Part shown: piece after piece, positions 1 to 64,000 of the stretch | Position numbering within the stretch: position 1 is the first letter of the stretch | Layout: each line of letters begins with the position of its first letter | Virus record (IMG/VR): IMGVR_UViG_3300029736_000004 | DNA length: 64,000 nt | DNA from: a virus | Taxonomy: Duplodnaviria > Heunggongvirae > Uroviricota > Caudoviricetes | Reading direction: 5' to 3' (one strand) | Notes under the pieces: model-generated | What the model was told of the DNA's origin: nothing | Databases searched by the model: none | The model's input: the letters and a program-made list of their open reading frames with translations, nothing else | Made by a program: the position numbers and the translations under genes

Positions 1-194
1 CAATTACACCAAAAAAACATGCCTGTGGAGCGGACAAGGATTCATCATGCCAACTCCGCGAATCGACGAGTCGTTAGGTGATCCAGACAACCGAATACAC
101 AAGGCACCGCCAGGACCTGAAAGAGCGAATTTTCGTAGCGCAACACCTTACGGTTTTGCAAGAGCTGTATTTGAAGCAAATAAGGAGGGAATCC

Positions 195-1112
195 GTGGCT
201 GATATTGGTGCTAAATTTATTTCTTATAGCGACAATCATCGTCCTGCGGCGGAAGCCACTATCAACCATATGCGACGTATTCGCTCGGAGGACGAATTTG
301 ATCGCCCCGTCTTTAAGTGGGTCGGCGGCAAATTTTCTGCACTGCCCATTATCTTCGAACACCTGCCCCACGGAAAACGGTTGATAGAACCTTTCGTTGG
401 AGGTGGCGCTGTTTTCACTAATGCCGGATTTAAAAGCAACCTGCTGAACGATATCAATAATGACCTGATTAACTTCTATCAGACATTGCAGCGTGAAGGG
501 CATTCTCTTATCACACTGGCATATCGTTTTTTTCAGGATTACAACTCTGCTGATGCATTTTTGAATGTTCGCAATGCATTCAACAATGGTGCTTATGATT
601 CTCTTCACCATGCGGCGGCGTTCCTGTATCTCAATCGTCATTGTTTTAATGGCGTCACTCGCTATAACCGTAAAGGAGAGTTCAACGTCGGATATGGAAA
701 GCAGAAATCTCCCTACTTCCCTCTCGCGGAAATGGAGGCGTTCCTGGATGACGATATTTCAAAGTATTCGGAGTTTGTGTCCGGCGATTTTGCTGGTGTA
801 ATTGAGGCTGCCGGGAATGATGATGTGATTTTCTGCGATCCCCCCTATGAACCATTGCCTGACACTACCGGATTTACAAATTACTCAGGGCATAGCTTTA
901 GGTTTGAAGATCAACAACGGCTGGTGTCACTGCTGGTGGATGCCCACAGACGCGGAGCGAAAATTGTGATAACAAACAGTGGTGCGCCTAACATTCGCGA
1001 ACTTTACGTTGGCAATGGCTTCAAGGTGTATCCTATGCCATCCCGTCGCTCTGTATCCTGTAAAGCATCAACGCGAATGATAGCTAACGACATTATAGCC
1101 ACGCTTAATTAA
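195..1112 (+). CDS. dam: DNA adenine methyltransferase (Dam family)
   Basis: Dam-like motifs FKWVGGK, EPFVGGGAVF and DPPY in ORF 78-1112; AAGGAGG SD 5-6 nt before in-frame GTG at 195. ATG at 78 or 270 are alternative starts. Confidence 0.8.
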   Translation: MADIGAKFISYSDNHRPAAEATINHMRRIRSEDEFDRPVFKWVGGKFSALPIIFEHLPHGKRLIEPFVGGGAVFTNAGFKSNLLNDINNDLINFYQTLQREGHSLITLAYRFFQDYNSADAFLNVRNAFNNGAYDSLHHAAAFLYLNRHCFNGVTRYNRKGEFNVGYGKQKSPYFPLAEMEAFLDDDISKYSEFVSGDFAGVIEAAGNDDVIFCDPPYEPLPDTTGFTNYSGHSFRFEDQQRLVSLLVDAHRRGAKIVITNSGAPNIRELYVGNGFKVYPMPSRRSVSCKASTRMIANDIIATLN

Positions 1113-1117
1113 GAAAA

Positions 1118-1137
1118 GCCCCATATGGGGCTTTTAT
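1118..1137 (+). terminator. rho-independent terminator after dam
   Basis: GCCCCA-TA-TGGGGC hairpin followed by TTTTAT. Confidence 0.5.
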
Positions 1138-1149
1138 AACATCAAACAA

Positions 1150-1240
1150 GCACCGTTACGGTACACTAATAACACCATTCTGGTACTAAAAAGGAACCAA
1201 AGCAGCCTCAAAATAACACATGGAACCAAAACGGTGTTAT
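1150..1240. repeat. repeat cluster downstream of parAG (GGAACCA / ACCAAAACGGTGTT motifs)
   Basis: GGTACTAAAAAGGAACCAAA and ACCAAAACGGTGTT here are mirrored by inverse copies at 2363-2400 on the other side of the operon. Confidence 0.3.
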
Positions 1241-1247
1241 TCCGGCG

Positions 1248-1535
1248 TCATTTTGTATCCTCAGACTCTGCAAGCATGAGGATAGCATGGCGGATCATAT
1301 TCAATTTGCTGCGATTATGCTTTTTGCTTAACGCATCAAGTACCTGGTACTCGTATTCATTGAAGCCAACACGAATGGATTTAAAATCACGTGGGGCGTC
1401 CTTATCGAGCACTTTGTTGTCTTCTGGTTGCTCACCCGGCACCAAATCAGCTTTGCTGGCAAAAGCCTCAATTCGGCGTTCAAGATCGAGGTCTTTTACT
1501 TCGGGGGCTTTTACCGATTTACGAGGCTTAATCAC
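1248..1535 (-). CDS. ribbon-helix-helix partition protein (ParG-like centromere binder)
   Basis: 95 aa; C-terminal strand-helix-helix pattern (KSIRVGF...EYQVLDALSKKH...LNMIRHAILMLAE); start overlaps parA stop by 8 nt. Confidence 0.5.
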   Translation of the reverse strand: MIKPRKSVKAPEVKDLDLERRIEAFASKADLVPGEQPEDNKVLDKDAPRDFKSIRVGFNEYEYQVLDALSKKHNRSKLNMIRHAILMLAESEDTK

Positions 1536-2169
1536 TTAATAACTCCTTAACCAACATCTGGATTTCACCTTTAGCTTTCCCGTTGTCCATCTCAACAACG
1601 CCCTTCCCTTCAGCCATACAATCGCGGTAAACCTTGCGATCGCGAATGATGGTTTTCAGCAACTTCAGTTGCGGATATTCAGCAAGGTACTCTTTGGCCT
1701 CATTGGCTTCATTCACAACCGGATTGGATGGGGCCATTGTTAAGACTGCGCACGCCTTAATGCTAGGATTAGGCATCAGATCCAAAGCCTCTTCAAAGAC
1801 TTCAACAAAATGCGCCAGCGTGTCTAAATCTGGCTGAGATGGCCTGAATGGAACAAGCAAAACATCCGCCGCAGTAATACCGGTGCGCATCTCTTTGCTA
1901 TCACGACCAGCGGTATCAACAACCACAAATTCATAACGCTTGTCCAGATCAAGAAGTGTTTCACGAATATTCCCAAACTTCTGGACGCAATGAATTACTG
2001 GAGAAACCTCTGCCGCATTACGGTCCGATGCCCAACGGGCAGATGTTCCTTGCTTATCTGCATCAAGTAGAACTACGTCCTTATTTGCGCGGGCAAGCTC
2101 CGCACAAATGTTTACGCTGGTGGTTGATTTGCCACAGCCACCTTTTTGGCTGGCTACCAATATAATCAT
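1528..2169 (-). CDS. parA: ParA/ParF-type partition ATPase (small, type Ib)
   Basis: 213 aa; deviant Walker A KGGCGKST near N-terminus; VVLLDADKQG motif. Confidence 0.8.
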   Translation of the reverse strand: MIILVASQKGGCGKSTTSVNICAELARANKDVVLLDADKQGTSARWASDRNAAEVSPVIHCVQKFGNIRETLLDLDKRYEFVVVDTAGRDSKEMRTGITAADVLLVPFRPSQPDLDTLAHFVEVFEEALDLMPNPSIKACAVLTMAPSNPVVNEANEAKEYLAEYPQLKLLKTIIRDRKVYRDCMAEGKGVVEMDNGKAKGEIQMLVKELLSD

Positions 2170-2194
2170 ATCCGTTCCTCGGTGTTATTTTGGT

Positions 2195-2410
2195 ATCAAA
2201 ATGGTTCCAAACAGAAGCCTTATTGATGCGGTTTTGGCTCTATAGTGGAGTCACTATGCTTTGCAAAAGTATAACACTAAACACTCTAAATTTGCCCTCT
2301 GTTGCATCCTGTTTAACACGAAATCAGCCTCAAAGTGGAACCAGACACAAAACAGCACCATAACAACACCGTTTTGGTACTAAAAGAACACCAAATTAGA
2401 ACCATAACAG
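2195..2410. repeat. repeat cluster upstream of parAG (candidate centromere/operator)
   Basis: TGGTTCCAAAC, GTGGAACCAGAC, AACACCGTTTTGGTACTAAAAGAACACCAAA; related motifs at 1150-1240. Confidence 0.3.
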
Positions 2411-2440
2411 TATAAAAAAGGCTGCAAATTGCAGCCTTTG
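2410..2440 (-). terminator. rho-independent terminator after parMR (minus strand)
   Basis: GGCTGCAAATTGCAGCC hairpin; minus strand reads hairpin then TTTTTTAT. Confidence 0.45.
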
Positions 2441-2454
2441 AAGATGTAGATTTG

Positions 2455-2820
2455 TTAATCAGGGAGTGAGTTTGCCAAATTCTGTGCAGAGCGGCTTTTC
2501 GAAACGCCAGGTTTTTTAACATCCGCTGAGGCAGAGGGGTTTCCTTCAGGGTTTTCCCGAACTTCAGGCGAAATTTCAAGAAATGAAACCAGCATTTTTC
2601 TGATCACTTCAGGGCTATTATCACCGGATAAAAGCGATGCCAACATGGGAGGTAATCTGCTATCAACCTCGCCAAGAGCGATACCTGCAAGCATCGCTGT
2701 GCGCGCCATATCATTGCGATCTCTTAATGGATGGCCCTCAAGTTTTGCATCAGCATATTGCTCACTGGCGTTAAGACCAGGACGAAGATAAAACAATACT
2801 TTTCGACGTTCCTGAGACAT
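2455..2820 (-). CDS. parR: ParR-like centromere-binding protein (type II partition)
   Basis: 121 aa directly downstream of parM; N-terminal RRKVLFYLRPG...MARTAMLAGIALG resembles R1 ParR KRRTIAFKLNP...NRAALTAGLAL (recalled). Confidence 0.6.
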   Translation of the reverse strand: MSQERRKVLFYLRPGLNASEQYADAKLEGHPLRDRNDMARTAMLAGIALGEVDSRLPPMLASLLSGDNSPEVIRKMLVSFLEISPEVRENPEGNPSASADVKKPGVSKSRSAQNLANSLPD

Positions 2821-2830
2821 GGCAACCTCA

Positions 2831-3790
2831 TCAACCGATAGATTTTAGACCATAGACAAGAGCAAGTTGTGGATCATCAGCAACGAAAAACCTATCGTCA
2901 CGAATGTTTACCTGCTCACGGATAGCATCAGCAACAAGCGGCGCGCCGCCACCAATGACCATAACATGCGTGTATCCTTTGAAATCACTGATCACATCCA
3001 GTACGCGTGTACGGAGTCGTTCTATGCTTGACGAAATGGCTTTCTTAACATCATCAATAGCAGACGGATCGTTAATATTGTCGGTCAAATAATCCTCATC
3101 ATCACGATTAATGATTAATTGATCGACATTATAATTAGAGGTTTCGGTATTCGCTTTTGCAAGTGCCTGTCTGACCTCTTTAGTTACCAGCGAAACGCCG
3201 AGATTAGAATCGCCAAATACGCGAGAAACGGCGGTCATTTGCCCGGCGACCATCGACACATCCAGAGTAGTCCCACCAAGATCAACAATAAGCACAGAAT
3301 GCGCTGGCACAAGGCTGTCGCACAGACCGATCCCTGCGGGTATTGACTCCGGGCGCACAGTCACTTTTTTGATAGTAAAAACCTGACCTTTGTTAAGGGT
3401 GACTGGTCGCATCAGGCTGGCCTTTTTCCGCTCAATATTTTTCATGTTGTATTGTGCGTCGTCGTCATAAAACTCTGCCAGTGGCAACGTGACAACTATT
3501 TCCACTTCTTGAGGCTCAATGCCACTTGTAAGCAGGGCATGATGAACAGCAAGCACATTAAGCGGGCTGTATTGCCATTCAACGTTATTCGTCGGCAGCA
3601 CATCCGGCGAGATCAAGTCATATGAATATTTTTCGTCATCAATGATGTAGTTAAACGGCTTTCCTGCGCCAAATGTGGCGGACCATCCACGTTTAAAACT
3701 GTTCGGACAGATATGGGTTCGAGTTTCCCCGTCTTGTTCCCACAGCATTTTGATATTGGTAGAACCATCGTCGATAAAAATGCGCATCAT
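2831..3790 (-). CDS. parM: ParM/StbA actin-like segregation ATPase
   Basis: MRIFIDDGSTNIK phosphate-1 motif, VLIVDLGGTTLDV, VMVIGGGAPL; start set at ATGATG 3790 with GGAG SD rather than upstream ATG 3847. Confidence 0.8.
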   Translation of the reverse strand: MMRIFIDDGSTNIKMLWEQDGETRTHICPNSFKRGWSATFGAGKPFNYIIDDEKYSYDLISPDVLPTNNVEWQYSPLNVLAVHHALLTSGIEPQEVEIVVTLPLAEFYDDDAQYNMKNIERKKASLMRPVTLNKGQVFTIKKVTVRPESIPAGIGLCDSLVPAHSVLIVDLGGTTLDVSMVAGQMTAVSRVFGDSNLGVSLVTKEVRQALAKANTETSNYNVDQLIINRDDEDYLTDNINDPSAIDDVKKAISSSIERLRTRVLDVISDFKGYTHVMVIGGGAPLVADAIREQVNIRDDRFFVADDPQLALVYGLKSIG

Positions 3791-3799
3791 ATTGCTCCA

Positions 3800-3990
3800 C
3801 TTCTGAGACACATTTGAGAAAGAATTGAATTTTATATGAGAAAACAAAATAAGACCAGAAGTTAGATAGCGTAAAAAGCATCAAACTAGAGACGTAAAAG
3901 AGACACAAAAGAGACTTAGATGATACATGATGTACCCACGATACCCATTTGAGACAAATCAGAGACAAATATGAGAAGTAAGAAATCTGA
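3800..3990. repeat. parC-like centromere: phased 11-bp AGAGACA repeats
   Basis: AGAGACgtaaaAGAGACacaaaAGAGACttaga at 3888-3920 and GAGACAAATCAGAGACAAATATGAGAAG at 3950-3978, immediately upstream of parM. Confidence 0.5.
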
Positions 3991-4039
3991 AGAGTGAAAA
4001 TCACAAAGTGGAGAAGATTTAAGAAAAAGGAGGTGTTAG

Positions 4040-4324
4040 ATGAGTGCAATAGCGACCAGTGACACAGTTTGTTCTGGTCATGGAGGATTCCCTCCGCGAC
4101 CTGTAGCAGAAACAGTTTCCTGGTTTACCGTAAATGGAAAGCCAGTGGTTGTAGATGGGGGAGCGTTCCCCAGCCATACAGACGGAAATAGCGCGCACCC
4201 CGGATCAGCCGTATCGACGCGCTCATGGTTTGCAATAGGCGGAAAAGGAGTTGTTTGTGTGGGAGATCCCCTTTCTTGTGGCTCAGTCATCGCCAATGGT
4301 GAGGCAATTTTTCAGGTGTCATAA
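4040..4324 (+). CDS. PAAR-like spike-tip protein (putative)
   Basis: 94 aa; TVNGKPVVVDGG and VGDPLSCGSVIANG segments resemble PAAR repeats; AAGGAGG SD. Confidence 0.4.
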   Translation: MSAIATSDTVCSGHGGFPPRPVAETVSWFTVNGKPVVVDGGAFPSHTDGNSAHPGSAVSTRSWFAIGGKGVVCVGDPLSCGSVIANGEAIFQVS

Positions 4325-5118
4325 TGCTTGATTCAATCGCTGAAGTTAATGCATTCAAAATTCTAAATGCATCAGGCACAACTACGCCTGCATCTATCAC
4401 GCTAAGTAAAACAGCGTCATCCAATGCCAGTTCTCTGGAAGAGAATATCCAGGCTCTTATCCTGAAGGATAAAGCATACCCGGCGTCGGTGGTTTCATGG
4501 GTCAATCAGCTTTCTGTCTTTTCAGAACAACTGAAAACTGTCAGTGCAGAAGCAACCAATTTAGCCGACTCGCTGTCTCCGTATACTTCGCCAACTGAAT
4601 TACTTCAGATGAAAATTGGCTGGGAATGTTACGTCAAAGGTAATGAGTTATCTCCTGCGCCAGAATTTGCTCTCGTAACAGTTATGGGAGATACCCTGCA
4701 TCCGCAATCGCTTATTGACGCGTTGGCTGCATTTGAACTGGTGCCAATCACTTCAGCCATGGCCGCTATAAATGCAAAAGTTCAGGCGTCAAGCGGGGAG
4801 GCTTCAGGCAACGGAAGTTCCACCGGAACAACACAGCAACCAGCACTAACAGAAGAAGAGATCAAAGCACTAAAAGACGCTGTGGAAGCAGCAACAGAAC
4901 AAATAAATGCAATAAACAACACGAGCAGTAGTCTCTCAACACTTGCACAGCAAGTTAAGGACTCTACCGGAAAAGCCAAACAGGGACTGGAAAATGCTGT
5001 AGCTATTACGTTAACCGGTTCTCTACTGGGCGATGAAGTAATGAGTCCGGCAATCAGTTTGATCATGCCACAAGGTGTAATCGATGCGCTCCAAAGCAAC
5101 ACTAAAAAGGAATCATAA
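4324..5118 (+). CDS. hypothetical protein (Ser/Thr/Ala-rich)
   Basis: 264-aa ORF; start overlaps PAAR stop (TAATG). Confidence 0.5.
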   Translation: MLDSIAEVNAFKILNASGTTTPASITLSKTASSNASSLEENIQALILKDKAYPASVVSWVNQLSVFSEQLKTVSAEATNLADSLSPYTSPTELLQMKIGWECYVKGNELSPAPEFALVTVMGDTLHPQSLIDALAAFELVPITSAMAAINAKVQASSGEASGNGSSTGTTQQPALTEEEIKALKDAVEAATEQINAINNTSSSLSTLAQQVKDSTGKAKQGLENAVAITLTGSLLGDEVMSPAISLIMPQGVIDALQSNTKKES

Positions 5119-5188
5119 CCACACCATTTAAGCCCATAAATGGTTACAAATTGGTACACATATCACACCAACAAAAAATCTGAAGAGG

Positions 5189-5647
5189 ATGGTTTTGAAA
5201 AAGATAATTTTGATAGTAGTTGCGCTTTTAGCCATTTATGGAATTTACCGTACTACGGCGGCAGTTATCGATCACATCAGGTATATCCGTTCCCTGGAAG
5301 ACTCAAAATCACAACTTGAAAGCGAGAACAACACGCTTTCTACCGCATTGCAGTTAAGTGAAAAATCGCGATCTGCCATGATGGCTGAAAACGAAAGAAT
5401 TAAAACACTGGAGAAGGAGTACCAGCGCAAAACAGCAGAACTGAATACCAGCCTGATCAAACAACGGGAGGAAAGCCAGAATGAAATCAATCGTCTTGAA
5501 ACTGCGTTACGTAATGCCGGGGTTAATGATGTGCGTGTGCCTGATGACGTTATCAGGATGCAGCGGGAACGGGCAAAAGAAATCAATCAGCGTGCCAATG
5601 CAAATTACCGTAGAAGCCACCAGCAAACCGCAGGGAAATCTGATTGA
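5189..5647 (+). CDS. i-spanin (Rz-like)
   Basis: N-terminal TM (KKIILIVVALLAIYGIY) followed by a long coiled-coil periplasmic domain. Confidence 0.5.
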   Translation: MVLKKIILIVVALLAIYGIYRTTAAVIDHIRYIRSLEDSKSQLESENNTLSTALQLSEKSRSAMMAENERIKTLEKEYQRKTAELNTSLIKQREESQNEINRLETALRNAGVNDVRVPDDVIRMQRERAKEINQRANANYRRSHQQTAGKSD

Positions 5648-5813
5648 TTATACCCCTTGCATAGTGCCAGAGGACACACCTGTGCTGTTAAACAAGTATC
5701 CGGCATACACTGAACAGTTATTCAGCACTATCGATGAATGCAACCAACGAAATGCACTGAATAACCAAAGGAACAGGGAAATTTGGGAAGGGAAGGGGGA
5801 TCACGGCTCCTGA
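5481..5813 (+). CDS. o-spanin lipoprotein (Rz1-like), +1 frame overlapping i-spanin 3' end
   Basis: Signal peptide with lipobox LSGC, Pro-rich mature part; overlapped with the Rz-like gene. Confidence 0.45.
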   Translation: MKSIVLKLRYVMPGLMMCVCLMTLSGCSGNGQKKSISVPMQITVEATSKPQGNLIDYTPCIVPEDTPVLLNKYPAYTEQLFSTIDECNQRNALNNQRNREIWEGKGDHGS

Positions 5814-6283
5814 AGCCAGATATCCTGGCTGTCAGCTTCTTCAAAACCGTGACAGACGTTAAAGTCACTCAAGCGATACTGGCGCTGACGGCCTCTATTT
5901 CGCTCATGCCAATGCATATATCCACCGGCAAATGCCAGCGGACAATCGCTATAGTCGATGTAGCCAATACCATTACCCAAACGCGCTTCGCGCGCCCCGG
6001 CTTTCCAGGACAGTAGAAAAGAGTCACGATCTGCCAGCATGACTACAAAATCATCTGGATCGCCTATGCAGTGAAGAATGCCTGCCTTGCATAACTGTTT
6101 GAGTGCCTTAGACTGGCTCAGGATGTCTTCACCGTAATACTGAAAACAATCATCAACAATAGCGGGATAGCCAGCGGGTGGATTCAGGCTGGTTGGTATA
6201 GCTGACGCGATAGCCAGCATTAAACGATATTGTGTTTTCGATGGGTTCGCGTGACTCATGTTTCCTCTACTCACTGTCTCCAT
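5801..6283 (-). CDS. hypothetical protein
   Basis: 160-aa ORF, second gene of a two-gene minus-strand operon (13-nt overlap with upstream gene). Confidence 0.45.
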   Translation of the reverse strand: METVSRGNMSHANPSKTQYRLMLAIASAIPTSLNPPAGYPAIVDDCFQYYGEDILSQSKALKQLCKAGILHCIGDPDDFVVMLADRDSFLLSWKAGAREARLGNGIGYIDYSDCPLAFAGGYMHWHERNRGRQRQYRLSDFNVCHGFEEADSQDIWLQEP

Positions 6284-6663
6284 GCATTTTTCAGCTCCGG
6301 AATATCAGCCATTTCCACTAACTTCCGAAGCCCCGCGCTGACCTTCCCATTACCAACCGCAGCAAGCCAATCCCTTACTGACTTCGGCATATAAAGAGTG
6401 GTCGTTACAGGATCTTCCACTCTTACAGGCGTGCCAATTTGAGGCCACTTAACAGATGCCAAAACGTCAGAAGGCGGGGTAAGCGCGGGAACATTAAGAA
6501 TAGCCTTTCCTGAATGGAGAATCACGATTCGTTCAGCCAGGGAAAGAATGTCTCTTTCAGTAAGGATTGATGACAGTTGAGCTTCTACAAGGCATCTGCT
6601 GCTTGTATTCAGAGAATGGCTTTTAGCACCATTTTTGTATGAAACGAAGATCTTGTACGCCAT
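6271..6663 (-). CDS. hypothetical protein
   Basis: 130-aa ORF, first gene of the minus-strand pair. Confidence 0.45.
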   Translation of the reverse strand: MAYKIFVSYKNGAKSHSLNTSSRCLVEAQLSSILTERDILSLAERIVILHSGKAILNVPALTPPSDVLASVKWPQIGTPVRVEDPVTTTLYMPKSVRDWLAAVGNGKVSAGLRKLVEMADIPELKNAWRQ

Positions 6664-6679
6664 TTGTTCTAATGTTTTA

Positions 6680-6742
6680 TGTTAGAAAATTAAGATTAAA
6701 ACATACTAACACAAGATTGTTAACGAAAATTATTTTTCTAAT
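6680..6742. promoter_or_regulatory. operator-like motif cluster (inverted pair plus extra half-site) upstream of capsid gene
   Basis: TGTTAGAAAATTAA at 6680-6693 with inverted partner ACTAACA at 6705-6711, plus TTTTTCTAAT at 6733-6742. Confidence 0.45.
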
Positions 6743-6822
6743 GCTATTGACTAAATAACAAAGTGAGTATTGTCACCTCGTCAAAAGAATCTTCACGCCG
6801 CGCCCGAATTTAGGGTTTAACC

Positions 6823-8520
6823 GTGAACAAGAACATTGAGCCAGCTCGTAAGCGCGAGCGCGAGATTATGAATCGGGCGGCAAGCGTCATGGCTATGACC
6901 GTCGATCCAACCACTGATGCTGCCGGTAACATGATTGCCGACAACGAAGTGATGATGGCTAACCTGGAAAAAGCTATCCAGAAAGAGCCTATGTTTGAAG
7001 GCGTTGAACCAGAAGCAGCTCGCCAGATCATTGGTAGCTGGGCCATGTCTATTCATGAATACAAACGCCAGTATGGGCATTATCCGGCAAGCGATGTATT
7101 AGCCAACGCCCATGTAGCACTTGAGCGCCTGATGATGGAGTCCGCTAAAGAGACTCATGAAGGCGCTGGCAAAGCCATGTTTGAATCAGTAGCCAAGGAC
7201 ATGCGCACCTCCGATGGTGTAATGAAGGTTGCACAATATGCCGCACTGATCCTGCCTGCTTCTCTCGGCGCAGCCACCAGCGACGCATGTACGTTTATCC
7301 CTTGTGATCGTGATGAAACCAATATTTACGAGCTGACCAACGTTGCTGGTACAAAATTCGGTACATTCGAGCAGGGCGATGAACTGAACATGCAGTCTGC
7401 TGGAGTGTATTCGCAGATGAAACGCCTGTACATCCTGACCGAAAAAGGAGATGGCAGCAAAACCACCTTCCAGTTTGATATCCAGAACTTCGAAGGCCAG
7501 GCCTGCCCACTGCGCCAGGGCTACAACAAACTGCTGATTAACCGCAAACCGTCCAAAGTAGATGATGGTGACGGCAACCTGTATTTCAACGACAAAGACG
7601 TCAACGGCAACTCTTTCTCTGTGACGGCAAAGGTTCGATACGATACCGGCGTTATCGATATCACCTTTAATGAAGCACCAGCAGAAGGCACAGAAATCGC
7701 TGTTCAGGTTGAAATCAACATTGAACGCAATCCGAACCTGATACCTGTCATTAACCAGTCCATGCGCAATTACGCCCTGCGCCCGTCGGAGTACGTGATC
7801 GCATCCGAACATACGGTTATGGCTGCATCTGACCTGAGCCGTGAACACGGACTCGAACTGGCAGCATTGCAATTCTCTGCAATGCGCAACTGGATTTCCC
7901 ACGAAATCGATATGATGCGCCTGCGCACTCTGGTATTCCACACCGTTTACGGTCGTGAATTTGATGTGGCACTGCCAGAAGCGCAGAACTACGAGTCGTG
8001 GGTTGGTTTAATTCGCCATGTTGTGAACGCGCTGTCACAGGAGATGGCTGACCGCACCCTGACTACCGGTATCCGTGGTGGCTTTGCTGGTGGCGATGCT
8101 GCTAACTTCCTGCGTTCCTTACCGCCGCAGCACTTCCAGTTGGCACCGGGCTATGTACAGTCGCCGTACATTCAATACATCGGCACCCTGTTTGGTTCCA
8201 TTCGTATCTACGAAGTGCCGAAGCCTATCTGCAAACAATTCCAGAAATATGGCTACGACTTCGGCCTGGACGACATCTATTTCTATGGTCGTGGCGAAGG
8301 CATTGGTAAAGCAGGCCTGGTCGCAGGTGATGCTGTGCCTGCTATTCCGTATGTCCACGAAACAAATCCAGCCCTGGTGAACCGCACCACTTTCTGGGGC
8401 AAAGCAATCAACGATGTGCATCCGCGCAACGGTGAGAACTATTTCACTCGCCTTCGCCTGACACGTTCGAAAGAAGGTGCGATTGACATGTTGAGCGGGC
8501 AAATCAACGAAAAAAAGTAG
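6823..8520 (+). CDS. major capsid protein precursor (putative, P1 gp23-like)
   Basis: 565 aa (~62 kDa), size and position next to sheath/tube genes as in P1 genes 23-22-21; assignment versus sheath not certain. Confidence 0.45.
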   Translation: MNKNIEPARKREREIMNRAASVMAMTVDPTTDAAGNMIADNEVMMANLEKAIQKEPMFEGVEPEAARQIIGSWAMSIHEYKRQYGHYPASDVLANAHVALERLMMESAKETHEGAGKAMFESVAKDMRTSDGVMKVAQYAALILPASLGAATSDACTFIPCDRDETNIYELTNVAGTKFGTFEQGDELNMQSAGVYSQMKRLYILTEKGDGSKTTFQFDIQNFEGQACPLRQGYNKLLINRKPSKVDDGDGNLYFNDKDVNGNSFSVTAKVRYDTGVIDITFNEAPAEGTEIAVQVEINIERNPNLIPVINQSMRNYALRPSEYVIASEHTVMAASDLSREHGLELAALQFSAMRNWISHEIDMMRLRTLVFHTVYGREFDVALPEAQNYESWVGLIRHVVNALSQEMADRTLTTGIRGGFAGGDAANFLRSLPPQHFQLAPGYVQSPYIQYIGTLFGSIRIYEVPKPICKQFQKYGYDFGLDDIYFYGRGEGIGKAGLVAGDAVPAIPYVHETNPALVNRTTFWGKAINDVHPRNGENYFTRLRLTRSKEGAIDMLSGQINEKK

Positions 8521-8661
8521 CAGTGGCGAACGTGTCAGTTTCACCAACGGCAATTGAAGTAAACGAAGGTGAAACTATCGCCGCGAGCACTTCAAAGACA
8601 CGAAAAACACCCAAAAAGAAGTAAAACCAGCCCCTGAATAGGGGGCTATATGGAGGAAAAA

Positions 8662-8940
8662 ATGGCTGATATCAAAGTAACTATTACCCCACCAAATGCG
8701 ACAGATAAAACTTTCACTGTCGAATCCGATCATCCGGAAATTGTGAGAGTTGATGGAACCACATGCACCGCAGTATCTGCTGGTACTGCGGTACTAACCA
8801 TCAAAACTACAGATGGAAATAAAACCGCAACGTGCACTGTAACGGTTAATGAAGCCGTAGTAAGTGTCGACTCTGTCAGCGTTGATCCGTCAACCAAAGA
8901 AGTGACGGTAGGTGACAGCTTCACGGTCGGCGAAGCCTGA
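8662..8940 (+). CDS. Ig-like (Big_2-type) domain protein, probable virion decoration
   Basis: Beta-rich T/V repeats (VTITPPNATDKTFTV...AVLTIKTTDG); GGAGGA SD before ATG 8662 (ORF track start 8650). Confidence 0.45.
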   Translation: MADIKVTITPPNATDKTFTVESDHPEIVRVDGTTCTAVSAGTAVLTIKTTDGNKTATCTVTVNEAVVSVDSVSVDPSTKEVTVGDSFTVGEA

Positions 8941-8944
8941 TAAA

Positions 8945-8976
8945 AGCCTCCCCATGCAAATGGGGAGGCTTCTCTC
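8945..8976 (+). terminator. terminator-like hairpin between Ig-like and sheath genes
   Basis: AGCCTCCCCA-TGCAAA-TGGGGAGGCT stem-loop followed by TCTCTC. Confidence 0.35.
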
Positions 8977-9005
8977 ATCCGCTCGATAAAGAGGAAAAGA
9001 GCAGC

Positions 9006-10661
9006 ATGAATAAAATTGGTTTTTCTGTTGGTCAGGCTGCGGGCGTTGCGGTAGCGGACGTTAATGCCGATGCTACTCTGACTAACACATCTGGCGGTGC
9101 TTCCGTCTTTGCCGGGCTGGTCATTTCCCGCAGAGGGGCGCCAGGTAAGGTTTTGCAGGTTACAGCAGCCAACTATCAGAGCGTGTTAGGTTCACCTCTT
9201 CACCCGCGCACCGGGGCCGCATTTGAACCATATCGCCACGTTGAACGCGCAGTAAAAGGCGGCAGCGGTTATGTGGTTCGCGTATGCGCAAAAGACATGA
9301 AAGTACCGGGCATTGCCGTTTCTGTTCAGGCCAAGTCGAAAAGCACTAAGTCTGCAAAAACTCTGCAAATTGCTCCGACCGAAGCAACGGTAAACATCGG
9401 CGATACACTGACCGTTCGTGCCGTTTCTGGTGCCACTTCTACGGTAACTTTCGCTGCAAGCGAAACACCTGAAATTTCCGGCAGTGAACTGGCTATTTTC
9501 TACATAAAGGACGGTGATGCTTCGACAAACCGCACGTTATCACTGACCCGTGAGGACGAAGAAAATGACCTGTTCACTCTGGAACTGAAAGAGACACAGA
9601 CCGATGGTTCTGTAGAAACTCTGGAAAGCTACCAGGTTTCTTTCGATCCGGATGCAACGAACGATATGGGCCAGCCAGCATGGATTCCTGCGTTGTTAGA
9701 AAGTCAGTCCACCAGGCTTGGAGCTGTACTGGCTGATGGTGCCGAAGACTCCGCTCACTTGCTGACTTTCGAAGATGTAGCGTTTGAAGGCGGTACAGAT
9801 GGCGATCTGTCCTCAATTGACGCTGATGATTATCTGAAAGCGTTAGAGGTTCTCGAAGCGTCAGAAGTTAATTATACCGCGCTGCTTTCTCTGGGCTGCT
9901 ACGACGCATCCGTGCTGGCAAAAATCAATTCGCTGGCAGAAGACGTTCGCGTGGATATGTTCTACGACCTGAAATGTGCTCAGACTGGTGAAAACGCTAT
10001 CGCAGAAGCTAAATCACATGGTTTCGGCAAATCCCACCAGGCTGCACGTTATCACTTCCCGTACTCATGCCGTGACACTTTCAGCGGTATGAATGTGGTT
10101 TACGGAATCAGTTGCGACGCATTTGTGGCAAAAGCGAAAGGCGTTGCGCTTGTGTCTGATGTAGGCGGCTGGCATTACGCCCCGGCTGGTCTGTCTCGCG
10201 CAATCATTGATCGCCAGAACATCACCAGACTCTCCGGGATTGGCACAATCGATCGTGAAGCGTATGTAACCGCTCGTATTAACCCTGTAAGCGTTGCAGC
10301 GGATGGTTCTGTCTACATCGACGACTCCCTGACGACATACAGCAAAAATAACCATCTGCGATTCCAGCACGTTTCATCACTGATGAATGCAATTGCCCGC
10401 AATTTCTATGAAGTTGCTCAGGCAATCAAGCATGAACCTGATGGCGTAACGCAGGAAAGTCTGACTAACGCACTGACAGATCTTCTGGACCGTTTTTATG
10501 CGGCTGGTGCGCTGGTTACACCACGCGATGAATCTCAAGGTTCAGACCCTTATGTGGTCAAGGTAACTCAAAAAGACATCGACTTGTGGGAAGTGGAATG
10601 GTCCGTGTGCCCAACAGGCACTGCTCGTCGAATCCTCGGCAAACCAATCCTGATGCGTTGA
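9006..10661 (+). CDS. tail sheath protein (putative)
   Basis: 551 aa (~57 kDa), acidic, with an Ig-like segment near the N-terminus; followed by tube-like gene; contractile-tail context. Confidence 0.45.
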   Translation: MNKIGFSVGQAAGVAVADVNADATLTNTSGGASVFAGLVISRRGAPGKVLQVTAANYQSVLGSPLHPRTGAAFEPYRHVERAVKGGSGYVVRVCAKDMKVPGIAVSVQAKSKSTKSAKTLQIAPTEATVNIGDTLTVRAVSGATSTVTFAASETPEISGSELAIFYIKDGDASTNRTLSLTREDEENDLFTLELKETQTDGSVETLESYQVSFDPDATNDMGQPAWIPALLESQSTRLGAVLADGAEDSAHLLTFEDVAFEGGTDGDLSSIDADDYLKALEVLEASEVNYTALLSLGCYDASVLAKINSLAEDVRVDMFYDLKCAQTGENAIAEAKSHGFGKSHQAARYHFPYSCRDTFSGMNVVYGISCDAFVAKAKGVALVSDVGGWHYAPAGLSRAIIDRQNITRLSGIGTIDREAYVTARINPVSVAADGSVYIDDSLTTYSKNNHLRFQHVSSLMNAIARNFYEVAQAIKHEPDGVTQESLTNALTDLLDRFYAAGALVTPRDESQGSDPYVVKVTQKDIDLWEVEWSVCPTGTARRILGKPILMR

Positions 10662-10704
10662 TTTATCTTCCCCGCTGAAACGCGGGGATGAATGAGGTTT
10701 CCTA

Positions 10705-11451
10705 ATGAAAAACTATTCTGTTGTTGATCCATTCATGCGCGCGCTATTTGCAGGCAAAACAGCCGATAACGCAGATACAGCCATACTGGAAAGCGCCAAA
10801 GATTCTGGTTGTTTTGAAAGTGGCGATAACGCCATCCTGGAAAGTGCCAAGAATGGAACCGATGGCGCGGATATCGAAGCCGCAATGATGGAAGCGGTGG
10901 AATCCCGTGCACAAAGTGACATCCGCAGTCTGGCAGCTTCAATGCTGGCGAGCTGGGTAGAAGATGGCGACCCTGAAGCGGATTCATTTGATGCGCTGGC
11001 AATCACAATGGCTGGCCTGGCCGACATTGACGAAGACACAGAACTGACCGACGAACAGGTTGACGCATATAACGACGCACTCGCGGCGTTGGCTAACGCG
11101 GCTGTGGCCCTGGGCGCTGATCAGGACGACGTCACCGAGATGATCGATGACGAAGATGACGCGGCAGCAGAACGCGTATTTGACGCACTGTCAGAAAGCG
11201 ATAGCGAAATGATGGAAGAAGCCATTGCAATTTACACCGTTGCTGGTGGCAATACAGCAATGCTCGAAGCTGTAAGCAAAAAAGTCGTCCGTGATGGCAA
11301 GGTTACTATCATCCGCAAACGCCCGCGCCCGCGTCGCATGACGTCCTTACAAAAGCAGGCGCTGAAAAAAGCGCGCCTTAAGGCGCATACGTCGATAGCT
11401 AACACTCGCCGCCGGAAGTCTATCCGCATTCGCAAAAAACGCGGCCTGTAA
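10705..11451 (+). CDS. hypothetical structural protein (acidic, basic C-terminal tail)
   Basis: 248 aa, very acidic body and Arg/Lys-rich C-terminus; GAGG SD. Confidence 0.45.
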   Translation: MKNYSVVDPFMRALFAGKTADNADTAILESAKDSGCFESGDNAILESAKNGTDGADIEAAMMEAVESRAQSDIRSLAASMLASWVEDGDPEADSFDALAITMAGLADIDEDTELTDEQVDAYNDALAALANAAVALGADQDDVTEMIDDEDDAAAERVFDALSESDSEMMEEAIAIYTVAGGNTAMLEAVSKKVVRDGKVTIIRKRPRPRRMTSLQKQALKKARLKAHTSIANTRRRKSIRIRKKRGL

Positions 11452-11469
11452 TTATGTAAGCCACCTGTA

Positions 11470-12087
11470 ATGGTGGCCTGTTTGGGAGAAATAGCAGTGA
11501 TTTGCGGCGCGATCATGGCAGACGGCATAAGCCCGCTAATGAAAGCCTACATCAAGTCAAGTGAGGATATGGTAGTCGGATATATCGGCGAAGGTTCCTC
11601 TGCCGAACTATCGTCTCTGTGGCAGTCGCCATTTGAAGATAAAGCGATGGGCAGCATGTTAGGCGCTATTAGCGAGGCTGCATCATCTCTTGCAGGCATC
11701 GTGCAGACATCATCAGGGTACACGAGTAAAAGCCGGTTCAACTCCACCCTCGTGTGGGAAGGGCAACAACCGCCGGAATTTACCCTTGTCCTGGATTTTT
11801 TAGCTACATCCAGCGCAAAAATTGAGGTGAATGACGCCATCACGACGTTGCTGAAAATGGCATCGCCAGAACTAAACGACATTACGCCTTTTGGTCGAGT
11901 CCCGGAGGCCGTAACGATAAATATCGGCAGGAACGTGATGTTAACGAACGTTGTGATCAAAAGCGTCAGCTATCAGCTTGACGCCCCGCGCACATCGGAA
12001 GGCTATTTCACCCACAACACGGTCACTCTGCAATGCAGTGGCAACACATCTATTAACCGCAGCAATATCTCATCTGTTTTTGTTTAG
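11470..12087 (+). CDS. hypothetical tail-associated protein
   Basis: 205-aa ORF inside the structural block. Confidence 0.45.
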   Translation: MVACLGEIAVICGAIMADGISPLMKAYIKSSEDMVVGYIGEGSSAELSSLWQSPFEDKAMGSMLGAISEAASSLAGIVQTSSGYTSKSRFNSTLVWEGQQPPEFTLVLDFLATSSAKIEVNDAITTLLKMASPELNDITPFGRVPEAVTINIGRNVMLTNVVIKSVSYQLDAPRTSEGYFTHNTVTLQCSGNTSINRSNISSVFV

Positions 12088-12095
12088 GAGTAATT

Positions 12096-12587
12096 ATGGC
12101 CGGTTTTTCAAACACAAAAGCCGATCTCGCCTTCCTGAAAGCCAGATTCAACAAGAACCTGGCAGCAGGCGAAAAATTAATTGGCACTGAATACTGGATG
12201 ACCATTAAGGGATACGAAAATCTGTCAGTGCTGATCCGCACTGCGCAGTTACCGGAAATGACGCGTGAAGACGTAGAAGATTACGCACCAGGCGGTATGA
12301 AGTTCAACCAACACGGTCCGCTGCGTAACTCAGGTGAATTTCAGGTTACCTGTGCGGAGACGATTGAAGGTGTTGTACTCGCTGCCGTCAAAGAGATGGT
12401 TTATCAGAAGAAATATCTGGATATCTCTTTCCAGGCTGCCGCTGAATCTAACAGCGGTGACAGCAAAGGTCTGTCACGTACTTACTCACACTGCAAAGTG
12501 TATTCCGATGCCGTTGATTTCTCATCAGAAGATGTAACGGCGGTTGTCAGACCGACCCTGCGTATTGTGTACAACTGGGTTGAGTAA
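12096..12587 (+). CDS. tail tube protein (putative)
   Basis: 163 aa, same length as T4 gp19 and similar C-terminal ending (RIVYNWVE vs LDYWE, recalled). Confidence 0.45.
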   Translation: MAGFSNTKADLAFLKARFNKNLAAGEKLIGTEYWMTIKGYENLSVLIRTAQLPEMTREDVEDYAPGGMKFNQHGPLRNSGEFQVTCAETIEGVVLAAVKEMVYQKKYLDISFQAAAESNSGDSKGLSRTYSHCKVYSDAVDFSSEDVTAVVRPTLRIVYNWVE

Positions 12588-12638
12588 TACCGATCCCGCT
12601 CAAAAGAGCGGGGTTATCCCCCTCCGTCCGGAGCATCT

Positions 12639-13190
12639 ATGACACCTTCTGAACTATTAGAAAGCGTTAAAGCGCGATTCAATCCTCTTCTTGTACGGGA
12701 AGAGGAGACACTGAAAGCATTCCTGATCAAAGCATTGACTACTTACCAGGACAGAGCGGGAGTAGTGAAGGCATTAAAGCTGGAGAAAGCAGACGGTACG
12801 GCGATCCCTGTTCCGGATGATTATCTGTCTCTGGTCCACGTCACTGACCACAACGGACTTCTGGTTTACGCCGACGAGATTGCCGGTTTTGTCGAACTTG
12901 AGCTTACCGGTTCTGAACGCTGGCCTTTCAAGATGCAATACCTTGTAAATCTCCGCGATCGCAACCTGGATGAGTGGCAAGTTCCACCTGCGATTATCGG
13001 AATGCTTGAGGAATATCTTGAAGCACTAATCAATGTCCGCAACGTTGCCCGCCAGCGAAGGGCGTCAATTGATGGCAAGTTTGATTACTCCGATCTTCCT
13101 GATGAGGCGACGCTCTACGCGCGTGTTCAGGAGATAGAAGAAAAAATGGCAGCCAACCGGGCCATTATCCCTGGTGCCACCATTTTTTAA
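12639..13190 (+). CDS. hypothetical protein
   Basis: 183-aa ORF in the structural block. Confidence 0.45.
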   Translation: MTPSELLESVKARFNPLLVREEETLKAFLIKALTTYQDRAGVVKALKLEKADGTAIPVPDDYLSLVHVTDHNGLLVYADEIAGFVELELTGSERWPFKMQYLVNLRDRNLDEWQVPPAIIGMLEEYLEALINVRNVARQRRASIDGKFDYSDLPDEATLYARVQEIEEKMAANRAIIPGATIF

Positions 13191-13203
13191 CACGGAGGGC
13201 TAC

Positions 13204-13911
13204 GTGAGTATTTTTAGTGCTACAACGCAAACGCTAGCCAGTGCGGTATCGTTTAGCGCGAAATCGTTCACCAGCAACCTTATCAGCGACATTCTGGATA
13301 GAGCGGTGTCTGGCAGTGGCGTTAGTGGGAGCTACGGCAATGACATCGCTTACGGAAAGAACGTAGTTGCTACGGCTATGCGTATCCGCTATGCCCAGGG
13401 CTGGCAGTGGACGGTAGACGTAGACGGATTAAGCGGCTTTGATATGTTCGTTAAGGACATCACTTACAGTAGCGGGAATATTGAAACAGAAAGCAAAATC
13501 ATTGGTAGCGTCGAGTTCAATAAGCCAACGCACGTAACCGCCGGACCGGTAACAATGACGGTCAGAGACACAGAAGACGGCAAAATAATGAATTGGTTCA
13601 AGGAGCGCCGCGCCCGTGTAACCAATAGCGATGGTACGCTAAACCTGCCGCCAGATTATCTCATGAATATCAGGCTATACCGCGTTACACAGGAAGGCGG
13701 GAAAGAGCTGGAAGAGGAAATGCGTGTATTTCCGACTCAGATAGGAGAGATCAGCCGCTCACGTGATCAGGTGTCCGAATTCTTGTCCTATCCGATCACG
13801 TTCCAGCGATACACATCTGCTGGTTCCGGCCTGTCCGCATTAGTCAATGGAGCTGCTGGTTTAGCAACAAGCGCACTTAAAAGCGCCGCCAGCAACGTGA
13901 TCAAGTTTTGA
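13204..13911 (+). CDS. hypothetical protein
   Basis: GGAGGG SD 4 nt before GTG 13204 (ORF track start 13174). Confidence 0.4.
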   Translation: MSIFSATTQTLASAVSFSAKSFTSNLISDILDRAVSGSGVSGSYGNDIAYGKNVVATAMRIRYAQGWQWTVDVDGLSGFDMFVKDITYSSGNIETESKIIGSVEFNKPTHVTAGPVTMTVRDTEDGKIMNWFKERRARVTNSDGTLNLPPDYLMNIRLYRVTQEGGKELEEEMRVFPTQIGEISRSRDQVSEFLSYPITFQRYTSAGSGLSALVNGAAGLATSALKSAASNVIKF

Positions 13912-13952
13912 AATGCAATATTAAAGTGCGAGAAGGAGAGGAAAGGACAAAC

Positions 13953-14245
13953 TTGAGGGCAATTTTTACACCAGCTATTTACACCAGTGATGGCATTTTT
14001 TACACACCACAACAAAATCAATGAGTTACATTCAAAAAACACTTAACAGGTGTGCTATAAAAATAGCTATAACATACGATGCTATCTGAGGGTGATTTTT
14101 ACACATTACTTATTAATCAATAAATTACAAATGATGTTAGCCGTTAAAGCTCCAACCAACTCACTAATGGTGTAAGAATTGCCCTCAATCTCCCATCTTT
14201 AAGGGCAAATCCTACACCTACAGAGAGGTGTAGAAATTGCCCTTA
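13953..14245. repeat. iteron cluster downstream of repA (inc/control-type locus)
   Basis: TGAGGGCAATTTTTACACC-type 19-bp repeats at 13953, 14087, 14200 plus inverted copies at 14169 and 14227. Confidence 0.6.
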
Positions 14246-14998
14246 AGACTGCTGATAGGTGAATTTTATTTTTGTAACTCTGCCACCTTCTGTAACCTCT
14301 GAGAAAACTATTTTCATTTTTGTGTTTTTTTCGATTTCAGCTACAGCTTTTGCCAGAAAGCTTCTCTTAAATTCGGCGTACCGTTGATAGCTTTTGGGAA
14401 GACCATAACGCTCCCGCATCCATTCAACGCCAAGTATAGCGAAGCCGCTCCCATCATCCTTTCTATACTGGCATAAGGACTCATAAAGCCGCATAGAATA
14501 AGGGTTTGTCAGGCGAGACACTTCAGTAAAATTCAGCCTCGTGAACCTCTTATCAAGCAGAGTAAAAAACGGCATGAGATATGGATTCAGATGAATAATG
14601 TAAGTCCCCCGGCGTGGTGAGTAAGCATCCTTAATCATCCAGGGATAAGACTCATAACTGTCTTCTGATTCGGTTGATTCATCAGGGTTATATATCGTGA
14701 CTTTCTTCTCACTAAGTCCGGAGATAGCTTTACGAATATCCTTGCTGGCTTCAGCAGAGGGCAAATTATACATCTCTGCATATTCGTTGACCGTCAACTC
14801 ACAGGCTCCTGAACCAAGAACGCCATCCTTAGAAGCATAGCGAAGTCTTCCCACCACAATAAACAACAGTCGCTTTTGGTCGCGTGTCAGGTGATAAGCC
14901 GCCTCTGTGATCTCATTGGCCTGCGCCAAGCTACGGCTAATTGGTGTCGCTGATTCAATCAGACTGACGGCTTTTGCCGTTAATTCCGCTCTGTTCAT
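14243..14998 (-). CDS. repA: iteron-binding replication initiator RepA
   Basis: 252 aa flanked on both sides by iterons; start set at ATG 14998 (MNRAELT) because the upstream ORF extension would be encoded by iteron sequence. Confidence 0.7.
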   Translation of the reverse strand: MNRAELTAKAVSLIESATPISRSLAQANEITEAAYHLTRDQKRLLFIVVGRLRYASKDGVLGSGACELTVNEYAEMYNLPSAEASKDIRKAISGLSEKKVTIYNPDESTESEDSYESYPWMIKDAYSPRRGTYIIHLNPYLMPFFTLLDKRFTRLNFTEVSRLTNPYSMRLYESLCQYRKDDGSGFAILGVEWMRERYGLPKSYQRYAEFKRSFLAKAVAEIEKNTKMKIVFSEVTEGGRVTKIKFTYQQS

Positions 14999-15020
14999 AA
15001 CCCTGTGTGATCCTTCAAAT

Positions 15021-15140
15021 GGTGAGGGCAATTTTTACATCACTTTGAGGGCAATTACTACACCTTTTGAGGGCAAATCTTACACCTGCTGAGGGCAAAT
15101 CTTACACCTCAATAGCTTAATTGAGGGCAAATCTTACACC
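15021..15140. repeat. origin iterons: five direct 19-bp repeats upstream of repA
   Basis: TGAGGGCAA(A/T)T(C/T)TTACACC at 15023, 15046, 15068, 15090, 15122; three spaced 22 bp apart. Confidence 0.7.
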
Positions 15141-15235
15141 TTGGTCCTCTACAAGCCCCGCCACACCTGACCTCCGCGATGCCTAAAAAGGATCTAAAAA
15201 GGATTAAAAAGAGAAAAAGGTTTATAAAAATACTC

Positions 15236-15244
15236 TGTGGATAT
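15236..15244 (-). promoter_or_regulatory. DnaA box in A-rich origin segment
   Basis: TGTGGATAT = ATATCCACA on the minus strand (8/9 to TTATCCACA) beside AAAAAGGATCTAAAAAGGATTAAAAAG; extra inverted iteron at 15262-15283. Confidence 0.4.
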
Positions 15245-15384
15245 GTGAATTGCGTCACTTAAGGTGTAAAAATCACCCTCAATAGTTGCTGTTCGATCGA
15301 CAAAGATCCTTATTCAATACTCCCACAAATCACACACTCCCTATCCTCTGAAAAACTAACTGAACCTAGCTTTCGGAGGAATCC

Positions 15385-16209
15385 TTGAACATTCCCAAAT
15401 TCCCATTGCCTTCACAGCCTGAAATGGAAATTCAGTTTCATGCACCTACTGTGAAAGATGCCCTGAAATATTCAGACATCAATCCGGCAGAAGACGAGGC
15501 AACCACAACAGAATACCTCAATGCCATGCAAGACGGCGAAATTAACGACAGCTCAAACTGGACAGTTCAGGATCGCAGAACCGCACTTTGGTGGATCTTT
15601 GTCAATTCCAGACCAGATGCCGTAATGACTTACTCATACGAGTGTGGTCACTGTGGAAGCGTTCATCACGCAGATATTAACCTTTCCGACCTTGCCGAAA
15701 CGGTAGAAATCCTGACTGTTCCGCCGTTTATTAAAACTATGGTCCCAATAAACGGAGTACCAACCGAGTGGACGCTTAAACCACTAACAGGGAAAGGCGC
15801 TGAATTGCTTGAGCGTATGCGCGCCACTCTGCCTGATATGAAAACTCCAGAGTACAGTGCTAAGGTTGCTCGTCTCCGCATAGCTGAGTTGGCCTTGTGT
15901 ACATCTCTGAACGACGATCCAGAAGACTTCACACAAGCTGCAAACAGACGATTCGATATCATTGAAAACATGGCACTGGAAACCGAGTTTACCCCTCTGG
16001 TAGCTCGCATTCAGCTCATGCAGAAAGACCTTCGCCACGGCTTAAAAATGGCTATTGAACGAGGCACAAGCCGCCTGATCCTACCGCCACAACGTTGCAA
16101 AAACGCTAAGGAGGGTGCAGACGTGACTACCACGCTGTACGCCCCATTTCTCAATAGAGAGTTTATCCCATCAATTAGATCTGAATGGATGGCTAACCAT
16201 TATCAATAA
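15385..16209 (+). CDS. hypothetical protein
   Basis: 274-aa ORF; TTG start with GGAGGA SD at optimal spacing. Confidence 0.5.
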   Translation: MNIPKFPLPSQPEMEIQFHAPTVKDALKYSDINPAEDEATTTEYLNAMQDGEINDSSNWTVQDRRTALWWIFVNSRPDAVMTYSYECGHCGSVHHADINLSDLAETVEILTVPPFIKTMVPINGVPTEWTLKPLTGKGAELLERMRATLPDMKTPEYSAKVARLRIAELALCTSLNDDPEDFTQAANRRFDIIENMALETEFTPLVARIQLMQKDLRHGLKMAIERGTSRLILPPQRCKNAKEGADVTTTLYAPFLNREFIPSIRSEWMANHYQ

Positions 16210-16260
16210 CCTGACGTTATACGGCTACCAGCCAGTTAGTGACGTTGAACAATTACCGCA

Positions 16261-19200
16261 GTGGCGGGCACTCCATATGGAAAAAGCACTGGAAGAGAAA
16301 TACAAAGCCCACGCCAAAAAAACAGGGTGATCACCGCCGATGTAAGTGAGGTTATTTTGAACGATAAAAAAGACCGAATAGCGATAATCGACGCAATACA
16401 AACGGCAAACGCGAAAGAGCTAGCTGCGCTTTCAGAAATAAAAAAAGCACTTGAGTCTTACGGACGCAATCCTGATACCAGCGACGCACCACAAGGACGC
16501 GTAAGTCGTCGCCTGGCCCGAACAGGGAAAGCAGGGGCGCAACGCAACAGTTTCACACAGGGGCCGTATAAAGACCGGCTCCCTGCCAAGAAACAGAGAT
16601 TACGTATAAACAACGCTAGCGAGATAGATAATCCGCAAAAAGCAGCAGCAGATCACCGCACCGCTCATTCGGAATCAAAAACAGCACCGCTGGCTGAAGG
16701 CAAAGCCACGAAGTCATCACCTGAGCGCATTCAGTCGCTCACTTCTGACATTCAGCCTGCAAGGCAAGAACAACCAGTTAGAGAAAACCAGAGTATCGCT
16801 GGTGCACCGTTACGGGATAGCAACGGACGATTTGCCTCTCAGAAAAAAAACGAGGATCTCGCACGCCAGAATGAGCTACGCGCACAGGCAAAACTACAGG
16901 TTGGGTTCCTGCGAAAACTCGGTTCCATTATGGGGGTTGATGGTTCAGGGAAAGTCGACGATGGAGCTGTAACCGATGCTGCTGGGGTAGGTGCTGGTGG
17001 TCCACTATGGATGGCAGCACGGGGCGTATTTGATATCAGCCGCGAGATTACTGGTAAGGCTAAATCATTGAAAGAATGGATAGATAATGGCAACGACAAG
17101 GCGGCTGGCGCACCGGTGGTCGCAAAATCCCCCGCCATTACTTACCCGGCACCTGACAATGAAAGGAAGACTCCAGATAACGCGCCCGGTTCAGCAAAGG
17201 CATTTACTGAAGCCGTTAAAGAAAAATCTGTACGTGCGATCGAAGAACAAACGAAAGTTCTTCAACGCAACGACAGCCAGATAATTGATGAGCTGGAAAC
17301 TGTATCCGAAGAGATCCGGAAACTACGAAAGTCGCAGGAGAGTGGGCTAAAACTGAGCGACCTCCTCGGCGGTGGCGGATTACGTACCAAAATATCCCCT
17401 ACACGCGGTCGTAGCAGTGCACGTGGTGGCAACACGGGCCGCACTGGAGACAGTAAAGAAAACAAGGGCAAGAAGGGAAAAAACACCAGCAAACCTACTG
17501 AGACGGGCAGGAGTCAGGAAGGCAAAGAGGGGAAAAAAAATCAGCCAGGCAAAAACAACAGTGCGGGCGAGGAAAAAAATCGGACAAAAAATGCTGGTGG
17601 GAACGAGGGTAGTACCTCACCAAAATCATCGGGTGATAAATCTTCAGTTAAAACCAGAGCAGGTAAGGTCACTGAAGAAAGTGTAGCCAAAACGGTGACT
17701 GGTGGAGCGGCAGGGAAAGACGCTGGTAAAGCGGCAACTTCCGCTGGGGAAAGCCTTACCAGGAAAGAGGCGGGTAAGGTTGCCGTTGCCACTGGTGAAA
17801 ACATCGCGAAAAAAGAAGCTGGAAAAGTGGCTCTCAAAGCTGCCGGAGGTGTTGCCGCAAGGGCCGGATTCAGGGCGATTCCAGTCATCGGCCAGGTGGC
17901 TATGGTTGGTTATGATGCCGTAGACGGCTACAGCGACACAGAAGCGCAGAGGGCGACTTATAACCTGAAGGAAGGGCAGGACGTTACAACACAGCAAAAG
18001 AGCGCCTACGCCGCTGCTAACGTCCTGGATATGGGCGGTCTGGTGACGGGAGCGGCTAACCTCATTGGCGAGGGGATGTCCGCGCTAGGCTTTGAAGGTG
18101 TCGGACAAAAACTTCAGAGTCTTGATACCAGCAATATCGCTCGCGGCATAAATAGTTCTATCGACGCGTCGAAGAACGCATTCAGCAGCCTAAAAGAATC
18201 GTTCTCATCAAGCAGCGAAGGCACTGCGCAGGTTAAGAAAGCCGTTGAAGATGGCACCAAGCAAACGGTAGCCGCAATTAATGATCTGGCCCGACAGCTA
18301 CAGGGCGGGCGCAGAGGTGAGGATGGCGTGGGTGAACACGGCTACAAATCGCCAGACGAATTTAAAGCGCCTGAAAAAAATACAATAACGGCTGATCTGA
18401 ATATAGGCGGAAGCAACGCCAAGAACAGGAATTACCGGAATAACAACCTGGGGAACCTGGTTTTTGCAAATCAGGAGGGGGCGGTACTGGAAGCGCCGAA
18501 CGCGAAAGGCGAACAGCGTTTTGCGCGGTTTAATACGCCCGAAGAAGGGATTCGGGCATTGGCAAACCAGGTATCGAGTTATTACAACGGTACAAGTGCT
18601 GCCGCCGGGTATCAGAAGCTGCAAACAGTATCCAGCATCATTTCAAAATGGGCACCACCAACAGAGAACAACACCAATCAGTACATTGAAAACGTCAGCA
18701 AATATCTCGGGGTATCCCCCAACGATAAAATAGACGTTAGCAACCCTGAAGTTATGACGCACCTTGTTCGCGCCATTGCGACGAAGGAGGGGGGTAACCC
18801 GGCGGTTAACAACAATTTCATCAAAACAGCTCTTGGTTCATTCAACGCTAAAACTGGGCGTTGGGAAGGGCAATTCAATGATGAAACGCTGGAACACATT
18901 AATAAAATCCAGAAGGAAAAGGGCGGTCCTCTAATCGCTCGCAACTCCCAATATAGTGTCGGTAGCAAAGTCAAATACGCCAACGGCTCATCTTCTGCTA
19001 TTCCTGCGTCAAGCGTAGCCCAGGCTGTAATGCCTAGCCCTACTGACGTGGTTCAACACGCACAGGCAGCTAAAAAACCGAAGGCAGCTCAACAGGAAAA
19101 TGCCCAGGCGATCAGCCACGCGAAAGCTAGTGGCAATTCTTCCGCCGCAGCCGGATTGACGGAGCGGTTAATGAGTGCAGACGGTGTTGGGGGCGTCATC

Positions 19201-20124
19201 GCCGGGATAGTTGGGGGAGATCCCAATATGGGGCTAAATCTCGGCCCTGTCAGTTCTCCGGAAGAGATGTCCTCGTTAGCAGCAAAAGCCAAGCAATTGG
19301 ATAAGTTTCTTGTTGAAAAAATATCCAGAGCAACGGGCAAAAACTTTAGTTTCCAGAAGGCGGAACAGATCGCCGATATCACTACGGCTATACAGCAAAA
19401 GCGCAACGTTAACCGCGATACAGAAACCATTGGCCTGCTTCCGGAGAGTCCGGCAACCATCAGCGAGAAGCGTGCCACATCGACACCGGCGGGTGTGCAG
19501 ATGTACGACAACGGCTACAAGGTGGTTGAAGGTGAGGACAGGGGCTTCTTTGGCTCGCTATTTGATTCAACTGTGTCAGGGCTTAACCAGGTAGGCTCCG
19601 CCGTCCTCCCCGCCGTTGGAGATAACCTCTCGCGACTTGTGGGCGGTATTGATAGCACCGGAATGTTAAATGACTTTGTATTGCAGTCCTCTGGACAGAA
19701 TACCGATGTTGCTCGCGCTATTAGTCCGTTAACAAGGAGTGTTGGCGGTTGGCTGAATGGTGGCATACAGAAAACGGCGGATACGATCAGGGACACAACT
19801 GGCGCAATCAATCAAAGCCTGTTTGCTTCGGGCGTGGCTGCTAAAGAACCGTTCCTTGCAATGCCTCCGCAGCTACCAATCGTCACGGACCTCGCACGAA
19901 GCGGAATAAGGCAGATGCTAACAACAGATACCGCAAATAACGATCCGGCTATGTTGAAAGCACTGGAGAACGTTTATTCCGTTCTCAAAGAGATTCTTGG
20001 CGTAAGCAAAGACAACCGAAAAGGCGATCAGGACAAAGTTGTGAACACATCACAACCACAACCTCGTCAGCGTGCCAGCACGACTATCAATGACCCATCT
20101 CTTGACAAATTACTGGAGGATTAA
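16261..20124 (+). CDS. tail tape-measure / injection protein (Sit-like)
   Basis: 1287 aa, Lys/Gly/Ala-rich, directly upstream of baseplate genes; start uncertain (GTG 16261 or GTG 16327 coupled to a 17-codon upstream ORF). Confidence 0.5.
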   Translation: MAGTPYGKSTGREIQSPRQKNRVITADVSEVILNDKKDRIAIIDAIQTANAKELAALSEIKKALESYGRNPDTSDAPQGRVSRRLARTGKAGAQRNSFTQGPYKDRLPAKKQRLRINNASEIDNPQKAAADHRTAHSESKTAPLAEGKATKSSPERIQSLTSDIQPARQEQPVRENQSIAGAPLRDSNGRFASQKKNEDLARQNELRAQAKLQVGFLRKLGSIMGVDGSGKVDDGAVTDAAGVGAGGPLWMAARGVFDISREITGKAKSLKEWIDNGNDKAAGAPVVAKSPAITYPAPDNERKTPDNAPGSAKAFTEAVKEKSVRAIEEQTKVLQRNDSQIIDELETVSEEIRKLRKSQESGLKLSDLLGGGGLRTKISPTRGRSSARGGNTGRTGDSKENKGKKGKNTSKPTETGRSQEGKEGKKNQPGKNNSAGEEKNRTKNAGGNEGSTSPKSSGDKSSVKTRAGKVTEESVAKTVTGGAAGKDAGKAATSAGESLTRKEAGKVAVATGENIAKKEAGKVALKAAGGVAARAGFRAIPVIGQVAMVGYDAVDGYSDTEAQRATYNLKEGQDVTTQQKSAYAAANVLDMGGLVTGAANLIGEGMSALGFEGVGQKLQSLDTSNIARGINSSIDASKNAFSSLKESFSSSSEGTAQVKKAVEDGTKQTVAAINDLARQLQGGRRGEDGVGEHGYKSPDEFKAPEKNTITADLNIGGSNAKNRNYRNNNLGNLVFANQEGAVLEAPNAKGEQRFARFNTPEEGIRALANQVSSYYNGTSAAAGYQKLQTVSSIISKWAPPTENNTNQYIENVSKYLGVSPNDKIDVSNPEVMTHLVRAIATKEGGNPAVNNNFIKTALGSFNAKTGRWEGQFNDETLEHINKIQKEKGGPLIARNSQYSVGSKVKYANGSSSAIPASSVAQAVMPSPTDVVQHAQAAKKPKAAQQENAQAISHAKASGNSSAAAGLTERLMSADGVGGVIAGIVGGDPNMGLNLGPVSSPEEMSSLAAKAKQLDKFLVEKISRATGKNFSFQKAEQIADITTAIQQKRNVNRDTETIGLLPESPATISEKRATSTPAGVQMYDNGYKVVEGEDRGFFGSLFDSTVSGLNQVGSAVLPAVGDNLSRLVGGIDSTGMLNDFVLQSSGQNTDVARAISPLTRSVGGWLNGGIQKTADTIRDTTGAINQSLFASGVAAKEPFLAMPPQLPIVTDLARSGIRQMLTTDTANNDPAMLKALENVYSVLKEILGVSKDNRKGDQDKVVNTSQPQPRQRASTTINDPSLDKLLED

Positions 20125-20129
20125 GACCG

Positions 20130-20504
20130 ATGCTTTATGAGATTGATGCCCGCCTTCAGACAAACGAGAGCGGGGTGGTGATCGCTGAAGGCGACACAAA
20201 CGCCTGGATAGCCCGACTCGATGAATGGCTACGGACACCAAATGGCAGCGTTTACGGATTGCCGTCATGGGGGAATCCGATGGAGGAGTTCAAACACGAA
20301 CCCTTCGGTTCTGATACGTCACACATTGTTGAAGTGGCGATTGAAGCGCGAATGATGACGAAGCTACAGCAGGACTTACCAGGGCTTGGACTCCAGGCGA
20401 TCCGCTGCGCGACTGTCTCTGAAGACCAGTTACTAATTAGCTTCCAGGCAAAAGGAGGCACCGTGAATGTTGTTATGCAGAAAGATAGCGGAGATACAGC
20501 GTGA
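20130..20504 (+). CDS. baseplate protein (gpW/gp25-like)
   Basis: 124 aa immediately before the J-like gene, matching the P2-type W-J-I order; GGAGGA SD. Confidence 0.4.
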   Translation: MLYEIDARLQTNESGVVIAEGDTNAWIARLDEWLRTPNGSVYGLPSWGNPMEEFKHEPFGSDTSHIVEVAIEARMMTKLQQDLPGLGLQAIRCATVSEDQLLISFQAKGGTVNVVMQKDSGDTA

Positions 20505-21931
20505 GTATTACCGAATTACTGGACAAGTTTAATGCCAAGCTGAACGAAAACCCCTGGTGGGCGCGATTTGTAAACAGCCAGTTTATTCAAATGCAGTCCG
20601 TTTTGGGCGCGCAGATTGTTTATATTGCGCGTACATTTGCAAGCCGTGCACTTACAGAAGGATTCATTTCCACCGCGACGCGTAGAGCAAGTATTCTCGC
20701 GGCAGCGGAAGACCGTGGCTATGTCGGTCGTTTGGTCGATGCGTCATACGGCACTGTTTCCATCACCAACAAAACCGACAGGGATATTACTCTACCCGGA
20801 GGGGCTGAATTACTGACAAGTGACCAGACACCAATTGCAACCAGCAGTAGTGTTGTTATCCCTGCTGGTGAAACAGTACCCGGCATAGAAGTAAAACAGC
20901 ATGAAGCAGTCAGCGTAACGTTCGACGTGGTGCAAGAAACACCATTCTTGACGCTGTTACTTTCCCGTGAGTTAACAGCAGAAGTCGCCAGCCTGGAAGT
21001 TGTCGTGATAACTAATGGTGTCGAGGAAAAATGGACACATAACCCCCTGTTCCGCATGTCCAGGGATAACAGTAAACATTATGTGTTGGTTTATAAGCCG
21101 ACAGAACAGATCGGCGTGCGCTTCGGTGATGGATCAATGGGGATGATGCCAGCGGCAGGGAGTCAGGTACGCATTGACATTATGGCAAGCCTCGGTGATT
21201 ACACGCTGGCTGAAGGCCAGAAACTTGAACCAGCAGGGAACATCTCCGGGTATGTCGAATCACTGGAAGTAAAAACCGATTCGATCATTTCTGGCGGTGG
21301 TGGCATGGAAACTACCGAGGAAACCCGAAACAGGGCGCAGTATTATGTGGCCTACGATGAGCAGGTTGTTTGGGGCGGTGATTACCGCCAGTTCATTCAG
21401 AACGTGGTCAGTGGCACGTCATGGCTTAACGTGTGGGGGGAGGCGCTACAGGAGAAAATAACGGGCTTTGATGTGCGTAATATCAACAAAATTTTCTTTT
21501 GTGGGCATAAGCCCGGCGTAACACAGGAAGCTCTGAAAACAGAGATATTATCAGCCCTTGAGAGTATCCCTAATGAGCTGAATAAGAAGTTCGAATACGT
21601 CGCCACCAATGAACAGCCGTTCAATATCAAATTTACCGGTATCGTAAAAAAGAGTGTGCTGGTGGATGACGCGCTAACTGCAATTAAAGCGGCACTGGAG
21701 GAGAACTTCGGTAAAGACTCCATGTCATTTAACCAGCTATTGCAGAGTGATGACGACTCACAGCAATGTTATGCACAGGTCAAAGTAAAAGATATCTGGC
21801 GAGTAATCGAATCGCTGGATATGTTCCTGTCTTATGACGTGGCTACGCAGAACATGAAAGAAGCAGTGTACTTTAATGATTTTGTTTATCTGGACGTGGA
21901 ATCATCAACGTTCAGCATAACCTATCCGTAA
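20501..21931 (+). CDS. baseplate J-like protein
   Basis: 476 aa; GTG start overlaps upstream stop (GTGA); position between W-like and I-like genes. Confidence 0.5.
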   Translation: MSITELLDKFNAKLNENPWWARFVNSQFIQMQSVLGAQIVYIARTFASRALTEGFISTATRRASILAAAEDRGYVGRLVDASYGTVSITNKTDRDITLPGGAELLTSDQTPIATSSSVVIPAGETVPGIEVKQHEAVSVTFDVVQETPFLTLLLSRELTAEVASLEVVVITNGVEEKWTHNPLFRMSRDNSKHYVLVYKPTEQIGVRFGDGSMGMMPAAGSQVRIDIMASLGDYTLAEGQKLEPAGNISGYVESLEVKTDSIISGGGGMETTEETRNRAQYYVAYDEQVVWGGDYRQFIQNVVSGTSWLNVWGEALQEKITGFDVRNINKIFFCGHKPGVTQEALKTEILSALESIPNELNKKFEYVATNEQPFNIKFTGIVKKSVLVDDALTAIKAALEENFGKDSMSFNQLLQSDDDSQQCYAQVKVKDIWRVIESLDMFLSYDVATQNMKEAVYFNDFVYLDVESSTFSITYP

Positions 21932-21940
21932 GAGGTCACA

Positions 21941-22783
21941 ATGCAGAATAACTGGCTAAAAGAGCGTCTGACGCAATTTAAACAGGATTCTAAATTGTGG
22001 GCCGCCTTTGTTGATACGATTCAGGACGTGTGGAATGAATCGGTTGAACCTATTCTCACGCGAATAAGCAACCGTAAATCGTTTTTCACAATGGCAAGCG
22101 AGGATATGGACACTCGCATTGCTGAATATGGTCGTTTCTTTGTTATCACAGAAACGGACAAAACACGCAGGCCAATGCTATTAGCTCAACGACTGGATGA
22201 GGTGCACTTCAAAGGAACAGTAAGGCCGATAGAGCAAACGTTCTGGCGTGAATTTGGCACAATCCCCGTCTCATGGGAACCTTTGTATGCGCCTGTCGAT
22301 ACAGAAAAACATCCCTATGGTTCATTCTTCGCGACTGCAAATGAAATACCGACTGCTCAGGCACAATATGGTGAGTTTTTCCTGACATCCAGAGGGCTGG
22401 TTGTCGTCAACCAAAATAAGCTGTATCGAGCTTATGATAGCGATGACAGAGACGTTGCTGTACAGAAGCTACTTGCTGATTTTGATACGGTTATAGCGCC
22501 GCTATTGCCATTGCATATCGTGTTTGATGGTGTTTCTTTCCAGTTGAGCGCAACATTGCCGGAAATGGCGGAGATCCTGAATTGCTTATCTGCGGAAGTG
22601 TCCTTTATTGAGGGGGTGTACACGACGCAAGAGATGGTCGATGAACTATCTATTAGCGATACGATCATTCAATTAGACGGCATCCAGTTCGCAGGAAGGC
22701 CAGACCGGACGACGGAAAGAGTGCTTCATCTCGATGAACTCCCGCTCGACGCCTGGGCGCTGGATTATAATTTTGCACCTTAG
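21941..22783 (+). CDS. baseplate/tail protein (gpI-like)
   Basis: 280 aa following the J-like gene; hairpin terminator at 22791-22820. Confidence 0.4.
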   Translation: MQNNWLKERLTQFKQDSKLWAAFVDTIQDVWNESVEPILTRISNRKSFFTMASEDMDTRIAEYGRFFVITETDKTRRPMLLAQRLDEVHFKGTVRPIEQTFWREFGTIPVSWEPLYAPVDTEKHPYGSFFATANEIPTAQAQYGEFFLTSRGLVVVNQNKLYRAYDSDDRDVAVQKLLADFDTVIAPLLPLHIVFDGVSFQLSATLPEMAEILNCLSAEVSFIEGVYTTQEMVDELSISDTIIQLDGIQFAGRPDRTTERVLHLDELPLDAWALDYNFAP

Positions 22784-22790
22784 CAAACCA

Positions 22791-22820
22791 GGCCCCACCA
22801 ACCTGGGTGGGGCCATTTCT
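22791..22820 (+). terminator. rho-independent terminator
   Basis: GGCCCCACC-AACCT-GGGTGGGGCC hairpin followed by ATTTCT. Confidence 0.45.
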
Positions 22821-22899
22821 CAAAACAAAAGACCACTGGAAATCACAAACTGAACATACTGCCCTTCGATTTATTGCTTGTTAAAGGGGCTATGTTCGT

Positions 22900-23346
22900 A
22901 TGGCTGAAACTTTAAAATCCCAAAGCGATTCAAGTATTTACAAGGCGCAACTCCTTTCTTACTACTACTCTCGCCGTGCAGAGTCTGCAATCGGCAGGGG
23001 TGAGCGTTTTGTTATGACAAAGGCTTATTGGTGCAAGTCCGATCTTGTGACGGTAAATAGTGCTGGTGGCTGGACTATTTCTGATATTCCGCTCGACTTC
23101 AAGTTAAGTGATGCACAGCATTTTGCTGAATCCAATCTCATTCTTTCCAGCCTCGATGGTGTCATTACGATTAATGCCGCTTTTCCACAAGAAACGATGC
23201 CGGACGATACACCTTACGATTTCAATACGCTGGTTCTCGTAGATGCAGAGGATCAGGCTTTTGGGGTTGTTTGTACTCAACAGGACACCTTATTCAAAGG
23301 TAAGCGATACAGCTTGCTCATGACCATTGAACAGGTCGAGGGATAA
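22900..23346 (+). CDS. hypothetical tail-fibre-associated protein (P1 R position)
   Basis: 148-aa ORF immediately upstream of the tail fibre gene. Confidence 0.35.
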   Translation: MAETLKSQSDSSIYKAQLLSYYYSRRAESAIGRGERFVMTKAYWCKSDLVTVNSAGGWTISDIPLDFKLSDAQHFAESNLILSSLDGVITINAAFPQETMPDDTPYDFNTLVLVDAEDQAFGVVCTQQDTLFKGKRYSLLMTIEQVEG

Positions 23347-23348
23347 TT

Positions 23349-26300
23349 ATGTGCGCAGATAAAGTAAAGAATATTGTCACCTTATCTTCGGACATTTCCG
23401 CTCCACTAATTGCAGACATGCAATACTTTGAGCTGTATAGCACCGAAGCTCTAAACAGGAAGATGAAAAATATCGTTCTGCCCGGAGTGTACTGTGGGTT
23501 TGAACCGGTGCCAGGGGATGGTCTGTTTGTGCGTATTACATCCGAGAAAACAGAGGGAAGAGGGGCGGCTTCAATTGACGTGGGTAAATGTCAGATATCC
23601 GTGCAGCAAGTCAGTGATGTTCTTGTTCCTGTAGAAGCTGGTGTAACGACAATCATCGTTCTTGAAGCTAATTACGAACATGGAGTGAAAACCAGCCAGG
23701 TAGATAGCTCATCGGATATTAGCGCAGCGAGAATTATTGCTCTCGTTGATGAGGAAATAGCATCTAACCAGATTGAGCTATGCCGCGTGATCGTGCCTGA
23801 CAATGCTCAAGCCGTTACCGCAGATATGATTAGCACTGAATATCGTGCTAATCGTGCTGTTGGTGTTGAGTTTTCCAGTGCTTTGGATAGTGACGAAGAA
23901 TATAAAGCCGCAACACCTCTTGCTATCAGCACGTTAAACAAACTAAAAGCTCCGGTTGATAGCCCGGAGTTTATTGGTATACCTAAATCTCCAACTCCGG
24001 AACAAGGTACAAACAGTACACAAATCGCAAACACTGCCTTTGTTCAGGCCGCAATAACCGCCCTTATTGATGGTTCTCCTTCAGCGTTGGATACGCTGAA
24101 AAAAATTGCAGATGCAATTAACAATGATCCTCAGTTTAGCCAGACGATTAATGCTGCTTTAGCTCTTAAAGCACCGTTATTAAGCCCGGCATTTACAGGG
24201 GTGCCAACAGCGCCTACAGCGTCACAAGGTACGAACAACACTCAGATTGCAACAACCGCTTATGTTCGTGCCGCTATTTCTGCATTGGTCGGCTCATCAC
24301 CAGAAGCTCTTGATACTCTTAATGAGCTTGCTGCGGCGCTGGGCAATGACCCGAACTTTGCGGCTACAATGACAAATGCCCTGGCAGGTAAGCAGCCTCT
24401 CGACGCAACCTTAACCGCGCTCGCTGACCTGGCGACGGGGGCAAATAAATTACCGTACTTTACCGGAACAGACACTGTAGCCCAGACTGATTTAACGTCA
24501 GTCGGTCGCGATATTCTTGCTAAAACAAGCACACTGGCTGTTATCCAATACCTTGGTTTAAGAGAACTCGGAACCAGCGGAGAAAAGCTCCCCCTGTTGA
24601 GCACAGCTAATACCTGGAGTGCACGCCAGACTTTCAGCGCGGGGATCACTGGTACGCTGACCGGGAACGCCGATACTGCGACGAAATTAAAAACAGCCAG
24701 AAAGATTAACGGTGTGGCATTTGATGGGTCGGCAGATATTACTCTGACCCCTGAAGATCTTGGCTTAACGGATATTGCTTCTCAAGCTGGTAACGCAGTT
24801 CAGCGTTCTGGCGACACAATGGGGGGGCAGCTAAAAATTGGCACAATAAATGCCCTTCGAATATTTAACCAGGACTTTGGCCTTATCTTCAGGAGATCCG
24901 AGGAATATCTTCATCTTATCCCGACAAATGAAGGTGAGGGAGAAAATGGTGACATCGGCCCATTAAGACCTTTTGCTATAAATTTAAGAACCGGGTTGGT
25001 GTCCATCGGTAATGGGGTAACAGTTAGTGGTGGCATTACAGGTAATTTGACGGGAAACGCAGATACTGCCACAAAGCTCAAGATGGCCCGAACGATCGGC
25101 GGGGTGGCATTTGATGGCACCGCCAATATCGACCTGCCGGGTGTGAACATTGCCGGTAACCAGAACACAACAGGTAATGCTGCAACCGCTACAAAACTTC
25201 AGACGGCACGCACAATCAACGGTGTTAAGTTTGATGGTTCTGCGAACATTTCGATACCAACAATTACGTCCAGAGGGCGTGTTACTGCGCTCACCGGTAC
25301 AACGCAAGGTGCTGCTGCTGGATTGCAGATGTATGAGGCGTACAACAACGGCTATCCTTCTGCTTACGGGAATGTGCTTCATCTTAAGGGCGCAACGGCA
25401 GTTGGTGAAGGCGAGTTGTTCATAGGCTGGAGCGGTACAAGTGGCGCTCATGCCCCGGCTTTTATTCGCTCTCGCAGGGATTCAACAGATGCTGCATGGT
25501 CTGAGTGGGCGCAGGTCTACACATCGAAGGATTCCATCCCTGGTGTAAATACAACAGGCAACCAGAACACAACCGGAAACGCAGATACTGCCACAAAGCT
25601 CAAGATGGCCCGAACGATCGGCGGGGTGGCATTTGATGGCACCGCCAATATCAACCTGCCGGGCGTTAATAAAACAGGTAATCAGAGCACAACCGGTAAT
25701 GCTGCAACCGCAACAAAACTTCAGACGGCACGCACAATCGGCGGGGTGGCATTTGATGGCAGCGCCAATATCAACCTGCCGGGTGTGAACATTGCCGGTA
25801 ACCAGAACACAACAGGTAATGCTGCAACCGCTACAAAACTGCAAACAGCCCGCACAATCAACGGTGTTAAGTTTGATGGTTCTGCAGATATCACATTAAC
25901 GGCAAGTCATGTTGGTGCGTTACCAACAACAGGTGGTACTGTTACCGGTGAAATTATATCCAGCAGCCAAAATGCTATACGCCTAACTTATAATAATAAC
26001 TATGGATTCCTAATAACTAATACTGGATATAGTTTCCAGATATCAACCACTGGGCAAAATGTTAATGGTGATGTCGTTTACACTCCATTAAAGATAGATG
26101 GCGGTGATGGTCGCGTAGAATTAGGACGTGCTGATGGTCATGTAAGGGTTATGGGGAATTTATCTGCCGCTGGTCAGATTACCCCTGGTAACTATAGTAA
26201 TTTCAACACGAAATATCAGGCTAAAAACACAGCATATGCCAACATTCATGGATGGCATAAGGATACATCAACTAAGGTGATGATGCAGTGGGGGATTATA

Positions 26301-26498
26301 GCGGCTGTTACTCCAGGAAGCGTAGTTAAATTTCCGACTGCTTTTCCTGAGGCGTGTGCGGTAGTTGTGATTTCACCTAATAGCGGGAATGCTGTTAATG
26401 CAATTCTTTATACATACAACAACTCAGCCACTGGTTTTACAGTAAAAAGTAGCTCTACTGATAAAGTATATGCACAGTATGTTGCTTATGGGTATTAA
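23349..26498 (+). CDS. tail fibre protein with internal repeats
   Basis: 1049 aa; repeated TGNQNTTGNAATATKLQTARTI(N/G)GV(K/A)FDG(S/T)ANI and GNADTATKLKMARTIGGVAFDG units; followed by Tfa gene. Confidence 0.75.
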   Translation: MCADKVKNIVTLSSDISAPLIADMQYFELYSTEALNRKMKNIVLPGVYCGFEPVPGDGLFVRITSEKTEGRGAASIDVGKCQISVQQVSDVLVPVEAGVTTIIVLEANYEHGVKTSQVDSSSDISAARIIALVDEEIASNQIELCRVIVPDNAQAVTADMISTEYRANRAVGVEFSSALDSDEEYKAATPLAISTLNKLKAPVDSPEFIGIPKSPTPEQGTNSTQIANTAFVQAAITALIDGSPSALDTLKKIADAINNDPQFSQTINAALALKAPLLSPAFTGVPTAPTASQGTNNTQIATTAYVRAAISALVGSSPEALDTLNELAAALGNDPNFAATMTNALAGKQPLDATLTALADLATGANKLPYFTGTDTVAQTDLTSVGRDILAKTSTLAVIQYLGLRELGTSGEKLPLLSTANTWSARQTFSAGITGTLTGNADTATKLKTARKINGVAFDGSADITLTPEDLGLTDIASQAGNAVQRSGDTMGGQLKIGTINALRIFNQDFGLIFRRSEEYLHLIPTNEGEGENGDIGPLRPFAINLRTGLVSIGNGVTVSGGITGNLTGNADTATKLKMARTIGGVAFDGTANIDLPGVNIAGNQNTTGNAATATKLQTARTINGVKFDGSANISIPTITSRGRVTALTGTTQGAAAGLQMYEAYNNGYPSAYGNVLHLKGATAVGEGELFIGWSGTSGAHAPAFIRSRRDSTDAAWSEWAQVYTSKDSIPGVNTTGNQNTTGNADTATKLKMARTIGGVAFDGTANINLPGVNKTGNQSTTGNAATATKLQTARTIGGVAFDGSANINLPGVNIAGNQNTTGNAATATKLQTARTINGVKFDGSADITLTASHVGALPTTGGTVTGEIISSSQNAIRLTYNNNYGFLITNTGYSFQISTTGQNVNGDVVYTPLKIDGGDGRVELGRADGHVRVMGNLSAAGQITPGNYSNFNTKYQAKNTAYANIHGWHKDTSTKVMMQWGIIAAVTPGSVVKFPTAFPEACAVVVISPNSGNAVNAILYTYNNSATGFTVKSSSTDKVYAQYVAYGY

Positions 26499-26529
26499 AA
26501 ATATAGTTAATTAGAATGAAGGCTTTTAA

Positions 26530-26952
26530 ATGGCAAAGTATTACAGCAAAGATACTGGTGGTTTCTACGACGATAGACTAAAAGAAGATTACGATAAAAA
26601 CGGTTCATGGCCGTCCGATGCTGTACATATACCTGATGACTTATATGATGAATTGTTATCAGGGTATGGCAATGGGAAAATAATAATTGCAAATGGCGAT
26701 GGTTATCCAATGTTATCTGACCCACAACCTATGAGCTTAGAGGATAGAGTCAGCATTGCTGAAAACACCAAAAGTAGTCTTATGAATGATGTGAGCATAA
26801 AAATATCAACGCTTCAGGATGCTGTTGATATGGATATTGCCACTGATGAGGAAATAGAAATGTTGACAAAGTTAAAGAGGTATAGAGTTCTTCTTAATAG
26901 AGTTGACACTTCTGTTGATGCAGATATCTCATGGCCTGAGATGCCTGCATAA
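26530..26952 (+). CDS. tfa: tail fibre assembly chaperone (Tfa)
   Basis: C-terminus KSSLMNDVSIKISTLQDAVDMDIATDEEIEMLTKLKRYRVLLNRVDTS matches lambda Tfa C-terminal region (recalled). Confidence 0.8.
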   Translation: MAKYYSKDTGGFYDDRLKEDYDKNGSWPSDAVHIPDDLYDELLSGYGNGKIIIANGDGYPMLSDPQPMSLEDRVSIAENTKSSLMNDVSIKISTLQDAVDMDIATDEEIEMLTKLKRYRVLLNRVDTSVDADISWPEMPA

Positions 26953-26996
26953 ACAATCATAACAATCCAATCAGCACTGCTTTTTTGATATTTCAA

Positions 26997-27021
26997 GCCC
27001 TCTTTTGTTGAGGGCTTTATT
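26997..27021 (+). terminator. rho-independent terminator after tfa
   Basis: GCCCTC-TTTTGTTG-GAGGGC hairpin followed by TTTATT. Confidence 0.55.
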
Positions 27022-27412
27022 AGTGAGTGCTTTTGTGACCTTTTTTAGTAATACAATCCTTTGGTACAAAAAAGCCGCCGTCCAGTCAATGACGGCGGGC
27101 AAAATGAACACTCAGTTAGTGGTATCTGAGAGGGGGGCATTATATTCACTGAATGACGCTTGTGAAGACTCACATGTCATCATTTTGTCCTCAAGAATCA
27201 GCTCACATCTTGCGCATTCAAGCGTATTTCTCTTTAAAGCCGTGTTTGGACCATTTTGTTGATACGCGAATTTGGCATCCTCCACGCTCTGAGTGACGAG
27301 GTTTACGGACCACCGGGCCATCATATGCATCCATTTTGTGTGAATGGCATTTAGTCGGGAAATAACAAACTGGATAAGTTGAAGCCGCGTTAAACGTCAT
27401 TTCTGGAGGGGT

Positions 27413-27739
27413 ATGTTTGCAGATTATGAAAATCTGGCTGTAGCAGTCATAACATCCCTGCTGAGTGGAACCGGCGTATTCCTTCTCGGAGTTAGAGACG
27501 GGCGCATTTCTGCGTCACTGCTCAACCTCGCGAGTGAATTGTTTACTGCGGTAACTGCCGGGCTTGCGGGGTTTTGGGTGGCTGATAGCTATGAATGGCC
27601 GGAAGGCATCATTTACTGCGTTGTTCTGATTGCCAGTAACAACGGAAGTGAAATTTTACAGGGCTTGAAGTCCAGAGCTAGTAACGTCTTGAATCTCTTA
27701 AGCGTAATAGCGAGTGGGGGAAAAGGTGGAGAGAAGTAA
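27413..27739 (+). CDS. holin-like small membrane protein (P1 LydA position)
   Basis: 108 aa with two or three hydrophobic helices; GGAGGGG SD. Confidence 0.4.
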   Translation: MFADYENLAVAVITSLLSGTGVFLLGVRDGRISASLLNLASELFTAVTAGLAGFWVADSYEWPEGIIYCVVLIASNNGSEILQGLKSRASNVLNLLSVIASGGKGGEK

Positions 27740-28185
27740 TGGGTGACTTTGGAAATTATTTCATTTTTATCATGGCATTTGTTGCCGTTATTGACCGTTT
27801 CTTATTTCGTCGCAAGAGTGTTGATATTTTGAGCATTGGCGAAGCTGTAGTGAAAGAGTCTGCTATAGCGTTTCCTGTGTCGCTTCGCGTTAAACGAAGC
27901 TGGGTAAGCAATGCACAAATCGAATATTGGTTGCAGGACTTGAAAAATCCATCTGTGGTTATTTCGGGGAAAACCAGACCAGTTGACGCGTCAAAACGCG
28001 GTGAGAGAGAAGAATATTTGCTCATCGACACGAAATATCTTGAGCCAGCGAAGTGGGATCTAAAGGTCACATTGACTAACGGTAATTGCCGCCTGAATCC
28101 GCTTTATCGCATTTTCCCTATCAATGACTGCATAGAACGTCAGTTTATGATTGAAAAGTGTGAAGGAGACTGGAATGTCAAATAA
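27739..28185 (+). CDS. hypothetical protein (P1 LydB position), N-terminal TM
   Basis: 148 aa; start overlaps upstream stop (TAATG). Confidence 0.35.
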   Translation: MGDFGNYFIFIMAFVAVIDRFLFRRKSVDILSIGEAVVKESAIAFPVSLRVKRSWVSNAQIEYWLQDLKNPSVVISGKTRPVDASKRGEREEYLLIDTKYLEPAKWDLKVTLTNGNCRLNPLYRIFPINDCIERQFMIEKCEGDWNVK

Positions 28186-28792
28186 GTCTAATTATGTTCT
28201 TCTTAATTATGATGAGTTAAACGAAAAGGGGCTGGCAAAACTCGTCAAAGAAATCGGTAAAGGAGGCTACAAGATAGCGAGGGTGATCCCCGCCAGTAAT
28301 GGCAGGAAGAAAGACGGGATCATGACGCGCACGTTTACCCTTATCGGAATCGATGAGCAGACGATGGACGTTCAGGTTAATGATACTGGTGATATTTCTG
28401 GTGTAAAACTGAACGGAAAAATTGTTCCTTTCAAGCCAGTTAAAACGCTGATGGCTTTAGGGCAATCACTGGCTGCTTTATTTAATAAAGGCGCATCATC
28501 ATTTCAGAAATCATTGGCGCGTAAGTTAGCTCGTGCGGCGAAAGATATTGATGATGGGAATAAGAAAATAAAAGGCGTTAAGTCCAATGCGCAGAAACTA
28601 GCAGAGGCAAAGGAATCTCGCGATGCGATCCGCGAGGATATTGAAAGGGCCAAAGAAAAATTAAATCAGGTGCAAGGTAATTCAGACCGCGCAACAAGAG
28701 AAACTGAAATCATTAGAACCGAGATGGCGCAGGAACTGGCGAAAACTCGCGTATTGAAAGAAGAAATAGCGCGCCTGGAGGAAGATGCATGA
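28175..28792 (+). CDS. coiled-coil protein of Dar-operon-like block (Hdf-like by position)
   Basis: GGAGAC SD before ATG 28175 (ORF track TTG start 28151); Lys/Glu-rich coiled coil. Confidence 0.35.
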   Translation: MSNKSNYVLLNYDELNEKGLAKLVKEIGKGGYKIARVIPASNGRKKDGIMTRTFTLIGIDEQTMDVQVNDTGDISGVKLNGKIVPFKPVKTLMALGQSLAALFNKGASSFQKSLARKLARAAKDIDDGNKKIKGVKSNAQKLAEAKESRDAIREDIERAKEKLNQVQGNSDRATRETEIIRTEMAQELAKTRVLKEEIARLEEDA

Positions 28793-30741
28793 TAAAGAAA
28801 CCTATTCGAATAAATATCCAGTCCACTTTTGCAGATACGCTCACTGGATATACGCCTAATCGTTGGGTGGCGGAAGATATCACCGAGGATGATTTACTTA
28901 TCGAGCCTGCGACGCTGGAAGATATCGAGCTGGCCTATATGGGCAACGAAATTTTGGTAACTACCAATGAGGCAATGTTCGAAGCCATAACCACAACAAA
29001 ATTGCGGTTAGCGCAAACAATGCGAGCATTTGTCCGGGCGCTTAATCGCGGCCTGAATGGCACTGACATTGCTGCGGGTACGGATGAGGCAGGTGAATAT
29101 GAAGACGGACGTAATAGTATCGGTGGGGCAATCATTGGGCGCGTGCGCCGGGTTGCTAATATCCCTGTTGTAACAGCACAAATACCTCTAACCGATGGAC
29201 AAACGACAAGCATAATTTTCCATTCTCCAACCGCAGACGGCACAAGAATTAAAGGGGATGACGAGCTGGTTGCGTTTCAGTTTCTTCTTAACAAAAGAAA
29301 CGTTACGCATGTTGTTGCGCCAATCGGTGGGCGTGATGTATCTCTGAGCCAGGTGTGTCAGGCGCTTTCTAACCTCATTGAGCGTAACAGTGCAAAATTC
29401 AAAAAAGCAAAGGAGCGCCAGGACAAAATGAAGGCTGATATTGAGGGGTATCTCAATGAAGCCGACAAGCTGGCAGAAGAACGTTCTGTGCTGATTGAGC
29501 AGGTTGAAGACGCACAGCGGGGGCTGGCAGAGAAACGCTCAACACTCAATGATATGCAGAATAAATTAGACGCACAAAAAGCCCTTAACGCGGAATTGCA
29601 GGCTAAACGCGATAATTTATTGTCAGCTAAGAGCCAAGGAACTAAAGAGCGTGCCTTCAATGATCAACTGCGACACATAAAACATAATCTTGCTACAGAA
29701 GGCCAAACAACGCTGGATAATGGTGCTGTAGTTAAGTATGTCACGTCAGGCAGTGATAGCTTTGTCACGATTGAGGCACCAGAAGGCAATTTCAGTATTG
29801 ATGTCAGTGCTGTTAAAGGTGGGAGTTCAGCGGACGCTGCAACCAAATTACTTAAAGCCTATCGTGAACATAATGCTGATCAATACAAAGTGGATGTGTT
29901 GCCGGGCCAGCCTGAGCCAACTGATCAGCCGCAGCCTGAACAGGAGCCACAACCAGCATCACATCCTGATCCCCTGGAGGTTGGTAAATATCGCTATGCG
30001 CTCCAATCTCGCCCGGCGGGTGTTGGTGCGGTTCCTGAAGGAAATAAAGCTGTACTTGACCGTCCTGATCAGGCTGATCCGTATTACGAATATGCTCGTC
30101 ACGGAATCATTACGTATGACCGCAAACTGACAGACGAAGAAGTCAGTCAGTACGAGTTGCTATATCTCCCTGGTGACGATGAATTGAAAGAGATTGCAGG
30201 CGAATTGGTTGCGTCCAGTATGTCGAACCATATTGATGGCTATGTTGATCTGTTTAGAAGCGACTTGAAAACCTTTAAGGCGCAGATAAAAATCCTCTTC
30301 CGCAAAGCATTTCCTAACGTCGCTTATCCACTTGGAGATGGGGAGAACCTTTTTATAATGGATATCTATGACGCGCTTCAGAATCAATCAGAAGTAGTCG
30401 AAGCTGAACAGACATTAGATCAGGCACCGGAAGCAGTACAAGAACCAGAACCTGAGTCTGAACCTGAATCCCCCCAAGAGTCTGATACAGGTTCAGATGG
30501 GCCAGTAGTTAGTGAGGCTGATCAGGAGGCGGACAGTGCGCTGGAATATCTGAAATCCGTGCCGTTGCAGTTTACGTCCCGTGATTTGACGGTGATTAGA
30601 GCGGAGTTTGATCGCATTCAGGAGGCAGCTAATGTTCTTATCAACGCAGGTCGATATGATGAGAACGAGTCACTTGTTGGTGCGGCAGCCGATCACCTGA
30701 TCAACATTCTGGCAGAGATACAACAAGGGGGCGTGTGGTGA
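28789..30741 (+). CDS. DarA-like internal head / antirestriction protein (by size and position)
   Basis: 650 aa (P1 DarA is about 640 aa), acidic Pro/Glu-rich C-terminal region; GGAGGA SD. Confidence 0.35.
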   Translation: MIKKPIRINIQSTFADTLTGYTPNRWVAEDITEDDLLIEPATLEDIELAYMGNEILVTTNEAMFEAITTTKLRLAQTMRAFVRALNRGLNGTDIAAGTDEAGEYEDGRNSIGGAIIGRVRRVANIPVVTAQIPLTDGQTTSIIFHSPTADGTRIKGDDELVAFQFLLNKRNVTHVVAPIGGRDVSLSQVCQALSNLIERNSAKFKKAKERQDKMKADIEGYLNEADKLAEERSVLIEQVEDAQRGLAEKRSTLNDMQNKLDAQKALNAELQAKRDNLLSAKSQGTKERAFNDQLRHIKHNLATEGQTTLDNGAVVKYVTSGSDSFVTIEAPEGNFSIDVSAVKGGSSADAATKLLKAYREHNADQYKVDVLPGQPEPTDQPQPEQEPQPASHPDPLEVGKYRYALQSRPAGVGAVPEGNKAVLDRPDQADPYYEYARHGIITYDRKLTDEEVSQYELLYLPGDDELKEIAGELVASSMSNHIDGYVDLFRSDLKTFKAQIKILFRKAFPNVAYPLGDGENLFIMDIYDALQNQSEVVEAEQTLDQAPEAVQEPEPESEPESPQESDTGSDGPVVSEADQEADSALEYLKSVPLQFTSRDLTVIRAEFDRIQEAANVLINAGRYDENESLVGAAADHLINILAEIQQGGVW

Positions 30742-31106
30742 AAATATCAGTAACGGAGCGCCTTAGCTTAGGCAAAGAACTGTCTGAGCTGATGTCAGCG
30801 CAAAAAAGCGCGACTGCGGTACAACGTGTCACTATTGGCGTGCGGATAGTTGAAGTGATGATGAAGCTGGGGCTTGGTTCATCGAATAATCCAGCACAAC
30901 AGCAAGAAGAGGAAGTGCAACCGGCGGCACAAGAAACGCCTAAAATTGTTGCTGACTTCCTTAGTGGTGCATTTACTAAATCATCACAAATGGAGTTCAT
31001 CGATGCTTTGAGAGGCATATCTCAATATATTGGTGAATTTTTGACACTCGACCAGGCCAAAGAACAGACCGTAAACTGGGTTTCAGCTAACGGGTATGCA
31101 GCGTAA
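30735..31106 (+). CDS. hypothetical protein (DdrA position)
   Basis: 123-aa ORF overlapping upstream stop; terminator-like hairpin follows. Confidence 0.35.
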   Translation: MVKISVTERLSLGKELSELMSAQKSATAVQRVTIGVRIVEVMMKLGLGSSNNPAQQQEEEVQPAAQETPKIVADFLSGAFTKSSQMEFIDALRGISQYIGEFLTLDQAKEQTVNWVSANGYAA

Positions 31107-31112
31107 AAGAGA

Positions 31113-31136
31113 GGGGCAGAATGCCCCTTTCTTCTT
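31113..31136 (+). terminator. terminator-like hairpin
   Basis: GGGGCA-GAA-TGCCCC then TTTCTTCTT. Confidence 0.4.
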
Positions 31137-31197
31137 AAAATAGTCACCGAAATAACACACTTTTTACACTGCCTTTTTTACAGAAAGGTGGTTAATT

Positions 31198-32583
31198 GTG
31201 ACTCAAAACGTAACATCAGCACTTCTGGCCGCAGCGAACATTGAGGGGGTTATCGCTGTGGTGTCATCTCTTGAAAAGCAAGAGACGAAGTTGGGGCGTA
31301 GCAGCTATGTCGTCACCAGCAAAGGCGACGAAGTTAAAACAGCGTTCAAGGTTATTGATGCCAAAAAGCTCATCATTTCTAACAACCTGGACGGAAGTAT
31401 AAATCCGTCATTTCCGGAGGAACTCCAGCCTCGCGATCGCACCCGACTGTCAAGTAAGCTCCAGGTTAACCGTATCGCCGCCAATTTACGCCCGGCACAG
31501 CTCACTGATTCGGGTATGAGTAGTCATGGTTCCCCGATTGTTGGTCCGGATAATGTCGTTGAGTCTGGTAATGGTCGAAGCATGGGAATCTGGCGTGCTT
31601 ATGAACAAGGACAGGCTGAAGATTACCGACAATATCTTATCGATCACGCTAAAGAGTTTGGCCTTAATCCCGAAGACGTCAGGGCAATGGTGATGCCTGT
31701 ACTGGTTCGCGAGCGCCTCACTGACGTTGATCGTGCTCAATTTGCACGCGACTCAAACATCAGCGATCTGCAAGAGATGGCTGCAAGTGAGAAAGCGTAT
31801 GCGGATGCGCAATTTCTCACTGAGAGCGTCATGGCGCTATTTAATCCTTCAGATGATGGAAATCTACTGGCGCGGTCCAATGATGCGTTTATTCGTGCGT
31901 TTTTGCACGAAATAGGCGATACCGCGACGGCAGGTTTGCTTACAGCCGATGGACGTCCAACGAAACAGCTTATCGATCGCATTCAGAATGCGATTTTTGC
32001 CAAAGCCTATAAGGATGAGCGACTTGTTCGGCTTGTGGCGGAAGAACCGGATCCGGAAATGCGCAATATCCTGACCGCGCTTAATACAGCAGCCAGTGAC
32101 TTTGCGCAAATGCAGTCGATTTCTGGCGATGCACATCATGATGCTGTAACTGGTCTGGTTGATGGTATAGAGCAGGTGAACGGTCTGGATAAACAGGCTA
32201 TAGCAGCACTCCAGGACGCGATTAACCTTGTTCGTGAAGCCAAAGACAACGGTCAGGCAGTGGAAGAGGTGATAGCCCAGCGCGGACTCTTCGGTGATAG
32301 CACGCCGGAAGCCGAGGCGTTGGCGCTATTCATCGTGGCAAATAATCGAAGCGCGAAGCGCATGGGGGCTGCATTCAAAAAAATGGCACAAAAAATCAAC
32401 GACGAACTGATTCATAAACAGCAGGCGTTGGGCGATATGTTCGGCGGTGGAGATGTCGATCTACGTAGTATTTTGACCGCTGTTTCTAATGAGATTGAAC
32501 TGGAACATGGAGAGGGGAAAGGGCTTAACTTCACGATGTTCGAAGCCAAAACAGAACAAAGCGATTTTGGGCTGGAAACCTGA
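31198..32583 (+). CDS. hypothetical protein (DdrB position)
   Basis: 461 aa; GTG start with AAAGGTGG SD. Confidence 0.35.
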   Translation: MTQNVTSALLAAANIEGVIAVVSSLEKQETKLGRSSYVVTSKGDEVKTAFKVIDAKKLIISNNLDGSINPSFPEELQPRDRTRLSSKLQVNRIAANLRPAQLTDSGMSSHGSPIVGPDNVVESGNGRSMGIWRAYEQGQAEDYRQYLIDHAKEFGLNPEDVRAMVMPVLVRERLTDVDRAQFARDSNISDLQEMAASEKAYADAQFLTESVMALFNPSDDGNLLARSNDAFIRAFLHEIGDTATAGLLTADGRPTKQLIDRIQNAIFAKAYKDERLVRLVAEEPDPEMRNILTALNTAASDFAQMQSISGDAHHDAVTGLVDGIEQVNGLDKQAIAALQDAINLVREAKDNGQAVEEVIAQRGLFGDSTPEAEALALFIVANNRSAKRMGAAFKKMAQKINDELIHKQQALGDMFGGGDVDLRSILTAVSNEIELEHGEGKGLNFTMFEAKTEQSDFGLET

Positions 32584-32695
32584 CCTGGCGACCGGACACC
32601 CCGGATAACCTCCGGGGGATTCGGTATTTCTTCTTTGAATAGAGCGTTTTTAACAAATACCCCGTAAATCCTCGCCCAGCCAGGGCGGGGAGCAG

Positions 32696-33127
32696 TCACC
32701 GCATTGGTGTGACAGATACGGCGATATTTTTATTCAGTTGATGCAGTGCCAGCTCGACAGTTTCAACTTTCGATGAATGTTCGACGTCGAGAAGCCGATC
32801 AATCTGTGTTCCATTTTTTCCGAGTTTGCGCGCCAACTCTGCTTTGCGTGTGCCGGTTTCTATCATCGCGTTGTGGAGTGCAGCCTTCATTGCTGGTAGC
32901 ACTGGCAAAGAGACAACGTACTCACCTTCTTTTGGCTCGCTACCAGTGGGAACAGGTCGGCGTTCTTCAATCTCAATCGCAACCGCTGCGACCAATCCAT
33001 AACCAGCCTCAAGCAACGCTTCTTCAACTGAGTCACCCACGGAATTAAACAATGGTAGGTCGCGGCATGATACGACATACGCGCCGGTTTTGTCGTCGCG
33101 CTCCAGTTTTACCGGATAGTTAAACAT
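32696..33127 (-). CDS. hicB: HicB antitoxin
   Basis: 143 aa immediately downstream of the HicA-like gene; C-terminal HTH-like segment (TRKAELARKLGKNGTQIDRLL). Confidence 0.7.
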   Translation of the reverse strand: MFNYPVKLERDDKTGAYVVSCRDLPLFNSVGDSVEEALLEAGYGLVAAVAIEIEERRPVPTGSEPKEGEYVVSLPVLPAMKAALHNAMIETGTRKAELARKLGKNGTQIDRLLDVEHSSKVETVELALHQLNKNIAVSVTPMR

Positions 33128-33157
33128 AGAGAAGCTCCTAGTGAAAAAGGCTGGGGC

Positions 33158-33340
33158 TTAAAGCCCCAGGTCCTTCATTATTTTCTTGCGTAGCGGTTCA
33201 GGCATTTCCTTTGAACCGTGGTCCGGGAAAACCGACCGCTTTCCGTTCAGGTTCACTTTCTGATGACTGCCGCCACCAGGCGCTTTCCTGAACTCTGCCC
33301 CTTGCTGGATTAACCAGCGTTTGAACTCTGAATACTTCAC
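33158..33340 (-). CDS. hicA: HicA mRNA-interferase toxin
   Basis: 60 aa; MKYSEFKRWL...GGSHQKV...RSVFPDHG...PLRKKIMKDLGL matches the HicA pattern. Confidence 0.8.
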   Translation of the reverse strand: MKYSEFKRWLIQQGAEFRKAPGGGSHQKVNLNGKRSVFPDHGSKEMPEPLRKKIMKDLGL

Positions 33341-33572
33341 AAGTTTCCTTATGCAATTTATCCATCATGGGCGATAAGAATAGTAACACAAAAGATATAA
33401 AACACAACAAAAATGTTTATAAACATAACTTCCTTGTTTGGTGGTTGCGTTTTTGGAAAAGCATTTCCGCATATGAAAAAACATCAGCATATGGTGAAAA
33501 CAACGAAAAATTACTGATGAAATCACACACTGGATAAGCTGCCACGAAATCGGAAACCTTTTGCGGTGAATC

Positions 33573-35258
33573 ATGGCAACGAAAGACAAAAACAAGGGCT
33601 TTCTGTCGGCATTGAAGAAAGCCTTCAGCGGTGGTGATGTTACGCCTGCCGATCCGGTCGTATTTGCGAGCGGGCATAGCGTCGTTGCTCGTTCTGGCCT
33701 GTCCGCCTTGCGTCCTGGCATCCTGGGGAGCAATAGCGATGGCATGACAAGCGCGGCGGATACTGTATCTATATCGGCAGAATTACCGAGTGACCGCCTG
33801 CAAAAATACAACATACTGGAGACGATGGCGAAAAGTCCGACTATCTCCACAGCATTAAACATTCACATTGCGCATTCTCTGGCTCCATCAAAAAAAACAG
33901 GCCTCGCATTTATTCTCTCTCCGAAAAATGGGGCGGATAAGGAGGCTGTAAGTCGATGTGAGGAATTGACCGCTGATTTAAGCTCAATGATTAATGATGG
34001 CCTGCCATCGTGGGCCATGATCATGGCTATTTTCGGTGTGTCGTATATCCGTCCATATGCAGAGCAAGGGAAGGGGATAACTGGAATTGAGTCGAGCTAT
34101 TACACGCTCCCTCATTTCGTTCAGGAGTTTTATCGCGGTAGCCAACTTGTCGGATTCAGCGGTGATTATATTCTGGATACGCATACTTTGCGCAGAGTTA
34201 TAACCGAACCGTGGAATCTGGTTTCCATGAAAAACCCGTACTGGATGCCTCAGCATAAAGTAATGCCAGTAACTTACGGCACTAACGGCTATTCCTTGCT
34301 TAGTGAACAGCAGGACAAGCCGTTAATGGAGACGCAGAACTACGGTACGTCGTTTCTTGAATACAGTTATGAACCCTACCTGAATTTATGTGCCGCGCTT
34401 GCTGCGCTGAAAGCAACGCGAAACAACGCTGCAAAAATTGATCGCCTGATTGCACTCACAACGAACACGATAGATCCGGTAAACGCGGCGAATTATACGC
34501 GCGGGGTCAGCCAGGCACTGAAGCGTCATAGCGACCTCGTAGCGCAACGGTCGATTAATTCTAATGCTCTCCCATCTGTACTTAACCATCTGATACCCGT
34601 CATGGGGGATGGGAAGAACGGGATCACCATTGATACGCAATCTATACCCGCAGATATCAGTGGTATCGAAGACGTTATGTTTCATCTCCGACAGCTCGCG
34701 GCAAGCCTCGGTATTGACGCAACAATGCTTGGCTGGGCTGATCAGATGAGTGGTGGACTTGGAGAAGGCGGTTGGCAGCAAACAGCTATCCAGGCCGCCT
34801 TACGCGCGAACTGGATCAGACAGGCCGCCCAGCGGACTATTTATCGGCTTCATGACATTCACCTCGCTTATAAATACGGGAAGGTTTACACCGAAAAAAA
34901 CCGTCCTTATGACGTGCAATTCAACTCAATGAACACAGCTATCCAGGAAGAGGAAAACCGAGAGCTGGATGCGCGCGCCAACTTCGTAGCTGTCATCTCG
35001 CAAATAATGGACCAGATCCAGAACAACCCGAAACTGGCGGGTAGCGACGCGTTTATGCGTTATCTGTTCACCGAACAGCTTCGTATCGACGATGACACTC
35101 TCAACGTAATGATCAAAGAGTTTAAGGCGAATGAATCAGAGCAAAACAACGAGCATGGTATGTACGAATCCGCGCCGTTGTCGTCCGGTGACGATCCGGA
35201 AAACTGGACGCAAGAACAATTAATCAACTTTGCAAAATTTGTGATGAGCAATAATTAA
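33573..35258 (+). CDS. portal protein (putative)
   Basis: 561 aa immediately upstream of the prohead protease/scaffold gene. Confidence 0.5.
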   Translation: MATKDKNKGFLSALKKAFSGGDVTPADPVVFASGHSVVARSGLSALRPGILGSNSDGMTSAADTVSISAELPSDRLQKYNILETMAKSPTISTALNIHIAHSLAPSKKTGLAFILSPKNGADKEAVSRCEELTADLSSMINDGLPSWAMIMAIFGVSYIRPYAEQGKGITGIESSYYTLPHFVQEFYRGSQLVGFSGDYILDTHTLRRVITEPWNLVSMKNPYWMPQHKVMPVTYGTNGYSLLSEQQDKPLMETQNYGTSFLEYSYEPYLNLCAALAALKATRNNAAKIDRLIALTTNTIDPVNAANYTRGVSQALKRHSDLVAQRSINSNALPSVLNHLIPVMGDGKNGITIDTQSIPADISGIEDVMFHLRQLAASLGIDATMLGWADQMSGGLGEGGWQQTAIQAALRANWIRQAAQRTIYRLHDIHLAYKYGKVYTEKNRPYDVQFNSMNTAIQEEENRELDARANFVAVISQIMDQIQNNPKLAGSDAFMRYLFTEQLRIDDDTLNVMIKEFKANESEQNNEHGMYESAPLSSGDDPENWTQEQLINFAKFVMSNN

Positions 35259-35271
35259 CCGGAGGGAAATA

Positions 35272-36270
35272 ATGCAATCACTGAATACCGTTACGGATCG
35301 CTTCTCCCTGGTAGAGAAAATCCGCAAACACACACCTCAGAACAATCGCAATTACGTTATCCAGTCGGTACGAGACACATTCAACTCGCCAGAAACAAAA
35401 GAGCGTATCGCACTGGGTGAGATGTATGGTTATTACGGTCATGGTCGCCGGGCGATGCACTATAACAAAACGAAAAGCCTGGACTTGCCGGAAGTCTCTG
35501 TTGTGATGGTAGATGGGAAGCCTGTTGTATTGGAGAACGTGCCGTCAAACAGGACTATCGACATTTCAATTGACGACAACGGCATTGTTACCCATACACA
35601 GGAAATACTGGATACGGACACCGGACGTATTGTTCAGGGTATGATTAATTCTGGCGCAGGTGGTTGGTCATGGGCTACATCTGGTCCAGATTACTCTGTA
35701 TCCCTGGTAAAGTCTTTTCACGGTTTTGATTACGTAACTGTGCCTAACTATATCAGCCTCGACAAGAAAAGCCTGATGCTTGAATCAGCAGAAGAACGCG
35801 ACGCGGCGATTCATGCGGCACTTATCGAACAAGGTTTTACCGATAATGCTGCTACGGATCTGGTTCACCACTTTTCAGCAATGAAGAGTCAGCAAGCCAT
35901 ATTCGAATCAGCACAACGTGAAGTTCTGGAGTCGGAACTGATACATCTTGAAGTGGAAAATATGCAGCTTCGCGACAAACTACGCGACCAGGCCGCGATG
36001 ATGGAAAGCCAGGGGGAGAACGCGAAGAAATGCCGCCGTATTTTGCGTGATGCTATCCAGGAAATGCCTGTTTTTATCAGCGCAGAACAGCGCCGGGCGC
36101 TCTGCCGTATGCAGTCAGAGGATGATGCACGCATTGTCGCAGCGATGCTTGAATCCCTGGGGGCTAATGCCACTTATGGTCTGCCAATATCAGCCAATAA
36201 ACAACAAGAAATACCGGTGAAAGAGAACAAGACGGTGACTCCGCTGATCTTTGTGTCTAAGAGGATGTGA
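35272..36270 (+). CDS. prohead protease / scaffold (putative)
   Basis: 332 aa; N-terminal domain followed by C-terminal coiled coil; GGAGGG SD. Confidence 0.45.
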   Translation: MQSLNTVTDRFSLVEKIRKHTPQNNRNYVIQSVRDTFNSPETKERIALGEMYGYYGHGRRAMHYNKTKSLDLPEVSVVMVDGKPVVLENVPSNRTIDISIDDNGIVTHTQEILDTDTGRIVQGMINSGAGGWSWATSGPDYSVSLVKSFHGFDYVTVPNYISLDKKSLMLESAEERDAAIHAALIEQGFTDNAATDLVHHFSAMKSQQAIFESAQREVLESELIHLEVENMQLRDKLRDQAAMMESQGENAKKCRRILRDAIQEMPVFISAEQRRALCRMQSEDDARIVAAMLESLGANATYGLPISANKQQEIPVKENKTVTPLIFVSKRM

Positions 36271-36283
36271 GCTAAAAGATAGC

Positions 36284-36297
36284 TTAATTTTCTAACA
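36284..36297. promoter_or_regulatory. operator-like site (TTAATTTTCTAACA)
   Basis: Reverse-orientation perfect copy of the TGTTAGAAAATTAA 14-mer. Confidence 0.45.
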
Positions 36298-36385
36298 CAG
36301 TGTGTTTTTATACACTGTTGATCCGACGGCGCGTGATCGAGTAGGATCGCGGTCACTGCTCCGGTAGCGACTGCCAAAAAAGCAA

Positions 36386-36409
36386 AAGCCGCTGAGAAGC
36401 GGCTTTTGG
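36386..36409 (+). terminator. rho-independent terminator
   Basis: AAGCCGCT-GAGA-AGCGGCTT followed by TTGGG. Confidence 0.4.
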
Positions 36410-36468
36410 GTGTATAAATCTCCGGACATAGATTTATACGGTAGATAGATTTTTCACGGTACTATCTG

Positions 36469-37428
36469 GTGAGTATTTTAAATTCAGTTTCAGTAACTTT
36501 CAACACTTCTGAGTATAAAAACAACACTGAATACCACAAAAAAATCAAAGGTCATCAGTTGAGTTTTTTTGCTCGTCATAGCGGTTTTCTTTCCCCTTCA
36601 CATAGCGCCATTATTGCCGAGTTCGCCAACCTGGCAGGAGCTACCGATGAATACATGATCCGTCGCTCATATGCTGATATGTCCGAGATTACAGGACGCA
36701 GTATTTCTACTGTGCGCCGGGCATTTACCGAAGCGACGAAGTGCGGAATGCTTGTTAAGCAGCATCAGGTAGCGAATAACAATGCTCAGGTGTGTAACGT
36801 GTACCGGTTTACAACACAATTTCTCCACTTCATTCATGTAGCAATGGAGATAGGGAGTAAGCAGGGCATCAAATTTGCCAACGCCACAAAACTGGTTAAG
36901 CAGTTGATTTCAAAGGTTCGTTATTTTTTTGAAACTGGGAACCCCCTGTTCAAATTGAACAAGTCCCCCCATGTTCAAAATGAACAGCCAATAGAAAATA
37001 AGAGTCACTCTATAGCCAAAAGAAGAGAAAGATCATGCGCGGTTCAGCCAAAGGCTTCACCAGCAGATAGTTCTCAAGCGGATAATGGCTTGCTGGATAA
37101 AAAAACAGTAATCAGGGAAGAACATACCAACCACTGCCTGGCGGCAGCAAAAGCGAGAGCTGCAAAGCGTCGTTCAGACGAGGGGTACGCAAAACGGCAG
37201 GCTCTGTATCGTACCGCTGAAAAACTGGCAAAAAAATTTGCATGGTTACGTAGTGCTACCACAGTGAATAAGCCCAAACGATCCAGCGCCCTGGATTTCT
37301 CTATGGATTATTCTGCTTCCCAGGGATGTGCAACCATCAATGAAGCATTTGACCTGATGAAACAGCGTGGCTATCGGTCTGAATTTGACCGGGAAGACTG
37401 GTCAATTCCGGAGGGCTTTCGGGGATGA
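36469..37428 (+). CDS. HTH DNA-binding protein, possible RepL-like replication initiator
   Basis: 319 aa; HTH-like ISTVRRAFTEATKCGMLVK; preceded by operator-like site and palindromes. Confidence 0.3.
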   Translation: MSILNSVSVTFNTSEYKNNTEYHKKIKGHQLSFFARHSGFLSPSHSAIIAEFANLAGATDEYMIRRSYADMSEITGRSISTVRRAFTEATKCGMLVKQHQVANNNAQVCNVYRFTTQFLHFIHVAMEIGSKQGIKFANATKLVKQLISKVRYFFETGNPLFKLNKSPHVQNEQPIENKSHSIAKRRERSCAVQPKASPADSSQADNGLLDKKTVIREEHTNHCLAAAKARAAKRRSDEGYAKRQALYRTAEKLAKKFAWLRSATTVNKPKRSSALDFSMDYSASQGCATINEAFDLMKQRGYRSEFDREDWSIPEGFRG

Positions 37429-37485
37429 TGTTGCGATTGACTGTACAATAACCGTGCGGCGGGAATTTCATCGCTCGAAAATGTA

Positions 37486-37514
37486 TGTTAGAAAATTAAA
37501 TTGATGTTTCTAAT
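37486..37514. promoter_or_regulatory. operator-like inverted pair
   Basis: TGTTAGAAAATTAAATTGATGTTTCTAAT; additional half-site CTTTCTAATGTT at 37574-37585. Confidence 0.45.
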
Positions 37515-37599
37515 CAAGAATGTATGATTTATATCGTCACTAAAAAACAGCATCTGATAAAAATTCTGTTGATCTTTCTAATGTTCAGGCTTATATTCA

Positions 37600-37830
37600 T
37601 GCCGTCGTAGCAAATTCTGCGACCGGGTTTAGCAGCCTGAATGTTAGTGCGGACAACCGCAGATATCCGATATTGCGGTATTTTTGTGTCCGTAAAACCG
37701 CGTTACGCCCAAATTATGGTGGGGCGTGATGGGGAGGCTTCGGCCTGCTGGTTTCACTAACGCCAGTCTGCTAACCCCGTCACGTCCTGCCACCTGTTTA
37801 GCAGCGGGTAGCAGGTTGTTAAACCTGTTA
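37600..37830 (+). ncRNA. candidate c4-like antisense RNA / structured leader
   Basis: TTTAGCAGC at 37628 and 37798 is complementary to CTGCTAA at 37768; GAGGCTTCGGCCTGC tetraloop hairpin; lies upstream of icd-like and Rha-family genes. Confidence 0.3.
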
Positions 37831-37844
37831 GTGAGGCCGTAACT

Positions 37845-38069
37845 ATGGTTAATGCCAATCCTTGCTCACGTCCAGAATTCATCTGGCGTTTTCACTCCCT
37901 GCAAAAACACTGCGATCACTTCGCAATTGCCGCAACTGAAAAAGAAGCCCGTTCTCTGATCCCGGATCAGTATGGCGTTCTCACTGGTCGTTTCTCTACT
38001 TCCCCACAACCAAACACCAATCCCTGGTATCGCAATATTACCAATCCCGGCATTGTGGAGGCTCACTGA
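37845..38069 (+). CDS. small protein translationally coupled to antirepressor (icd-like position)
   Basis: 74 aa; stop overlaps the start of the Rha-family gene (TGATG). Confidence 0.35.
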   Translation: MVNANPCSRPEFIWRFHSLQKHCDHFAIAATEKEARSLIPDQYGVLTGRFSTSPQPNTNPWYRNITNPGIVEAH

Positions 38070-38776
38070 TGGATATCTGCATTCTCGAAAAGCCATCAAT
38101 GACAAGCATTGAGATCGCGGAGCTGGTGGGAAAACGTCATGACAATGTGAAACGCACTATTGAGACATTAGCCAAAGGTGGCGTTATTGTTCGTCCTCAA
38201 ATTGAGGTTTTCGAAAAAATCAATAACTTAGGACTACGACGTAGTGTTGAGGCTTACGTCTTCGAAGGCGAGCAAGGCAAGCGCGATAGCATTATCGTCG
38301 TCGCGCAGCTCTCTCCCGAATTCACCGCCCGGCTGGTGGACCGCTGGCGCGAACTGGAAGAACAAGTACGCCAGCCGTTGACCGAAATAGAGATGATCGC
38401 TGCAATGGCTGCAAATGCAGTTCAGCAGCAAAAGCGGCTTCATGTTGTTGAGTCAAAGGTTAGCCAGGTTGCTGAAACCGTCGAGCAGATCAAGAAAGGC
38501 AATATTCCGGAAGGCTACATTGGCTATCGCCAGTTGGCGGCAAAATGCGGCCTGACTGAAGCCAAATGCCGCAACCTGGTCAACGCTTACCGGATACCCA
38601 CTGATACGCATGAGTTTTTGACGCCAGAGGGGGTATTGTCGCGTCGTACTATTGTGGCCTTATCTCCCTTCATGAATGCCTTTACCCTGATGATGTCGGA
38701 GGCTGAACACCGAGGAAAACGCTGGTATCACCCAAGGATGGGACAATTCCAGGTGATCGGTTGGGGAGGCGAGTGA
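38069..38776 (+). CDS. Rha-family phage regulatory protein / antirepressor-like
   Basis: N-terminus MTSIEIAELVGKRHDNVKRTIETL matches the Rha-domain signature. Confidence 0.6.
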   Translation: MDICILEKPSMTSIEIAELVGKRHDNVKRTIETLAKGGVIVRPQIEVFEKINNLGLRRSVEAYVFEGEQGKRDSIIVVAQLSPEFTARLVDRWRELEEQVRQPLTEIEMIAAMAANAVQQQKRLHVVESKVSQVAETVEQIKKGNIPEGYIGYRQLAAKCGLTEAKCRNLVNAYRIPTDTHEFLTPEGVLSRRTIVALSPFMNAFTLMMSEAEHRGKRWYHPRMGQFQVIGWGGE

Positions 38777-38973
38777 TGGACATCATGCAGGCGGTAAAAA
38801 AAATCAGGGAAGGACAGGCTGAAGTGTGCCGCCGTAAAGCATGGAGTGTTGGTATATGGATCTGGCCTGATAATTGCTCTACTACCGGATGGTTTTGTAT
38901 TAATGGATGCCAGATCCGGGAAGTCGATTTATCGATGGCGGATGCAGTCGGTAATGATTGGATCGTAACTTGA
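38776..38973 (+). CDS. small protein with W..G..V.RR..W and C-terminal DWIV signature
   Basis: 65 aa; GGGGAGG SD; start overlaps upstream stop; one of four paralogous domains in the window. Confidence 0.4.
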   Translation: MDIMQAVKKIREGQAEVCRRKAWSVGIWIWPDNCSTTGWFCINGCQIREVDLSMADAVGNDWIVT

Positions 38974-38982
38974 AGTGTGATG

Positions 38983-39005
38983 CCCCGGCCTGGCCGGGGC
39001 TTTTT
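38983..39005 (+). terminator. rho-independent terminator
   Basis: GCCCCGGCC-T-GGCCGGGGC hairpin followed by TTTTT. Confidence 0.6.
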
Positions 39006-39490
39006 CATGCCTCATTAGTTGAGGTTGCTGCGTCTCCGACAGGTAACAGAGCTGTATTGCGTGGTTCGCCAGCAGGCCAGCGATAGCCAGACACTCTTGA
39101 TGTTGGGAATGCGCGAATATTAACAGCATCCCCCTGGTTCCCACCCAAGACAAGCAGATCGCCATTGGCGCGGCGTCCGACAACAAAGCCTACATGCCCA
39201 CCGCCTGCGCGAGTAAATACAACGATACATCCGTATGCCGGTGTATCTAATTTCTCGCCCCAATCCAGATAGGATTTTGCCGACTCAAATCTTGTTGAGC
39301 GGATACCTACACGTTCCAGCATTGCACCAACAAATGCAGCGCACCACGGCGTTTCGTCGTCTTTAATTCCGCTGCGCTTAATATCCCGCCAGAACTGGAC
39401 GATCTCAGGATTGTGTTTCGCTCCTTTTATTTCGGTGACTCCAATATTTTTACGGGCCTCAATAAGCCAACGAGGTTCATTGTTTGCCAT
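39005..39490 (-). CDS. peptidoglycan hydrolase (CHAP/NlpC-P60-like, TIGR02594-type)
   Basis: 161 aa; conserved Cys (ETPWCAAFVG) and His (GGHVGFVVG) spaced as in cysteine-peptidase cell-wall hydrolases; GGGAGA SD. Confidence 0.45.
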   Translation of the reverse strand: MANNEPRWLIEARKNIGVTEIKGAKHNPEIVQFWRDIKRSGIKDDETPWCAAFVGAMLERVGIRSTRFESAKSYLDWGEKLDTPAYGCIVVFTRAGGGHVGFVVGRRANGDLLVLGGNQGDAVNIRAFPTSRVSGYRWPAGEPRNTALLPVGDAATSTNEA

Positions 39491-39627
39491 ATATTTCTCC
39501 CGGTCATGGGTTAATAAGTAGGCAAACTATGGTGAGTATATGATTTTGACGGTAGTATCGTTCATCCCTGAAAATAACATTCTCCATACCCTCTCAAACC
39601 GTACCGCTTAAGGCGGATTTAACGGTT

Positions 39628-42600
39628 TTGAGGGGGCTTCCTTTGGACAAAATAATTGATTCAATTAGCCAGGCCACCAGCATTGGGGCGCTGATTGAAA
39701 TTGTTAGTCGGTTGCATAAACCGCGAGCTGTAGTGACCTTTGGCGTTAAGAAAGTCGATGGCGTCAGTATTCAGAAAACACGCCGGGCAGCAAACAACGC
39801 CGCAGTAAATCTTCTTAATTCCCTTCCGCCTGGCTTCGATGGGGCGAAATTAACTGACGAACAGCGTCAGATTCTTGCCGGGTATACCGGTGAAGGCGGC
39901 CTGACAGATGGTGAGGGCAGCCAATACGAATACTATACGCCACAGTTTATGGCAGAAGGTATATGGGATCTCTTCGGCGACTACGGTATTGATAGCGGTC
40001 ACGTACTGGAACCGTCAGCAGGCACAGGTATTTTCCAGGAGACAAAACGGCAGGGCATGATAATGACCAGCGCCGAACTGTCTCCGATCTCCGGTCGAAT
40101 AAACCAGCTTTTGCACCCGGAAGATGATGTGAATATCGGGGCGTTTGAGGCGCTGGCGGCGAAAGATGCAATGTATGACCACGCAGTTGGTAACGTACCG
40201 TTTGGCGAAGGGCGTTCCGGCGTCGCCGGGCTTGATCCGGCATATGCAAACGAGAAGAACGTTGGCAATTATTTTGTGCTGCGCACGATCGACAAGGTTA
40301 AGCCTGGTGGACTAATTGTATTGGTGGTGCCGAATGGCATGACCGATGGTACGAAATACAAAAAATTGCGCGATAAAGTCAGCCGTAAAGCGGAATTTTT
40401 GGGCGCGCATCGTATGCCTTCTGGTACGTTCAGCGAATCCGGTACAGATACCGTGGTGGACGTATGGGTATTGCGTAAACACCCGGAAACCTTCCTGGAG
40501 ATGATCCCCGACACGGATGATGCAACGCTCAAATCGGCAAACGTCCTTTGGGATACCTTCCTCAAAGGGAAATGGTTTACAACCGAAGGGAAGCGATTTG
40601 TTTACGGCGACATGGAACGCACCAGCTTCCGCAATACCCTGGTGGTGAAAAAGGACGGTCGTGTATCCAATGAGTCGATGAAAACCGCGTTATCACGCCG
40701 CTTTGAAAGCCGTATTAATTGGGATTTGCTCGGAGTAACTACCCAGGCATGGCAGGGCGCAAAAGTAGGGGATAAGCGTCTTGTAGGCGGTATCTGGCAT
40801 GAGTTTGATGGCCTGAAATGGGTTAAGGACACGACAACCAAATCCTCCGCGCTTGATGTAAGTCGATATGGTGTTTCGACGTTTGGCGATCTGCAGATCG
40901 CGTTCCAGTCAACAAACGGGATTCTGGCTTTGTCATGGGACCAGATATCGGCGATCGCGTCCGACTATCCATCGGTTGTCAGTGATGAAGTGGCAGCAAT
41001 GATTCGCTTTGCTGGCAAACAGCGAGAAAAAGACAGGGAGCGCGTTATGCGCGGTGCACTGATAGGTCAGTTGATCAACAAGGCACTTGATTTGCGTAAC
41101 CTGGGGGGGAACGTTGATGACAAACTGGCAGATGCATCCCGCCTGGCGGCAGCAGAAGTTGCGAAGTATGGACCACCGCACGCGATTAAGCTGAATGGGC
41201 TTGCAGAAGCTGGAGCTAAAAACTGGATGACGTTCACTGGCAATGTGAAACAGGATGGTTCCACTTCTGACCTTCTGGCAGGGCGACTTGATGTAACGGA
41301 TGGTGCTGCCGGTATTGACTTTACACGTCCGGAACAAGTGATAGCACATCTTTTCAGTGATGTAGCCCTTAATCCTATAACGCTGGGCGACTTTCGTGAG
41401 GCGTTTGCTGGTGAACTGCCAGAGGACGACGACGCGGCCCTTGAATACCTGGCGAAATTTGATGATATCGCTATTGATGGGTATGGCTGCCTGCTGCCGA
41501 TGGACCGCGCCACCAGCGGCGATATTGCAACCAAAACAACATTGCTGGTGGGCTGGCGTGATGCGTCAACAGGTGAACAGAAAGCGAACTTTGAGCGTCA
41601 GTTGGCGAAAATCGAAGAGAAACGCATTTTCACGCCACTAAATAAAGTCACCGTTAATCTGAACGCCCGCTGGCTGGATCGCCGCTTGATAAAAGAGTTC
41701 CTGGCAGAGCAGGGCTATGACGAGTTTAAGTACACTGAACCTGATCTGAAGGTCGTCGATGGCATTCTGGTATCTCCGGACGATTACGAAGGTAAGGACG
41801 GGGTATTTACCGGCTATCAGCTACGAACCGTAAACGGCAAAAACGGGAATGAGTTCAAGAAGGCCAACAATAAAGACGGCTTCCTGAACCAGTTAGAAAA
41901 CTACCTGAACGGTGTTAAACCGCGTGGGCAGAACGCTAACGAGTACCTGGATAAAATTGCTCAACTGGAAGTTAGCTTTAACGACTGGTTACGCACCCAC
42001 CCGCAGGCGGATCAGATAGCCCGTGACTATAACGACGCATTCAATGGCTTCATTCCGTTCACGCACTCTAACGCACCGCTTGGCCTGGAAGGGATTAGTG
42101 GAAAGCGCATTCCTCTGACTTATCAGAATGAAGAAGTTCGTCGCTTGTCAGAAGATGGGCGCGGCATCATGGGATTTGGTACCGGGCTGGGTAAAACCAC
42201 GACCGCGCTTGCGCTTGAGGCGTATAACTTCGAAACAGGTCGTACTAAACGCACGTGTATTGTTGTTCCGAAGGCGGTTTATCAGAACTGGTATCACGAG
42301 GCACAGAGCTTCTACAGTGCTGATGCCTTCGCCAATATGATGTTTATCGGTCTGGATGAAGTTCGTGATGAAGACGGCAATATTCTGACCGCGCCGGTGC
42401 TTGATGAAAATGGCGAACCCCGCCTCGACAGTAACGGGCAGCCTCTTACCAGAAATGTTGTGAAAGAGTCCGCCAGCGCCGTTATCGTTCAGCGCATGAA
42501 CATGATCCCGTCGTCAAATTGGCGAACGGTCATCATGACAAAAGAACAATTCGCGTCTATCCCGCTACGAGAAAAAACCATCGAGGAGAACTCACAGCAA

Positions 42601-45600
42601 GCTGTCTTTAATGCTGTGGAAATGGGGCGTCTTGACCTGGCGTCTGGTAAACACCGTGATGCGCAGAAGAAGAACAAGATTAAGGATCAGGCCGCGAATA
42701 CCGGTACAACGAAGAAGCAGAATATCCCGTACTTTGAGGATATGAACTTCGATAGCGTGATTGCCGACGAGGGGCATAACTACCGCAACTCCTTTAATGC
42801 CGGGCGTGAAGCGGGACAACTGGCATATTTGCCTAACCCGGCAGTATCCAAGATGGCCCGCGACATGGCTGTAAAAGCTGCGTACATGATGAAACGCAAC
42901 AACGGGCGTGGTGTAGTCATGCTGACGGCAACTCCGCTGGTGAACAGTCCGATTGATGCCTTCAACATGCTGTCTACTGTCATTCCGCAGGAAGAGTGGA
43001 TGCGCATGGGCATTATTACGCCGGATGATTTCGTTCGCGTGTTCGGCAAAACAGCCACAGTTCAGGTTCAGAAAATTTCCGGTGAGGTGGAAGAGAAGCA
43101 GGGGCTGGTGGGCTTCCAGAACCTTGATGGTCTGCGTGGTATTTTCCACCGTTGGACCACTCTGAAGACTGCCGCAGATGTCGGAGCGACGGTTAAAATT
43201 CCCGACATCATCGAGAACACCTTGCAGATCCCGATGACAGGGGAGCAGGAGGCTGCTTATGAAGAGCTTCGTAAGCGTGCTCAGGAGTTAAGTCGCAATG
43301 ATGAGCTGACAGTCGATGAAAACGGGCATATCACTAACGACAAACCGGATGATTTCATCTTCTCCATCATCCGCGACATGGATAAGGTTGCTATAGATCC
43401 GGATCTGTATGCCAGTGCGATTACATTCCAGTTCCCCGTTGAGCTTGCAGACAAGGTAAAAGCTATTGCGGATGCCCTGCCAAAAGTCGCAGGCGGTAAA
43501 GTGGCAGATGATGCAGACGAGGCCGAAGAAGACGGCGCTGGTGGACTGGTCAGTACGCGTACCAGCAAGGTAGTGAAGACCACCTTTAGTGAACATCCGG
43601 CGCATGTTGAAATACGCGCCAGCATTGAACTGGAAGCTGAAATACTGAAGGCCATTGCTGCCGCCGGGATTGATCTGCAGCAGGTATCACACCCCATCCC
43701 GCCGAAGTATGCCGCGCTGATCGAAAACCTTCGTGAAGGTTTGAAGAACGGTAAACAAATTGTCTTCATTGATGAAAAAGCCCAGCACCAGAAGCTGCGC
43801 CGTATTATCGCCAGTGCACTGCAAATGCCGGAGCAGGAGATAGGCATTATCAATGCGACGACCGTTAGCCAGGCTGGCGGCATCAAGCTGAAGAAGGTGA
43901 ATAAGCCGACTGAACCTACTCCGAATAAAAACGGTGAATACAAAGAAGGGGCATGGGAAACCTACTACAGCAAACTTGCCCAATATGAGGATTATCTCTC
44001 AGCTAAAAATGATGCTGGCCTTGAGGGTATGGAAGGCATTGCCGCCGACTATAACGAAGGGCGCACGCGCATCATTATCTGTAACAAGAAGGCTGAAGTA
44101 GGTATTAACCTGCATATCGGGACAACCGATATCCACCACCTGACACTACCCTGGACACCAGCCAGTATCGACCAACGAAATGGGCGCGGTGCGCGCGTAG
44201 GTTCACCGCAAGAGAAGGTCAATGTTCACTACTATTGTGGCAAAGGCACATTCGACGACTTCCGTCTGGATACGCTGAAACGTAAGAAAGACTGGATCAA
44301 GATGGTGATGACCTCCGACATGTCAGAGATCGCCAATGGTGATGCGGATGATGCTGATGAACGCGCCATTATGCTGGCGGCAAACCCGGAAGAACGCCGC
44401 GCAATCATGGCTCGCCAGGCGCAAGAGCGCGAAGAACGTCTGAAACTGAAAGCACAGCGCGAGGCCAACAATGCTCTCGATATCTACCTGAAAGCGGCAA
44501 ACGCCGCTGGAAAAGATATCGGCATGATGGAGACAGAACTGAAAAGCGCGATGGAACAGATAGAGTATTACCAGCGAAATCTTGACGACCTGATAAAAGC
44601 GGGTACGAACAGGAATGGGCAAAAATTCGCGCTTGAGCAGTTGAGTAGCTACAGAAAACGTGCGCGGGTGCTGCGGTTTGCGATCACCAGGGCAAAAGAC
44701 GCGGATACCATAATGAAACGCTCTCGTGGTGATGTGGAGCGAGCTATTAAGTCTGGTGTGCTGGATATCAGTATCGATGTTATTCAGAACCCACAGGAAT
44801 ATATGCGCACTGACAAGAATATCCTGTTGCATAAAGGTAGTTATTACCGTGCAGTCATTGATGATCGCGAAACAACAGCGATTGTCCGGGTGGAAAAAAT
44901 TGACGGTGAAAAAGCACAATACCTCTGCCGTATCGCCTGGCTGGATAGAGCAAGTCGTTACGCTCGATCACCGGGGTCAATCGTTACATTGCCGTTTGAC
45001 TCTGTGATTGAAGCGGTAACTTTTGAAGAGGGGGTAGCTGAATCGCGCGCAACGGCTGCGCGTGGTGTTCAGTGCCACCAGCTATCAACAATACTTACTC
45101 GCGATCAGTTCTATGATGCTATTCGCAATGGGGTAATGAATGTTATTGCTGGTAAACCTGGTAATGCATGGGGCGGTGGGTCAGCTATTAAATACTGGGC
45201 ATATCGCACAGATGATGGTCAGATCGCGCTGTCATCGGCCTATGATGGCGTGATAGGCCAAAAAATCGGGCGAGCATCGGATATAGCACCTGAACGATGG
45301 ATATATCCAGATGGCAACGATGAGGCGCTGAAGCGTGAAGTGGCAAAAATACAAGCCAGTGATAACCCGCTGAATATCGTGGACGGCGAGGGATTCCTCC
45401 AGGCATTGTATGGGTATGATTACATCCAGGGAATGCAGGCATGGGGCGCACAGGCAACGATGGATGATGTTGTCCAGGAGTTCGAAAACTGGATGGCTGG
45501 GCGTGGTCTGTCAGGTCGTTCGCTTAATAAAGTCACTTCTGAAGATATTCTTAGCTTGTTCCGCAAACCGTCCGGAGAAGGTCTGGAATCATTCTGGAGG

Positions 45601-46479
45601 ACCGTGCTGGCATACCGTTTATTCAAGGGCAGAATGAAAGCCTTTAGCAATATCGATGATATTGAACGGATGTTTAATCAGGTCAAGATCGCGAAAATTA
45701 AGACGAAGATCGAAAAAACACGTTCTGCGCTGGTGGCCTGGCGCGATGCATTGTTTGAGCAATATAAATCACTCAGTGATGCAGATGGATGGGCGGCATT
45801 GGAACAGTTGGCGAATAATGGGGTAGATGGAGCGAAACTCGCCATAGTCCAGGCTGATAACCCCCTGGAATCACCGGCAGCACAGTGGATTAAGGTGGGG
45901 GCTGTCATCAATGCATTTGATGAAAAACACATTAGTAAGGACGATTTTGCTGATGCTGTTTCTGTTAATCGCCTGGTAGAAATGGCTACCCGCCGCGCCC
46001 GTGAGTTGAAAGACGGTGACTATGTGAATGAGTTGCCGGATGCGCTCAAATCAGCAACGTGGCAAGACTATGTATCGCTGAAAAACGGCGGGGCCACCGA
46101 ATCAGAGATCGCGGAAAGGCTTGAACAGGCTGAAAGCAAAAGAGAAGAGCAGGCGGCAGTGGCTGAAGCCAGAGCTGATGAAGCGGCGAATGATGACTAT
46201 ATCATTGTGGTTAATGATAAGCCGATTCGCGCTAAGGCGCGTGTTCGCGGGCGCTGGTGGAGTGTCAGCGAGGACGTCGGTGCGGTTTATCTCATTGCCG
46301 ACCAACCTGGTTCCTCGACAATACGGAACGCCAAAGACGCGATTAAGAAGATTGGCGGGCGTTTCTGGAATTTTGAAGCAAACCCGGTTGCTGATGTGAA
46401 CTTTGACCGTCCGGCATGGATGGTATCTACGCGTTACTCGGTAGATGAACTGCGTAAAATAATCGCCGATGCGGCCTAA
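39628..46479 (+). CDS. DarB-like N6-adenine methyltransferase / SF2 helicase fusion
   Basis: 2283 aa; MTase motifs EPSAGTGIF and GNVPFGEG; helicase Walker A GFGTGLGKTT, DEGH box, motif VI QRNGRGARVG; start may be TTG 39628 or 39643. Confidence 0.7.
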   Translation: MRGLPLDKIIDSISQATSIGALIEIVSRLHKPRAVVTFGVKKVDGVSIQKTRRAANNAAVNLLNSLPPGFDGAKLTDEQRQILAGYTGEGGLTDGEGSQYEYYTPQFMAEGIWDLFGDYGIDSGHVLEPSAGTGIFQETKRQGMIMTSAELSPISGRINQLLHPEDDVNIGAFEALAAKDAMYDHAVGNVPFGEGRSGVAGLDPAYANEKNVGNYFVLRTIDKVKPGGLIVLVVPNGMTDGTKYKKLRDKVSRKAEFLGAHRMPSGTFSESGTDTVVDVWVLRKHPETFLEMIPDTDDATLKSANVLWDTFLKGKWFTTEGKRFVYGDMERTSFRNTLVVKKDGRVSNESMKTALSRRFESRINWDLLGVTTQAWQGAKVGDKRLVGGIWHEFDGLKWVKDTTTKSSALDVSRYGVSTFGDLQIAFQSTNGILALSWDQISAIASDYPSVVSDEVAAMIRFAGKQREKDRERVMRGALIGQLINKALDLRNLGGNVDDKLADASRLAAAEVAKYGPPHAIKLNGLAEAGAKNWMTFTGNVKQDGSTSDLLAGRLDVTDGAAGIDFTRPEQVIAHLFSDVALNPITLGDFREAFAGELPEDDDAALEYLAKFDDIAIDGYGCLLPMDRATSGDIATKTTLLVGWRDASTGEQKANFERQLAKIEEKRIFTPLNKVTVNLNARWLDRRLIKEFLAEQGYDEFKYTEPDLKVVDGILVSPDDYEGKDGVFTGYQLRTVNGKNGNEFKKANNKDGFLNQLENYLNGVKPRGQNANEYLDKIAQLEVSFNDWLRTHPQADQIARDYNDAFNGFIPFTHSNAPLGLEGISGKRIPLTYQNEEVRRLSEDGRGIMGFGTGLGKTTTALALEAYNFETGRTKRTCIVVPKAVYQNWYHEAQSFYSADAFANMMFIGLDEVRDEDGNILTAPVLDENGEPRLDSNGQPLTRNVVKESASAVIVQRMNMIPSSNWRTVIMTKEQFASIPLREKTIEENSQQAVFNAVEMGRLDLASGKHRDAQKKNKIKDQAANTGTTKKQNIPYFEDMNFDSVIADEGHNYRNSFNAGREAGQLAYLPNPAVSKMARDMAVKAAYMMKRNNGRGVVMLTATPLVNSPIDAFNMLSTVIPQEEWMRMGIITPDDFVRVFGKTATVQVQKISGEVEEKQGLVGFQNLDGLRGIFHRWTTLKTAADVGATVKIPDIIENTLQIPMTGEQEAAYEELRKRAQELSRNDELTVDENGHITNDKPDDFIFSIIRDMDKVAIDPDLYASAITFQFPVELADKVKAIADALPKVAGGKVADDADEAEEDGAGGLVSTRTSKVVKTTFSEHPAHVEIRASIELEAEILKAIAAAGIDLQQVSHPIPPKYAALIENLREGLKNGKQIVFIDEKAQHQKLRRIIASALQMPEQEIGIINATTVSQAGGIKLKKVNKPTEPTPNKNGEYKEGAWETYYSKLAQYEDYLSAKNDAGLEGMEGIAADYNEGRTRIIICNKKAEVGINLHIGTTDIHHLTLPWTPASIDQRNGRGARVGSPQEKVNVHYYCGKGTFDDFRLDTLKRKKDWIKMVMTSDMSEIANGDADDADERAIMLAANPEERRAIMARQAQEREERLKLKAQREANNALDIYLKAANAAGKDIGMMETELKSAMEQIEYYQRNLDDLIKAGTNRNGQKFALEQLSSYRKRARVLRFAITRAKDADTIMKRSRGDVERAIKSGVLDISIDVIQNPQEYMRTDKNILLHKGSYYRAVIDDRETTAIVRVEKIDGEKAQYLCRIAWLDRASRYARSPGSIVTLPFDSVIEAVTFEEGVAESRATAARGVQCHQLSTILTRDQFYDAIRNGVMNVIAGKPGNAWGGGSAIKYWAYRTDDGQIALSSAYDGVIGQKIGRASDIAPERWIYPDGNDEALKREVAKIQASDNPLNIVDGEGFLQALYGYDYIQGMQAWGAQATMDDVVQEFENWMAGRGLSGRSLNKVTSEDILSLFRKPSGEGLESFWRTVLAYRLFKGRMKAFSNIDDIERMFNQVKIAKIKTKIEKTRSALVAWRDALFEQYKSLSDADGWAALEQLANNGVDGAKLAIVQADNPLESPAAQWIKVGAVINAFDEKHISKDDFADAVSVNRLVEMATRRARELKDGDYVNELPDALKSATWQDYVSLKNGGATESEIAERLEQAESKREEQAAVAEARADEAANDDYIIVVNDKPIRAKARVRGRWWSVSEDVGAVYLIADQPGSSTIRNAKDAIKKIGGRFWNFEANPVADVNFDRPAWMVSTRYSVDELRKIIADAA

Positions 46480-46515
46480 CAGATAAGGAGCGGCCCCAAC
46501 CGGGGCCGAATTTGA

Positions 46516-46950
46516 ATGACGACATTAATTGACACTGTAAAACCGACGGAATCCTACCTTGAGGACATTTTGCCGCAGGCGCTCAATGGCAGGAGTGAAG
46601 AGGCGTTTCTGGATGCATATCTGGATGGCATGGCGGAAAGGCTGAAAAGAGATCCACAGCTTTATCATCTTTATGGGCCGTGGTGGCCTGCGCTTAAAAC
46701 GTTATTGCTGGAGCGCGGCGACATATCATTTGGACAAGTTGTAGATAGTGATGTGGCAGAAATCTACAAAATGAGTCGCCCGGCGCTTACGGTTTTAGCC
46801 GGGCATCTGTATTCGAGCGATCGCCTGGAAAATGACGCGGTATACAATCCCGTTCATGCTCTGGAAGTCGCGCCTTATGCTGATGATACAGAGCCATACG
46901 TATACACAAGTTACGACGAGTCTATAGAGAAATATCGAATCGTGGGGTAG
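46516..46950 (+). CDS. hypothetical protein
   Basis: 144-aa ORF. Confidence 0.45.
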   Translation: MTTLIDTVKPTESYLEDILPQALNGRSEEAFLDAYLDGMAERLKRDPQLYHLYGPWWPALKTLLLERGDISFGQVVDSDVAEIYKMSRPALTVLAGHLYSSDRLENDAVYNPVHALEVAPYADDTEPYVYTSYDESIEKYRIVG

Positions 46951-46952
46951 CC

Positions 46953-47213
46953 ATGCGAAAGAATCGTAGGTTTACGATCGACGACTTAAAAGCGTACTCA
47001 CAAGGGAAGGGATACGCCCTTGAATACCACCGTTATAAGCGGGTATTTACCCTGCGGCATATAGAAAACCCTTCGAAATGGGGATGGATTTATTTTCCGC
47101 ACACTGACGATAAGCTGGTGGGGCTTGTTGATGATTTATCCTATGAAGGATGGATGATTGCTATCGACAAGGCGGTTACGGAAATTAACGAACCGGATAA
47201 AATAAACCATTAA
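46953..47213 (+). CDS. hypothetical protein
   Basis: 86-aa ORF, tightly spaced after the upstream gene. Confidence 0.4.
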   Translation: MRKNRRFTIDDLKAYSQGKGYALEYHRYKRVFTLRHIENPSKWGWIYFPHTDDKLVGLVDDLSYEGWMIAIDKAVTEINEPDKINH

Positions 47214-47389
47214 AAATAACAAGTTGGGTAAATGACATACAATTTACCCGGCTTGTTGACCCGCATCACCATTTACTCTAAAAACAAGTCCGACCTGTTG
47301 CATCCGCTTATCTCTTCAGTAGTATTCCCCTCGGTTTTGATAAAACTAACGCTCTTGTTATTATCGTTTTCATGATTTCAGGAAGTTTG

Positions 47390-47400
47390 TGTTAGAAATT
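47390..47400. promoter_or_regulatory. operator-like half-site (TGTTAGAAATT)
   Basis: Overlaps the start region of the VRR-NUC gene. Confidence 0.4.
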
Positions 47401-47402
47401 TG

Positions 47403-47846
47403 ATGCGAAGACGCAGGCATCATAGTGCGTATTCTGAAATATCCCCGCACGCTGCTGCACTAAGAGAGTTAGAAAGAAATCCTGACTTATTAAAACGGAA
47501 TTACGAACATTACGAACAGGTTCGCGTTCTGGATTGGCTGTATCGCAACATGCGATACGTGTATGAGCACACACACTCAACACCGAACGGCGGCCTGAGA
47601 GGCAAAAGGACAGCCATTAAGATGGTGGCAGAAGGTCAGAAGAAGGGCTATCCGGACCTTTCTATTGACCTTGCTCGTGGTGGGTATCACGGAATGCGCA
47701 TTGAGATGAAGCACGGGAGAAACCGTCTGACTCCCGAACAGCTCGTCTGGATGACCCGCCTCACGGAAGCAGGCTATTACTGCTTTGAGGCGCGCAGTGC
47801 CGATGAAGCCATAAAAGCTATCACGGAATATGTAAATCTTGATTAA
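47403..47846 (+). CDS. VRR-NUC domain nuclease
   Basis: GYPDLSIDLARGGYHGMRIEMKHGRNRLTPEQLVWMTRLTEAGY matches the VRR-NUC signature. Confidence 0.5.
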   Translation: MRRRRHHSAYSEISPHAAALRELERNPDLLKRNYEHYEQVRVLDWLYRNMRYVYEHTHSTPNGGLRGKRTAIKMVAEGQKKGYPDLSIDLARGGYHGMRIEMKHGRNRLTPEQLVWMTRLTEAGYYCFEARSADEAIKAITEYVNLD

Positions 47847-47860
47847 ACGGAGAAATAGTT

Positions 47861-48061
47861 TTGCGTTTACTTAACGTGGCTGAACTTATCCCTGCCGGTG
47901 CTAACGTTGTTGCTCGTCGCTGCTCATGGCCTCATTCTTTCTGTATAGAGCTTAAAAAGATGGATGATGGGGCATTAGAAGCCCGAAACATAGTTACCGG
48001 CGACAAGGTATGCATTACCCCGGAAAGCGCGAAAGCCAATGATTGGGAGTTTGTTCATTGA
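47861..48061 (+). CDS. small protein with W-domain signature (AGANVVARRCSW ... NDWEFV)
   Basis: 66 aa; paralogous to 38776-38973. Confidence 0.35.
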   Translation: MRLLNVAELIPAGANVVARRCSWPHSFCIELKKMDDGALEARNIVTGDKVCITPESAKANDWEFVH

Positions 48062-48369
48062 GCAGAAAACACCACGTAAATCTGACGTTTGCTGATGACG
48101 CCGGAAGAACCAGAAGCATAACCATGAAAGTTGCTTCCAGGAAAGTAACCGCTCCACTTATACGAGAGGCCGTAAGTGAACTTGATATGAGTGAGAATGC
48201 AGCTCTGTTATCGGTAAGCTGGCTTGGGAAAATGACGGATCAGGAATACTCGGATGGTATACCCCACGGTGAGCGGCAGATAGTAAAGCGCGCGTTTAGA
48301 ATTTCAGAGGTAGTTGTCGTACTGATAGCTTTGATTTATATGGCATACATGCTACTCCAACACGTCTAA
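48043..48369 (+). CDS. hypothetical tail-anchored membrane protein
   Basis: C-terminal hydrophobic helix VVVVLIALIYMAYMLL; start uncertain (possibly ATG 48124); terminator follows. Confidence 0.3.
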   Translation: MGVCSLSRKHHVNLTFADDAGRTRSITMKVASRKVTAPLIREAVSELDMSENAALLSVSWLGKMTDQEYSDGIPHGERQIVKRAFRISEVVVVLIALIYMAYMLLQHV

Positions 48370-48380
48370 ACGGTCATAAA

Positions 48381-48404
48381 CCCGCCAGTTGGCGGGTTTT
48401 TTGT
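48381..48404 (+). terminator. rho-independent terminator
   Basis: CCCGCC-AGTT-GGCGGG followed by TTTTTTGTT. Confidence 0.6.
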
Positions 48405-48444
48405 TGCCTGAGTCTTTTTATTGAAATTGCATACTAATAAAATA

Positions 48445-48458
48445 TGTTAGAAAACTAA
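48445..48458. promoter_or_regulatory. operator-like site (TGTTAGAAAACTAA)
   Basis: 20 bp upstream of the 48479 gene; ATACTAATA variant half-site at 48431. Confidence 0.4.
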
Positions 48459-48478
48459 TTTCAAGAAAGGGAACAAAC

Positions 48479-49687
48479 ATGAGTCAGCAAGTAGAATCAT
48501 CAAGCCTGGAGATCATCTCAACCGCAATTGAAACGCTGCGGACACAAATCGCGCTTATACAGAAACGAAATCCGGGCGATGACCTGTCAAAGCGACTGCA
48601 TGAGAGCGTCATTGCCACTACAGATAACCTGGTGGCGGAAATCAACCAGCTCCTTGATGATGGGGCAGTTGATTACAATAAGCTGGTGGATCAGTTTGAG
48701 GAGTATCAGCAAGCCGTTAATGATGGCTTGATCCGTTTTTCTCAAGTCACTGGTGTATCAGCGACAGTTGAAAGCCTGGGGGATGCAGTTAATCAATTTG
48801 CCGCGAATATGCGTAATGAGATCGGCAATCTGGAGGCGCGTCTTGAGCAGGCAAATACACTGCGCAAATCTGCTGAAGTCGATTTGAGTCGTTACAAAAA
48901 AGACTATCCGCCAAGCCTGACAAAACGACTGGATGTTGCGGAGAAAGATAACCGCACGCTGAAAAGAGAGCGTCGCGAACTAAAAGAGCGTTTAACCAAG
49001 CTAAATCAGCAATGCGTTGAGTATCAAGGCGAACTCGTCACACTGCGTAAAAAGTTAGCAGCGGCGCAGAGCATTATTGAAACATTGAAACGAGAGTGCT
49101 CAGAGCTTGGTCATGATCTGAATCGCGCCTGTGGCATGGGGCAAAGGCCAGAGACATTCCCGCTAATGTATGACGGAAGAGAAGCTATTGCCTATATCCA
49201 TGAGTTTCCGCATGGTCTGGTCGCGGAGACTGGGCAACGTGGCGAAGCGTTGCTGACGGCAAATTACCATCAGCAAATCAGAACCAGCCGCCTGCTGACG
49301 ATGGATGTGATCCCGTCAGTATGGGGAACGCCGCTTTACTACCGAATTCCTGGCTTCGAAACTGACTGGAATACCGACATAGACGAATGTCTGGCAGATA
49401 AAATTATGGCGTACCTTGAAACGGATTTTCCACGCTTGCATCGCCGGATTATGGACTCTAAGGATGCACCGATCGACGAATTGAAAATGCGTCCAGAGAC
49501 GTTGGAGGCAATCAAGCAGACTGAGTTTGATACAGTGTTCAGTGTGGCCTGCATTCCAAGCAGCTTTCATGAAAGCATTCCGTTCATGCAGGGCGATCGC
49601 CGTCAGGAAATAATTGATGCTTGCCGGGTATGGGCGAACGAGTGGGATAAGAAGAACGGTGGAGTTGAAAATCTTTACGGGAAATAA
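48479..49687 (+). CDS. hypothetical coiled-coil protein
   Basis: 402 aa; N-terminal half predicted coiled coil, C-terminal globular part. Confidence 0.45.
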   Translation: MSQQVESSSLEIISTAIETLRTQIALIQKRNPGDDLSKRLHESVIATTDNLVAEINQLLDDGAVDYNKLVDQFEEYQQAVNDGLIRFSQVTGVSATVESLGDAVNQFAANMRNEIGNLEARLEQANTLRKSAEVDLSRYKKDYPPSLTKRLDVAEKDNRTLKRERRELKERLTKLNQQCVEYQGELVTLRKKLAAAQSIIETLKRECSELGHDLNRACGMGQRPETFPLMYDGREAIAYIHEFPHGLVAETGQRGEALLTANYHQQIRTSRLLTMDVIPSVWGTPLYYRIPGFETDWNTDIDECLADKIMAYLETDFPRLHRRIMDSKDAPIDELKMRPETLEAIKQTEFDTVFSVACIPSSFHESIPFMQGDRRQEIIDACRVWANEWDKKNGGVENLYGK

Positions 49688-49688
49688 T

Positions 49689-49720
49689 ATGTTAGAAAAT
49701 TAAAATTGTTTTTCTAACAT
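49689..49720. promoter_or_regulatory. operator-like perfect palindrome
   Basis: ATGTTAGAAAATTAAAATTGTTTTTCTAACAT; another site TGTTAGAAAGTAAA at 49840-49853. Confidence 0.5.
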
Positions 49721-50548
49721 ATTGATTATGGGGTTAACTTAACATAGAATTTTTCGTGCTGGTGGGGAGCTTCCCATGTCGCTTGCGGGTTTGATAGTCA
49801 CTTCATTGTCTTTCCCCACCAGCATCAAACAAATTTAAGTGTTAGAAAGTAAATTTTAAGGTAAGGGAAAGCTCCGGCACCGTGCAAATACATGCCCGGC
49901 AGGTTTAGTGCGTAAAGTGGCTTCAGCGAGAGCATTTTACGGAGTAAACGACAGTGACTTGAGCCACGGAAGGTCTTTTTATGGTGTTCATTGATGATGA
50001 TCTGGCAGTGAGTATGTTAAGTGGGCCAGGCTGCATCGGGTCATCATCAGTGCACATCCTCAACGTTAAGGAGGCGCAGAGTTGGGTTTTCCTCTTATTT
50101 TGCTGACTCTGAGTCTCCTTAACGTTGCGGTAATGCACCTATGCGGATGTGGCCTTGCATTGTGTCTTGAAAGAATGGGGTAAGGCCGGGGATATCCCCA
50201 GGGGGAGGCACCCCCGCTGCAACGAACAGCCACAGACGGCAGTCGAGTGATGGAAACGTGCAAAGACTTTAAACCTCGTTACGGCTGGCGTGGCAAACGC
50301 GACAACCGAGACAGAGCGGTGACGGGCGGAGAGAGAGCCGCTTCAAGATAAAAGCCGACTATGGATTCCTTTCTGCGGGCCTTTGAAAGTGAATCTTGCT
50401 CAGGCAGTCGGCTTTTATGTTGATACGTAGCGATAGCCGCGACAGGCGCGGCGGCAAGTATGGCGGGGTAGTGACTCCTTCCCCCTTATGACGCCGATTT
50501 GCCAGGCTGGCCATACGCCTAAGTGGCAATACCGCGAGTGGGATATTT

Positions 50549-50574
50549 GCCCACCTTCGGGTGGGTGTTTTTTC
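50549..50574 (+). terminator. rho-independent terminator inside non-coding region
   Basis: GCCCACC-TTCG-GGTGGGT followed by GTTTTTTC. Confidence 0.6.
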
Positions 50575-51034
50575 AGGGTTTTCGTCATGGTTAGCGACTT
50601 TGCGGCGGTTTAGAACCCGACCATTAAAGTAAATGCAAACGATGATCTGATGATGGTAGCGGCCTAAGAAGCCTGACGCCACGGGGTATGAGTCGTCCCC
50701 CGTCAAAAAATCGACCGCAGAGTGTCCCCGTCTGTGTATTAGGGAACGGGGAGGCATAACAGGCAAGGGCGCTGGTGTGATTAACCAGATGAATGAGAAG
50801 GGTCAGGTCTTTCTGGTCAGCGCCCTTACCTGTTACGTCCTTACCGCGTAACAGCCATTGGTTAATGGCTTTCTGGAATAATGTCTTGTAACGGGTATAT
50901 CCCGTCATGCTGAAGGCGCTAATCACGCTGGAAGCCAGGGTTATGCATCCCCTGTTACCGAATTGCAGCCAGGGCGCGGTGCGCCGAAAAGCATACGGAG
51001 GTGGAAGCCCTCGCCGGAGACGTACCCGGCAAGT

Positions 51035-51111
51035 GATGGTGTAGCTCAGTAGGATAGAGCAGCAGCCTTCTAAGCTGTCGGTCGGTGGTTCGAATCCACC
51101 CACCATCGCCA
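51035..51111 (+). tRNA. tRNA-Arg (anticodon TCT)
   Basis: Cloverleaf: acceptor GATGGTG/CACCATC, D-arm TAGCTCAGTAGGATAGAGC, anticodon loop CTTCTAA, T-arm GGTGGTTCGAATCCACC, CCA end. Confidence 0.85.
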
Positions 51112-51116
51112 ATTTA

Positions 51117-51203
51117 GGGGAGTTAGTCCGTAGGGGTAGCGGGGTAGACTGTAAATCTACTGTCATTGCGACTCGGATGGTTCGACTCCATCACTCCCCA
51201 CCA
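51117..51203 (+). tRNA. tRNA-Tyr (anticodon GTA)
   Basis: Acceptor GGGGAGT/ACTCCCC, anticodon stem-loop GTAGA-CTGTAAA-TCTAC, long variable arm, T-loop TTCGACT, CCA. Confidence 0.8.
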
Positions 51204-51207
51204 AATT

Positions 51208-51283
51208 GCCGGTTTAGCTCAGTTGGTAGAGCAGTCGCTTTGTAAGCGAATGGTCAGCGGTTCGATCCCGTTAACCGGCACCA
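51208..51283 (+). tRNA. tRNA-Thr (anticodon TGT)
   Basis: Acceptor GCCGGTT/AACCGGC, D-arm GCTCAGTTGGTAGAGC, anticodon loop TTTGTAA, T-loop TTCGATC, CCA. Confidence 0.8.
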
Positions 51284-51296
51284 ACACAACAGGTAA

Positions 51297-51361
51297 GGGT
51301 ATTTTGCGACATCGGAGATCGCCGAGCTTGGCAGAGGGTTCGAATCCCTACGAAGTACCCT
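51297..51361 (+). other. tRNA-like element lacking a canonical anticodon arm (possible degenerate tRNA)
   Basis: Acceptor-like GGGTATT/AGTACCC, D-arm-like GCGA...TCGC, T-arm GAGGGTTCGAATCCCTA, but only 11 nt between D and T arms; extended outer stem CACAACAGGTAAGGG/CCCTTGCCGTTGTG. Confidence 0.25.
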
Positions 51362-51471
51362 TGCCGTTGTGATGAATGCACAGGCTGATGTGCCGCAACT
51401 ACAGTAGTGCGCGCTTTGCGGGGCTTGCTACAACCCTGTGTCGGAGTTCAGCACCGACCATCACAATCACT

Positions 51472-51558
51472 GGAGAGTAGGGAGCATGGTGCTCAAGCGG
51501 TCTTGAAAACCGTCCCATTGCGCAAGCGATGATGGTTCGATTCCATTACTCTCCGCCA
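51472..51558 (+). tRNA. tRNA-Ser (anticodon TGA)
   Basis: Acceptor GGAGAGT/ACTCTCC, anticodon stem-loop GCGGT-CTTGAAA-ACCGT, long variable arm, T-arm GATGGTTCGATTCCATT, CCA. Confidence 0.8.
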
Positions 51559-51849
51559 GCGCAACGTTAAGAGTATTTGGCTAATTAAGCGAATGCCGGA
51601 AGCAGAACCGGATCACCAAATGCGTACAGGCGTCATCGCCGCCCAGTCAGCCAAATGCTCTTACCATTGCGGTGAATGCGGCTAAGCGCACGCGGAACAG
51701 TTAAAACAGTAAAGGTGGTCTTTTTACTGGCGTAACGAGCATCCATAAGTGATCCGGCGTTAATTGTTAACTGGTTAACGTCACCGGGAGGCACCCGGCA
51801 CCGCAACCTAACAGCAATGGCGTTTTGTCTTAAAAGGTGGCTGCAAGTG

Positions 51850-51978
51850 ATGGATTTTTGGGCGTTTGCCGATAAAAACCCGGAGTGGACATTATTGTTT
51901 CTGCTGGTGGTTGCATACGGGGTAGAGCAAGCGGCAAAAGCCTTACGCGGTTCTGGCAAAAAGCGTAAGCGTAATTAA
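51850..51978 (+). CDS. small hydrophobic ORF (42 aa) between tRNA genes
   Basis: MDFWAFADKNPEWTLLFLLVVAYGVEQAAKALRGSGKKRKRN; not in the ORF track (under 60 aa); AAAGGTGG upstream. Confidence 0.25.
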   Translation: MDFWAFADKNPEWTLLFLLVVAYGVEQAAKALRGSGKKRKRN

Positions 51979-51987
51979 CAGTAATCT

Positions 51988-52063
51988 GGCCCTTTAGCTC
52001 AGTGGTTAGAGCGGGCGACTCATAATCGCACGGTCACCGGTTCAAGTCCGGTAGGGGCCACCA
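51988..52063 (+). tRNA. tRNA-Ile2-like (anticodon CAT; Met not excluded)
   Basis: GGCCCTTTAGCTCAGTGGTTAGAGCGGGCGACTCATAATCGC...GGTTCAAGTCCGGTAGGGGCCACCA closely resembles E. coli ileX-type tRNA (recalled). Confidence 0.8.
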
Positions 52064-52517
52064 CATTTGGTTGTAACACGGCGTATGGCACATGCGTCGT
52101 TAGCGGTCTGGTGTAGCTGTTAGGTGCCTTACTAACACTGCATGGGCACACCAGGTAGCCGGAATGTGCAAGTCACCGTTGGAGGGATAGCGGACTCAGG
52201 GACTCACCATCCTGGCGATTCGGTGTGACAGCCGGAATAGCACGGCGTACAACAGGAAAAGGTGTTTAATTAATACGAGCGCCTTCTCCGTTGTGGTAAT
52301 TGCGGCTATGCGCTCGTGACGAAGCCATTTTCATTCACTACGTTCTGATAAGTGTCGTCGCCGGGCGTGGCTAACCTGGCAGGTGGAGGCACCACCGCCA
52401 CAACTCCTTTCAATTCATCATATAGCCGCTCAGGCTGTAACCCTTAATTAATACGAAGTTACGACGTCACTACCGGTTCAGCCGGGGGATAGTCGCGCGT
52501 GTAAAAAAGGAGACGTT

Positions 52518-53093
52518 ATGTTAACGGCGAACGATAACGCGTATTCAGAAGATGATCTCGTTTTGAGTGACTTTATAGGGCGACGAGAATGCTGGACGCA
52601 AAAGCGCGAGGAGCTTTATGCAGCGTTAGTTCGTAAAGGCGTCAACATCGAAACCGCACAGAACGGTGATATGACAGTGGTAAGTGTTGGACTGCACGGC
52701 GTAAGCGTGTCAGCAATCAATCATGAGCCGTACATTGCGTTATCCGAGTCAATGGTAAGGTTAGTTAAGTTCCTGAAGTACACAGAAGCGAATAACGTGC
52801 TCATCGCCAAAAAGAACATCCCGTTCTCATCGGCCTTTTACTGGATGATGAAGGGGCTTGATGCCCGGCGAACATCATGGCCTAAAGGGAGCTATATATC
52901 GATGCTCCGTGGCAGTGTTGGCAGCAAAGAAAAGCTCGTCGAATTCCTGCCGGAAGAGGCATTCGATATTGTTGAAGGTTGTGATGTGATGGTTATGCCT
53001 CGCCTGGTAATGATGAATGGGGATTTACAGGCACAGACAGACTGGTTTGCAACTGGTGTTGATATTATCGCTACTGACTGGGAGGTTTTTTGA
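52518..53093 (+). CDS. hypothetical protein with C-terminal W-domain (FYWMMKGLDARRTSW ... TDWEVF)
   Basis: 191 aa; GGAGAC SD; same signature as 38776, 47861 and 60733 proteins. Confidence 0.45.
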   Translation: MLTANDNAYSEDDLVLSDFIGRRECWTQKREELYAALVRKGVNIETAQNGDMTVVSVGLHGVSVSAINHEPYIALSESMVRLVKFLKYTEANNVLIAKKNIPFSSAFYWMMKGLDARRTSWPKGSYISMLRGSVGSKEKLVEFLPEEAFDIVEGCDVMVMPRLVMMNGDLQAQTDWFATGVDIIATDWEVF

Positions 53094-53473
53094 TGTACGA
53101 GGCTACTAAATTACGCATTGAGGATGCGATGCACATTGGTTGGGACATCATCACCTGCAAGATAACATCATGCAAGGCTACACGCACAGACGCCGGACAC
53201 AAGAGCACAATATCAGGTTATGTCGTGATGTCAGTCAGGAGTGTGCGCATACGCTTCAGATGGAAAGCCTGCCAGGTTACATCATCAATGCCGCTTACCG
53301 TCGAGCAGGATTACTTATGCTTACCTGAAATAGACGGAGCGTTGCTGGTGGGTAATAGTGGTCGAAAAGCCGATTTTGAAGCCAGTCTGAAGATGGCCCA
53401 GACGGTGATCAACAAACATAAAGGGAAGTGGGAGGCAAAAGTTAAGCATGTTGTTCGTTTATCCCGCTGGTAG
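53090..53473 (+). CDS. hypothetical protein
   Basis: 127-aa ORF overlapping upstream stop. Confidence 0.4.
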   Translation: MMYEATKLRIEDAMHIGWDIITCKITSCKATRTDAGHKSTISGYVVMSVRSVRIRFRWKACQVTSSMPLTVEQDYLCLPEIDGALLVGNSGRKADFEASLKMAQTVINKHKGKWEAKVKHVVRLSRW

Positions 53474-53505
53474 TGTTAGTAAATTAATATTAATTTTCTA
53501 ATACA
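53474..53505. promoter_or_regulatory. operator-like inverted pair upstream of Lpa-like gene
   Basis: TGTTAGTAAATTAATATTAATTTTCTAATACA. Confidence 0.45.
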
Positions 53506-53580
53506 TCATGTTTTTGACAGTCTTCTCAGTATTAACAAGCTGATTATCATCCCCTCGGTCTTTTTCTATCCGGGGGATAA

Positions 53581-53973
53581 ATGGAGCAAATCAGTAGCGC
53601 CGAAATAGCGGATATCATGATCAGGGCTGACTGCTATCTGACGGTCACCGAAATCACCAGCCGTGCAAAAGCACAATATCCTCACCTTCATGTGTCGCGC
53701 GTAAACGTAAATAACATCATACGTTTTTTTGTTCGTTCCAGTCGTGCCATTTGCGAAATAGACGACCGCGTATACCCCCGGAAATATTGGTTACATGGCC
53801 TGAATGGATACCAGTTCAAGGTGCGCGGGCGCACTCCTGAATTCGGTCGGCTGTTGGTGAAAAACACCAACCGAAAGATAGAAGCTCAATTACGAAAGGA
53901 GCAGCGTCAGTTGGTGGCGATGACTAACCAGCTATGGAACGCCGCTGTGAAAAAACGTGAGGCTTCCCTATGA
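53581..53973 (+). CDS. putative late-gene activator (Lpa-like, by position)
   Basis: 130 aa immediately upstream of pacA with an operator-like palindrome in its promoter region; no motif-level support. Confidence 0.3.
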   Translation: MEQISSAEIADIMIRADCYLTVTEITSRAKAQYPHLHVSRVNVNNIIRFFVRSSRAICEIDDRVYPRKYWLHGLNGYQFKVRGRTPEFGRLLVKNTNRKIEAQLRKEQRQLVAMTNQLWNAAVKKREASL

Positions 53974-55334
53974 CGTTAATTAACTGGGAAGCGCATCGAG
54001 CTAAGTTCCTGGAGTTAAGAGAAGAAACCGGGATCACCATAAAAGAATATTGCGAGCAGCATGACCTCAGCTTTAACACCGCCAGAAAGCATCTCAATAT
54101 GAAAAAAAATGAGGTTAAGGCGAAAGCAAAGGCTGCCGGGAAAAGTACAAAACAGCGCGCAAAAAGCAGCGCCACCGGCTCAAAAAAAGAGCAAAAAAAG
54201 GCTGATAAAAGCACAGAATTTACAAAAACTGACAAATCGTTAGCTGGTGGACGGTTCCGCGCCATGCCGCAAAAACAAAATGCGGATCACAAAGAAAAGC
54301 CAAGTAATAACAACAAGATACACAAGGATGTGAAGGGATCATTTTGTGATGAAATGGGAGAAATGATCCCTAAAAGCAGCGAAAAAGCCCAACGAAACAA
54401 GGGATCATTGCAAATGATCCCTGACTCATCAGCTCAAAGCGCCACTTTGCCTGCCACCAACGTCGCCCGTGAGATGATGAAGAACGGCGCGACTGAACAT
54501 TTACGACTTGCGATACAGATGGCGCAGGAACGAGCAATTCAGTATCAGGCCATCGTTGACCAGGAAGCGGAGCGACTACAGGAAGAGATTGACGCCCTCG
54601 GCGATACACAGCCAGAGGGGATGCACCCAGGGCAGCGTCTTCTCGGCCTAATAAGCGATGCGGCCTACTACATGAATGACTTTATCAGTAGGTTGGCAGC
54701 CATCTACCAGACCGAGCAGAAGCTACGCCAGGGGGATGAAAAACTTGCGCAGGGCGCGCGTCAGCAGGCATTCAGGGAGGCTGAGGCCAGAGAAAAACTG
54801 GCGATTGCCCGCCTGCAGGCCGAGCAGCGTGGCAAGGAGATTGAGTATCGCATTGGCGCTGACGCACGCGCCGCCAGGGTTATCGCCGCCGCTATACGTA
54901 TGCGTGAGCGCGAGGAGCTGGACGATATAGGCGTAGCTGAATATATCGAGCGGCAGGGCGTCAGTGTCCCAGCTATCCTGGCGGCACGAGCGGCAAAAGC
55001 GATCTCACTTCTGGAGCCTCCGGTTTCTGACGTTAACGATGTTGATGATGAGCAACTGGATAAAGAGGCGAAGCAGTTTGCCGAGCAACAAGCTGGACTA
55101 CCACAATGGCTTGCACAACGCCGGGCTGAAGTAGCGAAAATCGTTGATAGGCTTGGGATGGGGGATTACGACCGGAACGGAGAACGTAAAGCCGGTGAAT
55201 TTGAGGCCAATGATGAAGACCTGAATATAGACCCTTCCGCCACGGCTGATATCTACGGTGATTATGACGCGGGGGATACCGGTTTTGATGCTGTAGATGA
55301 CGAGATTGTGATAGACCAGCCGGAGGATGACTAA
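53970..55334 (+). CDS. pacA: terminase small subunit (PacA-like)
   Basis: 454 aa directly upstream of the large terminase; N-terminal HTH-like region, Lys-rich linker, internal GATC-hexamer cluster. Confidence 0.6.
   Translation: MTLINWEAHRAKFLELREETGITIKEYCEQHDLSFNTARKHLNMKKNEVKAKAKAAGKSTKQRAKSSATGSKKEQKKADKSTEFTKTDKSLAGGRFRAMPQKQNADHKEKPSNNNKIHKDVKGSFCDEMGEMIPKSSEKAQRNKGSLQMIPDSSAQSATLPATNVAREMMKNGATEHLRLAIQMAQERAIQYQAIVDQEAERLQEEIDALGDTQPEGMHPGQRLLGLISDAAYYMNDFISRLAAIYQTEQKLRQGDEKLAQGARQQAFREAEAREKLAIARLQAEQRGKEIEYRIGADARAARVIAAAIRMREREELDDIGVAEYIERQGVSVPAILAARAAKAISLLEPPVSDVNDVDDEQLDKEAKQFAEQQAGLPQWLAQRRAEVAKIVDRLGMGDYDRNGERKAGEFEANDEDLNIDPSATADIYGDYDAGDTGFDAVDDEIVIDQPEDD
54333..54422. 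other. pac-like site: four GATC hexamers as two inverted pairs inside pacA
   Basis: GGGATCATT...AAATGATCCC at 54335-54370 and again at 54401-54420; GATC at 54337, 54365, 54403, 54416. Confidence 0.45.
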
Positions 55335-56842
55335 TGGCTGGTGGTCGTAAGATTAAGTGCGTCACCAGTGATCCACGTTGGCGCGATATGGTTATCAGGT
55401 ATCGATACAACTTTACCCAGGCGGTTGTCGATATTTTTGGGATGTTCCCCTCCCATCAGCAGCAGCAGATCATTCAGTCAGTGCAGGAGACGGGGAGCAG
55501 GACGACCGTTACGTCCGGACACGGAACGGGTAAGTCATCCCTTACCGCGATGTTGCTACTAATTTTTATGATCCTGTTCCCCGACGCCCGCGTCATTATT
55601 GTTGCGAACAAAATAGGCCAGGTAAAAACAGGCGTATTCAAATACGTGAAACAGTTTTGGGCGAATGCTGTTAAGCGCCACGGCTGGTTACAGACCTATT
55701 TTGTCCTGTCTGACACCATGTTTTATGAGCGTTCCCGTAAAGGGATATGGGAAGTGCTCTGTAAAGGTTATCGACTCGGTAACGAAGAGGCACTGGCGGG
55801 GGAGCACGCGGAGCATTTACTGCTAATCCTTGATGAAGCATCGGGCATATCCGATAAGGCGATTAACGTCATGACGGGGGCGTTAACGCAGAAAGATAAC
55901 CGTATGCTCATGCTTTCCCAGCCTACGCGTCCAAGCGGTTACTTTTATGAATCCCACCATTCAAGGGCAAAGGCAGAAGGCAATCCGGAAGGAGTCTGGA
56001 CGGCAATAGTCCTTAACTCTGAAGAATCTCCATTCGTTGAACCGAGCTTTATTCGTGAGAAATTGCTGGAGTACGGCGGCAGGGATTCGCTGGAGTACAT
56101 GGTTAAGGTGCTGGGCCAGTTCCCGCGTGCAATTAACGGGTATTTGCTTGGTCGTGATGAGTGCGACCGCGCCGCACGGCGTAAAGTGTTGCTGGAGAAA
56201 GATTGGGGCTGGGTAGCGACCGCTGACGTCGGTAATGGTCGCGACAAATCGGTGCTCAATATATGCAAAGTATCCGGTTATCGTGAGAAACGACGCGTTG
56301 TGAACTTTAAGATACTGGAGATGCCAGGCACTATGGACCCGTTGGCTTTTGCCGACTTTATCTATAACGAATGCACTCCTGATAAATACCCGAACATCAC
56401 CATTGCTGTGGATGCTGATGGCTTTGGTTCAGATACGTGTGCGCAGCTTGTCCGCCGTGGTGCTAATCCCGTTCGCATCCGTTGGGGTAAGCCTATGTTT
56501 GCGCTAAGAGACAGAGAACGCTTTGTCAATCAGCGTGCTTACGCCAATATTATGGCAGGGGATGCCATTAAATCAGGGCGTATGCGTATCGATAGTGACC
56601 CCAAAACCGCAGATCAGGCATCAAAAATCCCGTATATGCTTAACGAAGAAGGGAAGGTAGCGATGATGCGCAAGGAGCACATGCGGCAGAAGTTAAACAT
56701 CAAGTCGCCGGACAGATGGGATACCTACTGCTTCACTATGCTGGTGGATTACGTGCCTGCTAATGAAGACATTGGCGCAGAACTCGCAACATTCCGCGAT
56801 CAGGTGTTGGCAGAAGTGGATATTCCTGATATTGACATTTAA
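55334..56842 (+). CDS. pacB: terminase large subunit (PacB-like)
   Basis: Walker A SGHGTGKS, Walker B LLLILDEA, C-terminal nuclease-like acidic residues; GGAGGA SD. Confidence 0.75.
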   Translation: MAGGRKIKCVTSDPRWRDMVIRYRYNFTQAVVDIFGMFPSHQQQQIIQSVQETGSRTTVTSGHGTGKSSLTAMLLLIFMILFPDARVIIVANKIGQVKTGVFKYVKQFWANAVKRHGWLQTYFVLSDTMFYERSRKGIWEVLCKGYRLGNEEALAGEHAEHLLLILDEASGISDKAINVMTGALTQKDNRMLMLSQPTRPSGYFYESHHSRAKAEGNPEGVWTAIVLNSEESPFVEPSFIREKLLEYGGRDSLEYMVKVLGQFPRAINGYLLGRDECDRAARRKVLLEKDWGWVATADVGNGRDKSVLNICKVSGYREKRRVVNFKILEMPGTMDPLAFADFIYNECTPDKYPNITIAVDADGFGSDTCAQLVRRGANPVRIRWGKPMFALRDRERFVNQRAYANIMAGDAIKSGRMRIDSDPKTADQASKIPYMLNEEGKVAMMRKEHMRQKLNIKSPDRWDTYCFTMLVDYVPANEDIGAELATFRDQVLAEVDIPDIDI

Positions 56843-56843
56843 A

Positions 56844-56870
56844 AGCCCCGGCGATTCGGGGCTTGTGGGT
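56844..56870 (+). terminator. terminator-like hairpin between convergent pacB and c1 candidate
   Basis: AGCCCCG-GCGATT-CGGGGCT hairpin. Confidence 0.4.
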
Positions 56871-56879
56871 GGTTTGCGA

Positions 56880-57917
56880 TTACCAGAGTTTTGCCGCGTA
56901 CATCGTTTGTGTGAATGTGTACCCATAGCGTTCTTCAACGCTTTTACCGTATTTTTTCCTGGCTTCAGTAAGGCGGATGCCTGTCAGGTCATCGCCGGAG
57001 GCAATCATAACTTCCAGTAGTTCCAGGTCCATTTTATCCAGCCTTGCCATTGCATCTTTAGCCTCTTGAATTTTCCGGCTAACGATCTGGTGTATGGCTG
57101 GATCGGCTTCGGCCAGCATTTTATCTGATTTGTTTTTTAAACTCTGATTGCGGATATCAATGTTTCTCAGGATATATGACTTCACGACATAGCTTGGCTG
57201 CTGCTTTTCCAGATCACGAACCCGATAAAGGTCAAATTCGCCGAGAAGTCCGCACGGAAGCGGTTTAATGCCAGTGTAAATGGTAAGGGTACGGCGCTCA
57301 CCAACGTTGTTAACAACGGGAATCTCTGTGTTTGCTTTTCTTGCAAAGATCAGCGCACCGTGCGCACCCACTCGGAAGCGTGAAAGTCCATTGTTGCCCT
57401 CGATATTGGTGGTAATCACCACATCGGTATAACCTTCTTTTCTTGCGCGGTATACCTCGCCCTCACGTTCAGCGGCGAAGAATCTGCGTTCTTCTTCAAG
57501 CGCACCGACAACCTGTGAAAATATCCTGTTTTTCATGCTTTTCTTTATAGTTTTATCGTATTTTTTCAGCAGGTCTTCGCGCGTAAATGTTCTCGTTGTG
57601 GTTGCGCTTTGCATAACGATATGCGTACTCTGATTAGTATCCTCAACAATGAATGGGATCGGTAAATAAACCGACTCAACAATGTTTGAGGCTTTGTCAT
57701 CATCCTTGCGACACAGATCAACAAAGGCTTTCCATTCGGCTATGCATTTTTCAGCTTCTTCTAATACAGCCGGATCATGTGTTAATGCAACATGGCGAAA
57801 TTCCTCGCCAACATAACTGGTATCATGGAAAACAGAGTTTGCGACCACCAGCTCTTTCCACCGTTCGGCGGTTTGCAGGAACCGTTTGTACTCATTCTCG
57901 ATCGACTTCTTACTCAT
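56880..57917 (-). CDS. candidate immunity repressor (c1 position)
   Basis: 345 aa between pacB and the rox-like site, as c1 lies in P1-family pac-c1 regions; operator-like sites at 57936-57946 and 58021-58030 in its upstream region. Confidence 0.35.
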   Translation of the reverse strand: MSKKSIENEYKRFLQTAERWKELVVANSVFHDTSYVGEEFRHVALTHDPAVLEEAEKCIAEWKAFVDLCRKDDDKASNIVESVYLPIPFIVEDTNQSTHIVMQSATTTRTFTREDLLKKYDKTIKKSMKNRIFSQVVGALEEERRFFAAEREGEVYRARKEGYTDVVITTNIEGNNGLSRFRVGAHGALIFARKANTEIPVVNNVGERRTLTIYTGIKPLPCGLLGEFDLYRVRDLEKQQPSYVVKSYILRNIDIRNQSLKNKSDKMLAEADPAIHQIVSRKIQEAKDAMARLDKMDLELLEVMIASGDDLTGIRLTEARKKYGKSVEERYGYTFTQTMYAAKLW

Positions 57918-57931
57918 TATTCCTACTCGAT

Positions 57932-57946
57932 TTAGTTTTCTAACAT
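57932..57946. promoter_or_regulatory. operator-like site (TTAGTTTTCTAACAT)
   Basis: 15 bp upstream of the c1-candidate start; variant ATTAGAAAAT at 58021-58030. Confidence 0.45.
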
Positions 57947-58102
57947 AAAAGTCCTGTGACAAATTTATGCTGAATAACAAGGTGAGTAAAGGATAAAACC
58001 GCTTTTTTTTGATTGTTCCTATTAGAAAATGTAGCCAGGAACGGCTACCGCATGGCTGACGGATTTGCGAAGTGATCTGGTCGGTGTTTTTTTGGGAAAA
58101 AA

Positions 58103-58134
58103 GCCCCGATTCCAACTTTAAATAATTGGCATTA
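58103..58134. other. rox-like site-specific recombination site
   Basis: CAACTTTAAATAAT-TGGC-ATTATTTAAAGTTA: 14-bp inverted arms with 4-bp spacer; 31/32 identical to the reverse complement of the D6 rox site as I recall it. Confidence 0.65.
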
Positions 58135-58296
58135 TTTAAAGTTAGGCTATAATCTCCAGTAAACAGGTAGTATTGACAAGGATGAAAAATCATGCCTCGA
58201 ATCAAAGGCTTGAATTTTGAAAATTAACTTATAACTACCCTGTCAGTTTTCTATTTTTCATGTAGCGTTATCTGTATATAGAGGTTTAATAGTTTC

Positions 58297-59325
58297 ATGG
58301 GTGAACTAGTTATCTCCGGCGGTTCTGGTGGTTTTCTGCGCGATATTGGCACCGAATACCAGGAAGCTGCAAAAAACTTTATGCAGTTCATGAACGACCA
58401 GGGAGCTTATGCCCCAAATACGCTTCGAGATCTCCGTCTGGTGTTTCATTCCTGGGCGCGGTGGTGTAACTCGCGCCAGCGCCCCTGGTTCCCGATTACG
58501 CCGGAAATGGCCCGCGAGTATCTTCTCCAGTTGCATGAGGCCGATCTGGCTTCGACCACCATTGATAAGCACTATGCCATGCTTAACATGCTGCTTTCGC
58601 AATGTGGCCTCCCGCCGCTCTCGGACGATAAAAGTGTGTCTCTGGCCATGCGGCGCATCCGGCGCGAAGCGGCAACGGAAAAAGGCGAGCGAACAGGCCA
58701 GGCTATACCGTTGCGGTGGGATGATCTGAAATTGCTCGACGTGTTGCTGTCCCGTTCCGAGCGGCTGGTGGACCTGCGCAATCGGGCGTTTCTCTTCGTG
58801 GCATACAATACCCTGATGCGTATGTCAGAAATCTCGCGCATCCGCGTCGGAGATCTGGAACAAACAGGTGACACTGTAACGCTGCATATTTCACACACGA
58901 AGACCATCACGACCGCCGCCGGACTTGATAAGGTGCTTTCTCGTTACACTACCGCCGTACTGAACGACTGGCTGGAGGTGTCCGGACTTCGAGAACATCC
59001 GGACGCGGTGCTATTCCCGCCAATACACCGCAGTAATAAGGCCAGAATCACGACAACGCCCCTTACTGCACCTGCAATGGAGAAAATATTCAGCGATGCC
59101 TGGGGGTTGCTGAACAAACGAGATGCCACGCCGAACAAAGGAAGATACCGGACGTGGACAGGCCATAGTGCGCGTGTTGGTGCGGCAATTGATATGGCTG
59201 AGAAACAGGTGTCAATGGTCGAGATCATGCAGGAAGGCACATGGAAAAAGCCCGAAACACTTATGCGATATTTGCGCCGTAGCGGGGCATCCGTTGGTGC
59301 AAATAGTCGCCTGATGGATTCATAA
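58297..59325 (+). CDS. dre: Cre-family tyrosine recombinase (Dre-like)
   Basis: WARWCNSRQRPWFPITPEMAREYLLQL...LPPLSDDKSVSLAMRRIRRE aligns with Cre WAAWCKLNNRKWFPAEPEDVRDYLLYL...SNAVSLVMRRIRKE; C-terminal WTGHSARVGAAIDMA catalytic region; rox-like site 160 bp upstream. Confidence 0.7.
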   Translation: MGELVISGGSGGFLRDIGTEYQEAAKNFMQFMNDQGAYAPNTLRDLRLVFHSWARWCNSRQRPWFPITPEMAREYLLQLHEADLASTTIDKHYAMLNMLLSQCGLPPLSDDKSVSLAMRRIRREAATEKGERTGQAIPLRWDDLKLLDVLLSRSERLVDLRNRAFLFVAYNTLMRMSEISRIRVGDLEQTGDTVTLHISHTKTITTAAGLDKVLSRYTTAVLNDWLEVSGLREHPDAVLFPPIHRSNKARITTTPLTAPAMEKIFSDAWGLLNKRDATPNKGRYRTWTGHSARVGAAIDMAEKQVSMVEIMQEGTWKKPETLMRYLRRSGASVGANSRLMDS

Positions 59326-59326
59326 A

Positions 59327-59340
59327 TTAATTTTCTAACA
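59327..59340. promoter_or_regulatory. operator-like site (TTAATTTTCTAACA)
   Basis: Perfect reverse-orientation 14-mer just after the dre stop. Confidence 0.45.
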
Positions 59341-59397
59341 ATCTTTTTAGACAGTGCATTTTAATGTAAAGTACCCTCGCCTATTGCGGAGGGTACT

Positions 59398-59742
59398 TTG
59401 CACAATCGTATTACGGAATCAAAACGCTTCACTGTTGACGGTTACACCATAACCTTCACTGCGGGCGTTAAGCGCGACCAGGCGGTCGTGGTGTTCGGTG
59501 TTATGACCGGACTTGATGCCGTTCCCGTATTTACCCTCGAAAAAAACTGGCGAAATCTGGAGGAAGCTGAACGCTACGTCCGGAAAGTAACCGTCATTGC
59601 TGCTGAAAAACTCCTGGCCCACTATCAGGAAAATTATCGCGCTATGACCGAGAAAATTAACCATGTTTTCACTCGCCCCACCAGCGGCTTCATTGCCCCT
59701 GATGCGAATGCCGGGCGCTATCCGGCAAGGGGGCGCAAATGA
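59398..59742 (+). CDS. hypothetical protein
   Basis: 114-aa ORF. Confidence 0.45.
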   Translation: MHNRITESKRFTVDGYTITFTAGVKRDQAVVVFGVMTGLDAVPVFTLEKNWRNLEEAERYVRKVTVIAAEKLLAHYQENYRAMTEKINHVFTRPTSGFIAPDANAGRYPARGRK

Positions 59743-60227
59743 AAACTTACTACCCATCTCTGAACTGCTATCCAACCACTAATCCTGAGCTGTCAGGGAA
59801 ACTTCTGTCCCTCCTGGCTGATAGTCCTGATGAATGGCATAAGCCTGGTGATATCAACACACAGTTCCCTGAGTACGGGTGTATCCGCACCCGAAATGAG
59901 CTGAAGAACCTCATTGCTCACGGTTTTGTCCGTCACCGTAGCGGGAAAGGCTATCAGTTGGCTATCCCACAAGGAGAGGCAAGAGAACTCTTTGGCTATC
60001 GAGAAAGCCAGACGCAAGCGCGGGTGATCGCAGAAATTATCCGTAATGGCAGCGTCTATGCCCGCAAATTCTGGCTGTCTGGCGGTGGCGATGCATCACA
60101 GTTCTTGCGTGCTGTGCGATCGCTGGAGGAACAAGGTGTAATCGAGAATACCTGCGTCTCCGTTCCGACCGCTCCGCATATCAAACGCCGGATTTATACA
60201 TTTACCCGGAGAGCTAAAAAGCAATGA
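59739..60227 (+). CDS. hypothetical protein
   Basis: 162-aa ORF overlapping neighbours by 4 nt. Confidence 0.45.
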   Translation: MKTYYPSLNCYPTTNPELSGKLLSLLADSPDEWHKPGDINTQFPEYGCIRTRNELKNLIAHGFVRHRSGKGYQLAIPQGEARELFGYRESQTQARVIAEIIRNGSVYARKFWLSGGGDASQFLRAVRSLEEQGVIENTCVSVPTAPHIKRRIYTFTRRAKKQ

Positions 60228-60718
60228 TTAACGTGAAAGTGAAACGCCTTCATCCGGCGGCAAAACTCCCCGTTTACGCCACCGCCGGATCGGCGGCGAT
60301 GGATTTTGTTGCTGTTGAAATAACGCCTGGTATCGATAGCAATGGCGCTATTTCCTCAAGCTGGTGGGTGCATACCGGCCTCGCTATGGCGATCCCTCCT
60401 GGCTGGTGTCTGAAACTTTATCCTCGTTCCGGATTGGGCTGCAAAAAGCATACGCGCCTGGCTAACTGCGTAGGAATTATCGACGCCGATTATCGCGGTG
60501 AAATCATGGCAAAACTGATTACAGATCCTGGTGGTGAAGGTGTTTGCCTCAAGCCTGGAATGGCGGTCATGCAAGGCATTTTTGAGCGTGTTGAACCGGT
60601 ATCGCTGGTAGAAGTTGATGAACTCGATGAAACAGAGCGAGGTGCTGGTGGCTTTGGTAGCACATCGGAAGACCGCATTGAAATCAAGCGTACACCGCTT
60701 CAGTACGAAAAGTTTTAA
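60224..60718 (+). CDS. dut: dUTP diphosphatase (dUTPase)
   Basis: dUTPase motifs AGSAAMD, GIIDADYRGEI and RGAGGFGSTS. Confidence 0.75.
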   Translation: MINVKVKRLHPAAKLPVYATAGSAAMDFVAVEITPGIDSNGAISSSWWVHTGLAMAIPPGWCLKLYPRSGLGCKKHTRLANCVGIIDADYRGEIMAKLITDPGGEGVCLKPGMAVMQGIFERVEPVSLVEVDELDETERGAGGFGSTSEDRIEIKRTPLQYEKF

Positions 60719-60732
60719 GTAGAGGAAAGATT

Positions 60733-61419
60733 ATGGCCAGCACTTTTCAGGTGTTCCCCAAATACAAAAGCCACAGCATCATTCGGGCATCGAAAATCAA
60801 AGATATTGTTATTGTCGGCGAAGCTTATGCGCCCATTTTTGGCAGTATCGAAGTCGTGGAGCCAAAAGGAATGACGCTTCGTGTTGATGGTGTGTTCTTG
60901 GAAAAATTCCGACCGCAAATAGGAGGATATCTCGTCACTGCTGAAAATGGCTATCTGGTCTATGTGCCAGAGAAAGCATTTGAAAAATGCTATAGCCGGG
61001 TTAACGACGCCTCCGAAAATGGGGTATCGCTCAGCATTGAAGGTCACAATGGGGTGACATTCATTACAGCCAGGGACGTAACTATTTCTGCAGGCGGTAT
61101 CGCTACTCTACAAGAAGAAATCGACCTTGAAGCAGCCGACTTTTCTGACGCGCTGATGTGGCTGAAGGATGGCAAGAAAGTTGCCCGGCGCGGGTGGAAT
61201 GGCGAAAACCAATTCTGCTGGCTGGTTCCAGACAAACAGGGCGCTTCAAGACTAACCCCTATAAAACATGCCATCAATGGAGAGCTTGAAATCAATTTCG
61301 ACTCTCCTCTTGCTCCTTATGGTACGCATTTCGCTTTGAAAAATGCACAAGGTGTAGTTGTTCCGTGGGTGCCTTCAGTTGGCGACCTGCTGGCCTGTGA
61401 CTGGTTTGTTGTGGAGTGA
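60733..61419 (+). CDS. hypothetical protein with C-terminal W-domain (MWLKDGKKVARRGW ... CDWFVVE)
   Basis: 228 aa; C-terminal domain shares the signature of three other proteins in the window. Confidence 0.45.
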   Translation: MASTFQVFPKYKSHSIIRASKIKDIVIVGEAYAPIFGSIEVVEPKGMTLRVDGVFLEKFRPQIGGYLVTAENGYLVYVPEKAFEKCYSRVNDASENGVSLSIEGHNGVTFITARDVTISAGGIATLQEEIDLEAADFSDALMWLKDGKKVARRGWNGENQFCWLVPDKQGASRLTPIKHAINGELEINFDSPLAPYGTHFALKNAQGVVVPWVPSVGDLLACDWFVVE

Positions 61420-61425
61420 TTTAAC

Positions 61426-62223
61426 GTGGAAAATACCAAGAACATTCAATATCGCCTGCGTAACGGCCTGCTGGTGGATGTAAACGATGATATGTCCCTG
61501 CCCTTTGCCACCATTGAGCGAACCATCCTTACATACCTGGGTTTAGACGAAGAGTTAGATAGTGAGAATGGCATTGCTATCTGGCGTGACGGAAAAACGG
61601 GAGTCAGACGTTTTATTACGGCAAGAGGCATTCAGTGCACACAGGAAGAATTGTTTGAACTGGCGCAGTCTTATGGATGCATCGCGTTAGATCCCCTGCA
61701 TGACCCAGCCATAGCGCAACAACTCATTCGAGAGCTGTCGCTTTCGGTCACGCCAATAATCTTCCGCCAGGGAACCTTAACCGGCACATGGCGTGTAGAA
61801 CGCATCTCTAAATATCAGCCATATAATATCCATTTGAACGGCACTATTACTGGTGTGGATCAACCAGTAGCAGGTGAAAACAAAGACCTGGAACTTGCAG
61901 TAATGATGGCTGCTTGTCGCGTGCTTGGCCTGGGCAAGCAGATGTTTATCCATTTCCCAAACGGCGCGGAAGGCGAAGTAGAGCTGATTTCCTGCGACTT
62001 TTCCTTAACCTGGATGCTTGATGAATTCCTGGACAAAACAGTATTCCGTGCTGAAGAACTGGATATGTATGTCACCTCAAGTATTCCTAATGACGTGAAA
62101 GTTGAGGCCATCGCTACAGCCAGGGCGAAATGCCGTGCGGCGATTGCAGAACAGGCCAAAGAAGAACAGTCCGATGAAGTCGCGGCAGATGTGGAAGCAG
62201 AGGATGCTGATGCTGACGCCTAA
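61426..62223 (+). CDS. hypothetical protein (acidic C-terminus)
   Basis: 265-aa ORF; hairpin terminator follows. Confidence 0.45.
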   Translation: MENTKNIQYRLRNGLLVDVNDDMSLPFATIERTILTYLGLDEELDSENGIAIWRDGKTGVRRFITARGIQCTQEELFELAQSYGCIALDPLHDPAIAQQLIRELSLSVTPIIFRQGTLTGTWRVERISKYQPYNIHLNGTITGVDQPVAGENKDLELAVMMAACRVLGLGKQMFIHFPNGAEGEVELISCDFSLTWMLDEFLDKTVFRAEELDMYVTSSIPNDVKVEAIATARAKCRAAIAEQAKEEQSDEVAADVEAEDADADA

Positions 62224-62273
62224 AAGCAAGAAATTAGCTGGCTGACAGCAGAAAAAATCATTGAGTGATAGTA

Positions 62274-62305
62274 GGAAGCCCGCTTGGTTGAGCGGGCTTC
62301 TTTTC
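62274..62305. terminator. bidirectional terminator-like hairpin between convergent genes
   Basis: GGAAGCCCGC-TTGGTTGA-GCGGGCTTC followed by TTTTC. Confidence 0.5.
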
Positions 62306-62684
62306 AAATATTGGAACCATATAGTTCACGTAGTTTTTCCGCTACTGAAGATACGGGGATTTCACCAGTTGCAGCCCCCACCGCAAGTTCCACCAGCACG
62401 GGAGAATCATATACCTGTATACCGTTACGGCGTAGAAATAGCAGCGCACTGTTTAGCGCGGTACGCTTATTGGCATCATTGAATATATGCCCTCTCGCAG
62501 TAGCCACCAGGTAGGTGGCGGAGACTTCGAAAAGGCCGGTGATCTCTTCGTAGGCAACTCTGGCCTGAACTCTCCCGATAATGGCCTCTGCCCTACCCGG
62601 ATCTGACATTCCCGGCAGGCCGCCGTAGCGGTTTATATTCGCATCATGAAGCGCAATAAGTTCTTCCGGTGATATATGCCTCAT
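62304..62684 (-). CDS. doc: Doc toxin (Fic/Doc family)
   Basis: [11 protein letters not shown] Fic/Doc motif; sequence near-identical to P1 Doc as I recall it; start overlaps phd stop. Confidence 0.85.
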
Positions 62685-62905
62685 TATCGGTTAACCAGTT
62701 CCTTGTTAGTGGAGTCCAGGGTGTCAAACAGGGATGCAAATTCAGCATCCAGCGCCGCTTTTTTGTAGGCTTCGAAAGTAGCCTTGCTGACAATTACTGC
62801 TGGCTCACGGCCTCTGCGGGTGATTTCAACCTCTTCACCGGCTTCAACATTGTTGAGCACTTCAGAAAGGTTGCCACGCGCGGTACGGAAGTTAATGGAT
62901 TGCAT
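62684..62905 (-). CDS. phd: Phd antitoxin
   Basis: [49 protein letters not shown]... matches P1 Phd as recalled; GAGGTG SD; start set at second Met. Confidence 0.85.
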
Positions 62906-62977
62906 AAACACCTCGTGTACTCGTTATGTGTACACAATTATAAACTTCACAGGCATAAAGCACCAGCACTTTGCAGC

Positions 62978-63367
62978 TTAAATAACCGGACAATCATCAA
63001 ATTCCCCACTCCGGGCATCATTGATGATGTGAGTGATCACGCCAAACACAGCATTGCTACCAGTATATCCATCATCATCCACTGGCAACGCCTCTTTCTT
63101 CCCGGTGCTTAAATCTTCCAGGTGCTGGCTCGGATGCTTCCGGTATCTCTTTATGCGATATTCCCCCTCTATAGCGCATACAAGCAGTGAACCATCAACC
63201 GGAGTAAGTGAGGAATCAACCACCAGCAAAGCACCTTGCAATATTCCCTCACGGTGATGGCTGTCTGCCGCCCGCATGAAGTAGGTCGCTGAAGGATGTC
63301 TGATTAGTTGCTGATCAAGAGAAATACGGCTCTCTGCATAATCCGCCGCAGGAGAAGGGAAGCCCAT
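62978..63367 (-). CDS. humD: UmuD-like SOS protein (HumD-like)
   Basis: 129 aa, GFPSPAADY N-terminus, S24 peptidase-like; LexA box directly upstream; humD-phd-doc order as in P1. Confidence 0.7.
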   Translation of the reverse strand: MGFPSPAADYAESRISLDQQLIRHPSATYFMRAADSHHREGILQGALLVVDSSLTPVDGSLLVCAIEGEYRIKRYRKHPSQHLEDLSTGKKEALPVDDDGYTGSNAVFGVITHIINDARSGEFDDCPVI

Positions 63368-63387
63368 AGCGTTTTACCTCAATGATA

Positions 63388-63403
63388 CTGTTTATTCATA
63401 CAG
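63388..63403. promoter_or_regulatory. LexA box (SOS operator)
   Basis: CTGTTTATTCATACAG = CTGT-N8-ACAG, ending about 20 nt upstream of the humD start. Confidence 0.65.
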
Positions 63404-63466
63404 TATACATTGAAAAGGCATAGTTTGTGAAAGCGGGGTTTGTACGCGCGCCACGCTGGGGGCTAA

Positions 63467-63817
63467 TCACATTGGTGGCGTGAACGTGCCATTCATATAT
63501 TGCAAAATGCTTGACTCGATTTTTTCATTAAAATCAGAATGATGCTCCTCAAGGACAAAGCGCGCCTTATTGTTGCGCACAATAACCTCCGCCAACGGCT
63601 TAACCAGAGATGTGGAGTTAGAGATTTTCTCGGCGCGCTCTACATCGCTTTTAAACGTTACGATGAAGTGCTGGTGGCCTGGTGACCGGCGACACAACAT
63701 GCGTCGCACTTCCACGGTATCTTCACGGCCTTGAGTATGTACAGGAAAGCTATCGACCACCGCTGTATTGGTGCGGATTGTCTGCATAGAACGCGTGTTG
63801 TCGTGATAGTTAAGCAT
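63467..63817 (-). CDS. hypothetical protein
   Basis: GGGGGAG SD before ATG 63817 (ORF track lists a longer 63467-63964 frame). Confidence 0.4.
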   Translation of the reverse strand: MLNYHDNTRSMQTIRTNTAVVDSFPVHTQGREDTVEVRRMLCRRSPGHQHFIVTFKSDVERAEKISNSTSLVKPLAEVIVRNNKARFVLEEHHSDFNEKIESSILQYMNGTFTPPM

Positions 63818-64000
63818 GTTTAATGTCTCCCCCATCTTGCCGTTATTTTTTTGGTGCATCCTCGTTCTGATACACCGGATCGCTCCCTTTTGGCAACTGG
63901 AGGGGGTTCCGTGGGAATTTCTGCGATAACACCCGCTAAGCGATTCCTCCCTGACGGAAATCACTTGTTTTCCGTCAGGTCCTGCAGTTGAAGAAAATTG

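Follow-up and report, generated by a model that had tools for sequence, protein, structure and literature searches.

Within a tRNA gene cluster of a Caudoviricetes phage (IMG/VR record IMGVR_UViG_3300029736_000004) lies a conserved hairpin that carries a miniature tRNA-like domain at its tip. The window analyzed is a 64,000-nucleotide stretch of this phage. The element has a defined structure, is conserved, folds from the tRNA-sense strand, and belongs to a larger family in which the outer stem serves as a conserved "frame" for interchangeable apical domains, a relationship that an earlier sequence-only reading had missed. It is neither a product of chance nor a decaying tRNA. The explanation that we hold with moderate confidence is that it is a functional structured RNA module, probably a processed mimic of tRNA or of the TLD of tmRNA.

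The surrounding cluster was described as holding five canonical tRNAs, and ARAGORN calls exactly these five at the same coordinates. Four of the five exceed the Rfam gathering score. The Ser tRNA is matched by Rfam as tRNA-Sec only (44.6 bits versus a cut-off of 47). The record of phage D6 carries a note to the same effect on the atypicality of this tRNA.

51035..51111, + strand: tRNA-Arg (TCT); ARAGORN, Rfam
51117..51203, + strand: tRNA-Tyr (GTA); ARAGORN, Rfam
51208..51283, + strand: tRNA-Thr (TGT); ARAGORN, Rfam
51472..51558, + strand: tRNA-Ser (TGA), slightly atypical; ARAGORN, Rfam as tRNA-Sec only
51988..52063, + strand: tRNA Met/Ile2 (CAT), homologue of P1 trnI (tRNA-Ile2); ARAGORN, Rfam, P1 annotation

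A tRNA-like element lacking an anticodon arm had been proposed at 51297-51361 inside a longer stem, and both the element and the stem are present. The complete hairpin (frame 1) pairs 51285-51306 with 51351-51371 and has a bulged A at position 51291. No normal tRNA is called by ARAGORN and no family by Rfam at 51297-51361, and the Rfam tRNA model does not match the element at E <= 10, even when 111 nt are searched alone.

51285..51371, + strand: hairpin "frame 1," the element with its full outer stem; fold z, covariation, model R1
51307..51350, + strand: tRNA-like apical domain of frame 1; sequence reading, core kept in ~110 contigs
51378..51393, + strand: companion 3′ hairpin GCACA-GGCTGA-TGTGC; covaries with GCGCA..TGCGC in relatives
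51440..51458, + strand: hairpin GTCGGAGTTCAGCACCGAC, which closes the unit ahead of tRNA-Ser; conserved in relatives

The apical domain begins with a D-like arm (CGA / CATCGGAGA / TCG, 51307-51321) whose loop contains GG, and ends with a canonical T arm (AGGG-TTCGAAT-CCCT, 51335-51349). Only 12-13 nt separate the two, and a mini-hairpin of 2-3 bp (51322-51331) occupies the anticodon-arm position. The TTCRANY T loop, the closing G53-C61 pair, and the D-loop G18 and G19 of tRNAs are all found. The acceptor-type helix is not a 7-bp stem with a free 3′ CCA end but continues for ~21 bp, such that the 3′ strand (...GTACCCTTGCC) is wholly paired. With 21 pairs and one bulge, the stem provides about two helical turns of mostly Watson-Crick helix, as expected of an RNase III stem. 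Frame 1 has a minimum free energy of -41.6 kcal/mol compared to -25.2 +/- 3.3 for shuffled sequences (z = -5.03), and none of 200 shuffles is as stable. In 20 of 23 variants, the pair equivalent to 3:70 is U.G, the U lying in the 5′ strand. Because this replaces G3.U70 and a 3′ CCA is missing, the element is not chargeable as it stands.

The outer stem is maintained by compensatory substitution. Across variants, both sides have changed at 10 of the 21 pairs, while ~94-95.9% of stem cells remain paired, compared to 32-56% in slid controls; the covariation score is reached by none of 500 shuffles. Among stem pairs, G.U outnumbers A.C by 52 to 6, indicating that the tRNA-sense strand is the folding strand. 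In agreement, with a covariance model built from relatives (R1) the element reaches 109.5 bits on the + strand, compared to 22.3 bits on the - strand.

These data bear on the P1 annotation, in which the homologous segment is covered by plp, a putative lipoprotein gene of 125 aa. The hairpin would then be the 3′ part of a minus-strand protein gene with an incidental RNA fold, which we find hardly credible. The substitutions track + strand base pairing, and plp of P1 overlaps trnT. The window has a gap of ~220 nt inside the P1 plp coding region (coordinates estimated), leaving just a 36-aa minus-strand ORF, and the BUCT554 annotation over the element is a different, equally short minus-strand ORF.

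The element recurs in ~110 phage contigs with nearly invariant D-like and T arms. Pairwise identity among copies amounts to 97% for the core, compared to 79% for the stem and 63% for the variable loop, with part of the core invariance forced by search patterns that fixed 24 of 39 core positions. Since the D and T stems are invariant, these two stems offer no covariation support. In contig L089, the stem sequence is wholly replaced, yet the tRNA-like core is the same. A cargo-free search by frame recovered this core as the sole tRNA-like cargo. A relaxed pattern added one real variant (a single point mutation) and one chance match in IMG/VR. In species-representative genomes it gave 19 matches against ~16 expected by chance on a rough estimate; one of these, on an 83-kb Escherichia contig, looks real, judged by its source alone.

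Such conservation contradicts the suggestion in the sequence-only reading that the element might be a degenerate gene: the core is near-invariant across diverged phages while the stem covaries. A decaying tRNA gene now devoid of its anticodon arm would account for the location in a tRNA cluster, the perfect T arm, the D loop with GG, and the weak, sub-threshold likeness to the Rfam models of tRNA-Sec (13.3 bits) and mascRNA (13.9 bits). However, an invariant core in ~110 contigs of different phage families and a covarying helix of ~21 bp are unexpected for a pseudogene, and none of the relatives examined has an intact tRNA at this position. We therefore regard decay as very improbable.

More than 120 contigs in IMG/VR contain the frame, as do 125 phages in GenBank of the lambdoid, P22-like, Uetakevirus, and P1/D6-like types. 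The family, unannotated and spread among enterobacterial phages, carries at least 25 unrelated apical "cargoes," one of which is the tRNA-like domain. The latter is seen in P1/D6-like phages, in Uetakevirus BUCT554, and, in lambdoid phages, in the late-operon leader located between Q and the gene for holin. In several lambdoid phages the element lies directly 3′ of an intrinsic terminator, such that its transcription there needs read-through or antitermination. A companion 3′ hairpin of the GCACA-GGCTGA-TGTGC type follows most frames, and HK629, CUS-3, and HK620 have hairpin GTCGGAGTTCAGCACCGAC in their late-operon leaders as well. No Rfam family matches the frame family. Three further members are present in the window.

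50752..50846, + strand: hairpin "frame 0" (CATAACAGGCAAGGGCGCTGG ... CAGCGCCCTTACCTGTTACG) with a non-tRNA cargo; inverted repeat I3, model R1 19.9 bits, E = 0.006
51557..51680, + strand: hairpin "frame 2" (CGCAACGTTAAGAGTATTTGG ... CCAAATGCTCTTACCATTGCG) with its own 3′ hairpin; inverted repeat I1, model R1 24.6 bits, E = 2e-4
52245..52304, + strand: short hairpin "frame 3"; model R1 26.1 bits, E = 8e-5

The distribution of frames raises the possibility that the hairpin is solely a cis-acting processing or stability signal, punctuating the tRNA and leader transcript as an entry site for RNase III or RNase P or as a protective 5′/3′ stem, with no role in trans for the apical domain. Frames abut tRNA 3′ ends (they start 0-1 nt past the CCA ends of tRNA-Thr and tRNA-Ser), several occur in one leader, the stem length suffices for RNase III, and the apical part is exchanged freely within the family. 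Hairpin substrates of RNase P are known from P1/P7 (C4), P4 (CI), and phi80 (M3) (PMC5499578). What such a signal leaves unexplained is the 44-nt tRNA-like cargo, near-invariant despite stem divergence and even on the different stem of L089. We give a cis-acting role alone a low, though appreciable, probability. The element is not phi80 M3 RNA itself, as M3-type RNase P substrates lack a T loop (PMC5499578).

Exchange of cargoes could also reflect events at the DNA level. The inverted repeats would then be recombination "boundary sequences" that shuffle cassettes, and the cargo a captured tRNA fragment. Short conserved boundary sequences have been described at mosaic junctions of lambdoid phages (Clark et al. 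2001, on HK620; cited in PMC3029335). Like them, frames of lambdoid phages lie in the Q-to-S region, and recombination is evident at the arms. A deletion in the window relative to P1 has its ends in the 3′ arms of two frames, and P1 and Ro157c2YLVW differ by a cargo swapped inside the same frame. In HK629, genes for HNH endonucleases lie directly upstream, and L012 and L099 have ORFs that look HNH-like on sequence reading alone. Boundary-sequence (bsq) features are annotated next to the frame in CUS-3, flanking it without covering it, and in the literature we found no description of a hairpin or RNA character for lambdoid boundary sequences. Yet the G.U versus A.C asymmetry and the conserved U.G wobble favor a folded + strand transcript over duplex DNA, compensatory changes preserve pairing rather than sequence, and the cargo is under purifying selection. 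A purely DNA-level element is thus improbable; an RNA function does not preclude recombination at the arms, which may be a side effect of that function. An analogy with integron attC sites (arm ends CACAAC/GTTGTG resembling RYYYAAC/GTTRRRY) is weakened by an inexact fit to the consensus and by the lack of an associated integrase.

The sequence-only reading had also offered a processing signal or a tRNA mimic. Both are still live options, and we infer a preference for the mimic. In this preferred explanation, a frame of ~21 bp encloses a miniature tRNA-like domain comprising an acceptor-type helix, a 3-bp D arm, and a T arm. The module would be transcribed with the phage tRNAs inside a long non-coding leader, homologous to the P1 ban operon leader and the lambdoid late-operon leader. 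It would most likely be excised by RNase III and/or RNase P, acting on double-stranded or hairpin RNA, and its excision could also free the 3′ end of the neighboring tRNA. The released RNA would show the tRNA "elbow" without decoding capacity and, as a mimic or decoy, may engage a host factor that recognizes the elbow shape. By analogy with "TLD-only" tmRNAs, the leading candidate partner is SmpB; other candidates are RNase P and enzymes that modify or cleave tRNA.

The closest precedent is mycobacteriophage DS6A, which encodes a TLD-only tmRNA; TLD-only RNAs inhibit tmRNA (PMC4131195). Like the present element, the DS6A RNA is phage-encoded and ~65 nt long (PMC4131195; PMC11915505). Both the TLD of tmRNA and the element stack an acceptor-type helix on a canonical T arm, have GG in a D-loop element, and carry nothing where the anticodon arm would be. 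In contrast to the TLD, with its G3.U70 pair and 3′ CCA, the element has a conserved U.G of opposite orientation and no free CCA, its helix running on into a closed stem of ~21 bp. Neither ARAGORN nor the Rfam tmRNA models call the CCA-less element as tmRNA.

A second precedent is offered by bacterial Y RNAs (YrlA; Deinococcus Yrn1), in which a long terminal 5′/3′ stem likewise accompanies a tRNA-like module with D and T arms. Yrn1 has the same order of D arm, short arm, and T arm, with the terminal stem in the acceptor position, and the tRNA-like domains of Y RNAs are recognized by RNase P and tRNA-modifying enzymes (PMC4201824). However, the Ro-binding motif GNCGAAN0-1G of Y RNAs is not in the 5′ arm of the element (CACAACAGGTAAGRGYATTG). 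YrlA is permuted, with the T arm followed by the acceptor loop and the D arm (PMC4201824); this topology and the missing match to the Rfam YrlA model (RF02553) rule out YrlA identity. A Ro60/Rsr (TROVE) gene, expected within ~4 kb of a Y RNA, is listed in none of the annotated regions of P1, D6, HK629, CUS-3, HK620, and BUCT554.

The mascRNA of MALAT1 is the best, if non-significant, Rfam alignment of the element. It has a similar tRNA-like fold with a reduced anticodon arm and serves as an RNase P/Z cleavage signal, but this eukaryotic RNA has an open acceptor end, whereas that of the element is buried in a long helix. The species 1 and 2 RNAs of T4 are small structured RNAs that are transcribed together with phage tRNAs and freed by host RNases; unlike the element, they are not known to have a common hairpin frame.

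A tmRNA-like tag module, an element that also accompanies the frame family, lies upstream of the cluster, unannotated and in the same transcript unit as the tRNA-like element.

50635..50667, + strand: tmRNA-like tag frame ANDDLMMVAA plus stop; weak Rfam tmRNA_permuted match, peptide variants, substitution pattern
50681..50715, + strand: H-type pseudoknot 3′ of the tag (S1 ACGGGG/CCCCGT, S2 GTCG/CGAC); both stems covary across phages

The tag ANDDLMMVAA is close to the host ANDENYALAA, and the stop codon of the phage tag lies in a putative hairpin loop. The tag frame lacks an in-frame start codon and is preceded, 8 codons upstream, by a TAG in the same frame. Across phages, 17 peptide variants of 10 codons each were found, none interrupted by a stop. 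The third codon position differs most often (79 differences, versus 43 at the first and 19 at the second), and 66 of the 128 codon changes are synonymous. The pseudoknot varies in S1 (CGGGG/CCCCG, CAGGG/CCCTG, CAAGG/CCTTG, TGAGG/CCTCA) and in S2 (GTCG/CGAC, CCGA/TCGG, CCAG/CTGG). The module thus has the make-up of a tmRNA tag unit: no start codon, a hydrophobic, Ala-rich end, coding-type substitutions, and then a pseudoknot.

The Rfam tmRNA_permuted match to the module is weak (24.1 bits versus a cut-off of 47), and the window, like 52 other tag loci, yields no tmRNA call in ARAGORN. No acceptor stem with G3.U70 and a CCA end was found near the tag. Similarity to E. coli ssrA is confined to GCAAACGA(A/C)GAAA. 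The segment GGGTTTTCG...GGTTAGCGAC, considered as part of a canonical TLD for the tag module, resembles the 5′ end of E. coli ssrA; the likeness is probably coincidental, as in lambdoid copies the segment is the 3′ arm of the preceding frame. Co-occurrence rules out that the tRNA-like cargo must accompany the tag: the cargo is present in 0 of 103 additional tag loci, and outside P1 only 7 of its 19 copies have a tag within ~300 nt. Unlike tmRNA, the element is not tied to a tag in cis.

The mimic reading is supported by the DS6A TLD-only and Y RNA precedents and the tmRNA-like tag neighbor, as well as by a core that is near-invariant while the stem covaries and is spread over unrelated phage types. 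Counted against it are the closed helix, the lack of CCA, the invariant D and T stems, the pattern-forced share of core identity, the loose link to the tag, the position after a terminator in several lambdoid phages, and dispensability in P1, where the region is not needed for plaque formation in a CRISPRi screen (PMC10695390). More speculatively, and as a possibility that we rate as unlikely, P1/D6-like, lambdoid, P22-like, and other temperate enterobacterial phages could share an RNA island of modular build directed at ribosome rescue in the host. The tmRNA-like tag unit (a 10-codon tag followed by the pseudoknot) and the closed TLD-like decoy, together or singly, would hijack or inhibit SmpB/tmRNA trans-translation when lytic-phase promoters fire, and the common hairpin frame would act as a processing scaffold for swapping RNA effectors between phages.

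If the element is a processed tRNA/TLD mimic, RNA effectors have gone unannotated in model phages such as P1 and HK620, at sites now recorded as empty leaders or doubtful minus-strand ORFs (plp, upl). A shared frame with at least 25 interchangeable cargoes looks like a small-RNA cassette system and offers a route to studying how phages exchange non-coding functions. Some lambdoid hybrid phages have been reported to need host tmRNA; the co-resident tag module could bear on this dependence, which is testable with these loci. We found no prior description in the literature on the frame sequence, tag peptides, P1 transcriptomes, and phage tmRNA-like elements.

By sequence comparison, the region is a ~2.8-kb RNA island homologous to the P1 ban operon leader, which the first reading had missed. 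A promoter-like site is a candidate start of the island. The window contains no P1-type C1 operator. The STnc100 (RF02076) match lies below the gathering cut-off of 47 and covers model positions 31-147 of 206; a match of this type is found in a relative too.

49722..49750, + strand: promoter-like site TTGATT-17-TAGAAT by the palindrome ATATGTTAGAAAA..TTTTCTAACATAT; consensus match only
50548..50575, + strand: intrinsic terminator, which ends the homologue of the P1 "dicF-like region"; P1 annotation, sequence alignment
51668..51805, + strand: STnc100/PasD-like sRNA region, partial match; Rfam RF02076, 40.8 bits
51850..51978, + strand: tciC-like ORF, 42 aa, MDFWAFADKNPEWTLLFLLVVAYGVEQAAKALRGSGKKRKRN; P1 TciC comparison, phrog_23152, dN/dS

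The short ORF between tRNA-Ser and tRNA-Ile2 had been read as a hydrophobic peptide with a basic tail, and it indeed encodes a conserved small hydrophobic protein of this kind, its reading frame being kept in relatives. Neither of the two outcomes that would have refuted the sequence-only reading, a normal tRNA at the element or an ORF not kept in frame in relatives, was seen. The ORF corresponds to the already annotated tciC, and nothing in the analysis pointed to a toxin or regulatory peptide; like the five tRNAs, it is a known feature. The ORF matches phrog_23152 at E = 0.0018 over residues 1-33 and is found in 120 plasmids. With dN/dS values of 0.09-0.5 (dS is saturated and dN is 0.25 in the comparison with Enterobacter), it is a TciC homologue under purifying selection. 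The TciC family is annotated in P1 without an assigned function. The P1 protein has 35 aa, compared to 42 aa here, and tciA and tciB are absent here. Both proteins have a hydrophobic core and end in basic residues, and the motif M-x-FW-x-F-x-DK-x-P is common to their N termini. As in P1, the ORF sits immediately upstream of trnI, and the CAT tRNA begins ~10-13 nt past its stop codon in the window, L244, and L245.

The tRNA-like element at 51297-51361 is real and conserved, and represents one facet of a large family of RNA hairpin modules in phages. An outer helix, formed by 51285-51306 with 51351-51371, encloses a D-like arm (CGA / CATCGGAGA / TCG) and a T arm of textbook form (AGGG-TTCGAAT-CCCT), and a mini-hairpin of 2-3 bp occupies the position of the anticodon arm. 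The architecture noticed in the sequence-only reading, namely a long outer helix with D-like and T arms and no anticodon arm, is present. The 101-nt fold has an energy of -41.6 kcal/mol compared with -25.2 +/- 3.3 kcal/mol for shuffles (z = -5.03). The element is called neither by ARAGORN nor by any of 4227 Rfam families, and no family is called with the search reduced to 111 nt at E <= 10; the proposed check for a normal tRNA at this position returned none with either tool. No description of the element was found in Rfam or the literature searched.

ARAGORN gives precisely the five tRNA genes already noticed by eye, at identical coordinates:

51035-51111, plus strand, tRNA-Arg (tct)
51117-51203, plus strand, tRNA-Tyr (gta)
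51208-51283, plus strand, tRNA-Thr (tgt)
51472-51558, plus strand, tRNA-Ser (tga)
51988-52063, plus strand, tRNA-Met/Ile2 (cat)

Four of these reach the Rfam gathering score. The exception is tRNA-Ser(UGA), to which Rfam assigns tRNA-Sec only, slightly below cut-off; for its counterpart in phage D6 (NC_050154.1), the record remarks that tRNAscan-SE failed to assign an amino acid. In that record, the tRNA genes (1636-2341 of the D6 locus) are placed on the strand opposite to the ARAGORN calls, and a CAT-anticodon tRNA at 3327-3402 is omitted.

The P1 and D6 copies, both lying directly 3′ of trnT, share 97% and 95% identity with the element, respectively; the copy in Uetakevirus BUCT554, an unrelated phage of 40 kb, shares 84% and has no tRNA beside it. 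A pattern scan of IMG/VR yields 34 distinct versions in 109 contigs. Covariation was assessed on 23 distinct sequences, with 3′ partners slid by 1-3 columns and 500 shuffles as controls. The proposed structure pairs 95.9% of cells (32-56% in the slid controls), both sides have changed in 10 of 21 outer-stem pairs, and none of the 500 shuffles equals the covariation score. The innermost stem, GGGTATTTTG/CGAAGTACCC in the window, appears elsewhere as GAGCATTGCG/CGCAGTGCTC, GGGCATTGGG/CCCAGTGCTC, or GAGCATTGAG/CTCAGTGCTC, and in one relative (L089) the entire outer stem is replaced by a different sequence. The stem harbors 52 G.U versus 6 A.C pairs, and a model built on the structure scores 109.5 bits on the plus strand and 22.3 bits on the minus strand; therefore, the folded strand is the one codirectional with the tRNAs.

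Pairwise identity is 97% in the D-like and T arms, an invariance in part imposed by the search pattern, 79% in the stem, and 63% in the variable loop. No alternative form of the tRNA-like core turns up in a stem-anchored search, and a relaxed core pattern gains one point mutant only. The near-invariant core and covarying stem contradict the earlier suggestion of a degenerate gene, and a tRNA pseudogene is rejected as the identity of the element, its conservation and covariation not being pseudogene-like. No intact tRNA occupies this position in the relatives examined. Among 185,579 species-representative genomes, 19 matches were found versus about 16 expected by chance on our own estimate; one, on an 83-kb Escherichia contig, looks real judging by its source alone. 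The element is confined to enterobacterial phages and plasmids.

The lambdoid phage HK629 and the Shuimuvirus IME207 share the stem and a small 3′ hairpin with the element, and their interiors differ. The conserved stem is referred to here as the frame and its exchangeable apical interior as the cargo. The frame stem, CACAAC-A-GG-T-AAGRGYATTG ... CAGTGCTCTT-N-CC-GTTGTG, is about 21 bp long with a bulged A and one variable mismatch position; its companion 3′ hairpin, GTGAATGC(R)CAGGCTGATG(Y)GC, covaries too. A stem-only scan retrieves at least 120 contigs; the matches listed contain at least 68 different interiors (31-58 nt), which sort into at least 25 unrelated types. By BLAST, the unit is present in 125 GenBank phages, and the family spans lambdoid, P22-like, Uetakevirus, Shuimuvirus, and P1/D6-like phages. 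Among the first two groups, the unit resides in the late-operon leader, between Q with its terminator and the holin gene. The window carries four frames:

50752-50846, plus strand, frame 0
51285-51371, plus strand, frame 1 (the element), beginning at most 1 nt from a tRNA CCA end
51557-51680, plus strand, frame 2, likewise beginning at most 1 nt from a tRNA CCA end
52245-52304, plus strand, frame 3

A possible further frame lies at 50058-50128. No Rfam family covers the frames, their homologous prophage sites bear no RefSeq annotation, and their sequence was not found in the searched literature; the "boundary sequence" features of CUS-3 lie beside a frame, not over it.

The window matches P1 except for the loss of the stretch separating the 3′ arms of two frames (window 51362-51393 versus P1 locus 1866-2125), and another relative (L003) has the same frame after trnT with other cargo. 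From these deletion ends and this cargo swap, recombination at the frame arms is evident, and the arms serve as recombination points for cassette exchange. P1 has three plus-strand frames within plp and upl, ORFs annotated on the minus strand that may be annotation artefacts over structured RNA. These two ORFs (P1 locus 1760-2329) also overlap trnT, and the plp reading frame is broken in the window.

Several lambdoid phages carry a free-standing endonuclease gene, followed by a terminator, directly upstream of the frame:

1877-2389 of the HK629 locus, annotated HNH endonuclease
9772-10899 of L012, ORF, HNH-like by sequence reading only
10639-11151 of L099, ORF, HNH-like by sequence reading only

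Their position suggests homing into a conserved RNA region.

Upstream of the tRNAs, at 50635-50667, the sequence GCAAACGATGATCTGATGATGGTAGCGGCCTAA encodes ANDDLMMVAA followed by a stop, at the place where a weak Rfam tmRNA_permuted match aligns; the E. coli tmRNA tag is ANDENYALAA. All 17 variants compared across loci are exactly 10 codons long (e.g., ANDEQFLAVA, ANEEMYLAVA, ANDDVVLMAA, and ANDNTFLAVA). The stop, which can be TAA, TAG, or TGA, is constant in position and falls within a small hairpin loop. No tag locus compared has an in-frame start codon, and an in-frame TAG lies 8 codons upstream in both sequence types inspected by eye. Internal stops are absent from the tag frame and occur in the other two frames in 25-29 of 31 sequences. 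Close variants differ 79, 43, and 19 times at codon positions 3, 1, and 2, respectively, and synonymous changes make up 66 of the 128 codon differences. An H-type pseudoknot, both stems of which covary, follows 3′ of the tag:

50681-50715, plus strand, H-type pseudoknot

More than 120 IMG/VR contigs carry this tag module, as do prophages in 124 of 5426 complete E. coli genomes, none of which annotates it. In HK620 (about 700-790 of its locus), it lies downstream of pR′ and before the late terminator annotated tQ. Neither the window nor any of 64 further loci scanned yields an ARAGORN tmRNA call, a canonical tRNA-like domain (TLD) for the module was not found, and similarity to E. coli ssrA is confined to the opening 13 nt of the tag. 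The module adjoins tRNA-like cargo in six loci (L005, L006, L012, L060, L068, and L092) and lies about 590-680 nt from it in P1-type genomes; in 103 other tag loci, this cargo is absent. Because co-occurrence is this loose, tag module and tRNA-like cargo are separate cassettes of one island, not one gene. A tmRNA-like tag adjoining the element makes a trans-translation hypothesis testable and raises the stakes.

The element is an RNA-type structure of the plus strand that is under selection; it forms one cargo of a modular family and shares a transcript unit with tRNAs. There is high confidence that the element works as a structured RNA module; for any specific binding partner, confidence is low. 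Its stem of about 21 bp is probably an RNase III substrate or a hairpin-type substrate of RNase P, freeing the module and the neighboring tRNA. The apical domain, which retains the D-loop GG and T loop required for a tRNA elbow, would be unable to decode and, as encoded, would not be chargeable; because of this combination, it would probably mimic a tRNA or the tmRNA TLD. Of the processing signal or tRNA mimic offered earlier, structure, selection, and strand are established; processing and mimicry we only infer. The closest precedent is the "TLD-only" tmRNA of mycobacteriophage DS6A; such RNAs inhibit tmRNA, perhaps through SmpB titration (PMC4131195). Also close are Y RNAs bearing tRNA-like domains on which RNase P, the CCA-adding enzyme, DusA, and TruB act (PMC4201824). 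However, the element lacks the G3.U70 of tmRNA TLDs (20 of 23 variants have a reverse-orientation U.G pair), the CCA of tRNA and TLD, the Ro-binding motif of Y RNA, and a match to either family model. Since these defining features fail, it is filed, by analogy, as probably working like a tRNA or TLD mimic while belonging to neither the tmRNA TLD nor the Y RNA family.

The window derives from a P1/D6-like phage-plasmid: it contains the C4 antisense RNA and its targets, and the ORFs 3′ of the tRNAs resemble D6 orf6, orf5, lpa, and pac in position and size only. Its tRNA/RNA region is homologous to the leader of the ban operon, which in P1 is ordered Pban, "dicF-like region", trnA, trnT, plp/upl (opposite strand), tciA, tciB, tciC, trnI, and ban. 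None of trnT, plp, upl, tciABC, and trnI proved essential in a P1 CRISPRi screen (PMC10695390).

The tRNAs and tciC of the window are ordinary, known kinds of feature. The ORF at 51850-51978 is a genuine gene, and its family has been annotated before; its product, MDFWAFADKNPEWTLLFLLVVAYGVEQAAKALRGSGKKRKRN, is alignable with P1 TciC, MGFWDFADKHPIVLVVIAGIVVGGIAGVIEALRKQ, and matches phrog_23152 (E = 0.0018). As the proposed conservation check required of relatives, the frame is kept in 120 plasmids by tblastn, with the lowest identities (44-67%) in Enterobacter, Leclercia, and Acinetobacter. Close relatives give dN/dS values of 0.09-0.5; in the Enterobacter comparison, dS is saturated and dN is 0.25. 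These results lend no support to the small-toxin reading of the peptide. The gene lies directly upstream of the CAT-anticodon tRNA where checked (the window, P1, and the relatives L244 and L245); tciA and tciB are absent from the window.

Because it has few long ORFs, a single promoter-like site, and a single plus-strand terminator, the segment 49687-52518, about 2.8 kb long, is best regarded as an island of non-coding RNA:

49722-49750, promoter-like site beside a palindrome
50548-50575, plus strand, terminator

The only ORF above 135 aa in this segment is a minus-strand 180-aa ORF (50624-51166) antisense through tRNA-Arg, tRNA-Tyr, and the tag module, almost certainly a spurious frame that could misdirect gene callers. 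The P1 C1 operator is absent from the window. Within 49686-49750, the palindrome ATATGTTAGAAAA..TTTTCTAACATAT, which adjoins the promoter-like site, is a candidate repressor operator standing in for it, and TGTTAGAAA recurs near 49840. A partial Rfam match to the STnc100/PasD prophage sRNA family (51668-51805; 40.8 bits versus a cut-off of 47) extends from the 3′ end of frame 2 through the terminal hairpin CACCGGGAGGCACCCGGCACC; this end motif recurs upstream, at about 50190-50225.

What the first reader, a model, noticed from the sequence alone, without database searches (positions are those of the whole stretch)
54333..54422. Cluster of four GATC hexamers inside pacA as a candidate pac site
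Two inverted GGGATCATT / AATGATCCC pairs fall within 90 bp in the middle of the small-terminase gene, which is where P1 carries its GATC-hexamer pac site, cleaved in a Dam-methylation-dependent way. The window also encodes its own Dam methyltransferase.
Basis: partly seen in the sequence, partly recalled or inferred. Interest (0 to 1): 0.5.

Follow-up and report, generated by a model that had tools for sequence, protein, structure and literature searches.

The report
Candidate P1-type pac site in pacA
Five GATC repeats inside the small-terminase gene of a D6-like (P1-related) phage-plasmid are conserved as DNA rather than as protein, so they are most likely the site where this phage starts packaging its genome, as in phage P1 – an expected feature not annotated in the D6 GenBank records I checked.

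Summary
The 9-mer AATGATCCC occurs exactly four times in 64 kb, all within 54335-54421, as two inverted pairs. A fifth TGATCC hexamer lies at 54284-54289. The host gene (53970-55334) is pacA of a D6-like phage-plasmid: 74% aa identity to phage D6 PacA and 24% to P1 PacA. It sits in the P1 gene order lpa-pacA-pacB-c1-rox-dre.

Eleven D6-family lineages, down to 34% PacA identity, each carry 4-8 GATC sites in the same 5' third of pacA. Nearly all fit AA(T/A)GATCCC, in both orientations and all three codon phases. Positions are partly conserved and partly turned over.

Synonymous-codon resampling, third-position conservation and the lack of compensatory changes in the hairpin arms all point to selection on the DNA. 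They argue against a peptide motif or an RNA structure. The cluster lies in the part of PacA predicted to be a disordered linker. A Dam-family methylase is encoded at 78-1112.

Best reading: a P1-type, probably Dam-sensitive, pac recognition site. It differs from P1 in three ways: the flank is GATCC rather than GATCA/G, the layout is compact rather than 4+3, and there is no IHF consensus. Cleavage and methylation dependence are inferred, not shown. This is a new member of a known kind, of moderate-to-low interest.

The parts
54284..54422 (+). Whole candidate pac recognition region: five GATC elements in 139 bp. It lies inside pacA codons 105-151, which encode part of the predicted disordered linker of PacA.
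   Evidence: repeats. (densest GATC cluster of the window). (conservation). (residues 49-160 have pLDDT below 50).
54284..54289 (-). Element 1: the + strand reads GGATCA, i.e. TGATCC on the minus strand. GATC is in codon phase 0 (GAT-CAC, Asp106-His107).
   Evidence: GGATCA is invariant in 7 collinear lineages. A '<' element at the equivalent DH/DQ column also occurs in the 34-35% identity lineages L091 and L092.
54334..54344 (-). Element 2: the + strand reads AGGGATCATTT, the reverse complement of AAATGATCCCT. GATC is in codon phase 1 (gGA-TCa, Gly123-Ser124, using the less common GGA codon).
   Evidence: It forms a 28-bp-spaced inverted pair with element 3, and this pair is kept down to 44% PacA identity (L088, L089, L090).
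54361..54371 (+). Element 3: AAATGATCCCT. GATC is in codon phase 2 (atG-ATC-CCt, Met132-Ile133-Pro134).
   Evidence: AAATGATCCC is a 10-nt invariant run in 7 collinear lineages. Ile133 is invariant in 16 PacA sequences. A '>' element at this column is present in all 11 D6-family lineages.
54400..54409 (-). Element 4: the + strand reads AGGGATCATT. GATC is in codon phase 1 (Gly145-Ser146).
   Evidence: The GATC is kept in D6 (GGGATCTTC) and in L028 and L087 (AGAGATCAT), where the amino acid changes from Gly to Arg. It is absent at the equivalent position in L088-L090.
54412..54422 (+). Element 5: AAATGATCCCT. GATC is in codon phase 2 (Met149-Ile150-Pro151).
   Evidence: AATGATC is invariant. 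It is present at the equivalent column in all lineages except L091 and L092.
53970..55334 (+). pacA (454 aa), the small terminase/pacase A subunit. It has an N-terminal helical, HTH-like domain (residues 1-48), a predicted disordered linker (49-160) and a long helical C-terminal part.
55334..56842 (+). pacB (502 aa), the large terminase/pacase B subunit. Its start overlaps the stop codon of pacA.
   Evidence: (phrog_2 terminase large subunit, 4.4e-41). (D6 annotation).
53581..53973 (+). lpa (late promoter activating protein). It overlaps the pacA start by 4 nt.
   Evidence: PF25716 BPP1_LPA, 3.7e-50..
78..1112 (+). Dam-family N6-adenine DNA methyltransferase. It is the presumed phage-encoded methylase for the GATC elements.
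58113..58144 (.). rox-like 32-bp recombination site, 1 mismatch from D6 rox. It lies 3.7 kb downstream of the cluster, much as lox lies about 4.0 kb downstream of pac in P1.
58297..59325 (+). Dre/Cre-like tyrosine recombinase (synteny context).
   Evidence: D6 dre annotation.

Best explanation
The 139-bp stretch 54284-54422 is the packaging-initiation (pac) recognition site of this D6-like phage-plasmid. It is the counterpart of the P1 pac site.

**Proposed mechanism (inferred by analogy with P1)**
- PacA, through its N-terminal helical domain, binds the repeated elements together with PacB. The elements have the family consensus AA(T/A)GATCCC.
- The complex cuts the concatemer in or next to the cluster.
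- Headful packaging then proceeds towards pacB-c1-rox. This places rox inside the terminal redundancy of the first headful.
- Each element contains a Dam site. Full methylation, by host Dam and by the phage's own Dam-family enzyme, would license cleavage. Freshly replicated, hemimethylated copies would be bound but not cut. This limits the number of initiations per concatemer.

**Shown here**
- The repeats exist.
- They are under DNA-level selection.
- They are conserved, with turnover, across the whole D6 family.
- They lie in the linker-coding part of pacA.
- The pacA/pacB, Dam and rox context is present.

**Inferred only**
- Binding by PacA.
- The position of the cut.
- The direction of packaging.
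- The dependence on methylation.
For: 1. **Exact repeat.** The 9-mer occurs four times only here in 64 kb, and a fifth hexamer is adjacent.
2. **Gene and synteny.** PacA and PacB homologues lie in the order lpa-pacA-pacB-c1-rox-dre, as in D6 and P1.
3. **Equivalent position.** P1's pac cleavage sites and IHF site are annotated within pacA (offsets about 255-284). Its seven TGATCA/G hexamers lie at GATC offsets 194-347 of the gene. P1's cluster spans offsets about 193-352, against 314-452 here. The P1 site is described in PMC10028697.
4. **Close relatives.** 21 of 23 distinct D6-like sequences keep all five GATCs at identical offsets, although this is the most variable part of the gene.
5. **Distant lineages.** Lineages with 67, 55, 54, 47, 44, 35 and 34% PacA identity each have 4-8 GATCs in codons 50-165. 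56 of 60 oriented elements are followed by C and 48 of 60 by CC, and they have an A-rich 5' flank. In 10 of 11 D6-family loci the densest GATCC/GGATC cluster of the 5-10 kb locus falls in this part of pacA. The eleventh ties.
6. **Selection on the DNA.**
   - GATC occurs in all three codon phases and both orientations, encoding different peptides (DH, GS/RS, MIP/KIP, DPP).
   - With the protein held fixed and codons resampled from pacA+pacB usage, the window has 5 GATCs against a mean of 1.77. Only 23 of 5000 resamples reach 5. The validated P1 site scores 284 of 5000 in the same test, so the test is conservative.
   - Invariant columns number 36 of 45 inside the five 9-mers against 105 of 305 outside (P=8e-9). 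At third codon positions the figures are 13 of 15 against 21 of 101 (P=1e-6).
7. **Disordered linker.** The cluster lies wholly in the PacA segment with pLDDT below 50 (residues 49-160), where protein constraint is weak.
8. **Methylase.** A Dam-family methylase orthologous to the Dam part of P1 Dmt is encoded at 78-1112.
9. **Distance to rox.** rox lies 3.7 kb downstream, against 4.0 kb from pac to lox in P1.
Against: - No DNA end, binding or methylation effect has been measured. Everything functional is by analogy.
- The hexamer is TGATCC, whereas all seven P1 hexamers have A or G at that position.
- This lineage lacks P1's bipartite 4+3 layout with a spacer of about 90 bp. The element-free gaps are only about 48, 24, 34 and 9 bp, so there is no obvious place for a P1-like cleavage region.
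- No IHF consensus with 1 mismatch or fewer lies inside 54250-54450.
- GATC density alone is not significant at window scale.
- The conservation statistics use related sequences, and the elements were defined on the window sequence, so the P values are optimistic.
- Neither D6 GenBank record annotates a pac site.
Confidence: 0.75

Rival explanations
1. The repeats are a by-product of a repeated short peptide motif in the PacA linker ((K/R)GS...MIP twice, plus DH) that is needed for protein function, for example docking of PacB or the portal. On this reading the DNA itself has no role.
For: - The elements do encode recurring peptides: G-S, M-I-P, D-H.
- Ile133 is invariant across 16 PacA sequences.
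- Short linear motifs are typical of disordered linkers.
Against: - Every peptide able to encode GATC does so. Only 23 of 5000 synonymous resamples of the same protein reach 5 GATCs.
- Third codon positions inside the elements are 87% invariant, against 21% outside.
- Gly is always the less common GGA codon, or becomes Arg AGA, which changes the amino acid but keeps GATC.
- The same DNA motif appears in three reading phases and both orientations, encoding unrelated peptides (DPP, TIP, RS, DH) at non-homologous positions in distant lineages.
- P1's validated pac hexamers show the same kind of pattern.
Confidence: 0.07
2. The two inverted pairs act as hairpins. They would work either in the pacA mRNA (translational or stability control of pacA/pacB) or as DNA cruciforms, rather than as protein-binding repeats.
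For: - There are perfect 11-nt and 10-nt inverted repeats.
- The RNA fold of 54324-54432 is -34.2 kcal/mol with z=-4.2.
- The second pair is flagged as a terminator-like hairpin on the minus strand.
Against: - In 11 related sequences, 10 of 21 pairs depart only through unpaired cells. Only one terminal pair changes on both sides, and the covariation score is no better than for slid structures.
- D6 breaks both stems (GGAGATCATT against AATGATCCCC; GGGATCTTC against AATGATCCC) yet keeps every GATC.
- Elements 1 and 4 have no partner, or are absent, in other lineages, while the element count stays at 4-8.
- There is no Rfam match.
- Terminator-like calls in the region are at chance level: 3 against 2.4 expected.
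Confidence: 0.05
3. The cluster is a Dam/SeqA-sensitive regulatory or timing element, for example one that sequesters or silences pacA-pacB after replication. On this reading it is not the site of terminase recognition or cleavage, and the real pac lies elsewhere.
For: - Clusters of GATC are classic SeqA/Dam targets (established knowledge, from memory).
- There is no IHF site and no obvious cleavage spacer in this lineage.
- No DNA end has been mapped.
Against: - Conservation extends well beyond GATC to an asymmetric 9-10-mer (AAWGATCCC). This implies a sequence-specific reader other than SeqA or Dam.
- The location matches the validated P1 pac.
- No other repeated motif cluster was seen in the terminase region.
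Confidence: 0.1

Closest known systems
Bacteriophage P1 pac site (161-162 bp inside pacA; seven TGATCA/G hexamers arranged HEX4 + HEX3; IHF site; cleavage by PacA+PacB regulated by Dam methylation). Sources: PMC10028697, which cites Sternberg & Coulby 1987/1988 and Skorupski 1994, and the NC_005856 annotation.
   Same: - It lies inside the 5' third of the pacA homologue, in the linker-coding region.
- It consists of multiple short repeats, each centred on TGATC.
- Its overall size is similar: 139 bp against about 160 bp.
- pacB is adjacent, and the gene order lpa-pacA-pacB-c1-recombination site is the same.
- The phage encodes a Dam-family methylase 70% identical to the Dam part of P1 Dmt.
- The distance to rox/lox is 3.7 kb against 4.0 kb.
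   Different: - The base after GATC is C in 56 of 60 D6-family elements and A or G in 7 of 7 P1 elements.
- The conserved element is longer and asymmetric (AAWGATCCC), and it occurs in both orientations as inverted pairs.
- There are five elements in one compact cluster instead of 4+3 around a spacer of about 90 bp.
- There is no IHF consensus.
- lpa overlaps pacA, so there is no LPpac-type intergenic promoter.
- PacA is only 24% identical to P1 PacA.
The equivalent stretch of phage D6 pacA (MF356679 / AY753669) and about 100 D6-like plasmid prophages in PLSDB
   Same: - The five GATCs lie at the same offsets (315, 367, 395, 433, 446) with no indels.
- Elements 3 and 5 are identical (AATGATCCC).
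- The synteny is the same and includes rox/dre.
   Different: - The window belongs to a sub-lineage whose pacA is 77.6% nt and 74% aa identical to D6. It is 98% identical to 7 E. coli and E. marmotae plasmids.
- In this sub-lineage all four downstream elements are the same exact 10-11-mer. In D6, elements 2 and 4 are degenerate (AGATCATT, GGGATCTTC).
- Neither D6 record annotates a pac site.
pac sites embedded in small-terminase genes of other headful phages (P22 pac in gene 3; SPP1 pacL/pacC/pacR at gene 1). From general knowledge, not tested here.
   Same: The recognition site lies within or at the small-terminase gene. In SPP1, repeated binding boxes flank the cut.
   Different: Those sites are not GATC-based and are not known to be methylation-gated. 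Their terminases are unrelated in sequence.

Membership tests
P1-type pac site | Lies within the coding sequence of the pacase A (small terminase) gene, in its 5' part, next to pacB | tested here: met
   The cluster lies at offsets 314-452 of the 1365-nt pacA. P1's hexamers lie at about 193-352 of 1194 nt. pacB follows immediately.
P1-type pac site | Several repeated short elements, each containing a Dam site (GATC) | tested here: met
   There are five elements, four of them an exact 10-11-mer. The GATCs are conserved in relatives.
P1-type pac site | Element sequence TGATCA/G | tested here: not met
   All five elements read TGATCC. The family consensus is AA(T/A)GATCCC, with C after GATC in 56 of 60 elements, against A or G in 7 of 7 P1 elements. 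Each element matches the P1 hexamer at 5 of 6 positions.
P1-type pac site | Bipartite layout: two hexamer groups (4 and 3) flanking a spacer of about 90 bp that holds the cleavage site | tested here: not met
   In the window the GATC starts are at offsets 315, 367, 395, 433 and 446, so the largest element-free gap is about 48 bp. Relatives L088-L094 are bipartite, with 2-3 elements at 156-236 and 3-5 at 370-470.
P1-type pac site | IHF binding site next to the cleavage region | tested here: not met
   No WATCAANNNNTTR match with 1 mismatch or fewer lies between 53546 and 54682. By eye, there is only a 2-mismatch match (TAACAACAAGATA, about 54306-54318) that resembles the 1-mismatch P1 site AAACAAAGAGTTA.
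P1-type pac site | Cut by PacA+PacB, producing the packaged end | not testable with these tools
   Homologues of both proteins are present. No DNA ends could be mapped. One draft assembly breaks right after element 1, which is anecdotal.
P1-type pac site | Cleavage requires full adenine methylation of the hexamers | not testable with these tools
   The support is only circumstantial. Each element contains GATC, and a Dam-family methylase is encoded at 78-1112.
P1-type pac site | Lies a few kb upstream of the Cre/lox-type recombination site, so that the site falls in the terminal redundancy of the first headful | tested here: met
   rox-like site at 58113-58144, 3.7 kb downstream. In P1, lox is 3.98 kb from the pac cut. 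The direction of packaging is assumed from P1.
D6-like (P1-related) plasmid prophage | D6-type pacA/pacB, c1, rox and Dre recombinase, and lpa | tested here: met
   77.6% nt and 74% aa identity to D6 pacA. rox has 1 mismatch. A Phage_integrase-family recombinase is present, as is lpa. The window is 98% identical to seven plasmids of 90-94 kb.

The most novel reading that the evidence does not exclude
The D6 family and the P1 family use homologous terminases that read the same Dam-containing core (TGATC) but opposite flanks: C/CC in D6, A/G in P1. P1-like and D6-like phage-plasmids sharing a cell would then be orthogonal for packaging. On this reading the pac site is a set of 4-8 individually replaceable elements that turn over by gain and loss inside the region coding for a disordered PacA linker. 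It would be a dual-coding region where the DNA function, not the protein, sets the conserved residues (DH, GS, MIP).
Probability: 0.45. Interest if true: 0.45.

Novelty: new member of a known kind. Interest (0 to 1): 0.3.

Why it matters
**Practical value.** D6-like plasmid prophages are common in E. coli, Salmonella and relatives; PLSDB alone holds 110 matches. A defined pac site would allow three things:
- building D6-based phagemids or transducing vectors;
- removing self-packaging by synonymous recoding, as was done for P1;
- predicting which host or plasmid sequences are mis-packaged.

**Conceptual value.** The comparison gives a natural specificity series for a methylation-gated terminase recognition site (GATCC against GATCA/G). 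It is also a clear case of a DNA signal overlaid on a disordered-linker coding region, with element turnover.

It does not change the current understanding of P1-type packaging.

Tried and rejected
- **IHF scan.** WATCAANNNNTTR with 1 mismatch or fewer gave nothing inside the cluster, and the window-wide count was at chance.
- **GATC density as a statistic.** It is the densest cluster in the window but is not significant on its own, so I dropped it as an argument.
- **RNA-structure reading.** The fold is strong, but there is no compensatory variation and no Rfam family.
- **Promoter/terminator scan.** Only chance-level hits. The 'terminator' is the element 4/5 inverted pair.
- **Pfam and NCBIfam on PacA and PacB.** No family was found. 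PHROGs did recognise them.
- **PDB searches for PacA.** The sequence search found nothing. The Foldseek search of the AlphaFold model found nothing significant: the best E-value was 0.95, and some weak non-significant hits were HTH domains.
- **Genome-contig scan.** It returned only two P1-type loci.
- **Truncated PacA clusters (P0011, P0023 and others).** I checked them as possible markers of breaks at pac. They are internal-start or frameshift calls and are uninformative.
- **Contig-end survey in IMG/VR.** I found one assembly break immediately 3' of element 1. With an estimated chance probability of about 0.1, it counts only as an anecdote.
- **Literature.** The three papers most likely to describe a D6 pac site or give P1 details are not held: Sauer & McDermott 2004 (PMC534624), Gilcrease & Casjens 2018 (PMC5800970) and Lobocka 2004 (PMC523184). 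Full-text searches found no description of a D6-family pac site. Prior description therefore cannot be excluded.
Full report
**Observation**

The sequence at 54333-54422 reads aAGGGATCATTTtgtgatgaaatgggagAAATGATCCCTaaaagcagcgaaaaagcccaacgaaacaAGGGATCATTgcaAATGATCCCT. The 9-mer AATGATCCC occurs with no mismatch at 54335-43(-), 54362-70(+), 54401-09(-) and 54413-21(+), and nowhere else in the 64 kb. One-mismatch matches elsewhere are at chance level: 16 in all (4 exact plus 12 with one mismatch), against 15.8 expected.

The repeat finder extends the arms to 11 nt (16 nt apart) and 10 nt (3 nt apart). A fifth TGATCC hexamer lies at 54284-89(-), so the cluster is 54284-54422.

This is the densest GATC cluster in the window, with 5 sites in 140 bp. 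However, 241 randomly placed sites reach 5 in 32% of trials. The exact extended repeat and its conservation carry the argument, not GATC density.

**What the element is**

- ORF 53970-55334 (454 aa) matches phrog_1711 'terminase' at 1.9e-167.
- ORF 55334-56842 matches terminase large-subunit families.
- The upstream ORF is Lpa (PF25716).
- pacA is 77.6% nt and 74% aa identical to phage D6 pacA.
- It is 98% identical to seven 90-94-kb E. coli and E. marmotae plasmids, and about 77% identical to 103 further plasmids.
- It is 24% identical to P1 PacA, with clear N- and C-terminal homology.
- Downstream lie c1, a rox-like 32-mer at 58113-58144 (1 mismatch to D6 rox) and a Dre/Cre-like recombinase.

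The window is therefore part of a D6-like, P1-related plasmid prophage with the P1 gene order lpa-pacA-pacB-c1-lox/rox.

A Dam-family methylase is encoded at 78-1112. It scores 231.7 bits on TIGR00571 against a cut-off of 114.85, matches PF02086, and is 70% identical to the Dam part of P1 Dmt and to the D6 adenine methylase.

**Comparison with the validated P1 site**

In NC_005856 the pac cleavage positions and the IHF site are annotated inside pacA. The seven TGATCA/G hexamers lie at GATC offsets 194, 201, 213, 228 | 324, 336, 347. PMC10028697 summarises the biology:
- The site is 161 bp with two hexamer groups, HEX4 and HEX3.
- IHF and HU take part.
- A hemimethylated site is bound, and a fully methylated site is cut.
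- Synonymous recoding of the hexamers lowers P1 titre about 9-fold.

The window's cluster occupies the same linker-coding part of the homologous gene, at offsets 314-452.

**Conservation in relatives**

Among 23 distinct D6-like sequences, 21 keep all five GATCs at identical offsets and two have lost one each. This is the most variable part of the gene: only 27-52% of columns are invariant at offsets 180-480, against 55-85% further downstream.

I then fetched pacA loci with 67, 55, 54, 47, 44, 35 and 34% PacA identity. All have lpa-pacA-pacB-c1 synteny.
- Each carries 4-8 GATCs in codons 50-165.
- Of 60 orientable elements, 56 have C and 48 have CC after GATC. 46 have T and 13 have A before it, preceded by A-rich positions. 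The consensus is AA(T/A)GATCCC.
- The elements occur in both orientations, typically as convergent pairs.
- The 28-bp-spaced pair equivalent to elements 2 and 3 persists down to 44% identity.
- Element 3 is present in all eleven lineages.
- Other elements are lineage-specific. The 44-55% lineages are bipartite, with 2-3 elements at offsets 156-236 and 3-5 at 370-470. The 34-35% lineages have five at 183-267 and one at 368.
- In 10 of 11 D6-family loci, the densest GATCC/GGATC cluster of the 5-10 kb around pacA is this one. The eleventh ties.

A roughly constant number of elements with shifting positions is the pattern expected of a multi-site protein-binding region.

**DNA-level or protein-level constraint**

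- GATC sits in codon phase 0 (GAT-CAC, D-H), phase 1 (gGA-TCa, G-S) and phase 2 (atG-ATC-CCt, M-I-P) within this one cluster. In distant lineages the same DNA motif encodes DPP, TIP, KIP and RS.
- With the protein held fixed and codons redrawn from pacA+pacB usage, the window should have 1.77 GATCs in codons 50-165. It has 5, the maximum possible, and only 23 of 5000 resamples reach that. The other lineages give between 2 and 265 of 5000. The validated P1 site gives 284 of 5000, so the test is conservative.
- Across seven collinear representatives, 36 of 45 columns inside the five 9-mers are invariant, against 105 of 305 outside (Fisher P=8e-9). At third codon positions the figures are 13 of 15 against 21 of 101 (P=1e-6). 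These P values are optimistic because the sequences are related and the elements were defined on the window.
- An AlphaFold model built on 16 homologues places the whole cluster (codons 105-151) in a segment with pLDDT below 50 (residues 49-160). That segment lies between a confident N-terminal three-helix domain and a long helical C-terminal part. The protein is therefore probably tolerant here.

**Hairpin alternative**

The window RNA folds well (z=-4.2). Across 11 relatives, however, substitutions in the arms are not compensated. Ten of 21 pairs depart only by becoming unpaired, and one terminal pair changes on both sides. D6 breaks both stems while keeping every GATC. Partner-less elements are common in other lineages. 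There is no Rfam hit. Promoter and terminator-like calls are at chance.

**Differences from P1**

- The base after GATC is C here, and never C in P1.
- The element is longer and asymmetric.
- This lineage has one compact cluster rather than 4+3 around a spacer of about 90 bp.
- No IHF consensus with 1 mismatch or fewer lies within it.
- lpa overlaps pacA, so there is no intergenic LPpac-type promoter.

These differences fail some literal membership criteria for 'the P1 pac site'. They do not weaken the functional analogy. Diverged terminases are expected to read diverged sites, and the more distant D6-family lineages do have a P1-like bipartite layout.

**Most likely mechanism (inferred)**

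PacA and PacB bind the AAWGATCCC elements, and methylation of the embedded GATCs by host Dam and the phage Dam homologue gates cleavage. Headful packaging then runs towards pacB-c1-rox. rox lies 3.7 kb away, against 4.0 kb from pac to lox in P1, so it would fall in the terminal redundancy of the first headful. The packaging direction in P1 is from established knowledge, recalled from memory. The position of the cut cannot be deduced.

The only hint is anecdotal. In IMG genome 2537562191 a D6-type plasmid assembly is broken with a 10-nt overlap immediately 3' of element 1's GATC. I estimate that a break landing in the cluster by chance is about a 1-in-10 event across the contigs surveyed.

**Novelty and literature**

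Neither D6 GenBank record annotates a pac site. Full-text searches found no description of one. The two D6 papers and the P1 genome paper are not in the held library, so earlier mention cannot be excluded.

This is a new member of a known kind: a plausible, well-supported but unproven pac site for the D6 family. It is of practical use, and its flank-specificity difference from P1 is mildly interesting.

**Scores**

- Interest: 0.3.
- Confidence that this is the terminase recognition (pac) region: about 0.75.

Noticed in passing
L034/L155 (IMGVR_UViG_2537562191_000026, contig end) and L106 (IMGVR_UViG_2537562191_000021, contig start): In one isolate assembly a D6-type plasmid is split inside pacA. 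One contig ends ...cttcGGATCATGAAAATAA and the other begins ATGAAAATAATGCAAAT.... The two overlap by 10 nt, and the break falls immediately 3' of element 1's GATC. This could reflect a real DNA end at pac, or it could be coincidence (my estimate of chance is about 0.1).
   Followed up: partly
window 58113-58144 and 58297-59325: A rox-like 32-bp site differs from D6 rox by one base at an outer position. Next to it lies a Dre/Cre-like tyrosine recombinase (342 aa).
   Followed up: partly
window 52518-53093 (+): A 191-aa protein with a Tad2-like (Thoeris anti-defence 2) domain (PF11195, 4.4e-10) lies two genes upstream of lpa. The same gene is present at this position in several D6-family loci (L087, L093, L094, L095).
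   Followed up: no
window 54216-54236 (pacA offsets 247-266): A second island of DNA conservation in the variable linker region: AATTTACA(A/G)AAA(C/T)TGACAA, coding E/K-F-T-K/E-T/I-D. It is invariant apart from two wobble sites in the collinear lineages. A related peptide (FT/LT-K-x-D) is kept down to 44% identity. It is not clear whether the constraint is on the protein or the DNA.
   Followed up: partly
window 36300-36470: An intergenic region holds three GATCs within 29 bp (36320, 36335, 36345). They are followed by a strong hairpin with a T-run (about 36375-36412) and two 17-bp direct repeats ATAGATTTATACGGTAG / ATAGATTTTTCACGGTA (36428-36461) just upstream of ORF 36469-37428, which has no Pfam hit. 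It may be a regulatory or operator region.
   Followed up: partly
window 53470-53560 and 36275-36300: Sequences resembling P1 C1-operator half-sites (AATTTTCTAATACA, AATTTTCTAACACA) lie upstream of lpa and in the 36.3-kb intergenic region. This was judged by eye only. lpa overlaps pacA by 4 nt, so pacA may be co-transcribed with lpa rather than from its own late promoter as in P1.
   Followed up: no
proteins P0011 (326 aa, 310 member sequences) and P0023: Many database entries named 'DNA pacase A subunit' start at the internal Met just before element 3 (MAKMIPEEDK...). These are probably mis-called starts or frameshifts in the A-rich homopolymer runs of the linker region.
   Followed up: no

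What the first reader, a model, noticed from the sequence alone, without database searches (positions are those of the whole stretch)
56880..57946. Candidate immunity repressor at the c1 position, 345 aa
The minus-strand gene between pacB and the rox-like site occupies the c1 position of P1-family phages and has operator-like sites in its own upstream region, consistent with autoregulation. I could not recognise sequence similarity to P1 C1 from memory, so the call rests on position only. If it is the repressor, its different operator sequence would define a distinct immunity specificity.
Basis: inference. Interest (0 to 1): 0.5.

Follow-up and report, generated by a model that had tools for sequence, protein, structure and literature searches.

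The report
D6-type C1 prophage repressor gene
This gene is the master repressor (C1) of a phage-D6-like plasmid prophage, a distant but real relative of the phage P1 C1 repressor. It is already annotated as such in near-identical plasmids, so the call is correct but ordinary.

Summary
A 345-aa gene lies on the minus strand at 56880-57917, between pacB and a rox-like site. One strong copy of TGTTAGAAAAyTAA sits 15 bp upstream of its ATG.

The protein is 81% identical to phage D6 'c1, phage repressor protein' and 99.7% identical to proteins so annotated on Escherichia plasmids. Residues 7-243 are homologous to P1 C1: hhalign probability 98.6%, the same PHROG (1678), and the same precomputed Pfam family (PF27008) in the relatives of both.

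The motif occurs 12 times against 0.57 expected. It sits where P1 has mapped C1 operators: c1, lpa, repL and c4-icd-ant. All sites are kept in D6. A 29%-identical Citrobacter homologue has a changed motif, TTCTAAGG, at several equivalent places.

The operator is therefore distinct from P1's but the same as D6's. What differs from D6 is the c4 antisense RNA and its targets, which carry compensatory changes.

Function in D6-type phages has not been tested experimentally, as far as I could find.

The parts
56880..57917 (-). c1 coding sequence, 345 aa: the D6-type C1 repressor. Residues ~1-243 form the C1 core shared with P1 C1. Residues ~244-345 form a helical C-terminal extension specific to the D6-type branch.
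   Evidence: ORF; 81% identity to D6 c1; homology to P1 C1; family alignment; invariant F13 G37 R41 W62 P86 P88 I90 R157 R159 V183 G187 Y214 C222; model, pLDDT 86.8; codon-position pattern
57921..57924 (-). Shine-Dalgarno-like AGGA, 3 nt upstream of the ATG
   Evidence: sequence; identical in D6
57932..57945 (-). operator-like site TGTTAGAAAACTAA, 15 bp upstream of the c1 ATG (candidate autoregulatory operator)
   Evidence: 27 bits; identical site at D6 199-212
57934..57990 (-). Candidate c1 promoter region (inferred; 8 of 12 consensus matches each). Option 1: TTGTCA (57957-57962), 17-nt spacer, AAAACT (57934-57939); the operator covers the spacer and -10. Option 2: TTTACT (57985-57990), 17-nt spacer, TAAATT (57962-57967); the operator lies about +13 to +26.
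   Evidence: read. The region is conserved with D6. The promoter scan (threshold 9 of 12) reported neither, so this is inference.
58020..58033 (+). weak second operator-like site TATTAGAAAATGTA (3 mismatches), in inverted orientation about 75 bp upstream of the first
   Evidence: TTAGAAAA core kept in D6 although the flanks diverge; below 8 bits in the PWM scan
56843..56864 (.). GC-rich hairpin AAGCCCCGgcgattCGGGGCTT between the convergent pacB and c1 stops; likely bidirectional terminator (inferred)
   Evidence: sequence; not listed by the terminator scan because the T run is short
53474..53503 (.). Bivalent (inverted pair) operator, 78-107 bp upstream of lpa (starts 53581). Positional equivalent of P1 Olpa.
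   Evidence: P1 Olpa lies 71 bp upstream of lpa
37486..37519 (.). Operator plus a degenerate inverted partner, about 90-105 bp upstream of the c4 a1b1 targets (37591) and the C4 RNA (37712-37797). Equivalent of P1 Oc4/Op51.
36284..36297 (-). Operator about 170 bp upstream of repL (starts 36469). Counterpart of P1 OrepL/Op53.
6680..6743 (.). Divergent pair of sites, 6680-6693 (+) and 6730-6743 (-), between the D6 orf52 homologue (starts 6663, -) and the major capsid gene (starts 6823, +)
   Evidence: (16.8 bits for the second site)
47390..47403 (+). operator-like site (2 mismatches) at the 5' end of the pmgM homologue
48445..48458 (+). operator-like site 5 bp upstream of the pmgS homologue's start
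49690..49853 (.). Bivalent operator 49690-49719 plus a single site 49840-49853, just downstream of pmgS and upstream of the tRNA cluster
59327..59340 (-). Operator immediately after the dre stop, 58 bp upstream of the orf117-orf116-dut operon (starts 59398)
   Evidence: same position in the Citrobacter relative

Best explanation
The gene encodes the C1-type master repressor of a D6-like, P1-family plasmid prophage.

The protein:
- Its N-terminal ~240 residues are a divergent homologue of P1 C1.
- This core is predicted to adopt a two-domain, Tus-like fold with central beta strands.
- By analogy with P1 C1 and Tus, it should bind an asymmetric site as a monomer (inferred).

The operator:
- Its operator is about TrTGTTAGAAAAyTAA. 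This shares a TCTAA core with the P1 operator ATTGCTCTAATAAATTT when read on the other strand.
- At least 13 copies, some as inverted 'bivalent' pairs, lie in front of lpa (late-gene activator), repL (lytic replication), the c4-icd-ant immunity operon, several other operons, and c1 itself.

Consequences (inferred):
- Occupancy of these sites keeps lytic functions off and confers superinfection immunity.
- The site overlapping the c1 promoter or 5' leader gives negative autoregulation.
- Relief presumably comes through the Ant-type antirepressor, which is held in check by the C4 antisense RNA.

Differences from P1: there is no Coi/ImcAB upstream of c1, and the protein carries a ~100-aa helical C-terminal extension of unknown role.

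Shown in silico: homology, synteny, motif enrichment, positional conservation and covariation of the motif.
Inferred: DNA binding, repression, monomer stoichiometry and autoregulation.
For: Identity and annotation:
- 81% identity to D6 c1, annotated 'phage repressor protein, similar to C1 of P1'.
- 99.7% identity to plasmid proteins so annotated.
- PMC6799933 calls the D6-like homologue the C1 master lytic repressor.

Homology to P1 C1:
- BLASTP 21% identity over 241 aa, E 2e-7.
- NF041318 E 2.5e-5, colinear 9-244 against 10-249.
- hhalign 98.6%, E 1.3e-15.
- The D6-family profile retrieves a P1-type member, P0030, at E 1e-12 among 106 cluster representatives.
- phrog_1678 matches both proteins.
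- PF27008 is recorded for the relatives of both.

Synteny: the order pacA-pacB / c1 / rox / dre matches P1 pacA-pacB / c1 / lox / cre.

Motif:
- 12 sites against 0.57 expected; it is the top non-Chi k-mer in the window.
- All sites have counterparts in D6, although the DNA is only 70-91% identical.
- Sites lie where the P1 record annotates mapped C1 operators: Oc1 and Olpa, Oc4 and OrepL.
- The motif co-varies with the protein. The Citrobacter plasmid (C1 29% identical) has TTCTAAG 14 times against 4.7 expected, including upstream of c1, lpa, rdgC and ref. The Pantoea plasmid has caaTTCTAAGGa upstream of c1 and lpa.

P1 background: 22 dispersed asymmetric 17-bp operators; control of RepL and Lpa (PMC8546580).
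Against: - In the library I could search I found no experiment on any D6-type C1. The annotation rests on homology and position.
- NCBIfam's equivalog cut-off (500 bits) is far from met (23.9 bits).
- The local Pfam copy gives no hit, and no classical DNA-binding motif is found.
- The operator 15 bp from the ATG is unusually close, and no promoter reached the scan's threshold.
- P1's partners Coi and ImcAB are absent, and Lxc is reported absent in a D6-like plasmid. The regulatory circuit therefore cannot simply be copied from P1.
- The Tus similarity is structural only: hhalign 0.6% and TM-scores of 0.33-0.44. The two models were built from largely the same set of homologues.
Confidence: 0.85

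Rival explanations
1. The protein is a C1 homologue, but the dispersed motif is not its operator. The motif would instead be a shared early-promoter element, or the site of another phage or host factor, and C1 would bind elsewhere.
For: - The motif is AT-rich and contains -10-like hexamers (GAAAAT, TAGAAA).
- It sits in promoter regions by construction.
- No binding data exist.
Against: - The sites coincide with the places of mapped P1 C1 operators.
- They share the TCTAA core with the P1 operator.
- They occur as inverted bivalent pairs, like P1 operators.
- The motif changes in step with C1 divergence in Citrobacter and Pantoea relatives. A sigma-70 element would not do that.
Confidence: 0.07
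2. The protein is primarily a Tus-like replication-fork or transcription barrier, or another DNA-transaction factor, rather than an immunity repressor. The c1 label would then be a historical carry-over.
For: Tus is the only significant structural match.
Against: - P1 C1, a demonstrated repressor (PMC8546580), gives the same Tus match, so the fold does not argue against a repressor function.
- The sites are at promoters of lytic genes, not arranged as polar fork traps around an origin.
Confidence: 0.03
3. The gene is a decaying or non-functional remnant in a defective plasmid prophage.
For: Many D6-like plasmids are truncated (PMC6799933). pK91 carries only a fragment with c1.
Against: - The reading frame is intact over its full length.
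- The third-codon-position divergence pattern is 85.5 / 91.9 / 57.2%.
- The ribosome-binding site and the operator are conserved.
- The window is colinear with a complete D6 genome.
Confidence: 0.03

Closest known systems
Phage D6 C1 (AAV84948 / ASR76322; GenBank AY753669, MF356679) and the 'phage repressor protein' of D6-like Escherichia/Salmonella plasmids
   Same: - Full-length 345 aa, 81% identity to D6 C1 and 99.7% to the NZ_CP099353.1 protein.
- Same position between pacB and rox/dre.
- Same operator motif at the same ten loci.
- Same upstream region and ribosome-binding site.
   Different: - 19% amino-acid divergence, spread along the protein and strongest in residues 211-240 and 271-300.
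- This allele is the rarer one: 7 plasmid records at >=95% identity against 102 at 80-90%.
- The linked immI (c4 and its targets) has a different specificity from D6.
Phage P1/P7 C1 repressor (NCBIfam NF041318; 283 aa)
   Same: - Homologous core of ~240 aa with shared invariant residues.
- Same genome position.
- Dispersed asymmetric operators, single and bivalent, at c1, lpa, repL and c4.
- TCTAA operator core.
- Predicted Tus-like fold in both.
   Different: - About 20% identity.
- The operator sequence differs: the window has no match to ATTGCTCTAATAAATTT.
- An extra ~100-aa helical C-terminal domain.
- No coi/imcAB upstream.
- The operator lies 15 bp from the ATG, against about 85-110 bp in P1.
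E. coli Tus (replication terminus-binding protein; PDB 1ecr, 4xr0)
   Different: - No sequence similarity (hhalign 0.6%), and no Pfam Ter hit in any of 21 family members.
- TM-scores of only 0.33-0.44.
- Different biology: transcriptional repression against fork arrest.

Membership tests
P1-type C1 repressor family (Pfam PF27008 / phrog_1678 / NCBIfam NF041318) | Sequence homology to P1 C1 over the core of the protein | tested here: met
   hhalign 98.6%, E 1.3e-15, 232 columns. phrog_1678 E 1.7e-159 for the window protein and 2.6e-140 for P1 C1. PF27008 is recorded for the close relatives of both. The window protein itself could not be scanned against PF27008, because the local Pfam copy lacks it.
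P1-type C1 repressor family (Pfam PF27008 / phrog_1678 / NCBIfam NF041318) | Reaches the NCBIfam equivalog cut-off for 'phage repressor protein C1' (500 bits) | tested here: not met
   23.9 bits, E 2.5e-5. It is a distant subfamily, not an equivalog of P1 C1.
P1-type C1 repressor family (Pfam PF27008 / phrog_1678 / NCBIfam NF041318) | Gene located in immC, between pacB and the lox-type site and cre-type recombinase, and transcribed towards pacB | tested here: met
P1-type C1 repressor family (Pfam PF27008 / phrog_1678 / NCBIfam NF041318) | Many dispersed asymmetric operators, single and bivalent, in front of c1, lpa, repL and c4 | tested here: met
   12-13 sites against 0.57 expected. Their positions match P1's annotated operators. 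This is in silico only.
P1-type C1 repressor family (Pfam PF27008 / phrog_1678 / NCBIfam NF041318) | Protein binds the operator and represses transcription; confers immunity | not testable with these tools
   Needs gel-shift or footprinting assays and an immunity assay.
P1-type C1 repressor family (Pfam PF27008 / phrog_1678 / NCBIfam NF041318) | Partner proteins of the P1 circuit: Coi/ImcAB upstream of c1, and the Lxc corepressor | tested here: not met
   No Coi, ImcA or ImcB homologue in the window or in D6 (tblastn E > 1). Lxc was not tested here; it is reported absent from a D6-like plasmid (PMC6799933). The Ant/c4 arm is present.
Tus / Ter-binding protein family (Pfam PF05472) | Sequence match to the family | tested here: not met
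   hhalign of A4 against E. coli Tus: probability 0.6%. No Ter hit in 21 members at E <= 10.
Tus / Ter-binding protein family (Pfam PF05472) | Tus fold | tested here: met
   [not shown]
Helix-turn-helix CI/Cro-type phage repressors | HTH_3, XRE or similar DNA-binding domain | tested here: not met
   No Pfam domain. No match by sequence in the PDB.

The most novel reading that the evidence does not exclude
The whole C1 repressor family of P1-like phage-plasmids (P1-type, D6-type and intermediates; about 100 clusters at 50% identity) would be a Tus-fold DNA-binding protein family re-used as transcriptional repressors. That would explain why C1 has no helix-turn-helix and why its operator is a long asymmetric site, which I recall it binds as a monomer. 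Specificity would then be tuned around a constant TCTAA core: TCTAAT in P1, TCTAAC in D6 and this window, TCTAAG in Citrobacter and Pantoea relatives. D6-type members would add a C-terminal helical module that may take over roles played in P1 by Lxc or by looping.
Probability: 0.55. Interest if true: 0.55.

Novelty: already known. Interest (0 to 1): 0.3.

Why it matters
For annotation, the result settles the gene as the c1 repressor of a D6-like phage-plasmid. It also supplies a usable operator consensus and a map of the putative C1 regulon.

For immunity typing of D6-like plasmids, which are common in E. coli and Salmonella (152 plasmid records carry a homologue), the C1/operator pair here is D6-like. 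The c4 antisense system is what has diverged. Heteroimmunity within the group is therefore more likely set by immI than by immC, as I recall for P1 and P7.

The Tus-fold prediction, if confirmed, would give the first structural rationale for how P1-family C1 repressors read asymmetric operators.

Tried and rejected
Searches that gave nothing significant:
- Local Pfam scans of the whole protein, the C-terminal 108 aa and all 21 family members.
- PDB sequence searches with the family profile and with the C-terminal domain.
- hhalign of the family against the E. coli Tus sequence: no signal.
- tblastn of P1 Coi, ImcA and ImcB against the window and D6: no homologue.
- The sigma-70 scan found no promoter at or above 9 of 12 matches for c1. 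The promoters I give are weaker matches read by eye.

Motif discovery in distant relatives:
- A mismatch-tolerant script timed out.
- Exact k-mers found only Chi.
- Seeded 12-mers were swamped by Chi and GC-rich repeats.
- The TTCTAAG signal was found only after inspecting the c1 and lpa upstream regions. The Pantoea plasmid has only 3 copies, not enriched, so that case rests on position alone.

Relatives of little use:
- pSa1423-90k (46% identical) looks like a frameshift-ridden assembly and was dropped.
- pK91 carries only a fragment of the phage.

Unavailable resources:
- The afdb50 fold library was not available.
- The primary papers were not held: Sauer & McDermott 2004, Gilcrease & Casjens 2018, Lobocka 2004. 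I therefore could not check whether the D6 operator motif was already published.

Rejected idea: that the 441-aa ORF starting at 58205 is the real gene. Its extension crosses rox and is not conserved in D6.

Full report
**What is there**

The minus-strand gene runs from its ATG at 57917 to its stop at 56880-56882 and encodes 345 aa. An AGGA lies 3 nt upstream of the ATG. The mechanical ORF continues upstream to 58205, but that extension crosses the rox-like site and is not alignable with phage D6, so 57917 is the start.

- pacA at 53970-55334 and pacB at 55334-56842 on the plus strand.
- A rox-like site at 58113-58144, one mismatch from D6 rox.
- A Dre-like recombinase at 58297-59325, 94% identical to D6 Dre.

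The window is colinear with the D6 genome in reverse orientation at 70-91% nucleotide identity. It is 99.2% identical to an Escherichia marmotae plasmid, NZ_CP056699.1. It is therefore part of a D6-like, P1-family phage-plasmid.

**Identity of the protein**

tblastn against phage records finds only D6. There the gene is annotated 'c1, phage repressor protein; similar to the C1 repressor of phage P1' (AY753669) and 'prophage repressor' (MF356679). Identity is 81% over all 345 residues.

Among plasmids, 152 records carry a homologue. Seven are at least 95% identical and 102 are of the D6 allele type; several are annotated 'phage repressor protein'. Identity to D6 by codon position is 85.5 / 91.9 / 57.2%, the signature of a protein under purifying selection.

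**Homology to P1 C1**

- BLASTP gives 21% identity over 241 residues, E 2e-7.
- NCBIfam phage_rep_C1 matches colinearly at E 2.5e-5, far below its equivalog cut-off.
- A profile of nine D6-type sequences against a profile of nine P1-type sequences gives hhalign probability 98.6%, E 1.3e-15. It covers residues 7-243 of this protein and 8-248 of P1 C1.
- An exhaustive HMMER search with the D6-type profile finds 106 cluster representatives. Most are 250-290 aa. One is a P1-type member at E 1e-12.
- PHROGs puts both proteins in phrog_1678.
- The protein database's precomputed Pfam assignment is PF27008 for the relatives of both. That family is missing from the local Pfam copy, which explains the empty scan.
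- The joint alignment has 13 invariant residues, among them R41, P86, P88, R157, R159 and C222.

The last ~100 residues (244-345) have no counterpart in P1 C1. They are predicted to form two long helices plus a small helical bundle. They match nothing by sequence.

**The motif**

TGTTAGAAAATTAA with up to two mismatches occurs 12 times against 0.57 expected. A PWM adds a thirteenth site at 6730-6743. It is the most repeated k-mer in the window after Chi.

The sites lie at these places:
- 15 bp upstream of c1.
- As an inverted pair, 78-107 bp upstream of lpa.
- About 170 bp upstream of repL.
- About 100 bp upstream of the c4 a1b1 targets and the C4 RNA.
- In front of the orf117-dut operon, directly after dre.
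- In front of pmgS and pmgM.
- After pmgS, as an inverted pair plus a single site.
- Between the capsid gene and the orf52 homologue.

The P1 record annotates experimentally mapped C1 operators at the equivalent places: Oc1a-e and Olpa, and Oc4/Op51 and OrepL/Op53. Every site in the window has a counterpart at the homologous D6 position.

Read on the other strand, the motif (TTAATTTTCTAACA) shares a TCTAA core with the P1 consensus ATTGCTCTAATAAATTT (consensus from PMC8546580). The P1 consensus itself has no match in the window at up to three mismatches.

In a Citrobacter plasmid whose C1 is 29% identical, the enriched motif is TTCTAAG(G), 14 copies against 4.7 expected. Copies include sites upstream of c1, lpa, rdgC/hrdC and ref, and directly after the cre-like gene. 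A Pantoea plasmid has caaTTCTAAGGa upstream of c1 and lpa. The motif thus changes with the protein while its positions stay. This is the best in-silico evidence that this protein family reads these sites.

**How it most likely works**

By homology and by the operator map, the protein is the master repressor. It keeps lpa, repL, the immI operon and other early operons off in the plasmid prophage, and it probably limits its own synthesis.

Two weak promoter candidates (8 of 12 matches each) can be read upstream of c1. One places the operator across its spacer and -10. The other places it at about +13 to +26. The scan's threshold was not reached, so this step is inference.

Coi, ImcA and ImcB are absent. 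Lxc is reported absent from a D6-like plasmid (PMC6799933). The Ant/C4 arm is present: Rfam finds C4 at 37712-37797 and c4-a1b1 at 37591-37643.

**Immunity specificity**

Against D6 the divergence lies in immI. In a region that is 91% identical overall, the differences cluster in the C4 recognition elements and are compensatory:

| Element | Window | D6 |
|---|---|---|
| a1/a2 target | TTAGCAG | TTGACAG |
| C4 loop pairing with a | CTGCTAA | CTGTCAA |
| b1/b2 target | GTTAGTG | CTTACG |
| C4 loop pairing with b | CACTAAC | CGTAAG |

This resembles what I recall of P1/P7 heteroimmunity.

**Fold**

An AlphaFold2 model built from a 21-sequence alignment has mean pLDDT 86.8 and pTM 0.58.
- Foldseek gives four hits with E <= 1e-3. 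All are Tus (3.6e-8 to 9e-7, probability 1.00). The next hit is at E 0.19. TM-scores are only 0.33-0.44.

There is no sequence-level link to Tus, and the two models share most of their alignment members. Tus binds a long asymmetric site as a monomer (own knowledge), and the P1 operator is asymmetric. The fold would therefore fit the family's known behaviour. I found no paper linking C1 and Tus in the searchable library, which is not proof of novelty.

**Verdict**

The gene is the already annotated D6-type c1, so the finding itself is ordinary. The by-products worth keeping are the operator map, the operator-protein covariation across the family, the c4 compensatory changes relative to D6, and the predicted Tus-like fold of the C1 family.

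Noticed in passing
window 37580-37850 (C4 RNA 37712-37797; a1b1 37591-37643): The c4 antisense RNA loops and their a1/b1/a2/b2 targets differ from D6 by compensatory changes: a TTAGCAG / CTGCTAA here against TTGACAG / CTGTCAA in D6, and b GTTAGTG / CACTAAC against CTTACG / CGTAAG. The surrounding DNA is about 91% identical. This predicts an immI specificity different from D6.
   Followed up: partly
[not shown]
   Followed up: yes
L011 (NZ_CP099371.1) 5785, 13624, 18384, 19886, 26035, 26215, 39800; L010 (NZ_CP134736.1) 19889, 26308: Distant C1 homologues (29-31% identical) in Citrobacter and Pantoea phage-plasmids come with a different repeated motif, (a/t)aTTCTAAGG. In the Citrobacter plasmid it sits upstream of c1, lpa, rdgC and ref and directly after the cre-like gene; in the Pantoea plasmid upstream of c1 and lpa. 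The TCTAA core is shared with the P1 and D6 operators.
   Followed up: partly
whole window: Chi (GCTGGTGG; seen as CCACCAGC) is strongly over-represented. CCACCAGCA alone occurs 20 times and is the commonest 9-mer. The same holds in the Pantoea and Citrobacter relatives.
   Followed up: no
window 58113-58144 and 58126-58153: The rox-like site differs from D6 rox by one base at the outer end of one arm (G for A). A near-consensus sigma-70 promoter (TTGGCA, 16-nt spacer, TATAAT; 11 of 12) overlaps it and points towards the dre-like gene.
   Followed up: no
window 51035-52060: Four tRNA genes (Rfam tRNA hits at 51035, 51117, 51208, 51988) lie downstream of the bivalent operator at 49690-49719. 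D6 annotates three tRNAs in the homologous region.
   Followed up: no
L009 (NZ_CP029871.1, Salmonella Typhi pK91) 14000-21900: A conjugative IncFIB resistance plasmid carries only a fragment of a D6-like element (phd/doc, dut, cre-like, a 67%-identical c1, and a truncated pacB). The fragment ends at an IS26. It is an orphan c1 that could confer immunity without a phage.
   Followed up: no
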